A stretch of 24,000 nt of DNA from the NCBI GenBank assembly GCA_025929075.1, contig JAICMS010000006.1, positions 26,500-50,499 on the forward strand, in the 5' to 3' direction. Below, in pieces: positions 1-24,000 of this stretch; position 1 is the first letter of the stretch; the number at the start of each line of letters is the position of its first letter. The DNA comes from Propionibacteriales bacterium (lineage in GTDB: Bacteria > Actinomycetota > Actinomycetes > Propionibacteriales > Nocardioidaceae). The notes under the pieces are model-generated. The model ran no database searches. It had not been told where the DNA came from and was given only the letters and a program-made list of their open reading frames with translations. The position numbers and the translations under genes are program-made.

Positions 1-14
1 TAGGCTGGGCCGCG

Positions 15-677
15 ATGACCGACAGTCCCGAAGGCCCCGAGCGCGACGATCTTCACGACGCCGACCGGCGCGCTGACGACAACGAGTCGGTGGAGGAGCG
101 GACGGCGCGGTTCGAGCGGGATGCGCTCGTCTACCTCGACCAGCTCTACTCCGCCGCGATGCGGATGACGCGGAATCCCCACGACGCCGAAGACCTCGTC
201 CAGGAGACGTACGCAAAAGCATTCGCGGCGTTCCACCAGTTTCGCGAGGGCACCAACCTCAAGGCGTGGCTCTACCGCATCCTGACCAACGCGTTCATCA
301 ACAACTACCGCAAGAAGCAGCGCCAGCCGGTCCAGGACTCCCACGAGCAGATCGAGGACTGGCAGCTCGCTCGGGCTGCAACCCACACGTCGACGGGGCT
401 GAAGTCGGCGGAGGCGTCGGCGCTGGAGCACCTGCCGGACAGCGACGTCAAGGACGCGCTGCAGCAGATCCCCGAGGACTTCCGGCTGGCGGTCTATCTC
501 GCCGACGTCGAGGGATTCGCCTACAAGGAGATCGCGGAGATCATGGGTACGCCGATCGGAACCGTGATGTCGCGACTGCACCGTGGTCGCAGCCAGCTCA
601 GGACGCTGCTCGCCGACTATGCGCGCGAGCGGGGCATGATCCCTGGCGAGCAGCCGGTAGCGGGGGTGCACCGGTGA
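15..677 (+). CDS. sigH: ECF RNA polymerase sigma factor, SigH/SigR redox-stress type
   Basis: 220-aa ORF with sigma-70 region 2 ([11 protein letters not shown]...[24 protein letters not shown]) and region 4 ([25 protein letters not shown]). It is colinear by eye with mycobacterial SigH. Its TGA (675-677) overlaps the GTG (674-676) of a ZAS anti-sigma gene. Confidence 0.9.
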
Positions 678-952
678 GCACTGAGCACGAGCACGACGCC
701 GACTGTCGAGAGGTCCTCGAGCGGGTCTACTTCTTCATCGACAACGAGCTCGACCACGCCAGCCGCGCACAGATCGAGGAACACCTGACCGCCTGCGCCC
801 CGTGCGTGCAAGAGGTCGACCTCGAGCGCATGGTCAAGGCGCTGATCGCCAGGTCGTGCCGTGAGCACGCGCCGGTCGAGCTGCGGCAACGCGTGATGTT
901 CTCGATCCGGCAGGTCCAGATCGAGGTGCGCCGCGAGTCACCCTTCGACTGA
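674..952 (+). CDS. rshA: Zinc-associated anti-sigma factor (ZAS), RshA/RsrA type
   Basis: Lies in frame inside track ORF 266..952, whose upstream part is an overlap artefact. GTG at 674 forms a GTGA overlap with the sigH stop. The 92-aa product carries the HxxxCxxC motif ([10 protein letters not shown]) plus an upstream Cys (DADCREVL), as in RsrA/RshA. Confidence 0.85.
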
Positions 953-970
953 CTGCGCCCCCGGGCGAGA

Positions 971-1045
971 CTAGGTGTTGGGGCGCTTGCCGTGGTTGGC
1001 GGCCTTCTTGCGCCGGGCACGCCGCTTGCGGCCGGTCTTGCTCAT
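971..1045 (-). CDS. 24-aa lysine/arginine-rich peptide resembling actinobacterial 50S ribosomal protein bL37
   Basis: Hand translation of the minus strand gives ATG(1045)..TAG(971) = MSKTGRKRRARRKKAANHGKRPNT. A strong SD (GAAGGAGAT) ends about 5 nt upstream. The sequence pattern matches my memory of bL37 (xKRGRKRRxRRKKxANHGKRPN). It is below the 60-aa cut-off of the ORF track. Confidence 0.7.
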   Translation of the reverse strand: MSKTGRKRRARRKKAANHGKRPNT

Positions 1046-1073
1046 CGGATCTCCTTCGGTCGGGCGACAGGCC

Positions 1074-1103
1074 ATTCTCGCAGGGCTGCCCTGCCCCGAC
1101 CAA
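1074..1103 (-). promoter_or_regulatory. Candidate sigma-A type promoter for the bL37-like gene
   Basis: Minus strand reads TTGGTC (1103-1098), an 18-nt spacer, then GAGAAT (1079-1074), about 28 nt upstream of the ATG. The spacer contains the 15-bp palindrome GCAGGGCTGCCCTGC (1080-1094). Motif match only. Confidence 0.3.
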
Positions 1104-1111
1104 ACCCGCGG

Positions 1112-2875
1112 TCAGACGCCGAACGTCGAGCGCGGGTAGGCGACCTCGGGGTCGGTGATCACGTTGACCAGGTACGGCACACCGGCGGAGAAGGCGCGGT
1201 CCAGCGCCGGGCCGATCTGGGCAGCGGTGGTCACGGTCTCGCCGGCGCCGCCTAAGGCGCGCACGACCTCGTCGTACCTCGTCTCCTCTCCGAGGTCGGC
1301 GGCGACGTCATAGCCGAGCAGCATCCGCATGGGGTGCTTCTCGAGACCCCAGCCGGAGTTGTTGCCGACGACCATGACGACCGGTAGCCGGTGTCTGACC
1401 AAAGTGTCGACGTCCATCAGCGAGAACCCGGCGGCGCCGTCGCCGAGCAGCAGCACGACCTGTGCGGAGGGTCGCTCGAGCCGGGCCGCGATCGCCGCAC
1501 CGAGACCGGCGCCGAGGCAGCCGAACGGCCCTGGGTCGAGCCACCCGCCGGGCCGGGCCGGCTCGACGAACTTCCCGGCGAACGACACAAAGTCACCACC
1601 GTCGCCGATGAGTACGCCGTCGTCGGCAAGCCGGGGCAGCAGATCGCCGTAGACCCGAGCCGGGTGGATGGGGTCGGCATCGGCGTGCAGCAAGTCCTCG
1701 TCTCGTGCCTGGGCCGCCTTCGTGGCTTGTTGCAGCTGCCAGAGCCAGTCGCCCCAGCCCGTCGCCTGGGTGCTACCGGCGTCGGGAGCGGTCAGCGCAT
1801 CGAGCAGGCCTGCCAGTGCAGTAGGCAGGTCGCCCGAGACAGCCGCGGCGAGGTCGACATGGCGGCTGATCTGCTCGGCCGAGTCCGCGATGTGCACGAC
1901 CTTGGCCGGCTGAGCGCCGCCCTTGCCCCCGAACCTGCCGTAGCCCAGCCGAAAGTCCAACGGGGTCCCCACCACAACCACCAGGTCACAGCCGCCGAAT
2001 GCGGCGGTCCGGGCTCGCGTGACCAGTTGCGGGTGGCCGGCTGGGATCACGCCCCGTGCCATCCCGTTGGTGATCACCGGCAGGCCGGTCTCCTCCACCA
2101 GCCGCAGCGCCGCCTCCTCCGCGCCGTCGGCCCAGACGTCCGTGCCGAGCACCAACACCGGCCGGGCGGACTCGGCGAGCAGGTCGGCGACCGACGCGAC
2201 AGCCTCGGGGTCGGGGTCGTCGGCCGCCGGCTGTGTCGGTTCCGGCACGGCGTCCGGGCCTAGCGGAGCGAAGAAGTAGTCGATGGGTACGTCGACGAAA
2301 GCCGGCCCCCGATGCGCCGTACTCGCGGCCCGGAAGCACTGCTCGACCGTGGCCGGGACGTCCGCTGGGCTGGCGGCGGTGGTGGCCAGCTTGGTCACGG
2401 GGCCGACTACCGCGGGATGGTCGAGCTCCTGCAGGCCGCCCATGCCCCAATGCACGGCGGCGGCCCGGCCGCCCAGCACGACCAGAGGAGAGCCCGCGAG
2501 CCTGGCCTGAGCCAGGGCACTGACTCCATTAGTGACGCCGGGACCGGCCGTCAATACGGCGAACCCGGGGCGCCTAGTGAGCTTGCCGGTCGCCTCGGCG
2601 GCAAACACGGCGGTCGCCTCGTGGCGGACGTCGAGGATGCGCATCGGTGCCTCCGCCTTGACGGCTGCGTCGTAGAGCGGGAAGACGTGCGCGCCGGAGA
2701 GCGTGAACAGCGTCTCGACGCCGTGGCGTCTGGCAACAGCGAGTGCGGCATGGCCGGCGTGCGAGCTATCCCGATCGGGCAGCGGAGGAAGGGAGCTGGG
2801 CGCCGATGACGAGCCACCTCCTGCAGAGTGTGTGGACGGGCCACCCGCCGCGGACGGGTCGGAGTCACAAGGCAT
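1112..2875 (-). CDS. Thiamine-diphosphate-dependent enzyme, acetolactate synthase large-subunit-like
   Basis: 587-aa ORF with an N-terminal ThDP pyrimidine-binding fold (GVETLFTLSGAHVFPLYDA...HEATAVFAAEA) and a C-terminal ThDP motif (GDGAAGFSLMDVDTLVRHRLPVVMVVGNN). The first ~38 codons are Ser/Pro/Gly-rich with lower GC3, so the start is uncertain, but 2875 is the only ATG upstream of the conserved core. Confidence 0.85.
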   Translation of the reverse strand: MPCDSDPSAAGGPSTHSAGGGSSSAPSSLPPLPDRDSSHAGHAALAVARRHGVETLFTLSGAHVFPLYDAAVKAEAPMRILDVRHEATAVFAAEATGKLTRRPGFAVLTAGPGVTNGVSALAQARLAGSPLVVLGGRAAAVHWGMGGLQELDHPAVVGPVTKLATTAASPADVPATVEQCFRAASTAHRGPAFVDVPIDYFFAPLGPDAVPEPTQPAADDPDPEAVASVADLLAESARPVLVLGTDVWADGAEEAALRLVEETGLPVITNGMARGVIPAGHPQLVTRARTAAFGGCDLVVVVGTPLDFRLGYGRFGGKGGAQPAKVVHIADSAEQISRHVDLAAAVSGDLPTALAGLLDALTAPDAGSTQATGWGDWLWQLQQATKAAQARDEDLLHADADPIHPARVYGDLLPRLADDGVLIGDGGDFVSFAGKFVEPARPGGWLDPGPFGCLGAGLGAAIAARLERPSAQVVLLLGDGAAGFSLMDVDTLVRHRLPVVMVVGNNSGWGLEKHPMRMLLGYDVAADLGEETRYDEVVRALGGAGETVTTAAQIGPALDRAFSAGVPYLVNVITDPEVAYPRSTFGV

Positions 2876-2876
2876 C

Positions 2877-2910
2877 TGTCTAGTGTCGCGTGCTGTCTAG
2901 TGCCGCGTGC
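2877..2910. repeat. Tandem direct duplication, 2 x 17 bp (TGTCTAGTGTCGCGTGC / TGTCTAGTGCCGCGTGC)
   Basis: Read directly: 16/17 identical copies at 2877-2893 and 2894-2910. The second copy contains the stop codon (2897-2899) of the DUF2785-like gene. The first copy sits 2 nt from the ATG (2875) of the ThDP enzyme gene. Confidence 0.9.
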
Positions 2911-3790
2911 TAGGCCGGGTGTAGAGCCAGGGCGTGAAGCGCGGAATGGTCAGCAGTAGAGCCAGCAGGACGTCGGGCCGGCAGGCGGGCATCTCGACGA
3001 AGTCGCTGGGTGCGTCCTGAGGGGAGATGCCGATCGAGATGTGGGCGTACAACGCGCGGAGGAAGTTGGAGGTGTTGCGGGCGGCGAAGGTGGGCCCGGC
3101 CGGCTTCTGCAGGGGCGGCTGTCCGACCTCGGCCGCAGCCGCAAGCGTCTCGACCCAGTCCTCGAGCCACCCGGAGTCGAGCAGGTTGCGCTGCAGCACG
3201 GTGAGCACGGCGTAGGCCAGTCGGTCGTCCTCGCCGTCGACGAGGACGCGAGTGGCATTGGTCGTGAGGCGCTCGGCGACGACGTCCAGCAGGACGCCGA
3301 GCTGGTCCGCATCAAGATGACGCGAGCGCCCGAGCGCCGTCACCAAGTCGGCGCCGTGTGCCATCGTGTGCGCCCAGCCCTTGCCGTCCACCCAGCCGCG
3401 CAGGTCGCGTTCCCGGGTAAACCACTCGATCGCCCGCTCCGCCCACTTCAGGGCGACATCGATCGGCACCAGGTGGGCGGCGTTGTCGCGTTCGACGCAG
3501 CTGGCGAGCACCAGCGCGGAGAAGCTGCGCCGGAAGACCGCGTCACCCTCCAAGCTGCCGAGCTCCACCCTCAGCCCGTTGCATATCGCGTCGCCGAAAC
3601 TGACCAGCAGGGCGTCGTAGACACCATCGGCGATCCAAGCCGCGAGCACCGAGTACGCGACCTCGTCGCGCTCGACCGGGTCGGCGGAGCCGAGCATGGT
3701 GACCAGCTCGGCCGTGAGCTCGGGAAGTGGCCGGTCGTCCGGCACGGCCATCTCGGACTCAAGCACCCGTTGCCAGAACCCGCCGGCCAT
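2897..3790 (-). CDS. DUF2785-like helical-repeat protein (function unknown)
   Basis: 297-aa ORF with high GC3. Motifs LGSADPVERDEVAYSVLAAWI, FRRSFSALVLA and ERDLRGWV..KGWAHTMAHGADL match my memory of the DUF2785 family. Confidence 0.7.
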   Translation of the reverse strand: MAGGFWQRVLESEMAVPDDRPLPELTAELVTMLGSADPVERDEVAYSVLAAWIADGVYDALLVSFGDAICNGLRVELGSLEGDAVFRRSFSALVLASCVERDNAAHLVPIDVALKWAERAIEWFTRERDLRGWVDGKGWAHTMAHGADLVTALGRSRHLDADQLGVLLDVVAERLTTNATRVLVDGEDDRLAYAVLTVLQRNLLDSGWLEDWVETLAAAAEVGQPPLQKPAGPTFAARNTSNFLRALYAHISIGISPQDAPSDFVEMPACRPDVLLALLLTIPRFTPWLYTRPSTRH

Positions 3791-3955
3791 GCGGCCATCC
3801 TCGCACAGCGTCGGCGACTCGATCAGGCCATCGACGAGGTCCTCAGCAAGCCAGTGGACAGTCGTCGCATTGCTCGCCCGCGACTGGGCGAAACGTCACA
3901 TCCGCACCGACACGCCGGCAAAACCGGTACGTTGGCGCCGTCTCGGCGGACGGGG

Positions 3956-4204
3956 TTAGGCGCGGATCTTGGCGCGGGCGTTACGGCGCTTGAGCGCGCG
4001 GCGCTCGTCTTCGGACATGCCGCCCCACACACCGTGGTCCTGACCGGCCTCGAGGGCCCAGGCCAGGCACTGCTCGCGGACCTCGCAGCGGCGACAGACG
4101 GCCTTGGCCTCCTCGATCTGGAGGAGCGCCGGACCGGTGTTGCCGATGGGGAAGAAGAGCTCAGGGTCCTCATCGAGGCAAGCAGCCCGGTGACGCCAGT
4201 CCAC
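3956..4204 (-). CDS. whiB1: WhiB-family [4Fe-4S] transcriptional regulator, WhiB1 type
   Basis: VDWRHRAACLDEDPELFFP...CRRCEVREQCLAWALEAGQDHGVWGGMSEDERRALKRRNARAKIRA has four Cys, the GVWGG turn and a basic tail, and is near-colinear with M. tuberculosis WhiB1. I chose GTG 4204 because GGAG lies 10 nt upstream and the homologue starts at MDWRH. The track ORF extends 7 codons to GTG 4225. Confidence 0.9.
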   Translation of the reverse strand: MDWRHRAACLDEDPELFFPIGNTGPALLQIEEAKAVCRRCEVREQCLAWALEAGQDHGVWGGMSEDERRALKRRNARAKIRA

Positions 4205-4234
4205 GGTGATCCAGCTCCTCTTCACATCGGTGGC

Positions 4235-4259
4235 TGCTCGTGAAGCGATTCACGAGCAG
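4235..4259. promoter_or_regulatory. 25-bp perfect palindrome with CRP/FNR-like GTGA-N6-TCAC core upstream of whiB1
   Basis: The arms CTGCTCGTGAA (4235-4245) and TTCACGAGCAG (4249-4259) are exact reverse complements around GCG. The core GTGAAGCGATTCAC is centred about 43 nt upstream of the whiB1 GTG. It may be a protein operator or an 11-bp RNA stem in the leader. Confidence 0.4.
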
Positions 4260-4377
4260 TTCCCTACTCCTGCCTCCGGGGGGCAGTCGTCAGGATGGGT
4301 GCAGCGCAGGAACGCTGCTGTGCACATGCATCTCCGATCGTTGCAAGAGAAACTCCCGCACACAACCCCTGGGCGGC

Positions 4378-4393
4378 TGTCACTTTGGTCACA
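4378..4393. promoter_or_regulatory. Second CRP-like site TGTCA-N6-TCACA upstream of whiB1
   Basis: TGTCACTTTGGTCACA has one mismatch to TGTGA-N6-TCACA and lies about 180 nt upstream of the whiB1 start. Motif match only. Confidence 0.3.
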
Positions 4394-4555
4394 ACGGGCT
4401 AATGCCGACGCCCAAACGGGCCGGTGTACCGCCATCTTCGCCCCTTTCGCGCAGCCGGTCGGCTGCCGGCAGCGCCCGGATGGGTCAACCGTCCGCTAGC
4501 CCGGATACCCCGTCGGCCGGGGCCGAGACGCCGTACCCGGCACTAGACTCGCCAC

Positions 4556-5134
4556 GTGACCGACCCAGCGCGCGCCGGCTCCAAGGCCGCCGGCAGCAAG
4601 AAGTCGGGCAACCGGCCGGGCCGGGCCGCCACCACCGCTGCGGTATCCCCCGGTGCCGCCTCGACAGCGCGGCCGACTGACCAGGCGACTGACCGGGCGA
4701 CTGACCGGGCGACGGGGGCTGCTGACGCCGCCCGCGTCGCGGGCCGGCTGCGGTTCGCCGCCGGCATCTGCCTCTTGGAAGCGCTCGCCGCGCTCGCGCT
4801 GGCAGGGGTGGAGCTGGCAAGCCTGGACTCCAAGCGGTTGAGTGCGGGCGTCACCACGGCGGTCTTCTTCGGCCTGTATGCCGCCGGGCTGGCGTGGTCA
4901 GCTCGGGGACTCGCCCGAGCGAGCAGCTGGAGCCGGGGCCCGATCGTGCTTGCGCAGCTGATTCAGCTGGGAGTCGCCTGGAGCTTCCATGGCGGCCTGT
5001 CGACCTGGATCACCGTGGCGCTGGCCGTCCCCGCGATCATCGTCCTGATCGTGGTCTTCTCACCCGACACGACGACTGCCCTCTACGGACAACGTGCTGC
5101 GGGCGGCGGCGAGACCGACAGGACACAAACCTGA
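4556..5134 (+). CDS. Integral membrane protein of unknown function with disordered basic N-terminus
   Basis: 192-aa ORF with a GTG start. The C-terminal ~130 aa contain about four hydrophobic segments (ICLLEALAALALAGV, VTTAVFFGLYAAGLAW, IVLAQLIQLGVAW, WITVALAVPAIIVLIVVF). The N-terminus is Ala/Arg/Thr-rich, so the start is uncertain. Confidence 0.6.
   Translation: MTDPARAGSKAAGSKKSGNRPGRAATTAAVSPGAASTARPTDQATDRATDRATGAADAARVAGRLRFAAGICLLEALAALALAGVELASLDSKRLSAGVTTAVFFGLYAAGLAWSARGLARASSWSRGPIVLAQLIQLGVAWSFHGGLSTWITVALAVPAIIVLIVVFSPDTTTALYGQRAAGGGETDRTQT
4674..4713 (+). repeat. In-frame 12-bp tandem repeat, about 3.3 copies (CGACTGACCRGG)
   Basis: Copies read directly at 4674-4685, 4686-4697 and 4698-4709, plus a partial copy. 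They encode TDQA-TDRA-TDRA-TG in the N-terminal tail of the membrane protein. Confidence 0.9.
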
Positions 5135-5189
5135 CGATCGTCGCCTAGCGGCCCATCGGGACGACCGGGGGGCTCTGGGCTGCGGTGCC

Positions 5190-5591
5190 TCAGCCCTGCT
5201 GCGTCTCGGCGAAGATCTTGGCGATCTCGTCGATCTTGGCGAGTAGCTCGTCGGCTGCCGAGGCGTCCGTGCTGCCCTTGGTACCGGAGGCACCGGCAAG
5301 CTTGGTCGCCTCGTTGAACAGCGTGTGCAGCTGCGGGTACTTCTCGAAGTGCGGCGGCTTGAAGTAGTCGGTCCACAGCACCCACAGGTGGTGCTTGACG
5401 AGCTCGGAGCGCTGCTCCTTGATGATGATGGCGCGGGTCCGGAAGTCGGGGTCGTCGTTCTCGGCCATCTTGGAGATGATCTGCTTGATCGACTGCGCTT
5501 CGATCCGCGCCTGCGCCGGGTCGTACACGCCACACGGCAGGTCGCAGTGGGCGGACACTTCGATGGTGGGAGCAAAGAGTCGAGCAAGCAT
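5190..5591 (-). CDS. sodN: Nickel-containing superoxide dismutase precursor
   Basis: MLARLFAPTIEVSA|HCDLPCGVYDPAQARIEA... has the Ni-hook HCxxPCGxY immediately after a 14-aa propeptide and is colinear with Streptomyces SodN. I chose ATG 5591 (GAGAGAGGA SD 7 nt upstream). The track ORF begins 6 codons earlier at GTG 5609. Confidence 0.95.
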   Translation of the reverse strand: MLARLFAPTIEVSAHCDLPCGVYDPAQARIEAQSIKQIISKMAENDDPDFRTRAIIIKEQRSELVKHHLWVLWTDYFKPPHFEKYPQLHTLFNEATKLAGASGTKGSTDASAADELLAKIDEIAKIFAETQQG

Positions 5592-5616
5592 GAGGAAGTC
5601 CTCTCTCACGAGGTGA

Positions 5617-5633
5617 TGTCCGTGTCTCGGACA
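5617..5633. promoter_or_regulatory. Inverted repeat TGTCCG-N5-CGGACA in the sodN/sodX divergent intergenic region
   Basis: Read directly, 26 nt upstream of the sodN ATG and 29 nt upstream of the sodX ATG. No known operator consensus recognised. Confidence 0.25.
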
Positions 5634-5661
5634 CTACCCCCCAACGCCGGAGGTCAATCCG

Positions 5662-5994
5662 ATGGGCGCAGCGCTGCCGCTCGGCATGGCAATCGTCCGG
5701 GGCCGCTCGATGGAGCCGACACTGCATGACGGAGACCGGCTGCTGGTGAAGTACGGCGACCAGCCGAGGCCCGGCCAGATCGTGGTGGTGCGGTTGCCCG
5801 GTCGGCCGGTGGCGGTCAAACGCGCGATGCGTGCCGTCGACGGCGGATGGTGGGTCGAGCGCGACAACCCCGACGAGGGGGTGGACTCGTGGCAGGTCGG
5901 CCCCGTGCCCGCCGCCGACGTCGTCGGTCGTGTGGTCTGCCGGCTGTGGCCGCTGCTGCGGCGCAACCCCGGCAGCCTGCGTCGGCGCCGTTAG
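5662..5994 (+). CDS. sodX: NiSOD maturation endopeptidase (S26 signal-peptidase family)
   Basis: 110-aa ORF divergent from sodN. It has the catalytic-Ser motif GRSMEPTL and the LLV..G / VVVR..G...VKR pattern of small S26 peptidases. GGAGG lies 8 nt upstream of the ATG. Confidence 0.9.
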   Translation: MGAALPLGMAIVRGRSMEPTLHDGDRLLVKYGDQPRPGQIVVVRLPGRPVAVKRAMRAVDGGWWVERDNPDEGVDSWQVGPVPAADVVGRVVCRLWPLLRRNPGSLRRRR

Positions 5995-6004
5995 GCTGCC
6001 AGGC

Positions 6005-6973
6005 ATGTTCGCCGTCTACGCAGACTCCATCGACCGCCACGACCCGCTGTCTGGGTTGGTGATCGGGGAGCGACCGGACCCGCAGCCCCAGTCCGGTTGG
6101 GCGAAGGTCACGGTGAAGGCGGCGGCGCTCAACCAGCACGACATCTGGTCGTTGCGTGGCGTTGGGCTTCCGACGGAGCGGTTGCCGATGGTGCTGGGGT
6201 GCGATGCGGCGGGCCTCGACGAGGAAGGTCGGCCAGTCGCCGTACACGCCGTCATCAGTGACCCGTCGTGGCGCGGAGACGAGACGCTCGACCCCAAGCG
6301 CACCCTCCTGTCGGAGCTCCACCAGGGGACGTTCGCCGAGACGGTCGTGGTCCCACGGCGCAACCTCGTGCCGAAGCCGGAATCGATGTCGTTCGAAGAA
6401 GCGGCGTGCCTGCCGACGGCCTGGTTGACCGCCTACCGGATGTTGTTCGCCCAGGGCCGGCTCAAGCCGGGGGACGCGGTCCTCGTTCAAGGTGCGGGCG
6501 GTGGAGTCTCCACGGCACTGGTCAGCCTGGCCCGCTGTGCCGGCCTCCGGGTCTACGCGACCAGCCGGGACGAGGCCAAGCGCCGGCGGGTGGTCGAGAT
6601 CGGCGCGCACGAGGCGTTCGAGCCCGGTGCCAGACTGCCGCAGCGGGTCGACGCGGTGATGGAGACCGTCGGCGCAGCGACCTGGGGCCACTCGCTGCGA
6701 TCACTGCGTCCGGGCGGGACGGTCGTGCTGGCCGGCGCCACTTCGGGAAGTGCGCCAGACAACGCCGAACTCAACCGGATCTTCTTCCTCCAGCTGCGGG
6801 TGCAGGGGTCGACGATGGGGACACTCGACGAGCTGCGCGAGCTGGTCAACCTGCTCGAGCTGACCGGCACCAAGCCGGTCATCGACACGGTGCTGCCGAT
6901 GGACCAGGCGCGCTCGGGCTTCGAGGCGCTGCTGCACGGTGACGTCTTCGGCAAGGTGGTCTTCACCCTCTAA
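6005..6973 (+). CDS. Medium-chain dehydrogenase/reductase, quinone oxidoreductase-like (NAD(P)H dependent)
   Basis: In frame within track ORF 5831..6973. ATG 6005 lies 10 nt after the sodX stop. GroES-like N-domain (KVTVKAAALNQHDIW), Rossmann motif (VLVQGAGGGVSTALVSLARCAG) and a C-terminal GKVVFTL tail. Confidence 0.85.
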   Translation: MFAVYADSIDRHDPLSGLVIGERPDPQPQSGWAKVTVKAAALNQHDIWSLRGVGLPTERLPMVLGCDAAGLDEEGRPVAVHAVISDPSWRGDETLDPKRTLLSELHQGTFAETVVVPRRNLVPKPESMSFEEAACLPTAWLTAYRMLFAQGRLKPGDAVLVQGAGGGVSTALVSLARCAGLRVYATSRDEAKRRRVVEIGAHEAFEPGARLPQRVDAVMETVGAATWGHSLRSLRPGGTVVLAGATSGSAPDNAELNRIFFLQLRVQGSTMGTLDELRELVNLLELTGTKPVIDTVLPMDQARSGFEALLHGDVFGKVVFTL

Positions 6974-7010
6974 CCCCACGCCTGCGAATGGGGCGGGGTG
7001 AGGAGTCAGG

Positions 7011-8480
7011 TCAGCCGGTGGCTCCCGGTGGGTTGAGGTAGGCGAGGCACTGGGTGCCGGCACAGGTCTCAAGCCGGTCCAGCAGCCGGGTCAGGCGTTG
7101 TTGTATGTCGGCATAGCGCGGCTCGTTGGCGACGCTGGCGACCTCGTAAGGGTCGTGCCGACGGTCGTAGAGCTCGACGTCGCCGTTGGGCCAGTGCAGC
7201 AGCGTGTAGCGGTCGGTGCGCACGCCGCGGTAGAGCCAACCAGGTGAGGTGTTGTTGAGCGGGCCGGCCTCGAGAGGCAGCACCCGGTTGCGGTCACCGG
7301 CTTGCCGTCCAGTGGCCAGTGGCAGCAGCGACTCGCCATCCTGGCGCAGACCCGGTGTGGTGCCAGTCATGTCGGCGATCGTTGCTGTGAGGTCGACGGT
7401 GCTCACCTGCTGGTGGCGCACGACCCCGGCCGGGATGCCGGGTCCGGCGATGAGCAGCGGGACCCGCACCGACGGCTCGTAGCCGAGGACCTTGAAGCGC
7501 CATCGGTGCTCGCCGAGCTGGATGCCGTTGTCCGACGTGAAGATGATGTAGGTGTTCTTGTACTCACCGGTCCTGTGCAACGTCGCGACGAGGTGGGCGA
7601 TGGCTCGGTCCACCGACTGCAAAGACTCGATCCGAGCGATCCGGTCGGCGTCCTCGAGTGCCATCTTGTGCGGACTGAGGCGGGGGAGCCGTCGCATGAA
7701 GGCACCCTTGTCGCTCATGTCCTTCTCGTTGATCGCCGGGTTCTGCAGTGGGGGTAGCTGGCTGAAGGTCCCACGGTCATCGACCTCCGGCTCCGGCGCG
7801 TGCCAGCAACCGCGCCGCAGGCCGCGCGGCACCCCGCGGGTGGAGCACTCCGCGTGCGGCGCGATGTACGACATCCACAAGAAGAACGGTCGGTCGGACT
7901 GGGCGAACTGGCGGACCATCTGCTGCTCGGACTGGTCGAACAGGTCGGTCTGGTAGATGCCGTGGTAGCTGACCAGATCGCCGTTCTCGTTGGCCAGCAG
8001 GTTGTCGTAGTTGTAGATGTGCTTCACCGAGCCGTTCCAGTCGTCCCAGCCCGGGGGGATTTCAAGGGGGTCGCGGTCGCCGTACTGGTTGAGGTACTTG
8101 CCCATAAACGCCGTCTCGTAGCCGTTCGCATGCAGCCACACCGGCAACGTGTTGGAGCCGTCCAGCCGGTAGTAGCCGCCGCGTGGCCAGGCGTTGCCCT
8201 GGACACCGTTGTTATGGGAGAACTGGCCGGTGAGCAGCTCGGCTCGGGCCGGGCAGCACAGCGGGTACGGCGAGATCATCTGCGCGAATGTGGCGCCGCG
8301 GTCAGCCAGCAACCTCAGCGTGTTCGGCATGTAGGCGAGGTCGTCGAGGCGCATGTCGTCGGTCATCACCACGATGACGTTCGGCCCCTTCGCGGGAAGG
8401 CCCTGTGCCTGCCCGTACGACGACAGGCCGGCCGTGCCGAGGAGGACGGCGAGTACGCCGACGAGGAGGCGGTACCTCAC
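7011..8480 (-). CDS. Secreted formylglycine-dependent sulfatase
   Basis: 489-aa ORF with an N-terminal signal peptide (MRYRLLVGVLAVLLGTAGLSSYGQAQG), a metal-binding VVMTDDMRLDD motif and the sulfatase signature CCPARAELLTG (CxPxR). The GTG start (8480-8478) overlaps the TGA of the upstream 59-aa ORF. Confidence 0.9.
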   Translation of the reverse strand: MRYRLLVGVLAVLLGTAGLSSYGQAQGLPAKGPNVIVVMTDDMRLDDLAYMPNTLRLLADRGATFAQMISPYPLCCPARAELLTGQFSHNNGVQGNAWPRGGYYRLDGSNTLPVWLHANGYETAFMGKYLNQYGDRDPLEIPPGWDDWNGSVKHIYNYDNLLANENGDLVSYHGIYQTDLFDQSEQQMVRQFAQSDRPFFLWMSYIAPHAECSTRGVPRGLRRGCWHAPEPEVDDRGTFSQLPPLQNPAINEKDMSDKGAFMRRLPRLSPHKMALEDADRIARIESLQSVDRAIAHLVATLHRTGEYKNTYIIFTSDNGIQLGEHRWRFKVLGYEPSVRVPLLIAGPGIPAGVVRHQQVSTVDLTATIADMTGTTPGLRQDGESLLPLATGRQAGDRNRVLPLEAGPLNNTSPGWLYRGVRTDRYTLLHWPNGDVELYDRRHDPYEVASVANEPRYADIQQRLTRLLDRLETCAGTQCLAYLNPPGATG

Positions 8481-8656
8481 TCGTCCGCGTCGTCGTCCAG
8501 GCGCGCCAACCAGGTGGCGAGTCGCTCGATCGGGGTCTCGAACTCCGGGTTGAGGTCGACGAACTCCTGCAGCCGGTCGGCCACCCAGGAGAGCGCCACC
8601 TCCTCTTGACCCCTTCGATCAACGAGCTCCTCGATGCCCCTGTCGGTGAAGTACAT
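8477..8656 (-). CDS. 59-aa acidic small protein (resembles actinobacterial DUF6104 family found downstream of kgd/sucA)
   Basis: Hand translation: MYFTDRGIEELVDRRGQEEVALSWVADRLQEFVDLNPEFETPIERLATWLARLDDDADE. The ATG (8656) directly abuts the kgd TAG (TAGATG). The TGA overlaps the sulfatase GTG (GTGA). One codon below the ORF-track cut-off. The family name is from memory and unverified. Confidence 0.65.
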   Translation of the reverse strand: MYFTDRGIEELVDRRGQEEVALSWVADRLQEFVDLNPEFETPIERLATWLARLDDDADE

Positions 8657-11600
8657 CTAGGCCACTGACTCCTCGAAGGCCCGTCGAAGGATCTGCGCCG
8701 ACTCCTCCTGGTGAACTGATACCTGTCCGACCGACGGCGCGGCCGACTCCTCGCGAGACACGCGGACCAGTCGGACGTCGTCGAGCTCCTCGGGCAGGTG
8801 CAGCTTCATGTGCGGCCAGGCGCCCATGTTGGCCGGCTCGTCCTGGACCCAGCGGACCTCTCGGAGGTTGGGGTACTTGGCGAGCTCGGCTCGCAGCTCC
8901 TGGACCGGCCGCGGGTACAACCGCTCGACCCGCACGATCGGCGTGGTCACCTCGTCGCCCTCGCGACGTTTGCGTTCGGCGATGAGGTCCCAGCAGATGC
9001 GACCGCTGCACACCAGCAGCCGCTCAACGGAACCCGGGTCCGCGACGGCACCATCGGCCAACAGCGGCCGGAAGCCGCCGCTGGTGAAGTCGCCCGGCTG
9101 GGAGGCGGCGTCCCGACGGCGCAGCATCGACTTCGGCGTGAAGACGATCATCGGGTGATGGGTGCTGCGGAGTGCGTGCTGGCGGAGGAGGTGGAAGTAG
9201 CTGGCCGGCGTCGATGGCTGAGCGACGGTGAACGCGTCACCGGCGGCCAGAGTGAGGAACCGCTCGATCCTCGCCGAGGAGTGGTCCGGGCCCTGGCCCT
9301 CGTAGCCGTGCGGCAGCAGCAGGACGACGCCCGACTGCTGTTGCCACTTCGCCTGTCCGGCAGCGATGAACTCGTCGATGACGGTCTGCGCGCCGTTGGC
9401 GAAGTCCCCGAACTGCGCCTCCCACAGCGTCAGCGCCTCCGGTCGGGCGACCGAGTAGCCGTATTCGAAGCCCATCGCGGCGTACTCCGACAGCAGCGAG
9501 TCGTAGATGTAGAACTGCGCCTGGTCGGCCGACAGGTTCTGCAGCGGCGTCCACTCCTCGCCGGTCAGCCGGTCGATGATCGTGGCGAACCGGGTGACGA
9601 AGGTGCCTCGGCGCGAGTCCTGACCGGACAGTCGCACCGGACGTCCCTGCATCAGCAACGACCCGAAGGCGATCAGCTCCCCGGTACTCCAGTCGATCGG
9701 TCCGTCGGTGATCGCGGCCGCCCGGCGTTGCAGCTGGGGCAGCACCTTGGGGTGCACGGTGAAGCCGTCCGGCAGCGTGACGTAGGCGTCGGAGATCCGC
9801 TTCAGCACGTCCGGCGTGGTGGCCGTCTCCACGCCGTCGGCCAGGGCCGGCTTGACCGGGTAGTCGGGTGCGGTGGTGTAGCGGCCCTCAGCCTGCGAGG
9901 TCGCGTTGCGCACTTCCTCGAAGACGTGCTCGAGCTGCTGCTGGTAGTCCTTCAGCGCACCCTCGGCCTCCTCGATCGTAATGTCACCACGGCCGATGAG
10001 CGCCTCGGTATAGAGCTTGCGCACCGACCGCTTGCGTTCGATGAGGTCGTACATGAGCGGCTGGGTGTACGACGGATCGTCGCCCTCGTTGTGGCCGCGA
10101 CGCCGGTAGCAGACAAGGTCGATCACCACGTCCTTGTTGAACGCCTGGCGGTACTCGAACGCCAACCGCGCGACCCGGATGCAGGCTTCCGGGTCGTCGC
10201 CGTTGACGTGGAAGATCGGTGCCTGCACCATCCGGGCAACGTCGGTGCTGTACAGCGACGACCGCGACGACGACGGCGAGGTGGTGAAGCCCACCTGGTT
10301 GTTGACGACGAGATGGATCGTGCCGCCGGTCCGGTAGCCGCGCAGCTGCGACAGGTTCAGCGTCTCCGCGACCACTCCTTGGCCGGCAAAAGCCGCATCG
10401 CCGTGGACGAGCAGCGGCAGCACCGGGAACTCGGCACCGCGGTTGAGCAGGTCCTGCTTGGCGCGCACGATGCCCTCGAGGACGGGATCGACAGCCTCCA
10501 GGTGCGAGGGGTTGGCGGCGACGGAGACCTTGATCATGGCGCCGCTGCCGGCGACGAACTCCCCCTCGGCGCCGAGGTGGTACTTCACATCACCGGAGCC
10601 CTGGACGGTCCGCGGGTCGATGTTGCCCTCGAACTCCCGGAAGATCTGCGTGTACCGCTTGCCGACGATGTTGGCGAGCACGTTGAGCCGTCCGCGATGG
10701 GCCATTCCGATGACCACCTCGTCGAGATCGTGGTCGGCGGCCTCCTCGCAGATCTCGTCGATCAGCGGAATCGTCGTCTCACCACCCTCGAGGCTGAACC
10801 GCTTCTGGCCGACGAACTTCGTCTGCAAAAAGGTCTCGAACGCCTCGGCCTGGTTGAGCTTGTGCAGAATGCGCAGCTGCTCTTCGCGGGGGAGCCTCTC
10901 GTGCGGTCGCTCGACCCGCACCTGGATCCATTGGCGTTGGTCGGGGTCCTGGATGTGCATGTACTCGATGCCGACGGTCCGGCAGTAGGAGTCGCGGAGG
11001 ATCCCGAGGATGTGCCGCAACTTCATGAACCGCCGGTTGCCGAACGACCCGGTCGCGAACTCCCGCTCGAGATCCCACAGCGTCAGTCCGTGGCTGGCGA
11101 CGTCGAGGTCGGGGTGGCTGCGCTGCTGGTACTCCAGCGGGTCGGTGTCGGCCATGATGTGGCCGCGCACCCGATAGGCGTGGATCATCTCCAGCACCCG
11201 GGCCTGCTTGCTGACTTCGTCCTCATGCGTCGTCGAGATGTCCGGCGCCCAGCGGATCGGCTCGTAGGGGATACGCAGGGCACGGAAGATGTCGTCGTAG
11301 AAGCGGTCCTCGCCGAGCAGCAGCTGGTGCAGGCGCCGCAGGAACTCCCCAGACTGCGCGCCCTGGATGATCCGGTGGTCGTACGTCGACGTCAGCGTCA
11401 TCACTTTGCCGACGGCGTTGCGCGCCAGCGTCTCCTCCGAGGCGCCCTCCCACTCCGGCGGGTATTCCATCGCGCCAACGCCGATGATGCAGCCCTGCCC
11501 GGCCATCAGCCGTGGGACCGAGTGGTTGGTCCCGATCGTCCCGGGGTTGGTCAGGCTGATGGTGGTTCCCTGGAAGTCCTCGACGGTCAGCTTGCCGTCA

Positions 11601-12514
11601 CGACTCCTGGTGACGAGGTCCTCGTAGGCAGCCCAGAACTCGGCGAACTCCAGCGTCTCCGCACGTTTGATGGAGGGAACCAGCAGTTGCCGCCCGCCGC
11701 CGGGGCGGCGGACGTCGATGGCCAGTCCGAGGTTGACGTGCTCGGGCTTCGTCAGCGTCGGCTTGCCGTCGACGACCTCGAAGCCGTAGTTCATCTCCGG
11801 CATCGCCCGCAGCGCCTGGACCAGGGCATAGCCGATCAGGTGTGTGAACGACACCTTGCCACCCCGGGCACGAACGAGGTGGTTGTTGATGACGATGCGG
11901 TTGTCGATCAGCAGTTTGACCGGCACGGTACGCACACTGGTCGCGGTCGGCACCGACAAGCTGCTGTCCATGTTGGCCACCGTGCGTGCGGCGGCGCCGC
12001 GCAACACCACCTGCTCCTGTCCGCGCGCTGTCTTTGCGGTCTCGTCGTCCGACTTGTCTTCGGAAGACCGCGGGGAGCCGTTGGCGCTCTTGCCCTTCGC
12101 CGCGTCGACCGCGATCTGTGAGGCGACCGGCTCCTTCGGGATCGGTGGGGTCGGCGGTCGGCTGCTGGGCGGTGCCGGACGCGGGCTCCCCGGTTCGCTC
12201 GTCGTGCGGGCCGGGGCGGCAGTCGTGACCGGGGGGAGGGCATTGGCAGCGGCGGAGCCGACCAATGCGGCAGGAGAGGCGGCCGGGGCCGAGGCCCGCG
12301 GCTCGACGGCGGGCCCGGGCGCGGCTGGGGGCGTCGAACTCGATGCCCGTGTCGACGGCTTGCCGTTCCCAGAACTGGCGCGCTCCTCGAACAGCTCGCG
12401 CCACTCGGCGTCGACGGATCCGGGGTCGGCGAGGTACTTGCCGTACATCTCGTCGACCAGCCACTCGTTGGGGCCGAAGTCTGTGGTCTGCAGGTCGCGC
12501 GGGGTCTGGGACAC
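8657..12514 (-). CDS. kgd: Multifunctional 2-oxoglutarate decarboxylase/dehydrogenase E1o fused to an E2-like acyltransferase domain (Kgd/OdhA type)
   Basis: Has the N-terminal [12 protein letters not shown] motif, a Pro/Ala-rich linker, an E2 catalytic core ([19 protein letters not shown]) and E1o ThDP domains ([16 protein letters not shown]). The start is ambiguous. GTG 12514 gives an N-terminus of the length seen in homologues, with alternatives at ATG 12541 and TTG 12568 (the track start). Confidence 0.93.
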
Positions 12515-12665
12515 GGGGTGGGGCTCGCCTCTTCGAAGCATTCGACGGGGTTCGATGGACAGGGTCAAGGCTACTGCTGACCGGCTCCGTCGTCGCCGTA
12601 CACGGTCTGCCTGGAAGAGCCGGTGCGTCCCATCGTGCGGTTCCGCGCAACCTCCGGTGACCAGA

Positions 12666-12699
12666 CTGCGGGGGCCACCTGATTCGGTGACCCCCGCAG
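12666..12699 (-). terminator. GC-rich hairpin, probable intrinsic terminator of the secreted-protein gene / insulator before kgd
   Basis: CTGCGGGGG (12666-12674) pairs with CCCCCGCAG (12691-12699), and an inner CACC/GGTG extension gives about 13 bp. It sits 56 nt downstream of the stop at 12755. There is no U-tract, which is common in actinobacteria. Confidence 0.55.
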
Positions 12700-12754
12700 G
12701 GCAGTGGTGCAGCCGCGGACCGTCCGCCCATGCGTACGGCGAGCGCGAGCGGTG

Positions 12755-14005
12755 CTACAAGCCGGAAGGCGAGATGCCCACCTTCGCCCGGCCGAGGTTG
12801 ATCGTGGCGCCGGAGCCGTCGAGCAGCGTGACCTGGAGCGCGATCACCTCGATACTGTGCTTGGTGCGGGTCACGACCCGCGGCAGCAGCGAGGCGACAC
12901 CGGAGATCACCAAGGCGCCCTTCGACGGGAAGCTGAGCTGCTGCCCGTTGTAGACGACGGTGGCGAGGGTGGTGCCGTGAATGTTCTTCTTTACCGTGCC
13001 GCCGGTCGTGTAGGAGGCGTTCGCCTGGCCGGTGATGCCGGTGATCATCAGGTCGCCGCCTGCCAGTGAGACCGAAGCGACCTCACCCTTCTCCCAGGCG
13101 CTCGCCGACGTGGCGTCTTGCTGCGCGCTCTGGCTCGCCGACAGGCCGTCAACCTCGCCGAGTCCGGGCAGGCTCACCGAGGCGATGTCGCGCTCCTTGG
13201 TGATGCCCCCGGTTCCTTGGCAGGGCATCACGCGGTTTGGTGTCTTGCCGACCTTGACGACCCCACCAGCCAACTGCAGCTGGGTGCCGTAGGAACCGCC
13301 CTCGAAGACCGCCGACTGGACGCCGTCGTGGATCGCGGACTGCGCGTGCGCGAGCACAAGCCTGCTGCCGGTCGGGATCACGTCGACGGTCACGGCGTTG
13401 ATAGCAGCGTCGGCGAAGTGCTGGCCTCGGTGGTGGACGCCCGCACCGAGCGTCACCACCGCGACACCGGGAACGGTGACGCTCTGGCCAGGCGCCGGCA
13501 CGGGGAAGCTCGTCGGGATGCCGGCCACGGTCAGCGTGATCGACCCGAGGGCTGCCGTCGCGGTGGAGTGGAAGTTGCCGCCGCCGTACGACGACCGCGT
13601 GCTCGCCGAGATGCCGTCGAGCGACAGGCTGCCCAGTCCGAAGTCGAGGAGCGTCACGTCGGCAATCGTGTCGGTGCTGTGTGACGCGACCACGCCGTGC
13701 GCGTCGGTAGTCCACGTGTGGGTGTCAGCGGCGGAGATCGTGCCGAGATCTTCCAGGTTGATGGTTGCTTGGCTGTTGTCCTTGTTGATGCCTGCCATGT
13801 TGGTGCAGCCGATCACCGAGAAGCCGGTGGCGCCGGACCCGGCAGGCAGGCCGCCACCGTGCACCCTGCTGGCGTAGCCGGACGCTGTCAGGCCGAAGCC
13901 GGTCGGACTGTTCGTGGGTGATGTCGCTTGGGCTGGCTGGGTCGCCACGAGCAGCCCAGCAGTTGTTGCGGCGACGGCCAAAGCCGTCGTGAGAAGCCGT
14001 TTCAT
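12755..14005 (-). CDS. Secreted protein of unknown function with two-fold internal duplication
   Basis: ATG 14005 is preceded by GGAGGGGGGAAG and followed by a Sec signal peptide (MKRLLTTALAVAATTAGLLVATQPAQA|TS). The mature part is Gly/Ser/Thr/Val-rich (beta-rich). The upstream 97 codons of track ORF 12755..14296 overlap the riboswitch and promoter region and are not coding-like. Confidence 0.75.
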   Translation of the reverse strand: MKRLLTTALAVAATTAGLLVATQPAQATSPTNSPTGFGLTASGYASRVHGGGLPAGSGATGFSVIGCTNMAGINKDNSQATINLEDLGTISAADTHTWTTDAHGVVASHSTDTIADVTLLDFGLGSLSLDGISASTRSSYGGGNFHSTATAALGSITLTVAGIPTSFPVPAPGQSVTVPGVAVVTLGAGVHHRGQHFADAAINAVTVDVIPTGSRLVLAHAQSAIHDGVQSAVFEGGSYGTQLQLAGGVVKVGKTPNRVMPCQGTGGITKERDIASVSLPGLGEVDGLSASQSAQQDATSASAWEKGEVASVSLAGGDLMITGITGQANASYTTGGTVKKNIHGTTLATVVYNGQQLSFPSKGALVISGVASLLPRVVTRTKHSIEVIALQVTLLDGSGATINLGRAKVGISPSGL

Positions 14006-14210
14006 CGTCGGACTTCCCCCCTCCGTGGGATCGGTGCGTCGACGACGGGGTCGATAGTCAACGCCTGGTAACGATGCGCCTCCGATACCCCTTTTGCCGT
14101 AAATGTACGCGGTGCGAGGTTCACAAAAAACACGTCCGACCGTCCGATGGCGTTGGCGCCCCGGTCGAGGTAGCGCGGACGGTCGCTCGTCGTATGCGTT
14201 AGCCTGACCG

Positions 14211-14260
14211 CTGGCGATGGGACTCGCCCACAACCGCCCCTCCTGGCTGATGGTCCCTGG
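14211..14260 (+). promoter_or_regulatory. Fluoride riboswitch (crcB RNA motif)
   Basis: CUGGCGAUGGGACUCGCCCACAACCGCCCCUCCUGGCUGAUGGUCCCUGG aligns almost position for position with the Thermotoga petrophila fluoride riboswitch as I recall it (GGCGAUGAGGCCCGCCCAAACUGCCC...GGGCUGAUGGCCUCU). P1 is GGCG/CGCC, and the pseudoknot pairs GGGAC (14219-14223) with GUCCC (14253-14257). It is followed by crcB genes. A TAnnnT -10 candidate, TAGCCT, lies at 14200-14205. Confidence 0.85.
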
Positions 14261-14282
14261 TCGAGACCAAGCTGGAGTCTGG

Positions 14283-14831
14283 ATGCCCCTCGCCACGGCG
14301 CTTCGCCTGCTCGTCGTTCACCTACCCGTCGATCCCGACCTCGACGACCGGGTAACCCGGCCGCTCGACCGCCGAGTGGTCGTCGCCCTCATCGCGATCG
14401 GTGGTTCGGCAGGGTCTCTTTGTCGTGGGCTGGTGCAGTCGTCGATCGGCGGGCCGGTTACGTCGGGTGCCGAATGGCCCTGGGACACGCTGTCGGTCAA
14501 CCTGGTGGGCTCACTGCTGTTGGGATACCTGCTTGCGTGGCTTCATGAGGTCAGGCCGACAGCCCGGGTCCCGCGCCCGCTGCTGGGGACCGGCTTCTGT
14601 GGCGGCTTCACGACGTTCTCGACCTTCGCAGTGGAGGTGACGGTCGCGGGCCGATCACAGCACGTGGCGGTGGCCGTGCCCTATCTCGTCGCCTCAGTGC
14701 TGGGATCTGTTCTGGCCGCCGCCGTCGGGGTGCTTTTTGCAAGGGTCGTGGCTCGCGCCGGGAACCGCGAGCGCTGGCTGCGTCGCGTGCGCCATGCCGC
14801 CCGTGCGGGCAAAGGCGGTGACGACTCGTGA
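14283..14831 (+). CDS. crcB: Fluoride ion channel subunit CrcB/Fluc (paralogue 1, with N- and C-terminal extensions)
   Basis: Has the GFCGGFTTFSTF signature and four hydrophobic segments. I chose ATG 14283 (GGAG 5 nt upstream, 22 nt after the riboswitch). The track start ATG 14217 lies inside riboswitch stem P1 and is rejected. A later GTG start before VVVALIAIGG is possible. Confidence 0.85.
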   Translation: MPLATALRLLVVHLPVDPDLDDRVTRPLDRRVVVALIAIGGSAGSLCRGLVQSSIGGPVTSGAEWPWDTLSVNLVGSLLLGYLLAWLHEVRPTARVPRPLLGTGFCGGFTTFSTFAVEVTVAGRSQHVAVAVPYLVASVLGSVLAAAVGVLFARVVARAGNRERWLRRVRHAARAGKGGDDS

Positions 14832-15181
14832 CCTGGCTCTTGATTGCGGTCGGCGGGCTGGTTGGTGCGCCAAGCCGCTATCTGCTCGACACAGCTGTCT
14901 CGTCGCAGCTGCACCGGTCGGCCGTCCCGTGGGGGACGATGCTGGTCAACATCTGCGGCAGCTTTGTGCTTGGCGTCCTCGCCGGCGCCACCGTCGCCGA
15001 TGGTCGGGTCTTCGCGGTGGTGGGGACAGGCTTCTGCGGGGCTTTCACCACCTTCTCGACGTTCGCTTGGGAGGCTTTCGCCCTTGCCGAGGACGGACGG
15101 CCTCGAGCGGCTCTCGTCACCGTGGCGCTCGGGCTGGTGCTCGGTCTCGCTGCGGCGGCCGCCGGCTACGCGTTGGCCTGA
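14828..15181 (+). CDS. crcB: Fluoride ion channel subunit CrcB/Fluc (paralogue 2)
   Basis: 117 aa with MTWLLIAVGGLVGAPSRYLL, GFCGAFTTFSTF and four TM segments. The GTG start overlaps the TGA of paralogue 1 (GTGA), consistent with a heterodimeric channel pair. Confidence 0.9.
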   Translation: MTWLLIAVGGLVGAPSRYLLDTAVSSQLHRSAVPWGTMLVNICGSFVLGVLAGATVADGRVFAVVGTGFCGAFTTFSTFAWEAFALAEDGRPRAALVTVALGLVLGLAAAAAGYALA

Positions 15182-15214
15182 GCCGGCCACCAACGAGGAC
15201 AAGCCCCGCAAGCA

Positions 15215-15243
15215 GACACCGCCACTGCCGGAGCGGCGGTGTC
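15215..15243. terminator. GC-rich hairpin after crcB pair (possible bidirectional terminator)
   Basis: GACACCGCC (15215-15223) and GGCGGTGTC (15235-15243) form a 9-bp stem with an 11-nt loop, 34 nt after the crcB2 stop. No U-tract. Confidence 0.45.
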
Positions 15244-15310
15244 CGGATCGACTCGTCACGGCCGGGTCGGCTCCTTCCTGCCTACCAGCCTGCCGACTAC
15301 GGGTGTGCCG

Positions 15311-15490
15311 CTACGGGGTGTACACCCGGTCGGTGAAGGTGTAGTTGTACGCCGTCCCGCCGCCAGCGGTGTAGGCGGCCACTGTGCAGGTGGTCCGGCT
15401 CGAGCAGGTGATGGTGGTCGGTGAGTCGATGGGCGTGAAGGCGCGCCTGAGAAGCCCATTGTTCGGCGGCCACCGGGTAGCCCGGATGGC
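15311..15490 (-). pseudogene. Start-less coding-like fragment (possible C-terminal gene remnant), Thr/Cys-rich
   Basis: A 59-codon stop-to-stop frame (TAA 15493-15491 to TAG 15313-15311) reads ...FTPIDSPTTITCSSRTTCTVAAYTAGGGTAYNYTFTDRVYTP. About 90% of codons end in G/C over the last 42 codons, versus about 68% in the overlapping track ORF 15297..15500. The only ATG/GTG/TTG start in the frame is a GTG 23 codons from the end. Confidence 0.25.
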
Positions 15491-15689
15491 TTAGCGCCAC
15501 ATCCTCATCAGGCGCTGTTGTCCATGTGGATCACTGGGGTCGCCGCTGCTGGGGACGAACCGCCGTTCCCGCCGCCATCGCTCGCTGGCTTCCTCACCTC
15601 GAGGACAACCTGAGACCCGTTAGTGGCGTGCGTCGCCGGGTATGGCCTCAGAGAACCCCCGCACGAGGCTGCTGTGCTAGGAGATCCGC

Positions 15690-15869
15690 ATGCCCGATGT
15701 CGACCATTGCATCCTTGACCGCCTCCAGGAGTGGGGGATTGAACGCATTGACGTGATCGCCGTCGACGGACAGCAGAAGCGCCACCCCGTCGGCGCTCAC
15801 TCCCAGCAGAGGATCGACCTGCAGTCGTTCGCCGAGCTCAAGGAACACCTGCCCGGAGCCGGTGAGTGA
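15690..15869 (+). CDS. 59-aa hypothetical protein, translationally coupled to the enolase-superfamily gene
   Basis: Hand translation: MPDVDHCILDRLQEWGIERIDVIAVDGQQKRHPVGAHSQQRIDLQSFAELKEHLPGAGE. AGGAG (15679-15683) lies 6 nt upstream of the ATG. The TGA (15867-15869) overlaps the GTG (15866) of the next gene as GTGA. It competes with antisense track ORF 15648..15848, which has no SD and lower GC3. Confidence 0.45.
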   Translation: MPDVDHCILDRLQEWGIERIDVIAVDGQQKRHPVGAHSQQRIDLQSFAELKEHLPGAGE

Positions 15870-16975
15870 TGGGTGCGGGACCGGTCATCCCGGTCGAGTC
15901 TGTCGAGGTGGCGGCGTACACGATCCCCACTGAACAGCCCGAGGCCGACGGCACGTTGGAGTGGGACTCGACTGGGGTGCTGCTCGTCCAGGCACATGCC
16001 GCCGGCAAGGTGGGGCTCGGTTACAGCTACACCCAGGTCGGCGCGACCGAAGTGGTGAGGGGAAAGCTTGCCTCGGTCGTGCAGGGTTGCGACGCCCTGA
16101 GGGTCGGCGCGGCCTGGACGCAGATGTGGTCCGCGGTGCGCAACTACGGGCAGACGGGCGTCGTCTCGATGGCGATCTCTGCAGTCGATATCGCGCTGTG
16201 GGACCTCAAGGCACGCCTGCTGGACCGGCCCCTCGTCGACGTACTCGACGCCGTACACGACTCGACACCGATCTACGGCAGCGGCGGCTTCTGCAACTAC
16301 ACCGACCAGCAGCTTTCCGACCAGCTCAGCGGCTGGGTCGAGGTCGGAATACCGCGGGTCAAGATGAAGACCGGCCGCGACCCGGACCGCGACCCGGAGC
16401 GGCTCCGTGTCGCCCGGCACGCCATCGGGGACGACGTTGCGCTGTTCACCGACGCGAACGGGGCGTTCAGCAGGTCAGACGCCGTGGAGTGGGCGCACCG
16501 CTATGCCGACGCCGGCGTGCGGTGGTTCGAGGAGCCGGTGACCTCCGACGACCTGCCCGGGCTACACCTGGTCCGCGACCGGGCGCCGGGTGGGCTCGAC
16601 GTCGCGGCCGGCGAGTATGGCTGGAACCTGCCCTACTTCCAGCGCATGCTCGACGCCGAGGCGGTGCACTGCCTGCAGGCCGATGTGACCAGGTGTGGCG
16701 GCATCTCGAGCTTCCTGCGCGTCGGGGCACTCTGTGACGCTCGCAGCATCGACCTGTCCGCTCACTGCGCGCCGCAGATCAGCGCTCAGGTGTGCACCGC
16801 GATCTGGCACCTGCGGCACCTCGAGTACTTCCACGACCACAATCGGATCGAGCACATGATGTTCGACGGTTGCCTCGAGCCAGAGTCTGGCGGCGTGCTC
16901 CGGCCGGACCGCAGCCGAGTTGGCTGCGGGTTGTCGGTCAAGTGGGCCGACATCGAGCAGTGGCGGGCTGCGTAG
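15866..16975 (+). CDS. Enolase-superfamily enzyme, mandelate racemase / muconate lactonizing enzyme family
   Basis: 369 aa with the KxK motif (RVKMKTG) and metal ligands in DANGAF, FEEP and AAGEYG. It has the N-terminal capping-domain pattern (AISAVDIALWDLKARLLDRPL). The start may be GTG 15866 or ATG 15869. Confidence 0.9.
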   Translation: MMGAGPVIPVESVEVAAYTIPTEQPEADGTLEWDSTGVLLVQAHAAGKVGLGYSYTQVGATEVVRGKLASVVQGCDALRVGAAWTQMWSAVRNYGQTGVVSMAISAVDIALWDLKARLLDRPLVDVLDAVHDSTPIYGSGGFCNYTDQQLSDQLSGWVEVGIPRVKMKTGRDPDRDPERLRVARHAIGDDVALFTDANGAFSRSDAVEWAHRYADAGVRWFEEPVTSDDLPGLHLVRDRAPGGLDVAAGEYGWNLPYFQRMLDAEAVHCLQADVTRCGGISSFLRVGALCDARSIDLSAHCAPQISAQVCTAIWHLRHLEYFHDHNRIEHMMFDGCLEPESGGVLRPDRSRVGCGLSVKWADIEQWRAA

Positions 16976-17056
16976 TCGCCAGTAGCAGGTTGGGTGAGAT
17001 TTTCGGCGCTCTGGCGGACAAAAAGTCACCCGACCTCCGGCCGGACGCGTCCATGG

Positions 17057-17521
17057 CTACTGCGTGAACAGCCGAGACGGGTCGGCGAACGCCTTGAACT
17101 CCAGCGCGTTTCCGGAGGGGTCGAGGAGGAACATCGTCCACTGCTCTCCGGGCTCTCCCGCAAACCGCACATAGGGATCGATGATGAAGTCGACGTCGGC
17201 GGTCCGCAGCCGCTGTGCGAGCGCATGGAAGTCGCCCACGGACAGGACCAGACCGAAGTGGGGGACCGGTACGTCGTGGCCGTCGACCTCGTTTGTGCCT
17301 GCGACCGCAGCGTGGTACCCGTCGACCTGGTGGGTGACCATCTGATGGCCGGCCAGGTTCCAGTCGACCCACCTGACGTCGGAGCGGCCTTGGCCCAGAC
17401 CGAGGACGTCACCGTAGAAGTGGCGCGCAGCATCGATGTCATGCACCGGAATCGCCAAGTGAAACGGGGGAAGCGACTGCAGAGCCGGTGACACAACGTG
17501 CACTCTAACGGCAGCGCGCAT
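17057..17521 (-). CDS. VOC (glyoxalase/bleomycin resistance/extradiol dioxygenase) family protein
   Basis: PFHLAIPVHDIDAARHFYGDVLGL...VPHFGLVL...MFLLDPSGNALEFK is typical of the VOC fold. The start is uncertain, with candidates ATG 17521, GTG 17524 and GTG 17494. Confidence 0.8.
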   Translation of the reverse strand: MRAAVRVHVVSPALQSLPPFHLAIPVHDIDAARHFYGDVLGLGQGRSDVRWVDWNLAGHQMVTHQVDGYHAAVAGTNEVDGHDVPVPHFGLVLSVGDFHALAQRLRTADVDFIIDPYVRFAGEPGEQWTMFLLDPSGNALEFKAFADPSRLFTQ

Positions 17522-17766
17522 CACGCCAGACTCATTCCATGGCTTGCTTCCCTTCGTACGGACATGTGCAGAGAGCCGTCCAACCTGCCGACGGTAGCGA
17601 AGCAGGCGAGGCTCTATCGGTTGGCGAGCTCGTCAGGCGCGTGGATGTGGTGCGCGCTCTGCGCTCGTCGATGCCGTACGAGCTGGTTCTCGCACCGCAT
17701 TGAGCACACCGCCCTCTTCGACGCGATCAGGTTCATCACAGCGGCCAGTTAGGGACGGAGCAGGTG

Positions 17767-18801
17767 TCAGTGTCCAGCTCCTGCCAGACGCATCGACGCG
17801 ACGAAGCCGAGGCCTGGGGTGAGGCGTTTCACGCGGCCGTGCGTGTCGTCCAAGACCCAGAGAGAGCCGAACCCCGAGCGCACCACAGACGCGTCACCGC
17901 CGATCGGCAGGGTCTGGTCGATGTCTCCGGTGACCGGGTCGCGCTGCTCAAGAGTTCCGTCGAAGCCGATGCCGGTCTGGCGGTGGACTCTCGCGTCATA
18001 GGCGACCCAAAGAGAGCCGTCCAGCGTGGTCATCGCGTTGAGGTAGCCCGGATCGTAGTCGTCCTGTTGGAGTGTCGCCCCCGTAGAGGGCTCCAACTGG
18101 TAGAGCGTGTTAGAGCAGTGGTCCACCGACCAGAGGGTCTGTCCTGCTGCTTGTAAATCTCCGCAGAAGTAGTCATCGGTCGCGTTCTGACTCACGACCG
18201 AGTTTGTGGTCGGGTCGATCGTGGTGATTGGCAGGTCACCGTTGGACGCGCCGACGTAGATGTACTGGTCGTCGGAAGTGATGTCTTGGGGCCCATTCCG
18301 GAAGGTGTGGGCCTGTCCCGCGGGGAGAGTGGCGATTACCTTGTTCGTGGCCGGGTCAATGCGGCTCACCGACGAGCCGTGGTGGTTTGACACCCAGACC
18401 GATCCGAAGGCGACGTGGACTGCATACGGCTGCAAGCCGACCTTGACGCGCGCTACAACATGGCCCGAGGCATCGATCCGCTCGACGGTGTTGTCGTAGT
18501 ACATAGCGACCCAGAGCGAGTGGAACCCTACGCCGAAGCCGCCGGCTGCTGAGTCGAGGGTGAAGGCGTCGGTCACCCCGTCGGTCGCGGGATCGATGCG
18601 GTAGATGACTGAGTACGACTGCTCGTCGTCCTCGAGCACCCACATCGACCCGAGTCCTTCCCGCATGTCGTAGTAGCCGGGCGGAATCGTGACGTTGTCA
18701 GCGCGGGCCGGGCTGGCACCCGCCGGGGCCGGTATCGTCAGGAAGACGAGGGCGGTGGTCGCGGCAAGGCATGCTACGGCGCGAAGCGAATATCTGAGCA
18801 T
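17767..18801 (-). CDS. Secreted 7-repeat beta-propeller protein (YVTN/NHL-like repeats), paralogue A
   Basis: 344 aa with a signal peptide (MLRYSLRAVACLAATTALVFLTIPAPAGA). It has seven units of ~45 aa with the pattern G-S-x-W-V-x(6-9)-V-x-R-I-D-P-x-T-N-x-V (e.g. GSVWVSNHHGSSVSRIDPATNKV). GGGAG SD lies 5 nt upstream. It starts 16 nt after the stop of paralogue B. Confidence 0.8.
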   Translation of the reverse strand: MLRYSLRAVACLAATTALVFLTIPAPAGASPARADNVTIPPGYYDMREGLGSMWVLEDDEQSYSVIYRIDPATDGVTDAFTLDSAAGGFGVGFHSLWVAMYYDNTVERIDASGHVVARVKVGLQPYAVHVAFGSVWVSNHHGSSVSRIDPATNKVIATLPAGQAHTFRNGPQDITSDDQYIYVGASNGDLPITTIDPTTNSVVSQNATDDYFCGDLQAAGQTLWSVDHCSNTLYQLEPSTGATLQQDDYDPGYLNAMTTLDGSLWVAYDARVHRQTGIGFDGTLEQRDPVTGDIDQTLPIGGDASVVRSGFGSLWVLDDTHGRVKRLTPGLGFVASMRLAGAGH

Positions 18802-18817
18802 GGGAACTCCCGGAGGA

Positions 18818-19837
18818 TCAGAACGGCGTGACGCGGAGCACGCGGTTGGTGTATTGGAAGTTGTTGGTCCACAGGCTGTCGCCGAGCCCGATCACGTCGA
18901 AGGCGTCCGACCCGACCGGTTGGGTGGCGACGACGTCGCCGGTCATCAAGTCGCGCTTCACGAGGCTGCCGCCGCGGCATGCATACGTGCGCGGGTGGAA
19001 GGCGTCCTGCGCGGTGTACAGGACTCCGTCGAAGACCGCAGCACCGAGCAGGCAGTCGTCGACGGTGAAGCTGGCGGCGATGGAGTGTGAGGTCAGGTCG
19101 TAGCGGCTCACGGTGTTGCTGCAGTCGCTGTCGTCGAGCCAGAAGCCGTCCGGGGCTTCCAGGATCCGGCCGCACGCGGCCGCCGGTGCGACGTTCTCAG
19201 TTTGGACCACCGTGTTGGTCGCTGGGTCGATGCGGACCACCTGATCGGAGTCCGGCACGGTTGCCCAGACCGAGTCGCCGATGATCGCCAGTCGATTCGG
19301 TCCGCCGAAGAAGTGCTGAGGATCCCCGACCGAGATCGTGGCCATCACTTTGTTGGTGGCGGGGTCGATTCGGGAGACGGTGGCCGCGGTGAGATTCGCG
19401 ACGAAGACGGAGCCGAAGCCGGCGACGACGTCCGACGGCGTGCGTCCGGCGGGGATCTTCGCGACGAGTTGAGCCGTTGCGGCGTCCACTCGGTCGACGC
19501 GGTTGCGATAGTAGTCGGAAACCCAAATGCTGCCGCTCCCCGCGGCTATCGATCCGGGCAGGATGTCATCACCGCTGACCTGTCCGCCACCCAGCCGTAC
19601 CACGGCCGTCACCTGGTTTGTGGTGGGGTCGATGCGTGACAAGTAGCTGCGCGAACCCTGGCTCAGGGCCCAGATGCTCCCGTATCCCGCACCCTCGTAG
19701 GCGGGGCCCGGCTTCACGGGTATCACAGCCTCCACGTCCGTGGGGCGCGAGAACTGTTGGCCGGCAGCGGTGGCCGGCAACGCAAGGGCGAGGAGCGCGG
19801 CAATGGCGAGCGGTACGGCCCAACGGCCTCGGCTCAT
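18818..19837 (-). CDS. Secreted 7-repeat beta-propeller protein, paralogue B
   Basis: In frame in track ORF 18818..20230. I chose ATG 19837 because it gives a signal peptide (MSRGRWAVPLAIAALLALALPATAAG). The upstream 131 codons run antisense across the intergenic region and the regulator start. It has the same repeat pattern as paralogue A (GSVFVANLTAATVSRIDPATNKV). Confidence 0.8.
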   Translation of the reverse strand: MSRGRWAVPLAIAALLALALPATAAGQQFSRPTDVEAVIPVKPGPAYEGAGYGSIWALSQGSRSYLSRIDPTTNQVTAVVRLGGGQVSGDDILPGSIAAGSGSIWVSDYYRNRVDRVDAATAQLVAKIPAGRTPSDVVAGFGSVFVANLTAATVSRIDPATNKVMATISVGDPQHFFGGPNRLAIIGDSVWATVPDSDQVVRIDPATNTVVQTENVAPAAACGRILEAPDGFWLDDSDCSNTVSRYDLTSHSIAASFTVDDCLLGAAVFDGVLYTAQDAFHPRTYACRGGSLVKRDLMTGDVVATQPVGSDAFDVIGLGDSLWTNNFQYTNRVLRVTPF

Positions 19838-19916
19838 TCTCCACTGAGGGTCATCTTTCACGGATGTCGCCTTCCTGACGGCAGCTGTCGGTGTTAGCCC
19901 ACAGCCTCGATGCGGC

Positions 19917-19937
19917 CGGTGGAAGTTCGGTGGAAGT
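19917..19937. promoter_or_regulatory. Two 10-bp direct repeats CGGTGGAAGT with 11-bp phasing in the divergent intergenic region (candidate SARP-binding site)
   Basis: Exact copies read directly at 19917-19926 and 19928-19937. On the minus strand the repeats end 8 nt before a -10-like GAGGCT (19908-19903), about 65 nt upstream of the propeller-B ATG. Confidence 0.4.
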
Positions 19938-20014
19938 GCCCGCGCATCCCGCTTGACCAGCCATGATGCGGCGGAACGGCTGCCGTGGGAGGGGAGGTCG
20001 TCTAACGTTCGAGC

Positions 20015-23000
20015 ATGTGGTTCGGCGTGCTGGGGGCGCTGGCCGCACGCCAAGACGACGGGGGGCACGTGTCCATCCCCGGCCCTGCGCGCCGGCTGCT
20101 CTTGGCGGCGCTGATCTCTCGGGTCGGAGAGACCGTAACGCCGTCGGTTCTGGTCGAAGACCTGTGGGGTGACACGCCTCCGGCGACCGCCGGCAAGACC
20201 TTGCACAGTCATGTGCGCCGTCTCCGTCATGACCTGTCGGGTTCCAGCGACGACCGCGATTGGATCGTCACCGAACCCGGGGGCTACCGGCTAGACCTGG
20301 CTGCCGAGTCGATCGATGCCGGCTGCTTCGAGGCGGCCCTCACCGCCGGACTCGCGGCTCTGGGCAGCGGCGACGCCAAGGAGGCGCTGCCCCGCCTGGA
20401 TGCGGCTCTGGGCTGGTGGCGCGGCGTGCCGTACGCCGAGTTTCCTGACGCTGAGTTCGCCATCAGGGAGCGGCTTCACCTGACCGAACGGCACGCACTC
20501 GCGCACGAAGCGCGAATAGACGCCGCCCTCCTCCTGGGTCAGGGCGCGTCGCTGGTCGCCGACCTTGAGGCCCAGTTACTTCTCGACCCATATCGGGAGC
20601 GGTCCTGGGAGCAACTCATGATCGCGTTGTGGCGGGCCGGTCGCCAAAGCGACGCGCTGGCCGCGTTCCAGCGTGGGCGCAGGACGCTGGTAGACGACCT
20701 CGGCATCGAACCTGGCCCCGGTCTCCGCGCGCTCGAGGAGCGCATTCTTTCCCACGATGAGTCACTGCTAATACCGGCGACGTACCGGACCGAGAGGATC
20801 GAGGCTCCGGTCAGCCGCGCTGGCCCGGTCTGCCCGTATCAAGGGCTTGCAGCCTACGACGAGCAGGACGCAGGCCTCTTCGTCGCTCGCGAACACGCGG
20901 TCGCACGTCTCGTCGGCCTCGTCGATGGCGGTGGCGTTGTCGTCGTGACCGGGCCTAGCGGCGTCGGAAAGTCGTCACTCGTGCGGGCCGGCCTGATACC
21001 CGCCCTGCGCAGCGGCGCCTTGCCCGGGTCCAGCAACTGGCGGTGCGCGGTGGCGAATGCCGGAGACCTCGCGAACCTTTCGCCGCCGAAAGTTGATGTC
21101 CTGGTGGTCGACCAGGCCGAGGAGATCTTCACGGTGCCCCCGGAACGCGAAGGCAGACGCGTCCGCCAAGGCGTGCTCGCCGGCATGTCCGCGTCAACGG
21201 TCATCATGGTGGTGCGTGCAGACAGGTACGTCGACCTCGCGGCGATGCCGGAGGTTTCGCACCGGCTCCTGTCCGCGCCGCTGGTGGTGGGGTCCCTGAC
21301 GGAGACGGAGCTGGCCCGCGTGGTCACCGAGCCGGCTCGTCGTCTAGGCCTGGACTACGAGCCCGAGCTGGTCGACGAGATTCTGGCCGACGTCCGCGGG
21401 CAACCTGAGGCCCTTCCGATGCTGTCTCAAGCGCTGCTGCGGACCTGGGCCAATCGGCACGGCCGATGGCTCACCGTCGAGGGATACCGGGCGGGCGGTG
21501 GGGTGAGCGGTGCCCTCGAAGCGGCGGCCGAAGAGGTCTACCTGGATCTCGATGAACAGACCCGCGACGACGTTCGTCGACTCCTGCTCAGAATGGCCAC
21601 GTTCGACGCGGGCATGTGGTCGCGCCGGCCCGTGCTCACCGAACAGCTCGGCTCCCTCGGCATCCACCGGCTCGACGAGACGGTCACCCTGCTCGCCGAC
21701 CGCCGCCTCGTGACGGTCACGGAGAAACGCGTCGAGCTGATCCACGAGGCGCTCCTCACCCGTTGGCCGCGGCTGCGCTCGTGGCTCGATGCAAGGGCCG
21801 CTATGGCACCGGCAGCCGAGCGCCTCGCTGACGCGTCGCGGGCCTGGGCGGACACCGATCGGCCCGAAAGCGATCTTTATCGGGGACTGCGCCTGCAGGA
21901 GGCGCTTGCTTGGCAGGCCTCCGGTGGTGCCGACCTGAGTCCGGTCGAAACCGAGTTTCTAGCGGCTTCCCGAGCCGCGTCCGATGAGGAGATTCGTCGC
22001 GCCGAAGCGCAGGTTGTTGCGGATGCGCGCAGTAGGCGTCGCCTGCGCAATGCCGTCGCAGGGCTGACCGCGTTCGCCGTTCTCGCCCTCACCGGATTGG
22101 GGGTCGCCCTCCACGAGCGCGCGGTGGCTCAACAGGATGCGCTGGTCTCGGAGGCGAGCGCCCTCGCTTCCCTGTCCCACACGGTGCCCGACGTGCGAAC
22201 CTCGCTGCTGCTGGCGGTCGCCGGATACCGGCTAAACGACGACGCCGATACCCGCTCTGCACTGCTGTCCGCGGTGGAAAGCGCGAGCTCCATCCGCTGG
22301 AGAATCCCCACCCCGGTCGGCCCGGACGACCTGGTGGCGAACACCAACGGGCACCTGTGGCTGACCCACCAGTCGGCGGGTATCAACGAGTATGACGCAG
22401 GGAGCAGACGACTGGTCGCCGAGTTGCCGAGCGTGGCCCCGACTCTGGACGCTGTCTCTCCGGATGGTCGCACCCTCGTGGTGTCCGGACCGGCTTCCTT
22501 CCCCGCGACCACCACGACCGGCCGTGTCGACATACTGAACGCCCACACCGGAGCAGTCATCACCGAGCTGCACATCCACGGCACGCAGCGTCGAGTCGGC
22601 ACGTGGTCGTCAGCGGCGTTCACCGGCGACGGCCGCTGGCTCGCCGTGATCGTCGGACGGCCCAGCCACGATCTGCTCGGGGGCGCCCTGCAGCCGAGCC
22701 GCACTGTGGCCGTGTTCGACACCAGCGACTACTCCCGCCCCCCACACGTGCTGCGTGTCGATGCGCCCATCACGCAACTCGCCGCGGGCACGAGTGCTCT
22801 CGCGATCGGGACGGCGACGGGGCACCTCGTGGAGTTCACCCTGCGCGACGACGCGGCGGGTTTCCGCGCGATCTCCTCACGCGTCGCGGAGCACAGTTCG
22901 GGACGGGGGCCTTTCTCATTGTCGCCCGACGGCCGGTACATCGCGACGACTGCTCCAGGTCGCCCGCGGCTCGTCCGTGTGATATCGGCTTCGCCGCCGA

Positions 23001-24000
23001 ACCGAGTCGCCGACTCCTTCGCCTTGTCTGCGAAAGTCACTGACGTCGCCTTCTCCCCTGGCGGCGATAGGGTCGCCGCCGTCGCGCCGGGCGTGAAGCT
23101 CGCCATCGACGCCGTTCCCACCGGCACCGTTGAGCGGCTTGCGATACCGAGCCGACCGGGCGATCACGAGACTCTGGCCTGGTCGGGCACTCCGACCCAC
23201 CCTGCGCTCTACTTAACCGACCCGGCAAATGAGATCGTGTCCATCAACCTGGACGACACTGCGGTTGTCGTGCACCGTTCCAGAGTCGCGGCCCCACAGG
23301 GGGAGGTCTCCTTCATGGCCGGGTCGCACGTGATCACCGTGACCACCCTCGGCGAACCGGGTCTCGCCCCACCGCGGCTGATCGAGTCGGACCCGCTGAC
23401 CCGCACATCGACGTCGTACCCGATTGCCATCCCGAAGCGTGACGTCATAGCCGCGCTGACCGTGGATCGCTCAGTCGACCGTGTGCTTCTGCAGTACGTC
23501 GGGCCAAACTCGGTCATTCACTCTGCGGTTCTTAGCCTGCCGAGCGACAGAGTCGTGTCACGGTTTCTCGCGACTCCGCGCCCGAGCGCCCACTATTCAT
23601 ACACCGGCGTGATCTCCGAGGACGGCACGCAGGCCGTGTGCGCCGTCGGAGACCACCGGATAGCAGTCATTTCTCTACCGTCCGGTCGAGTGGTGCGCTC
23701 ATTCGACATCCATTTCAGCGGACCGGCGGGCCTCCACACGCTCCCCATGCCCATGTTCTACGACCCGAACGGGGACGTGGTCGTCGCCGGGTACAACCCC
23801 ACGCCGCCCGCCTCGAGCCATGGCGGTCCGTCGGCGGATCGCACGGCTCCGCCGCCGGTGCAGAGCCTGGGACTCGTCGACCCACGCACCGGGAGACTGG
23901 TCGGCCAAACTCATCTGGGCGTCCAGGGCGTCGTGAGCGCCGCCGCGTGGTCCCCCGACGGGCAGCGTGTTGTGGTCGGTACATGGGCCGGAAACCTCAG
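20015..24000 (+). CDS. Large SARP-family regulator, 3'-partial: OmpR-type wHTH + BTAD, P-loop STAND NTPase, hydrophobic helix, WD40-like beta-propeller
   Basis: Hand translation shows one uninterrupted frame from ATG 20015 (in-frame TAA at 20003-20005) to the window end, 1328 codons. It is not in the ORF track. The N-terminus is MWFGVLGALAARQDDG...LWGDTPPATAGKTLHSHVRRLRHDL (SARP wHTH), followed by a BTAD helical region. Next come CPYQGLAAYDEQDAGLFVARE, Walker A GPSGVGKS (20951-20974) and Walker B VLVVDQAEE (21098-21124). A hydrophobic stretch AVAGLTAFAVLALTGLGVAL (22052-22114) follows, then repeats containing SPDGRTLVV, FTGDGRWLAV, LSPDGRYIAT, FSPGGDRVAAV and WSPDGQRVVVG. Confidence 0.9.
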   Translation, partial: MWFGVLGALAARQDDGGHVSIPGPARRLLLAALISRVGETVTPSVLVEDLWGDTPPATAGKTLHSHVRRLRHDLSGSSDDRDWIVTEPGGYRLDLAAESIDAGCFEAALTAGLAALGSGDAKEALPRLDAALGWWRGVPYAEFPDAEFAIRERLHLTERHALAHEARIDAALLLGQGASLVADLEAQLLLDPYRERSWEQLMIALWRAGRQSDALAAFQRGRRTLVDDLGIEPGPGLRALEERILSHDESLLIPATYRTERIEAPVSRAGPVCPYQGLAAYDEQDAGLFVAREHAVARLVGLVDGGGVVVVTGPSGVGKSSLVRAGLIPALRSGALPGSSNWRCAVANAGDLANLSPPKVDVLVVDQAEEIFTVPPEREGRRVRQGVLAGMSASTVIMVVRADRYVDLAAMPEVSHRLLSAPLVVGSLTETELARVVTEPARRLGLDYEPELVDEILADVRGQPEALPMLSQALLRTWANRHGRWLTVEGYRAGGGVSGALEAAAEEVYLDLDEQTRDDVRRLLLRMATFDAGMWSRRPVLTEQLGSLGIHRLDETVTLLADRRLVTVTEKRVELIHEALLTRWPRLRSWLDARAAMAPAAERLADASRAWADTDRPESDLYRGLRLQEALAWQASGGADLSPVETEFLAASRAASDEEIRRAEAQVVADARSRRRLRNAVAGLTAFAVLALTGLGVALHERAVAQQDALVSEASALASLSHTVPDVRTSLLLAVAGYRLNDDADTRSALLSAVESASSIRWRIPTPVGPDDLVANTNGHLWLTHQSAGINEYDAGSRRLVAELPSVAPTLDAVSPDGRTLVVSGPASFPATTTTGRVDILNAHTGAVITELHIHGTQRRVGTWSSAAFTGDGRWLAVIVGRPSHDLLGGALQPSRTVAVFDTSDYSRPPHVLRVDAPITQLAAGTSALAIGTATGHLVEFTLRDDAAGFRAISSRVAEHSSGRGPFSLSPDGRYIATTAPGRPRLVRVISASPPNRVADSFALSAKVTDVAFSPGGDRVAAVAPGVKLAIDAVPTGTVERLAIPSRPGDHETLAWSGTPTHPALYLTDPANEIVSINLDDTAVVVHRSRVAAPQGEVSFMAGSHVITVTTLGEPGLAPPRLIESDPLTRTSTSYPIAIPKRDVIAALTVDRSVDRVLLQYVGPNSVIHSAVLSLPSDRVVSRFLATPRPSAHYSYTGVISEDGTQAVCAVGDHRIAVISLPSGRVVRSFDIHFSGPAGLHTLPMPMFYDPNGDVVVAGYNPTPPASSHGGPSADRTAPPPVQSLGLVDPRTGRLVGQTHLGVQGVVSAAAWSPDGQRVVVGTWAGNL

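What the first reader, a model, noticed from the sequence alone, without database searches (positions are those of the whole stretch)
17767..24000. Candidate novel module: SARP-STAND-propeller regulator divergent from an operon of two secreted paralogous propellers
A giant regulator (SARP DNA-binding head, STAND NTPase, hydrophobic helix, WD40-like propeller) is transcribed divergently from a two-gene operon. Both operon products are signal-peptide-bearing 7-repeat beta-propellers that are paralogues of each other. No enzyme, transporter or biosynthetic gene lies between them. SARPs normally activate adjacent secondary-metabolite genes, so a SARP whose only obvious target is a pair of secreted propellers is not a described arrangement as far as I know. 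At least one regulator repeat (NGHLWLTHQSAGINEYDAGSRRLV) resembles the secreted-propeller repeat (GSxWV...V.R.D..T..V). This hints that sensor and secreted proteins share ancestry or a ligand. The function is unknown and the link is inferred from gene order only.
Basis: partly seen in the sequence, partly recalled or inferred. Interest (0 to 1): 0.8.

Follow-up and report, generated by a model that had tools for sequence, protein, structure and literature searches.

The report
Membrane SARP-STAND regulator with secreted propeller operon
A giant, probably membrane-spanning transcription activator of an uncultured soil actinobacterium sits next to two secreted beta-propeller genes, and a conserved activator-binding promoter in front of them indicates it switches them on, although what the two proteins do is still unknown.

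Summary
PropA (17767-18801, -) and PropB (18818-19837, -) are Sec-signal-bearing, 34% identical, 7-bladed YVTN-type propellers in one operon. They lie divergent from a regulator of 1465 aa (20015 to beyond 24000): SARP head, nSTAND1 NTPase, one hydrophobic helix, tandem WD40-type propellers.

The link rests on more than gene order. In 15 of 24 PropB-PropA loci from other soil Actinomycetota, a regulator of this architecture is adjacent. It is usually co-directional; divergent only here and in L154.

The 177-nt intergenic region holds an exact 10-nt tandem repeat with 11-nt spacing. It reads ACTTCCACC-N2-ACTTCCACC toward propB, then 9 nt, then a -10-like GAGGCT. The same ungapped geometry precedes propB in relatives, including three loci fetched after the pattern was fixed. 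The box sequence co-varies with the regulator's recognition helix. This is the AfsR-type SARP promoter layout.

Downstream of the regulator lie housekeeping genes, not a biosynthetic cluster. The claimed similarity between sensor repeats and secreted propellers is only generic. PropBA also occurs with LuxR-type, ECF-sigma and SARP-TM-propeller regulators, so it is most likely the regulated output.

The function of PropBA, the signal and the membrane topology remain inferred. Verdict: a new variant of a known kind, of moderate interest.

The parts
17767..18801 (-). propA: secreted 7-bladed YVTN/DUF6923-type beta-propeller, 344 aa. Signal peptide about aa 1-29. Invariant polar set Q124, H140, H141, R147, R168, Q172, D177, D269, D303. 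Conserved Cys pair C213/C229.
   Evidence: ORF and translation. Pfam DUF6923 39 bits against cut-off 27; TIGR02276 51.9 bits against 27.85. AF2 pLDDT 89 with 28 strands. Foldseek gives generic matches to YVTN, YncE, Vgb and BamB. Conservation across 16 orthologues.
18818..19837 (-). propB: secreted paralogue of PropA, 339 aa. Signal peptide about aa 1-26. Always the first gene of the pair. It lacks PropA's NHH motif and most of its polar invariants but keeps the Cys pair (C222/C239).
   Evidence: (P0081, E 9e-36). The B-then-A order and a gap of -4 to +49 nt hold in all 16 loci where both genes were delimited.
19918..19937 (-). Predicted SARP box: two direct repeats ACTTCCACC (19937-19929 and 19926-19918 on the - strand) with 11-nt periodicity, oriented toward propB.
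   Evidence: Exact 10-nt repeat at 11-nt spacing. Reached by 4 of 20000 dinucleotide shuffles; the only such repeat in the 24-kb window. Equivalent repeats in the same position and orientation occur in relatives.
19903..19908 (-). -10-like hexamer GAGGCT (NANNNT), 9 nt after the CCACC core of the promoter-proximal repeat (8 nt if the nearly invariant following G is counted as part of the repeat).
   Evidence: A at position 2 and T at position 6 are invariant, at a fixed ungapped distance, in 8 aligned loci and in L028, L029 and L155. AfsR-type geometry, 8 bp from -10, per PMC11301090.
19838..20014 (.). 177-nt divergent intergenic region holding the box and the propB promoter and leader. No sigma-70 consensus promoter was detected.
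20015..24000 (+). Regulator gene, cut by the window end. Full length is 1465 aa, ending at about 24412.
20093..20749 (+). SARP module: OmpR-type winged-helix DNA-binding domain (aa 27-93; recognition helix AGKTLHSHVRRLRHDL) plus BTAD (aa 100-245).
   Evidence: Pfam. The NCBIfam AfsR and BagI models match the head only. The recognition helix co-varies with the box.
20834..21868 (+). nSTAND1 STAND NTPase (aa 274-618). Walker A GPSGVGKSS and Walker B-like VLVVDQAEE are visible in the translation.
   Evidence: Pfam PF20703, 293.8 bits. Sequence.
22052..22111 (+). Single predicted transmembrane helix AVAGLTAFAVLALTGLGVAL (aa 680-699), with RSRRRLR on the N-terminal side. This implies N-in, C-out.
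   Evidence: Hydropathy 2.15-2.9. It is the only segment at or above 1.6 in 6 of the 7 orthologues (L023 has two overlapping ones at the same site) and is conserved in position, not in sequence. Also present in the HTH-nSTAND1-WD40 proteins of Streptomyces.
22292..24000 (+). Sensor region: tandem WD40-type beta-propellers, about 14 blades in the full protein. The window lacks the last 137 aa, which include the conserved C-terminal Cys...C motif.
   Evidence: AF2. Foldseek matches to tandem WD40 proteins and Apaf-1. Precomputed Pfam WD40-family hits on the full protein and its orthologues. Identity to orthologues is 25-35%, against 39-55% for the N-terminal part.

Best explanation
This is a self-contained sensor-and-output module.

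The regulator is a single-pass membrane protein. Its SARP DNA-binding and activation head and its nSTAND1 NTPase switch are in the cytoplasm. A fast-evolving tandem WD40-type propeller lies outside the membrane. The topology is inferred.

When an unknown extracytoplasmic cue is sensed, the STAND module is expected to bind NTP and oligomerise. This is inferred from the family. That brings two SARP heads onto the two 11-bp-spaced direct repeats, which take the place of a -35 element 8-9 bp upstream of the -10 of the propB promoter. RNA polymerase is then recruited, as in AfsR. The promoter architecture is shown at the sequence level; binding is inferred.

The output is the translationally coupled propB-propA operon. 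It encodes two Sec-secreted, disulphide-bearing 7-bladed propellers that probably work as a pair. PropA carries a conserved polar (binding or catalytic) site and PropB is a degenerate partner. What the pair acts on is unknown. My best guess is capture or processing of an extracellular small molecule or envelope component.
For: 1. Conserved linkage against changing neighbours. A SARP-nSTAND1-WD40 regulator is adjacent to PropB-PropA in 15 of 24 loci. These are the window, L007, L009, L011, L012, L013, L014, L017, L019, L023, L028, L029, L152, L153 and L154. The linkage survives an inversion: most loci are co-directional, while the window and L154 are divergent. Flanking genes are unrelated between genomes.

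2. Promoter footprint. The window has an exact tandem repeat at 11-nt spacing, reached by 4 of 20000 shuffles and unique in 24 kb. Two CTKCAACC-type repeats, then 9 nt, then NANNNT align without gaps in 8 loci, while the flanks are not conserved. The derived pattern hits each regulator-bearing locus once and nowhere else in 812 kb. It was then found at the expected place in L028, L029 and L155, which were fetched afterwards. L154 has a variant box with the same spacing to NANNNT.

3. The box is always oriented toward propB. In L007 it is oriented toward an extra secreted PD40 propeller gene placed ahead of propB.

4. Co-variation. All 8 regulators with recognition helix KTLQSH have (T/G)CAACC boxes (in L017 the repeats are 12 nt apart). 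The two with altered helices have altered boxes: the window (KTLHSH..RR) has TCCACC, and L007 (NTMRTH) has CTTCAAT.

5. The geometry equals the published SARP rule: direct repeats overlapping -35, with the proximal site 8 bp from -10 (PMC11301090).

6. Four loci with no adjacent SARP regulator (L008, L016, L018, L020) lack the box.

7. Topology. One conserved hydrophobic helix follows a positively charged flank. The post-helix region is Cys-poor, with one conserved C-terminal Cys pair. STAND-less SARP-TM-propeller fusions show that membrane-tethered SARPs exist in these lineages.

8. PropBA as a pair. Order and tight coupling are invariant. Signal peptides are always present. PropA has 53 near-invariant positions and PropB has 27.
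Against: - There is no experimental datum: no binding, expression or topology data, and all genomes are uncultured MAGs.
- The box sequence is not unique to the module. A metagenome scan with GCTKCAACC-N2-GCTKCAACCG returned at least 120 hits. Most lie in unrelated contexts: an unrelated repeated element, 11-nt arrays, and promoters of APH-like and nitrilase genes. Only L063, L080 and L039 are clearly related.
- The pattern was derived from the same loci it matches.
- L011, L152 and L153 show no clear box, though these assemblies are rich in frameshifts.
- A transmembrane helix between a STAND NTPase and its sensor is mechanistically unusual. The helix could be buried rather than membrane-spanning.
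- PropBA also occurs with LuxR-type (L016, L018, L030, L031) and ECF-sigma (L008) neighbours, so the regulator is not obligatory for the pair.
- The PropBA function is a guess. Fold matches are generic.
Confidence: 0.6

Rival explanations
1. PropB and PropA are not the output. They are soluble co-receptors or feedback modulators that capture a ligand outside the cell and dock onto the regulator's extracytoplasmic propellers. This would resemble binding-protein-dependent sensors such as LuxP-LuxQ or ChvE-VirA (comparison from my own knowledge). The regulator's real regulon would lie elsewhere.
For: PropA/B-type propellers serve as the fused extracytoplasmic sensor domain of STAND-less SARP-TM-propeller regulators (L010, L015, L024, L026; P0206, P0229, P0231, P0245, P0247, P0248). 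The L024 sensor contains GSVWVANHHAGTISRIDP, the PropA NHH motif, and is 45% identical to PropA over 115 aa. L010 and L015 place such regulators divergent from a PropBA pair. This suggests the fold is a ligand-binding module tied to SARP signalling.
Against: The conserved SARP box sits directly in front of propB, so PropBA is at least a target. PropBA pairs also occur with cytoplasmic LuxR-type regulators that have no membrane segment, and with an ECF sigma factor. Those pairs cannot use PropBA as a co-receptor for a WD40 ectodomain. No specific similarity or co-variation between PropBA and the WD40 sensor was found.
Confidence: 0.15
2. The module is a conflict or defence system. It would be an NLR-like STAND receptor that detects an invader at the cell surface (phage, epibiont or competitor) and answers by secreting defensive propeller proteins.
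For: nSTAND1 was defined in counter-invader systems (PMC8195603; DGR-diversified nSTAND1 sensors). The sensor region evolves faster than the rest of the protein, at 25-35% against 39-55% identity. Actinobacteria use sequence-divergent surface beta-propeller sensors to trigger a transcriptional anti-epibiont response in the Esr pathway (PMC13622651).
Against: There is no PADLOC match beyond an 18-bit P-loop hit. The N-terminal effector is a DNA-binding activator rather than a toxic domain. The locus lies among core housekeeping genes: kgd, argS, lysA and rho. No toxin, nuclease or other defence gene is nearby. Faster sensor divergence can equally reflect weaker constraint.
Confidence: 0.1
3. 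The hydrophobic helix is not membrane-spanning. The whole regulator is cytoplasmic, like AfsR or Apaf-1, and senses an intracellular ligand with its WD40 propellers. It still activates propBA.
For: Characterised STAND proteins such as Apaf-1, MalT and AfsR keep the sensor in contact with the NTPase for autoinhibition (my own knowledge). The best fold matches include cytosolic Apaf-1. No topology experiment exists.
Against: The helix has Kyte-Doolittle hydropathy 2.15-2.9 over 19 residues. It is flanked by 4-6 Arg on the N-terminal side and is conserved in position but not in sequence, both in all 7 orthologues and in the Streptomyces HTH-nSTAND1-WD40 proteins. The post-helix 760 aa contain, in most orthologues, only one conserved Cys pair.
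Confidence: 0.2
4. The adjacency is real but the box is bound by another factor, or it is a structural repeat without regulatory function. The neighbouring regulator controls something else.
For: The box core GCTKCAACC x2 occurs in many unrelated metagenomic contexts. L155 keeps the box without an adjacent regulator.
Against: Box presence tracks regulator presence. It is found in 11 of 15 loci with the regulator (12 if the variant box of L154 is counted) and in 0 of the 4 regulator-less loci inspected. The exception is L155, which carries the box but no adjacent regulator and has what may be a remnant of a regulator 3' end just upstream. The box co-varies with the adjacent regulator's recognition helix. 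Its fixed distance to a -10-like hexamer and its orientation toward propB are conserved across an inversion.
Confidence: 0.07

Closest known systems
AfsR and other 'large' SARPs of Streptomyces (SARP + NB-ARC + TPR)
   Same: N-terminal OmpR-type winged helix plus BTAD. A central STAND-class NTPase switch and a C-terminal repeat sensor. The predicted operator is two direct repeats on one DNA face, replacing -35 and ending about 8 bp from -10 (PMC11301090; PMC10972967).
   Different: The NTPase is nSTAND1, not NB-ARC. The sensor is a tandem WD40-type propeller, not TPR. A predicted transmembrane helix separates switch and sensor. The target is a secreted propeller operon among housekeeping genes, not afsS or a biosynthetic cluster. 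The NCBIfam AfsR equivalog scores 158 bits against a cut-off of 1430.
HTH(XRE)-nSTAND1-WD40 proteins of Streptomyces and other actinomycetes (e.g. P0209 of S. acidiscabies, P0195), named 'nSTAND1 domain-containing NTPase' by NCBI
   Same: The same nSTAND1 core (36-39% identity). The same Arg-flanked hydrophobic helix and the same juxtamembrane helical segment. WD40 repeats and the same C-terminal motif AC..AG..LT..EW..Y.P..PY...C.
   Different: The DNA-binding head is an XRE-type HTH instead of SARP. No target or function is described for them in the papers I searched.
ToxR/CadC-type membrane-bound one-component regulators (my own knowledge)
   Same: The layout it would work like: a cytoplasmic N-terminal OmpR-family winged helix, a single transmembrane helix and an extracytoplasmic C-terminal sensor. 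Transcription is activated directly from the membrane.
   Different: ToxR and CadC have no BTAD and no NTPase switch. No sequence relationship was tested beyond the shared winged-helix superfamily.
SARP-TM-propeller(-solute-binding domain) regulators (L010, L015, L024, L026; P0206, P0229, P0231, P0245, P0247, P0248)
   Same: A SARP head tethered by one transmembrane helix to an extracytoplasmic beta-propeller. Two of them (L010, L015) sit divergent from a PropB-PropA pair.
   Different: They have no STAND NTPase. Their sensor propeller is of the PropA/B (DUF6923/YVTN) type, not WD40, and is often followed by Peripla_BP_6 or SBP_bac_5.
Apaf-1 / NLR-type STAND receptors with tandem WD40 sensors
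   Same: A NOD-type NTPase followed by helical linkers and two WD40 propellers. Foldseek hits to 3shf, 3sfz and 3j2t, E about 1e-16.
   Different: The effector is a DNA-binding activator rather than a CARD. There is a predicted transmembrane helix. It is bacterial.
YVTN-type and related periplasmic or surface propellers (archaeal S-layer YVTN 1l0q, E. coli YncE 3vgz, Vgb lyase 2z2n, BamB, BtuG)
   Same: PropA is a 7-bladed, 4-stranded propeller. Foldseek E is 1e-13 to 1e-11, with TM-scores of 0.5-0.68 normalised to PropA and up to 0.77 normalised to the target (Vgb, 2z2n). The YVTN repeat model TIGR02276 is passed.
   Different: Identity is only 14-19%. The Vgb_lyase model is failed (20 bits against cut-off 50), so the 'streptogramin lyase' labels on relatives are not supported. 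The PropA-specific invariants (NHH, R147, R168, Q172, D177, D269, D303) were not matched to any known active site.
Esr threat-sensing pathway of Actinomycetales (Wang et al. 2026 preprint, PMC13622651)
   Same: A sequence-divergent surface beta-propeller sensor drives a transcriptional response that remodels the cell surface or secretome in Actinobacteria.
   Different: The components are entirely different: MoxR, vWA, a kinase/phosphatase pair and an FHA output. No STAND or SARP is involved. It is an analogy only.

Membership tests
SARP family transcriptional activators | OmpR-type winged-helix DNA-binding domain (Pfam Trans_reg_C) | tested here: met
   36.5 bits against cut-off 26.2, aa 27-93.
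SARP family transcriptional activators | Bacterial transcriptional activation domain (BTAD) directly after the DNA-binding domain | tested here: met
   128.7 bits against cut-off 22.1, aa 100-245, full-length match 1-146/146.
SARP family transcriptional activators | Target promoter with direct repeats at 11-bp periodicity overlapping -35, proximal repeat about 8 bp from -10 | tested here: met
   Met at the sequence level: 19937-19918, then 8-9 nt, then GAGGCT. Conserved in 8 aligned loci plus 3 fetched later. The rule comes from PMC11301090. Physical binding is not testable here.
SARP family transcriptional activators | Cluster-situated control of a secondary-metabolite gene cluster (typical, not defining) | tested here: not met
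   No biosynthetic genes in the 24-kb window or in the genes downstream of the regulator, which are a receiver RR, argS, lysA and rho.
AfsR-type large SARP (SARP + NB-ARC + TPR) | NB-ARC NTPase and a C-terminal TPR sensor; NCBIfam equivalog NF053617 | tested here: not met
   No NB-ARC or TPR hit. nSTAND1 and WD40-type are found instead. NF053617 scores 158 bits against cut-off 1430 and matches only aa 3-266.
STAND NTPases, nSTAND1 clade (PF20703) | Full-length match to the nSTAND1 model with Walker A and Walker B motifs | tested here: met
   293.8 bits against cut-off 27.1, model positions 1-378 of 379. GPSGVGKSS and VLVVDQAEE are in the translation.
STAND NTPases, nSTAND1 clade (PF20703) | Ligand-triggered NTP-dependent oligomerisation | not testable with these tools
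   Needs biochemistry or cryo-EM.
Anti-phage / conflict STAND systems (Avs, bNACHT and the like; PADLOC models) | Match to a defence-system model, a toxic or signalling effector domain, or a defence-island context | tested here: not met
   PADLOC gives only an 18-bit P-loop match to mad3. The effector is a DNA-binding domain. The neighbours are housekeeping genes.
Membrane-bound one-component regulators (ToxR-like layout) | Single transmembrane helix between a cytoplasmic DNA-binding domain and an extracytoplasmic sensor | tested here: inconclusive
   A conserved hydrophobic helix follows a positively charged flank. The tail is Cys-poor with one conserved Cys pair. No dedicated topology predictor or experiment was available.
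YVTN / DUF6923 beta-propeller repeat proteins (PropA, PropB) | Repeat-model match and a 7-bladed propeller fold | tested here: met
   PF21959 scores 39.0 and 36.2 bits against cut-off 27. TIGR02276 scores 51.9 and 55.0 bits against 27.85. AF2 gives 28 strands at pLDDT 89 for PropA. PropB aligns over its full length at 34% identity.
Virginiamycin B (streptogramin) lyase family | Pfam Vgb_lyase at or above the gathering score | tested here: not met
   PropA 20.2 bits and PropB 17.6 bits against cut-off 50. True Vgb_lyase-family genes (124-144 bits) do follow propA in L009 and L019.
Glutaminyl cyclase, bacterial propeller type (Pfam Glu_cyclase_2) | Full-length match to the model | tested here: inconclusive
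   PropB scores 32 bits against cut-off 22.3, but only over model positions 141-203 of 249, i.e. about one blade. PropA has no hit.

The most novel reading that the evidence does not exclude
The regulator would be a transmembrane NLR-like receptor that is also a transcription factor. An extracellular, rapidly diversifying double propeller reads a cell-surface cue such as a competitor, epibiont, phage or envelope damage. The signal passes through a single helix to a cytoplasmic STAND NTPase, whose oligomerisation directly assembles SARP heads on a promoter and releases a pair of secreted propeller proteins as the response. This module would then supply the first operator and regulon for the large uncharacterised HTH/SARP-nSTAND1-TM-WD40 family of actinomycetes, Streptomyces included.
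Probability: 0.3. Interest if true: 0.8.

Novelty: new variant of a known kind. Interest (0 to 1): 0.55.

Why it matters
SARP and STAND regulators are studied almost only as cytoplasmic switches of antibiotic clusters. Actinomycete genomes, however, hold many proteins that join a DNA-binding head, an nSTAND1 NTPase, a hydrophobic helix and WD40 repeats, and no target or function is described for them in the papers I could search.

This locus offers such a protein together with three things: a conserved neighbouring target operon, a predicted operator, and evidence that the operator co-varies with the recognition helix. Each prediction can be tested with a 60-bp probe and a reporter.

If the topology holds, the module would show that a STAND (NLR-type) switch can be driven from outside the cell. 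It also flags a widespread pair of secreted propellers, currently mislabelled 'streptogramin lyase', whose expression is placed under at least four different kinds of dedicated regulator. That points to an inducible extracytoplasmic function in soil Actinomycetota that nobody has examined.

Tried and rejected
1. Searching the protein database with the regulator's sensor region returned one hit, because repeat words saturated the candidate list. The N-terminal query worked but did not return the 1450-aa orthologues. Orthologues were instead taken from the fetched loci.

2. Sensor propeller against the PropA family by profile-profile comparison gave only generic blade similarity. The shared-ancestry idea for this regulator was rejected.

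3. Fold searches of PropA and of the sensor gave generic propeller matches and no functional assignment.

4. PADLOC and NCBIfam gave no defence-system or named-family assignment.

5. The consensus promoter and terminator scan found nothing in 17500-20300. That is expected for an activator-dependent promoter without a -35 element.

6. Searching the exact window motif GGTGGAAGT in relatives gave no conserved hits. The repeats were found only when I looked for 11-nt periodicity.

7. A metagenome scan with the box pattern was meant as a specificity test. It was dominated by an unrelated repeated element and 11-nt arrays, and only L063, L080 and L039 were related. It therefore weakens, rather than strengthens, any claim that the box sequence alone is diagnostic.

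8. A search for 11-nt repeats in front of propB in the SARP-TM-propeller loci L010 and L015 gave nothing convincing.

9. The long alternative ORF 18818-20230 (470 aa) for propB was rejected. Orthologues start at the signal peptide, and that ORF would overlap the regulator start.

The taxon remains 'uncultured actinobacterium, about 68% G+C'.

11. The Kaur et al. 2020 and 2021 papers and a SARP review were searched for this architecture. They contain no mention of SARP/BTAD with nSTAND1, of a transmembrane helix, or of WD40 SARPs.

Full report
**1. What is in the window**

GC3-supported ORFs and Pfam give the following map:
- an ECF-type sigma factor (3-674, +)
- a TPP enzyme (1115-2896, -)
- DUF2785 (2900-3895, -)
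- a zinc alcohol dehydrogenase (5750-6970, +)
- a sulfatase (7014-8618, -)
- an actinobacterial fused Kgd-type 2-oxoglutarate dehydrogenase (8660-12754, -)
- a 520-aa ORF without Pfam hits (12758-14317, -)
- a fluoride riboswitch with crcB (14204 onward, +)
- an enolase-superfamily enzyme (15866-16972, +)
- a glyoxalase-family gene (17057-17521, -)
- propA (17767-18801, -)
- propB (18818-19837, -)
- the regulator (20015 to beyond 24000, +)

This is a core-metabolism neighbourhood at about 68% G+C.

An exact-protein look-up found the same locus in three NCBI MAG assemblies and three Logan assemblies. In L001 the regulator is 1465 aa. It is followed by a receiver-only response regulator, argS, lysA and rho.

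**2. Checking the observation**

The regulator carries Trans_reg_C, BTAD and a full-length nSTAND1 domain (E 4e-87). A single hydrophobic helix lies at aa 680-699 and is preceded by RSRRRLR. It is conserved in position in every orthologue.

The following region is all-beta in an AF2 model (pLDDT 73, about 46 strands in 593 aa). Its best structural matches are tandem WD40 double propellers, Apaf-1 included.

PropA and PropB both begin with signal peptides. They are 34% identical paralogues. The PropA model (pLDDT 89) has 28 strands, i.e. seven four-stranded blades. Both pass the YVTN/DUF6923 repeat models and fail the Vgb-lyase model.

The one element that does not hold is the suggested special resemblance between a regulator repeat and the secreted-propeller repeat. 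A profile-profile comparison gives probability 48%, which is generic blade similarity.

**3. Is the link more than gene order?**

I aligned 28 PropA orthologues and scanned one genome per species of GTDB. This gave 21 loci, all MAGs of soil Actinomycetota. Further loci came from exact-protein look-ups of PropA orthologues.

Among the 24 loci that carry a PropB-PropA pair, 15 have a SARP-nSTAND1-WD40 regulator immediately adjacent. In 13 of these the order is regulator, then propB, then propA on one strand, with 70-190 nt between regulator stop and propB start. Only the window and L154 are divergent.

Everything else around the three genes differs from genome to genome. Neighbours include methylmalonyl-CoA mutase, PLD, a Na/Ca exchanger, rRNA methylase and others. 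Adjacency that survives an inversion and complete turnover of the flanks is good evidence for a functional unit.

The pair itself is invariant: propB is always first, the gap runs from -4 to +49 nt, and signal peptides are always present.

**4. The promoter**

The 177-nt intergenic region contains CGGTGGAAGT twice, 11 nt apart (19917-19937). Only 4 of 20000 dinucleotide-preserving shuffles reach a 10-nt run at that spacing. It is the only such repeat in the 24-kb window.

Read toward propB, it is gcACTTCCACCgaACTTCCACCggccgcatcGAGGCT.

In the co-directional relatives, the short stretch between the regulator stop codon and propB carries the same kind of element in the same orientation. Examples are GCTTCAACCacGCTTCAACC in L009, GCTTCAACCgcGCTGCAACC in L012 and L019, and GCTGCAACCgcGCTGCAACC in L014. 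Each is followed after exactly 9 nt by a hexamer NANNNT.

A MAFFT alignment of eight loci is ungapped from the first repeat to that hexamer. The invariant columns lie in both repeats and at the A and T of the hexamer, while the flanks do not align.

A pattern derived from these loci matches each of them once and nothing else in 812 kb. That specificity is partly circular. The pattern was, however, then found at the predicted place in L028, L029 and L155, which were fetched later. L154, the other divergent locus, has a more distant regulator. It shows a variant (TGTGACC ... TTGTAACC) with the same 9-nt spacing to GATGAT.

Four loci without an adjacent SARP regulator (L008, L016, L018, L020) lack the element.

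Published work on AfsR describes exactly this layout for SARP-dependent promoters. Direct repeats lie on one face of the helix and overlap a poor -35, with the proximal site 8 bp upstream of -10 (PMC11301090). If the nearly invariant G after CAACC is counted, the spacing here is 8.

**5. Cognate pairing**

The DNA-recognition helix is AAKTLQSH(I/V/M)VRLR in all eight regulators whose boxes read (T/G)CAACC. These are L009, L012, L013, L017, L019, L023, L028 and L029 (in L017 the repeats are 12 nt apart).

The two loci with deviant boxes have deviant helices. The window has AGKTLHSHVRRLR with TCCACC, and L007 has ALNTMRTHVVRLR with GGGCTTCAAT. The sample is small, but the direction is what a cognate operator-regulator pair predicts.

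**6. What the regulator family is**

A database search with the N-terminal 742 aa shows that SARP+nSTAND1 proteins are common in Actinomycetota. Their C-termini are varied: WD40, Bmp/PBP, kinase, FGE-sulfatase, or nothing recognisable. Streptomyces species carry many HTH(XRE)-nSTAND1-WD40 proteins.

Two of these Streptomyces proteins, read in full, have the same features:
- the same Arg-flanked hydrophobic helix
- the same juxtamembrane helical segment
- the same C-terminal motif AC..AG..LT..EW..Y.P..PY...C

The architecture is therefore a member of a large family that is named but uncharacterised. A review of SARPs lists only small, medium (NB-ARC), large (NB-ARC+TPR) and SARP-LAL types, and mentions neither WD40 nor membrane segments. 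The papers that defined nSTAND1 place it in counter-invader systems.

**7. Topology**

The case for an N-in/C-out single-pass protein rests on four points:
- a hydropathy of 2.15-2.9 for the helix
- the positive-inside flank
- conservation of position without conservation of sequence
- a post-helix region of about 760 aa that, in most orthologues, contains only one Cys pair, 25 residues apart and conserved at the extreme C-terminus

Membrane-tethered SARPs clearly exist in these lineages. L015, L024, L010 and L026 encode SARP-TM-propeller proteins without any NTPase. Database relatives add SBP_bac_5 or Peripla_BP_6 domains.

Against this, a membrane between a STAND NTPase and its sensor is mechanistically unusual. 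No experiment or dedicated predictor was available. I give about 0.7 to the transmembrane reading.

**8. Output or co-receptor?**

The PropBA pair also occurs with other dedicated neighbours:
- divergent or co-directional LuxR/GerE-type cytoplasmic regulators (L016, L018, L030, L031)
- an ECF sigma factor (L008)
- SARP-TM-propeller regulators (L010, L015)
- no recognisable regulator (L020, L155)

Regulators are therefore interchangeable and the pair is constant. That fits PropBA being the regulated output rather than an obligatory partner of the WD40 ectodomain.

In relatives, the box-driven operon gains further secreted propellers:
- a PD40 protein in L007, placed right after the box
- Vgb_lyase-family genes after propA in L009 and L019
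- in metagenome contigs L063 and L080, an unrelated secreted repeat protein, followed in L063 by a Vgb-like one

The co-receptor idea keeps some weight because PropA/B-type propellers are the fused sensors of the STAND-less regulators. The L024 sensor even carries PropA's NHH motif.

**9. What PropBA might do**

PropA is the more constrained of the two, with 53 near-invariant positions against 27 in PropB. It has a polar set (Q124, H140, H141, R147, R168, Q172, D177, D269, D303) that PropB lacks. Both keep a Cys pair in blade 5.

The NHH motif lies in a loop between the second and third strands of blade 3. In propellers this is usually the ligand face (my own knowledge).

Structural neighbours are binding or scaffolding propellers (YncE, BtuG, BamB, the S-layer YVTN) and one enzyme (Vgb), all at 14-19% identity. 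I can only commit to a secreted, probably heteromeric pair in which PropA carries a binding or catalytic site. The substrate is unknown.

**10. A caution from the metagenome scan**

About 44 belong to an unrelated, lower-GC repeated element. 13 are 11-nt arrays. Several high-GC hits precede other genes at SARP-like spacing, namely APH-like phosphotransferases in four contigs and a nitrilase in two.

Only L063 and L080 (a regulator C-terminus directly upstream) and L039 (a divergent SARP) clearly belong to this module. The box core is therefore not diagnostic on its own. The argument rests on position, orientation, spacing, co-occurrence and co-variation.

**11. Verdict**

The interpretation that regulator and propellers are linked is supported, and it is upgraded from gene order to a predicted operator. 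The specific ideas about divergent transcription and shared sensor ancestry are not supported.

In kind, this is a SARP/STAND activator with a canonical SARP-type promoter. It is a new variant because of its predicted transmembrane layout, its WD40 ectodomain and its non-biosynthetic, secreted-propeller regulon. All evidence is computational, and all carriers are uncultured.

Noticed in passing
window 14204-14266 (+) and ORF 14208-14828 (+): A fluoride riboswitch (Rfam RF01734, 37.6 bits against gathering score 34) lies directly ahead of a CrcB-family fluoride channel gene (Pfam CRCB, 85 bits). This is an ordinary arrangement.
   Followed up: partly
about 110 nt beyond the window end (about 24112 in window numbering); L001 4688-4693 compared with L002: The regulator is intact (1465 aa) in one assembly. 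In the four other assemblies it is split into 1370 + 95 aa by a one-base difference in a homopolymer (G6 against G5 on the coding strand). This could be an assembly error or a real on/off polymorphism that truncates the last blades and the Cys motif.
   Followed up: partly
L032, L038, L040, L049, L051, L089, L100 (two copies) and about 35 more metagenome loci: A conserved, lower-GC non-coding element begins with GCTGCAACC(G/A)TGCTGCAACCG. It continues gagcaggacacacccggacagagcaggaaaacgacggcgcaagaaacggcaaaaa, and a sister version reads ..gagcagtacagagccgaacacagccggattcgc... It is multi-copy, mostly in one group of soil metagenomes. Its nature (iteron, element end, or promoter plus leader) is unknown.
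   Followed up: no
L044 (oriented 519-1560), L142, L078, L107; L059, L124: The same GCTGCAACC x2 repeat, at 7-8 nt from a NANNNT hexamer, precedes an APH-like phosphotransferase gene in four high-GC contigs and a nitrilase-like gene in two. SARP-type regulators with this box may therefore control other genes as well.
   Followed up: partly
L015 5978-7741 (-), L024 8813-10891 (+), L010 1543-4749 (-), L026 about 8740-10076 (+): A family of STAND-less regulators has the layout SARP head, one transmembrane helix, then a PropA/B-like (DUF6923/YVTN) propeller. In L010 this is followed by a Peripla_BP_6 domain; database relatives (P0229, P0245, P0247) add SBP_bac_5. L010 and L015 are divergent from a PropB-PropA pair.
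   Followed up: partly
L016 8053-8766 (-), L018 165-887 (-), L030 6183-6824 (-), L031 6126-6866 (+); L008 1399-2106 (-): Where the big regulator is absent, the PropBA pair is flanked by a roughly 215-250-aa LuxR/GerE-type regulator with an uncharacterised N-terminal domain. In L008 the neighbour is an ECF-type sigma factor.
   Followed up: partly
L001 3752-4147 (-), i.e. about 240 nt downstream of the regulator, outside the window: A stand-alone receiver-domain response regulator (131 aa) follows the regulator on the same strand, before argS-lysA-rho. It is not seen next to the regulator in the other loci.
   Followed up: no
window 17057-17521 (-): A glyoxalase/bleomycin-resistance-family (VOC) gene lies 245 nt downstream of propA on the same strand. 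It could be co-transcribed in this genome, but it is not linked to the pair elsewhere.
   Followed up: no
L155 about 5880-5960: This locus keeps the box and what looks like the last codons of a regulator (..IGSAPFRHRC*) directly ahead of propB, but no regulator gene is detectable upstream. It may be a deletion remnant, with control supplied in trans.
   Followed up: partly
window 12758-14317 (-) and 4547-5131 (+): ORFs of 520 aa and 195 aa with coding-type GC3 have no Pfam match. The 520-aa ORF lies directly upstream of kgd on the same strand.
   Followed up: no
window 2876-2911 and 4670-4713: There are short tandem repeats. One has a 17-nt unit x2.1 at the junction of the TPP-enzyme and DUF2785 genes. 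The other has a 12-nt unit x3.7 (CGGGCGACTGAC) in a poorly defined region.
   Followed up: no

What the first reader, a model, noticed from the sequence alone, without database searches (positions are those of the whole stretch)
19838..20014. Exact 10-bp direct repeats with one-helical-turn phasing between the regulator and the propeller operon
CGGTGGAAGT occurs twice (19917-19926 and 19928-19937), giving an 11-bp period. SARP activators are known to bind short direct repeats spaced 11 bp apart, with the promoter-proximal repeat about 8 bp upstream of the -10 element. On the minus strand the repeats end exactly 8 nt before GAGGCT, which has the conserved A2 and T6 of TAnnnT, so they face the propeller operon. 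Separately, TAACGT (20003-20008) lies 6 nt upstream of the regulator ATG and no SD lies within 15 nt, suggesting a leaderless regulator mRNA.
Basis: partly seen in the sequence, partly recalled or inferred. Interest (0 to 1): 0.6.

Follow-up and report, generated by a model that had tools for sequence, protein, structure and literature searches.

The report
Conserved SARP operator before secreted-propeller genes
The two 10-bp repeats are real and are most likely the docking site from which the neighbouring SARP-type activator switches on two secreted propeller genes; the same layout recurs at 11 further sites in related bacteria, so it is a solid but ordinary new example of a known kind of switch.

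Summary
Observation confirmed. CGGTGGAAGT occurs at 19917-19926 and 19928-19937, an 11-bp period, and this tandem is unique in the 2.69-Mb genome.

An exact repeat of this kind is only weak evidence by itself: the genome holds 12 such runs, against about 7 expected by chance. Comparison with other loci decides the matter.

Eleven further sites sit next to genes of the same SARP-nSTAND1-WD40 regulator family. They come from 10 other loci in several families of the class.
- Each has 2-4 units of 11 bp. On the target strand the consensus is nnCTTCnACCG.
- Each then has exactly 8 nt, followed by a NANNNT hexamer. That makes 12/12 sites, against a background of about 2%.
- The boxes always face an adjacent gene for an exported or membrane protein. 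That gene may lie divergent from, upstream of or downstream of the regulator.

A matrix trained only on the other sites ranks the window's site first in its own genome (30.4 bits; next 17.6; control 17.9).

This geometry is the published SARP/AfsR one.

The leaderless reading of the regulator is also supported. TANNNT lies 6 nt before the start codon in 12 of 14 close relatives, the window included.

The parts
19928..19938 (-). Promoter-distal 11-bp SARP box unit, CACTTCCACCG on the - strand
   Evidence: Read directly and reported as repeat D9. It matches the family unit nnCTTCnACCG derived from 11 other sites.
19917..19927 (-). Promoter-proximal 11-bp SARP box unit, AACTTCCACCG on the - strand
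   Evidence: Together the two units score 30.4 bits with a matrix trained without this site, the top hit among 5.35 million positions of the own genome.
19909..19916 (-). 8-nt G+C-rich spacer (GCCGCATC) between the proximal unit and the -10-like hexamer
   Evidence: The spacer is exactly 8 nt at all 12 sites compared. The 8-bp rule for SARP sites is given in PMC10936776 and PMC11301090.
19903..19908 (-). -10-like hexamer GAGGCT (A2, T6) of the predicted activator-dependent propA promoter
   Evidence: A at position 2 and T at position 6 in 12/12 sites, against a NANNNT background of 1.9-2.2%. The AfsR-dependent afsS promoter likewise has a suboptimal -10, CACTGT (PMC10936776).
19894..19898 (-). 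Predicted transcription start of the propA-propB mRNA (inferred, not mapped)
   Evidence: Inferred from the usual 6-8 nt between a -10 hexamer and +1. A population variant A/G lies at 19896.
18818..19837 (-). propA, a secreted YVTN/DUF6923-type beta-propeller and first target gene. GTG 19861 is an alternative and probably better start.
   Evidence: Pfam hits to DUF6923 and Glu_cyclase_2. A signal-peptide-like N-terminus is seen. GTG 19861 has GGAAGG 8 nt upstream, whereas ATG 19837 has GGAGA only 1 nt away.
17767..18801 (-). propB, a paralogous secreted propeller 16 nt downstream of propA, presumably co-transcribed
   Evidence: Pfam DUF6923. 35% identical to propA, E=1e-44. No terminator-like site lies between the two genes.
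20003..20008 (+). -10 hexamer TAACGT of the regulator's own promoter
   Evidence: It lies 6 nt before ATG 20015. TANNNT-N6-start is found in 12 of 14 close relatives, the window included, and at no other spacing more than once.
20015..24000 (+). SARP-nSTAND1-WD40 regulator, 1370 aa. It runs on 127 nt past the window end. The mRNA is predicted to be leaderless, with its start at or near 20015.
   Evidence: Pfam Trans_reg_C, BTAD and nSTAND1, with weak WD40 hits. Full length from the contig. PDB hits to EmbR and AfsR. A single hydrophobic segment at residues 681-699 follows an Arg cluster, as in all 38 family members.

Best explanation
The two 11-bp-phased repeats are the operator (SARP box) of an activator-dependent promoter that drives the two secreted propeller genes on the minus strand.

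Proposed mechanism:
- Two SARP domains of the divergently encoded SARP-nSTAND1-WD40 regulator bind side by side. Each takes one unit, on one face of the helix, in place of a -35 element.
- They recruit or adapt RNA polymerase to the weak -10 hexamer GAGGCT, 8 nt downstream, as solved for AfsR at afsS.
- Transcription then starts near 19896 and runs through propA and propB.
- The regulator itself is made from a separate leaderless-type promoter (TAACGT, 6 nt, ATG).

Shown here: the anatomy, its uniqueness in the genome, and its conservation at 11 other sites beside orthologous regulators.

Inferred: binding by this protein, activation rather than repression, the TSS positions, and control by the NTPase/WD40 parts.
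For: 1. **The repeat** is exact, 11-bp phased and unique in the genome.
2. **The neighbour is a SARP**. The AfsR base-contacting residues T88 and R92 align with S65 and R69. R69 is invariant in the 38-member family alignment and S65 is kept in at least 90% of members.
3. **Eleven further sites** lie beside family members. They are in L138, L052, L142, L139, L140, L051/L054, L143, L097 (two sites), L088 and G121/L155. Each has 2-4 units nnCTTCnACCG, 8 nt, then NANNNT. That is 12/12 sites against a 2% background.
4. **The boxes follow the target promoter, not the regulator's start.** The target is divergent in four loci, upstream and co-directional in L139, L140, L051 and L143, and downstream of the regulator in G121.
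5. **A matrix built without the window** ranks the window's site first in its genome: 30.4 bits, next 17.6, reversed control 17.9.
6. **A strict pattern search of 401 genomes of the class** hit only G000, G151, G173 and G095. The hits in G000, G151 and G173 lie at the box sites beside the regulator gene found. The control pattern gave 1 hit.
7. **G000, G151 and G173 each have a single strong site**.
8. **The box variant tracks the recognition helix.** Four loci with KTLQSHVVRLRDDL all carry CTTCAACCG.
9. **No sigma-70 consensus promoter** is found in the spacer, as expected for an activator-dependent promoter.
10. **The geometry equals the published SARP rule**.
Against:
- The hexamer never has T at position 1 (consensus S-A-S-G-S-T). 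It is therefore not a canonical -10 and could serve another sigma factor.
- If TTC is read as in the AfsR structure, the register relative to the -10 is one bp longer than at afsS.
- Two loci (L140, L051) fit the 8-nt rule only when four units are counted.
- The propeller genes themselves have no close orthologues, so footprinting of this particular promoter was impossible. The only near-identical genomes are 99.9% the same.
- Orthologue loci are related, so the site counts are not fully independent.
Confidence: 0.82

Rival explanations
1. The boxes are bound by another OmpR/PhoB-type regulator, for example a PhoP-like protein, whose boxes are also 11-nt direct repeats with a TTCA-containing core. 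The SARP neighbour would then be incidental.
For: The unit core TTCnACC resembles the Streptomyces PHO-box core as I recall it (recalled, not tested here). AfsR and PhoP are reported to share the afsS site (PMC10972967).
Against: - A global regulon would give many sites per genome. G000, G151 and G173 each have one strong site, and it lies beside the SARP-nSTAND1-WD40 gene.
- The sites co-occur with this regulator family at 12 sites across 11 loci, the window included, with unrelated target genes.
- The box variants track the SARP recognition helix.
Confidence: 0.06
2. The boxes mainly serve autoregulation of the regulator gene. Bound protein 70-90 bp upstream of the leaderless promoter would repress or stimulate it, and the effect on the propeller genes would be secondary.
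For: In the four divergent loci the boxes lie at similar distances from the regulator start: -98, -80, -104 and -102. In L140, L051 and L143 the boxed promoter lies upstream of a small gene that directly precedes the regulator, so read-through could feed back on it.
Against: - In L139 the boxes are about 1.4 kb upstream of the regulator start, before another gene. In G121 they lie after the regulator's stop codon.
- The conserved 8-nt spacer and NANNNT hexamer always lie on the side of the other gene.
- The regulator has its own conserved -10.
Confidence: 0.07
3. The repeat is a chance or slippage duplication of 11 bp without function.
For: Exact runs of 10 or more at period 11 occur 12 times in the genome, near the chance expectation of about 7. 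The motif is not enriched in the window.
Against: - The same unit, phase, spacer and hexamer occur at 11 other sites in other organisms.
- A matrix trained on those sites alone singles out this site among 5.35 million positions.
Confidence: 0.03

Closest known systems
AfsR / afs box at the afsS promoter of Streptomyces coelicolor (cryo-EM structures 8HVR, 8JKE, 8K60; PMC10936776, PMC11301090)
   Same: [quoted passage not shown]
- The conserved part is at the 5' end of each unit, with a TTC core.
- The -10 is suboptimal and begins with C or G (afsS has CACTGT).
- The regulator is a large SARP with a STAND-type NTPase behind the SARP domain.
- The SARP domain is homologous (E=7e-33), and the residues that contact bases in AfsR are kept or conservatively replaced.
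   Different: - The NTPase is nSTAND1, not NB-ARC/NOD, and the C-terminus is a WD40-like propeller, not TPR.
- A conserved hydrophobic segment separates the NTPase from the propeller.
- The box sequence differs (CTTCnACCG).
- There is one local target per genome instead of a global regulon.
- The targets are exported proteins, not a small regulator of antibiotic synthesis.
- The register to the -10 may differ by 1 bp.
Cluster-situated small SARPs (ActII-ORF4, DnrI, RedD, OtcR) with heptameric or 9-nt direct repeats
   Same: - Repeats have an 11-bp period, with 2-3 or more copies and the 3' copy 8 bp from the -10.
- The regulator gene lies beside its target promoter, often divergently (PMC4393881, PMC10972967).
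   Different: - Those regulators control antibiotic biosynthetic clusters in Streptomyces. Here no biosynthetic genes are nearby and the regulator is 1370 aa.
- Similarity of TC(n)ACCG to the classical heptamer TCGAGCG (5 of 7 positions) rests on my memory of that consensus and was not tested.
EmbR of Mycobacterium tuberculosis (PDB 2FEZ)
   Same: It is the best solved relative of the DNA-binding and BTAD part (E=7e-45 over residues 3-247).
   Different: EmbR carries an FHA domain and is controlled by phosphorylation. It has no NTPase, no propeller, and no operator with this sequence has been described for it, to my knowledge.
Leaderless mRNAs of actinobacteria (-10 hexamer TANNNT ending about 7 nt before the start codon)
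   Same: TAACGT-N6-ATG with no SD; the same arrangement is found in 12 of 14 close relatives, the window included.
   Different: Nothing unusual. It is an ordinary instance and has not been mapped experimentally.

Membership tests
SARP operator (SARP box promoter) | Direct repeats with a period of 11 bp (or 22 bp), all on one face of the helix | tested here: met
   Two exact 10-mers 11 bp apart. Related loci have 2-4 units at 11 bp.
SARP operator (SARP box promoter) | 3' repeat about 8 bp upstream of a -10 element, with the repeats replacing or overlapping the -35 | tested here: met
   An 8-nt spacer then GAGGCT. 12/12 sites have NANNNT at exactly 8 nt, against a 2% background. The rule is cited from PMC10936776, PMC11301090 and PMC4393881. 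The hexamer is -10-like only: A2 and T6 are present but T1 is not.
SARP operator (SARP box promoter) | A SARP protein (OmpR-type winged helix plus BTAD) is encoded in the genome, typically adjacent | tested here: met
   Trans_reg_C at 5e-9 and BTAD at 3e-37 in the divergent gene. EmbR and AfsR hits in the PDB.
SARP operator (SARP box promoter) | Operator conserved together with the regulator in other genomes | tested here: met
   Eleven further sites beside family members. Leave-out matrix test. Strict pattern search of 401 genomes.
SARP operator (SARP box promoter) | Sequence-specific binding of the SARP domain and activation of transcription | not testable with these tools
   Needs EMSA or footprinting and reporter or in vitro transcription assays.
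SARP operator (SARP box promoter) | Transcription start 6-8 nt downstream of the hexamer | not testable with these tools
Leaderless mRNA | -10 hexamer TANNNT ending 6-7 nt before the start codon, with no SD in between | tested here: met
   TAACGT at 20003-20008 and ATG at 20015. 12 of 14 close relatives, the window included, have TANNNT at N6 and one at N7, and no other spacing occurs more than once. The 5' end is not mapped.
PHO box / PhoP regulon | Many boxed promoters per genome (pst, pho genes and others) | tested here: not met
   There is one site above the control level in G000. G151 and G173 each have a single perfect site.
Known RNA family in the spacer | Match to an Rfam covariance model | tested here: not met
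   The only hit is a sub-threshold CRISPR-DR20 match inside the regulator ORF (E=0.77).

The most novel reading that the evidence does not exclude
The boxes define the output of an uncharacterised class of membrane-anchored, one-component STAND sensors. The proposed layout is a cytoplasmic SARP domain, a cytoplasmic nSTAND1 NTPase, one transmembrane helix and an extracytoplasmic WD40-like propeller. Each sensor would switch on a single neighbouring promoter for an exported protein. The exported targets seen here are secreted propellers, about 400-aa secreted proteins, small single-pass membrane proteins and a trypsin-like protease. The outside propeller may sense the exported product or its ligand. 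That would be a ToxR-like logic combined with an NLR-type nucleotide switch.
Probability: 0.35. Interest if true: 0.7.

Novelty: new member of a known kind. Interest (0 to 1): 0.5.

Why it matters
- **A testable handle on an unstudied family.** The work gives a concrete operator (nnCTTCnACCG x2-4, 8 nt, SASGST) and a one-promoter regulon for a widespread but unstudied family of SARP-STAND-WD40 regulators. That family is absent from the current SARP classification, which lists small, medium, large/TPR and SARP-LAL types (PMC10972967).
- **SARP geometry outside antibiotic clusters.** The SARP promoter geometry solved for AfsR also operates outside antibiotic gene clusters and outside Streptomyces. 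Here it controls exported proteins.
- **Direct experiments are now possible.** The function of the NTPase and propeller parts can be tested with a reporter on a 60-bp promoter.
- **Annotation.** The results support a leaderless start for the regulator and a probable corrected start for propA.

Tried and rejected
- **Footprinting of the propA promoter itself.**
  - propA has no close orthologue among 40 relatives or in genome contigs, where the best matches are 37% identical and come from Acidobacteria.
  - The best protein hit, P0002 (54%), lies on a 3.7-kb contig without a SARP gene.
  - Three other MAGs and one Logan contig are 99.9-100% identical to the window and so carry no information.
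- **Metagenome scan.** The scan with the family alignment returned mostly distant relatives of 44% identity or less. Only L088 and L097 proved useful.
- **Loci without DNA.** Two look-ups (P0132, P0137) returned gene maps with divergent neighbours but no DNA.
- **Loci with no box found.** None was found in the sequence held for L141 (only 558 bp upstream), L055, L056 or L057. Patterns with 2 mismatches in G103 and G264 were at control level.
- **Simple enrichment of the 10-mer in the window.** None was seen.
- **Consensus scans.** The sigma-70 promoter, terminator and Rfam scans were all empty.
- **A plus-strand promoter for the regulator fed by the boxes.** Rejected, because no -10-like hexamer lies 8 nt downstream on that strand, and the regulator's conserved -10 lies 65 nt away.

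Full report
**1. The observation**

The + strand reads CGGTGGAAGT T CGGTGGAAGT at 19917-19937. The 177-bp spacer (19838-20014) separates two genes.
- On the minus strand is a gene for a secreted YVTN/DUF6923 propeller (propA, 19837-18818). A paralogue, propB, follows 16 nt behind it.
- On the plus strand is a gene that starts at 20015 and encodes a 1370-aa protein with Trans_reg_C, BTAD, nSTAND1 and WD40-like parts.

On the minus strand the units are followed by 8 nt (GCCGCATC) and then GAGGCT. TAACGT lies 6 nt before the regulator's ATG.

**2. Is it more than chance?**

Within the genome (2.69 Mb, 69% G+C, 224 contigs, 94% complete) the tandem is unique even with 3 mismatches allowed. Exact runs of at least 10 at period 11 occur 12 times, against about 7 expected from composition. 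The 10-mer with up to 2 mismatches is not enriched in the window. The repeat alone would therefore be a weak lead: about 0.1 expected per window and about 8e-4 for this spacer.

**3. Comparative evidence**

The propeller genes have no useful orthologues, and the only other copies of the locus are 99.9% identical.

The regulator belongs to a well-populated family. About 40 proteins are 50-62% identical in the SARP domain and share the same architecture. More distant members occur in 28 of 401 genomes sampled from the class.

I fetched their loci and read the flanks.

*Loci where the neighbour is divergent.* Each of the three has the same kind of repeat in the same place as the window.
- L138: CGGTAGAACTT CGGTAGAAGCG.
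- L052: four units.
- L142: three units.

*Reading on the neighbour's strand.* Every site is nnCTTCnACCG units, then 8 nt, then a hexamer with A at position 2 and T at position 6.

*Boxes that sit away from the regulator's start.*
- In L139 the neighbour lies upstream on the same strand. It is a 392-aa secreted protein, 52% identical to the divergent neighbour in L138. The boxes sit upstream of that gene, about 1.4 kb from the regulator start.
- In G121 the boxes sit just after the regulator's stop codon. They precede a secreted Vgb_lyase-family propeller that is distantly related to propB.

*New sites from a unit matrix.* A matrix built from the first five loci found new sites above the reversed-sequence control. 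They were in L140, L051/L054, L143, L097 (two, back to back) and L088.

*Totals.* Twelve sites were compared. All have NANNNT exactly 8 nt after the proximal unit: GAGGCT, CACGCT, CACCGT, GATGCT, CAGGGT, GAGTGT, GAGGGT, GAGCGT, GATGGT, GACGGT, CACGTT and GACGCT. The background frequency of NANNNT is 1.9-2.2%. Two of the sites (L140, L051) need a four-unit reading, as in L052.

**4. Independent tests**

- A 36-column matrix built from the 11 sites outside the window ranks the window's site first among 5.35 million positions of its own genome. It scores 30.4 bits; the next site scores 17.6 and the best reversed-genome control 17.9.
- A strict pattern (two units, spacer, NANNNT, at most 1 mismatch) was run on 401 genomes of the class. 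It hit G000, G151, G173 and G095. The hits in G000, G151 and G173 coincide with the box sites already found beside the regulator gene. The control pattern hit once.
- G000, G151 and G173 each have a single strong site. That fits a dedicated local regulator and does not fit a global one such as PhoP.
- Box variants go with recognition-helix variants. Four loci with the helix KTLQSHVVRLRDDL all carry CTTCAACCG. The window has KTLHSHVRRLRHDL and CTTCCACCG. Related loci share both features by descent, so this is only supportive.

**5. Mechanism**

The published rules for SARP sites are as follows.
- Direct repeats lie 11 or 22 bp apart, with the 3' repeat 8 bp from the -10.
- At afsS, two 11-bp repeats span -40 to -19. 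[quoted passage not shown]
- The afsS -10 is suboptimal (CACTGT).

These rules come from PMC10936776, PMC11301090 and PMC4393881.

The regulator's SARP domain aligns with AfsR at E=7e-33 and with EmbR at E=7e-45. The AfsR residues that contact bases, T88 and R92, correspond to S65 and R69. In the family alignment R69 is invariant and S65 is kept in at least 90% of members. In AfsR those residues read the TTC of each repeat, and TTC is also the most conserved part of the unit here.

I therefore take the site to be a SARP box promoter for propA-propB. The predicted start is near 19896 and the leader is about 35-60 nt long. No sigma-70 consensus promoter, terminator or Rfam family lies in the spacer.

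Two caveats apply.
- If TTC is read exactly as in AfsR, the distance to the hexamer is one bp longer than at afsS.
- The hexamer never begins with T.

**6. The leaderless claim**

TANNNT followed by 6 nt and the aligned start codon is present in 12 of 14 close relatives, the window included. One more has 7 nt, and no other spacing occurs more than once. A more distant clade has TTGAC, 17-18 nt, NACAGT, 6 nt, then the start codon.

**7. Context (inferred)**

All 38 aligned family members carry one strongly hydrophobic 19-residue segment after an Arg cluster, between the NTPase and the propeller. The boxed targets are all exported or membrane proteins:
- secreted propellers;
- about 400-aa secreted proteins;
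- small single-pass membrane proteins;
- a trypsin-like protein.

This suggests a membrane-anchored sensor whose outside propeller relates to the exported products. The idea was not tested.

**8. Verdict**

The element is a new member of a known kind, the SARP operator, belonging to an uncharacterised SARP-STAND-WD40 family.

Noticed in passing
window 19859-19876 (- strand): propA may start at GTG 19861, which has GGAAGG 8 nt upstream. That adds 8 codons (MKDDPQWR) before the ATG at 19837, whose GGAGA lies only 1 nt away.
   Followed up: partly
window 19896: The only difference in the spacer among four near-identical assemblies is A/G at 19896 (T/C on the minus strand, in GGGC[T/C]AAC). It lies at the predicted propA transcription start.
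   Followed up: no
window 22055-22111 (regulator residues 681-699); alignment A1: All 38 family members have one hydrophobic 19-mer (mean Kyte-Doolittle 2.0-2.9) right after an Arg-rich cluster, between the NTPase and the WD40-like part. This suggests a membrane anchor with the propeller outside the cell.
   Followed up: partly
L097:2665-2724: Two box pairs stand back to back and face opposite genes, each with an 8-nt spacer and NANNNT. One gene is a trypsin-like 271-aa protein and the other a 97-aa ORF. This looks like a bidirectional SARP-dependent promoter pair.
   Followed up: partly
L140:3085-3501, L051:6642-7034, L143:2618-3004: The boxed targets in three loci are homologous small single-pass membrane proteins (128-139 aa; E=9e-12 and 6e-6). 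They carry repeated RH(Y/F)(Y/F) motifs, have no Pfam match and lie directly upstream of the regulator.
   Followed up: partly
L155:1499-1534 and 1587-2546 (G121): Here the boxes lie immediately after the regulator's stop codon and precede a secreted Vgb_lyase-family propeller. This is a second, independent pairing of this regulator family with a secreted propeller.
   Followed up: yes
proteins P0166, P0170, P0173, P0175, P0178, P0180 and others: Many proteins fuse a SARP domain (43-46% identical to this one) directly to DUF6923/YVTN propeller repeats and an SBP_bac_5 domain. The same propeller family that is the target here is the sensor-like part there.
   Followed up: no
L027, L030, L032, L033, L035, L042, L049 (upstream of the regulator starts): A more distant clade of the family has a textbook leaderless promoter: TTGAC, 17-18 nt, NACAGT, 6 nt, then ATG or GTG.
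   Followed up: partly
L139 and L140 gene calls: The deposited gene calls start the regulator 96 and 135 nt too far upstream. The aligned starts at 3342 and 3636 carry the TANNNT-N6 signature.
   Followed up: yes
window about 17050-17520 (- strand) and L140:8356-8820: A 154-aa glyoxalase-family gene lies next to the module both in the window (after propB) and in L140 (after the regulator). This may be a remnant of shared synteny.
   Followed up: no

What the first reader, a model, noticed from the sequence alone, without database searches (positions are those of the whole stretch)
20015..24000. Largest gene in the window is invisible in the supplied ORF track; SARP head fused to a conflict-system-type STAND NTPase
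Reading the + strand by hand gives 1328 sense codons from ATG 20015 with no stop before the window edge, while the track lists only short antisense ORFs here. After the BTAD domain, the CPYxGLxxYxExDAxxFxxRE / GPSGxGKSSL / hhhhDQxEE module followed by WD40 repeats is the NTPase type widely found with effector N-termini in NTP-dependent bacterial conflict and signalling proteins. Here a transcription-activation module occupies the effector position. That implies ligand-triggered NTPase oligomerisation coupled directly to promoter activation.
Basis: partly seen in the sequence, partly recalled or inferred. Interest (0 to 1): 0.7.

Follow-up and report, generated by a model that had tools for sequence, protein, structure and literature searches.

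The report
Membrane-anchored SARP–STAND transcription activator gene
The open frame is a real gene for a large actinobacterial transcription activator whose DNA-binding head and ATP-switch module are followed by a conserved membrane-spanning helix and an apparently extracellular double β-propeller, and which probably switches on neighbouring genes for secreted propeller proteins through a conserved tandem DNA box.

Summary
Window 20015-24000 (+) is a 1328-codon stop-free coding frame. The ORF list omits it only because it runs off the window end. The full protein is 1370 aa, or 1465 aa if a frameshift just past the window is repaired. Its domains are an OmpR-type wHTH, BTAD, nSTAND1 NTPase (Pfam E 3.8e-87; Walker A/B invariant) and a tandem WD40-type propeller.

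The nearest non-SARP relatives of the NTPase do carry TIR, caspase, kinase or cyclase heads. It is present in 217 of 255 relatives, and the positive-inside rule holds in 213 of 217. The sensor is therefore probably outside the cell.

I also found a candidate operator: a tandem CTKCMACCG repeat with 11-bp period, 8 nt from a −10-like hexamer, which is the canonical SARP geometry. It lies at 19917-19937, pointing at two divergent secreted DUF6923 propeller genes, and recurs in 5 of 6 independent homologous loci.

This is a new variant of a known kind (AfsR-like logic with ToxR-like topology). It is uncharacterised experimentally.

The parts
20015..24000 (+). Partial CDS (aa 1-1328 of 1370/1465) of the SARP-nSTAND1-TM-double-propeller regulator
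   Evidence: Stop-free frame with coding GC3; near-identical (reported as 100%) to P0001; full gene seen in L011
20093..20293 (+). OmpR-type winged-helix DNA-binding domain (Trans_reg_C, aa 27-93); recognition-helix residues L63, S65, H66, R69, L70, R71 invariant or nearly so
   Evidence: Pfam 5.4e-9; alignment A2; AfsR/EmbR fold match, TM 0.90, rmsd 2.2
20312..20749 (+). BTAD (bacterial transcriptional activation domain, aa 100-245)
   Evidence: Pfam 2.9e-37, full profile
20834..21868 (+). nSTAND1 NTPase module (aa 274-618): CPYxGL motif, P-loop domain, helical domain, winged helix
   Evidence: PF20703 E 3.8e-87, profile 1-378/379; AF2 pLDDT ~90; 38,615 relatives at E<=1e-3
20951..20977 (+). 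Walker A (GPSGVGKSS, aa 313-321)
   Evidence: G313, S315, G316, G318, K319, S320, S321 invariant in 60 homologues
21098..21124 (+). Walker B (VLVVDQAEE, aa 362-370)
   Evidence: D366, Q367, E369 invariant
21941..22171 (+). Single long stalk helix (aa 643-719) running from the NTPase module through the membrane segment
   Evidence: AF2 model helix H643-719
22052..22111 (+). Predicted transmembrane helix (aa 680-699, AVAGLTAFAVLALTGLGVAL) preceded by RSRRRLR
   Evidence: KD 2.15; equivalent segment in 217/255 relatives; K+R N-flank 6.5 vs C-flank 2.9, N>C in 213/217; the only strong hydrophobic window in 196/217
22292..24000 (+). Tandem WD40-type beta-propellers (about 13 blades visible; continues beyond the window), inferred to be extracytoplasmic
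   Evidence: AF2 pLDDT 83, ~52 strands; Foldseek matches to double-propeller proteins and Apaf-1, E 1e-19 to 1e-15
19917..19937 (-). Candidate SARP box: two exact 10-nt direct repeats, 11-bp period (minus strand ACTTCCACCG a ACTTCCACCG), oriented toward the propeller operon
   Evidence: Only such repeat in the window, 0.04 expected per 24 kb; same motif near homologous regulators, 8 hits vs 0.09 expected; further independent loci L139, L140
19903..19908 (-). -10-like hexamer GAGGCT, 8 nt downstream of the 3' repeat
   Evidence: T at offset 14 in 11/11 boxes, A at offset 10 in 7/11; the 8-bp spacing is the canonical SARP geometry (PMC10936776)
18818..19837 (-). Probable target gene 1: secreted DUF6923 / YVTN-like beta-propeller protein (339 aa, signal-peptide-like N-terminus)
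   Evidence: Pfam DUF6923 7.7e-9; orthologues beside homologous regulators in L016, L017 (5e-49, 3e-48); DUF6923 pair also annotated in L139
17767..18801 (-). Probable target gene 2: paralogous secreted DUF6923 / YVTN-like propeller (344 aa), 16 nt after gene 1
   Evidence: Pfam 1e-9; orthologues in L017, L016 (7e-81, 2e-77); matches the YVTN propeller of surface-layer protein 1l0q at 1e-13

Best explanation
The gene encodes a single-pass membrane protein that works as a one-protein signalling pathway from the cell exterior to a promoter. The N-terminal SARP head (wHTH + BTAD) and the nSTAND1 NTPase sit in the cytoplasm. A long stalk helix crosses the membrane once. A tandem WD40-type double propeller is displayed outside the cell. 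A ligand in the cell envelope or medium is sensed by the propellers (inferred). The signal passes along the stalk helix to the NTPase, which switches nucleotide state and brings two molecules side by side (inferred by analogy with AfsR, MalT and Apaf-1). Two SARP heads then bind the two 11-bp-spaced CTKCMACCG repeats that occupy the -35 position, 8 nt upstream of a -10-like hexamer, and recruit RNA polymerase. In this window that would activate the divergent operon of two secreted DUF6923/YVTN-type propeller proteins. Shown here: domain identities, conservation of the hydrophobic helix and its charge asymmetry, the double-propeller fold, the conserved gene pair, and the conserved box with canonical SARP geometry. 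Inferred: membrane insertion and orientation, the ligand, NTP-dependent switching, DNA binding at the membrane, and activation of the operon.
For: Domains: Trans_reg_C, BTAD, nSTAND1 3.8e-87; EmbR/AfsR; double propeller; cytoplasmic half, pLDDT 89.7. Catalytic residues invariant. TM helix: most hydrophobic window at the same architectural position in ~115/120 homologues with non-conserved sequence; present in 131/150 nearest NTPase representatives whatever the head; core median 21 aa, K+R 6.5 vs 2.9, N>C in 213/217, unique in 196/217; AF2 shows one helix 643-719 and low confidence at the segment. A DNA-binding domain and an NTPase must be cytoplasmic, so with a single span the propellers must be outside. 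Operator: exact 10-nt repeat at 11-bp period, unique in the window; the same motif occurs 8 times in 127 kb x2 strands of regulator loci vs 0.09 expected, always intergenic, co-oriented and 44-89 nt upstream of a gene adjacent to the regulator; 5/6 loci not used to derive the motif carry it; invariant T and frequent A define a -10-like hexamer 8 nt downstream, matching the published SARP rule. Targets: the DUF6923 paralogue pair is conserved next to regulators only 38-40% identical (also annotated in L139), all with signal-peptide-like N-termini; secreted targets fit an extracytoplasmic sensor. AfsR precedent for autoinhibition by C-terminal domains and ATP activation.
Against: No experiment exists for any member. 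The TM prediction rests on hydropathy and charge statistics, not a dedicated predictor. This protein's own segment is at the weak end (KD 2.15, rich in Ala/Gly/Thr). WD40-type propellers are classically cytosolic. A pattern-only scan of metagenomes found SARP genes beside only 2 of 120 matches, so the box alone is not diagnostic. Four of the 12 regulator loci examined lack propeller neighbours (L014, L018, and the P0009 and P0005 loci) and a fifth, L140, has a DUF2092 gene instead. L018 lacks the box. No sigma-70 consensus promoter is detected. How a membrane-tethered STAND would oligomerise and reach DNA is unknown. In AfsR, ATP did not change the oligomeric state. In the sister assembly the gene is frameshifted near its 3' end, so this allele may be impaired.
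Confidence: 0.6

Rival explanations
1. One reading: a soluble cytosolic STAND transcription factor. The WD40 propellers bind an intracellular ligand, the NTPase oligomerises as in Apaf-1 or Avs, and the SARP heads activate promoters. The hydrophobic segment is a buried or dimerising helix, not a membrane span.
For: Characterised STAND regulators and NLRs (AfsR, MalT, GutR, Apaf-1) are treated as intracellular, soluble proteins. Apaf-1 appears among the fold matches of the propeller region. The window protein's hydrophobic segment is relatively weak (KD 2.15).
Against: A 19-25-residue uncharged segment with non-conserved sequence but conserved hydrophobicity (KD up to 3.2), and a strongly asymmetric Arg flank in 213/217 proteins, is typical of a signal-anchor and not of a core helix. 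AF2 does not pack it against any domain. The co-conserved neighbours are secreted proteins.
Confidence: 0.17
2. A latent membrane-tethered activator released by proteolysis. The TM helix only sequesters the SARP-NTPase part at the membrane. A signal sensed outside triggers cleavage near the membrane, and the soluble fragment then acts like a medium-size SARP.
For: Same topology evidence as the best explanation. Natural homologues of 783-1066 aa that lack propeller Pfam annotations exist (P0043, P0079, P0089, P0090, P0115), showing that shorter forms occur. Kaur et al. propose proteolytic release for related membrane-proximal conflict proteins.
Against: No protease gene is conserved in the neighbourhood. 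No cleavage motif was identified. ToxR- and CadC-type activators work without release.
Confidence: 0.13
3. A conflict or anti-phage system in which an nSTAND1 sensor detects an invader and the output is transcription of defence or suicide genes.
For: nSTAND1 was defined in predicted counter-invader systems. The nearest non-SARP relatives carry TIR and caspase heads. Defence and non-defence STAND clades are interspersed in the published phylogeny.
Against: The neighbourhood is core housekeeping (Kgd, Ni-SOD, CrcB, argS, rho, prfA). There is no PADLOC match beyond a P-loop-level hit. The conserved partners are secreted propellers with no toxin features. An external sensor could not see intracellular phage proteins.
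Confidence: 0.05
4. In this strain the gene is decaying. The frameshift just past the window removes the last blade and the conserved two-cysteine C-terminal motif, leaving a non-functional or crippled regulator.
For: Four cluster members are 1370 aa with the 95-aa remainder as a separate ORF, against one intact 1465-aa member. The junction is a 1-nt difference in a G run.
Against: Both pieces keep strong similarity to homologues (E down to 1e-30). Coding GC3 is intact in the window. Homopolymer indels are a common assembly error. The window itself ends before the site.
Confidence: 0.1

Closest known systems
AfsR and other 'large SARPs' of Streptomyces (SARP + NB-ARC NOD + TPR)
   Same: N-terminal SARP head (37-38% identity over the structural alignment, TM 0.90 to AfsR in 8k60) followed by a STAND-class NTPase and a C-terminal repeat sensor. 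Target sites are two direct repeats at 11-bp period, 8 bp from the -10. The expected logic is autoinhibition relieved by nucleotide state.
   Different: The NTPase is nSTAND1, not NB-ARC (the AfsR NCBIfam model matches only residues 3-266, 158 bits against a cutoff of 1430). The sensor is a WD40-type double propeller, not TPR. A conserved TM helix separates NTPase and sensor. There is no biosynthetic cluster context. The architecture is absent from the published SARP classifications I read.
ToxR / CadC-type membrane-bound one-component activators
   Same: Cytoplasmic N-terminal OmpR-type winged helix, a single TM helix and an extracytoplasmic sensor domain, so that DNA would be bound at the membrane.
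   Different: Here a BTAD and a ~350-aa STAND NTPase plus a long stalk helix lie between the DNA-binding domain and the membrane, and the external domain is a ~700-aa double propeller. No sequence relationship beyond the wHTH was tested.
MalT / GutR (STAND transcription activators)
   Same: A P-loop STAND switch coupled to a DNA-binding domain, with activation through a repeat sensor and ATP.
   Different: Different DNA-binding domain (LuxR type, C-terminal in MalT), a different STAND clade, soluble proteins with intracellular small-molecule inducers.
nSTAND1 conflict-system proteins (Kaur et al. 2021; DGR-diversified nSTAND1 sensors, PNAS 2024)
   Same: The same NTPase family (PF20703). The closest non-SARP relatives have TIR, caspase, kinase and cyclase heads and share the post-NTPase TM helix and propellers.
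   Different: The head is a transcription activator rather than an enzyme. There is no defence-island context. A conserved operator and a secreted-propeller gene pair accompany it.
Apaf-1 (AP-ATPase + tandem WD40 propellers)
   Same: STAND NTPase followed by two WD40-type propellers that act as the ligand sensor; appears among the fold matches (3shf, 3j2t).
   Different: Apaf-1 is cytosolic with a CARD head. Here there is a TM helix and a DNA-binding head. The NTPase clades differ.

Membership tests
SARP family transcription activators | N-terminal OmpR-type winged-helix DNA-binding domain followed by BTAD | tested here: met
   Pfam Trans_reg_C 5.4e-9, BTAD 2.9e-37; EmbR 1.5e-43, AfsR 8e-32; fold TM 0.90 to the AfsR SARP domain
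SARP family transcription activators | Target promoters with direct repeats 11 (or 22) bp apart, the 3' repeat 8 bp from the -10 element (PMC10936776) | tested here: met
   Candidate box at 19917-19937 with a -10-like hexamer 8 nt downstream; the same box and geometry in 10 other sites near homologous regulators. Actual binding was not tested.
STAND NTPases / nSTAND1 (PF20703) | P-loop NTPase with Walker A and Walker B (hhhhD/E) and a full-length family profile match | tested here: met
   PF20703 E 3.8e-87 covering profile 1-378/379; GxSGxGKSS and DQxEE invariant in 60 homologues
STAND NTPases / nSTAND1 (PF20703) | NBD, helical domain and winged-helix domain followed by a repeat 'sensor' region | tested here: met
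   AF2 model: alpha/beta P-loop domain, helical domain 430-526, winged helix 528-595; nearest solved folds are ORC/Cdc6, RuvB, RFC and Avs4; double propeller C-terminal
STAND NTPases / nSTAND1 (PF20703) | Nucleotide-dependent switching or oligomerisation | not testable with these tools
   Needs biochemistry; an invariant His577 in the winged-helix region is only a hint of an MHD-like sensor
AfsR-like 'large SARP' (SARP + NB-ARC + TPR) | Central NOD of the NB-ARC clade | tested here: not met
   No NB-ARC Pfam hit; the NTPase is nSTAND1; the NCBIfam AfsR model aligns only to residues 3-266, 158 bits vs cutoff 1430; the AfsR sequence match stops at residue 322
AfsR-like 'large SARP' (SARP + NB-ARC + TPR) | C-terminal TPR sensor | tested here: not met
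   The C-terminus is all-beta double propeller; no TPR Pfam hit
ToxR-like membrane-bound one-component regulators | Cytoplasmic wHTH, one TM helix, extracytoplasmic sensor domain | tested here: inconclusive
   wHTH is met. A single conserved hydrophobic span with positive-inside asymmetry is met in silico. Actual membrane insertion and orientation are not testable here.
Anti-phage STAND / Avs-type defence systems | Match to a known defence-system model, an enzymatic or toxic effector head, defence-island context | tested here: not met
   PADLOC: only a 27-residue P-loop hit (mad3, 3.8e-4); the head is DNA-binding; the neighbours are housekeeping
WD40 repeat proteins | Four-stranded blades forming beta-propellers; WD40 sequence repeats | tested here: inconclusive
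   The fold is clearly a tandem propeller (Foldseek E ~1e-19). In this protein the WD40/PD40 Pfam hits are all below gathering scores, although homologues score better.
EACC1 two-gene membrane-associated conflict system (Kaur et al. 2020) | 5' gene encoding the EACC1 single-TM domain preceding the large multidomain gene | tested here: not met
   No such gene in the window. The small single-TM genes preceding regulators in L014 and L015 have no significant Pfam match (one sub-threshold NrsF hit). It is a resemblance only.

The most novel reading that the evidence does not exclude
A whole subclade of bacterial NLR-like nSTAND1 proteins, with SARP, TIR, caspase, kinase or cyclase heads, are single-pass transmembrane receptors that display their WD40 double-propeller sensor outside the cell. 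They would combine the extracellular sensing of a Toll-like receptor with the cytoplasmic nucleotide switch of an NLR. The SARP-headed members would then be complete one-protein pathways from an extracellular cue to a defined promoter (the CTKCMACCG tandem box), controlling a conserved set of secreted propeller proteins.
Probability: 0.5. Interest if true: 0.78.

Novelty: new variant of a known kind. Interest (0 to 1): 0.62.

Why it matters
STAND/NLR proteins are treated as intracellular sensors, and the SARP classifications I read recognise only cytosolic forms (small, medium, NB-ARC+TPR, SARP-LAL). A large family of actinobacterial proteins already sits in the databases under domain-based names. 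It appears to put the STAND sensor on the other side of the membrane and to carry its own conserved operator and target genes. If the topology is confirmed, it gives a tractable system for asking how a STAND switch is driven across a membrane: a defined operator, defined targets, and a single protein. It would also extend to the TIR-, caspase- and kinase-headed relatives that share the same transmembrane layout. For annotation, it shows that window-edge ORFs are dropped by the ORF track, and that the hydrophobic helix is missed by domain-only annotation.

Tried and rejected
1. Finding the source genome in genome contigs failed. Only distant relatives were returned. The organism is known only as an Actinomycetota-like assembly, GCA_025928355.1.

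2. A pattern-only scan of metagenomes for the box gave 120 loci. Only 2 had SARP genes nearby and none had DUF6923 genes. Many hits were low-GC, coding, or 11-bp minisatellites. I rejected this as a specificity test. Only L115 is kept, as one extra example.

3. A link to the EACC1 two-gene system has no model support.

4. The glyoxalase/Ble-like gene as part of the module is not supported. The window and L015 glyoxalases are not detectably homologous, and there is no box upstream.

5. The neighbouring propellers are not relatives of the regulator's own propeller region: no BLAST similarity.

6. The sigma-70 consensus scan of the intergenic region found nothing. The -10-like element came from comparative alignment instead.

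7. No solved structure matches the NTPase or the C-terminus by sequence.

8. Distant NTPase-only relatives L001-L007 carry no box, so the box goes with the closer SARP-headed group only.

9. Literature searches for BTAD+WD40, SARP+WD40, DUF6923 and STAND+transmembrane+WD40 found no description of this architecture.

Full report
OBSERVATION. Translating window 20015-24000 on the + strand gives 1328 sense codons with no stop. The other five frames of that stretch contain 18-34 stops each. From base composition, the chance of such a run is about 2e-12. Codon-position GC (GC3 ~0.80, GC2 ~0.53) is coding-like in every 300-nt block. An in-frame TAA at 20003-20005 makes ATG 20015 the first possible start, and the N-terminus aligns with the start of homologues. 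The ORF tool states that it omits ORFs running off the source, which is why the frame is missing from the list. Small corrections are that two short + strand ORFs are also listed there, and that the antisense ORF 18818-20230 is an over-extension of a gene whose ATG is at 19837.

WHAT IT ENCODES. Pfam gives Trans_reg_C (aa 27-93, 5e-9), BTAD (100-245, 3e-37) and nSTAND1 PF20703 (274-618, E 3.8e-87, whole profile), plus sub-threshold propeller hits. NCBIfam's AfsR model matches only the head. By sequence, solved structures match only the head (EmbR, AfsR). An essentially identical protein is in the public collection (P0001, 1370 aa, reported as 100% identity), so the window lacks the last 42 residues. 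AlphaFold models built with homologue alignments are confident. The cytoplasmic half (pLDDT 89.7) shows the wHTH and BTAD, a disordered linker (258-269), a P-loop domain, a helical domain, a winged helix (528-595) and one 77-residue helix (643-719). The C-terminal half (pLDDT 83.4) is about 52 strands, or roughly 13 blades. It matches tandem WD40 double propellers including Apaf-1. Walker A, Walker B, R401, the CPYxGL motif and His577 are invariant in 60 homologues.

HOW COMMON IS THE FUSION. More than 1,200 proteins match at E<=1e-10. All of the best 120 carry BTAD and nSTAND1, and nearly all also carry Trans_reg_C and propeller families. JGI names them 'DNA-binding SARP family transcriptional activator/WD40 repeat protein', and NCBI 'BTAD domain-containing putative transcriptional regulator' or 'nSTAND1 domain-containing NTPase'. 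The closest non-self homologue is only 46% identical. A search with the NTPase domain alone against 1.84 billion cluster representatives found 38,615 relatives. Of the nearest 150, 91 have a SARP head. The others carry TIR, caspase, Ser/Thr kinase, class III cyclase or an extra AAA_16/nSTAND5 module, as verified by Pfam on representatives.

THE MISSED FEATURE: A TRANSMEMBRANE HELIX. Between NTPase and propellers lies RSRRRLRN-AVAGLTAFAVLALTGLGVAL-HERAV. In about 115 of 120 homologues the most hydrophobic 19-residue window falls at this same place, directly after a conserved RRRLR motif. Kyte-Doolittle means are 2.0-3.2, while the residues themselves vary freely. The segment is present in 131 of the 150 nearest NTPase relatives regardless of head type. 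Across 217 proteins the uncharged core has a median of 21 residues (range 19-25). K+R in the 15-residue N-flank averages 6.5 against 2.9 in the C-flank (N>C in 213 of 217). It is the only strong hydrophobic window in 196 of 217. AlphaFold does not pack it against any domain. A DNA-binding domain and an NTPase must be cytoplasmic, so a single span puts the propellers outside. I found no description of this in the nSTAND1 papers, the SARP review, the AfsR papers or the 2026 STAND phylogeny. Kaur et al. 2020 do note TM helices in some related conflict proteins.

CONTEXT AND TARGETS. The window is core actinobacterial housekeeping: fused Kgd, Ni-SOD, a CrcB pair, an ECF sigma factor and an MR/MLE enzyme. 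Downstream in the sister assembly lie argS, lysA, rho, rpmE and prfA. There is no biosynthetic cluster, no defence island and no PADLOC match. Divergent from the regulator are two paralogous genes (35% identity) for DUF6923 propeller proteins with signal-peptide-like N-termini. The second of them matches the YVTN propeller of an archaeal surface-layer protein. Each paralogue has its own orthologue next to homologous regulators in L016 and L017 (E 7e-81, 2e-77, 5e-49, 3e-48), and another DUF6923 pair follows the regulator in L139. Other loci have Vgb-lyase-like, NHL, PD40 or PQQ propellers. Four of the twelve loci examined have none, and L140 has a DUF2092 gene instead.

A CONSERVED OPERATOR. 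The 174-nt intergenic region holds an exact 10-nt direct repeat at 11-bp spacing (19917-19937). It is the only one in the window, with 0.04 expected per 24 kb. Read toward the propeller genes it is ACTTCCACCG twice. Related tandem repeats lie upstream of the propeller genes in L013, L016 and L017, giving the unit CTKCMACCG. A scan of the window plus seven homologous loci (127 kb, both strands) found 8 tandem sites against 0.09 expected. All are intergenic, co-oriented with a gene adjacent to the regulator, and 44-89 nt upstream of its start. They include three loci not used to derive the motif. Two further loci fetched afterwards also carry it: L139 perfectly, 54 nt before a DUF6923 pair, and L140 at 16/18. 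That makes 5 of 6 independent loci. In L014, L015 and L140 the box precedes a small gene immediately upstream of the regulator (a predicted single-TM protein in L014 and L015), suggesting autoregulation. Aligning the 11 sites, the base 14 nt after the box is T in 11 of 11 and the base at offset 10 is A in 7 of 11. This defines a -10-like hexamer (consensus CAGGCT) 8 nt after the 3' repeat. That is the published SARP promoter rule: repeats 11 or 22 bp apart, the 3' repeat 8 bp from the -10 (PMC10936776). The wHTH recognition-helix residues are invariant or nearly so across the family, consistent with a shared operator.

A NEGATIVE RESULT. Scanning the metagenome collection with the bare pattern returned 120 loci. 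Only two had a SARP gene nearby: L115, a full SARP-nSTAND1 gene with the box 52 nt upstream in the window's divergent geometry, and L081 with a head only. None had DUF6923 genes, and many hits were low-GC, coding or minisatellite. The pattern is not diagnostic by itself, and the evidence for the box rests on the regulator-centred comparison.

MECHANISM. Best-supported model, confidence about 0.6 for the whole chain: an N-in/C-out single-pass protein senses something in the envelope with its double propeller, transmits through the stalk helix to the nSTAND1 switch, and places two SARP heads on the tandem box to recruit RNA polymerase to the secreted-propeller operon. The steps from ligand to nucleotide switching are by analogy with AfsR, MalT and Apaf-1. 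Rivals are a soluble cytosolic STAND (0.17), proteolytic release of the cytoplasmic part (0.13), a defence role (0.05), and a decaying allele (0.10).

BEYOND THE WINDOW. In the 99.9%-identical sister assembly (6 mismatches in 7,031 nt) the gene stops at 1370 aa. A 95-aa ORF overlapping the stop encodes the missing C-terminal ~89 residues of homologues, including a conserved two-cysteine motif (47-49% identity, E down to 1e-30). The 90% cluster contains four 1370-aa members, the 95-aa piece and one intact 1465-aa member. The difference is one G in a G run. Whether this is an assembly error or a real variant cannot be decided here.

VERDICT. The gene is real, and its head-NTPase-propeller reading is correct. 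Its membership of the SARP and nSTAND1 families is met, while membership of the AfsR-like NB-ARC+TPR class is not. It is one member of a large, database-annotated but undescribed and uncharacterised family. The transmembrane topology, the conserved operator and the secreted-propeller partners are the new content. I rate it a new variant of a known kind, with interest 0.62.

Noticed in passing
window 14204-14266 (+): Fluoride riboswitch (Rfam RF01734, 37.6 bits, E 3e-7) directly upstream of two adjacent CrcB-like ORFs (14217-14831 confirmed as CrcB by Pfam; 14822-15178 called only from GC3). The ORF-track start at 14217 lies inside the riboswitch, so the real CrcB start must be further downstream (the Pfam match begins at residue 58).
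   Followed up: partly
L011 7100-7175 (about 110 nt beyond window end): A 1-nt difference in a G run splits the regulator gene into 1370-aa and 95-aa ORFs in four cluster members, while one member (P0259) is an intact 1465 aa. The detached piece carries the family's conserved C-terminal two-cysteine motif.
   Followed up: yes
proteins P0174, P0199, P0245, P0210, P0211, P0183 and others: TIR-, caspase-, kinase- and cyclase-headed nSTAND1 relatives share the same post-NTPase transmembrane helix and propeller region, so the predicted external-sensor topology is not specific to the SARP-headed proteins.
   Followed up: partly
L014 4434-4923; L015 4480-5004; L140 4361-4938; L115 1235-1254: In several homologous loci the tandem box precedes a small gene (126-158 aa; a predicted single-TM protein in L014 and L015, no significant Pfam match) lying immediately upstream of, or overlapping, the regulator gene. 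This suggests positive autoregulation and a possible membrane partner. The window has no such gene.
   Followed up: partly
L017 11550-13696: A second box in the same locus precedes a two-gene unit encoding a 391-aa secreted protein and a 294-aa protein with collagen triple-helix repeats (Pfam 2e-14). The putative regulon therefore extends beyond propeller proteins.
   Followed up: no
window 18818-20230 (-): The 470-aa ORF in the track is an over-extension. The real gene is 339 aa starting at ATG 19837 with a signal-peptide-like N-terminus. The spurious extension overlaps the regulator's start codon.
   Followed up: yes
window 4670-4713 (+): A 12-nt tandem repeat (CGGGCGACTGAC, 3.7 copies, 90% matches) inside an ORF with no Pfam match (4556-5134), next to the Ni-SOD gene (5190-5609, -).
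   Followed up: no
window 2876-2911: A 17-nt tandem repeat (CTGTCTAGTGCCGCGTG, 2.1 copies, 94%) spanning the short gap between the TPP-enzyme gene (1112-2875, -) and the DUF2785 gene (2897-3790, -) and extending into the 3' end of the latter.
   Followed up: no
window 19902-19916 and 19958-19972: A second direct repeat (CAGCCTCGATGCGGC / CAGCCATGATGCGGC, 56 nt apart) brackets the SARP box region. It also forms part of inverted repeats with neighbouring sequence. Its function is unknown.
   Followed up: no
L011 7685-8080: A stand-alone response-regulator receiver protein (131 aa, Pfam 5e-27) is encoded just downstream of the regulator in the sister assembly. No histidine kinase is seen nearby.
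   Followed up: no
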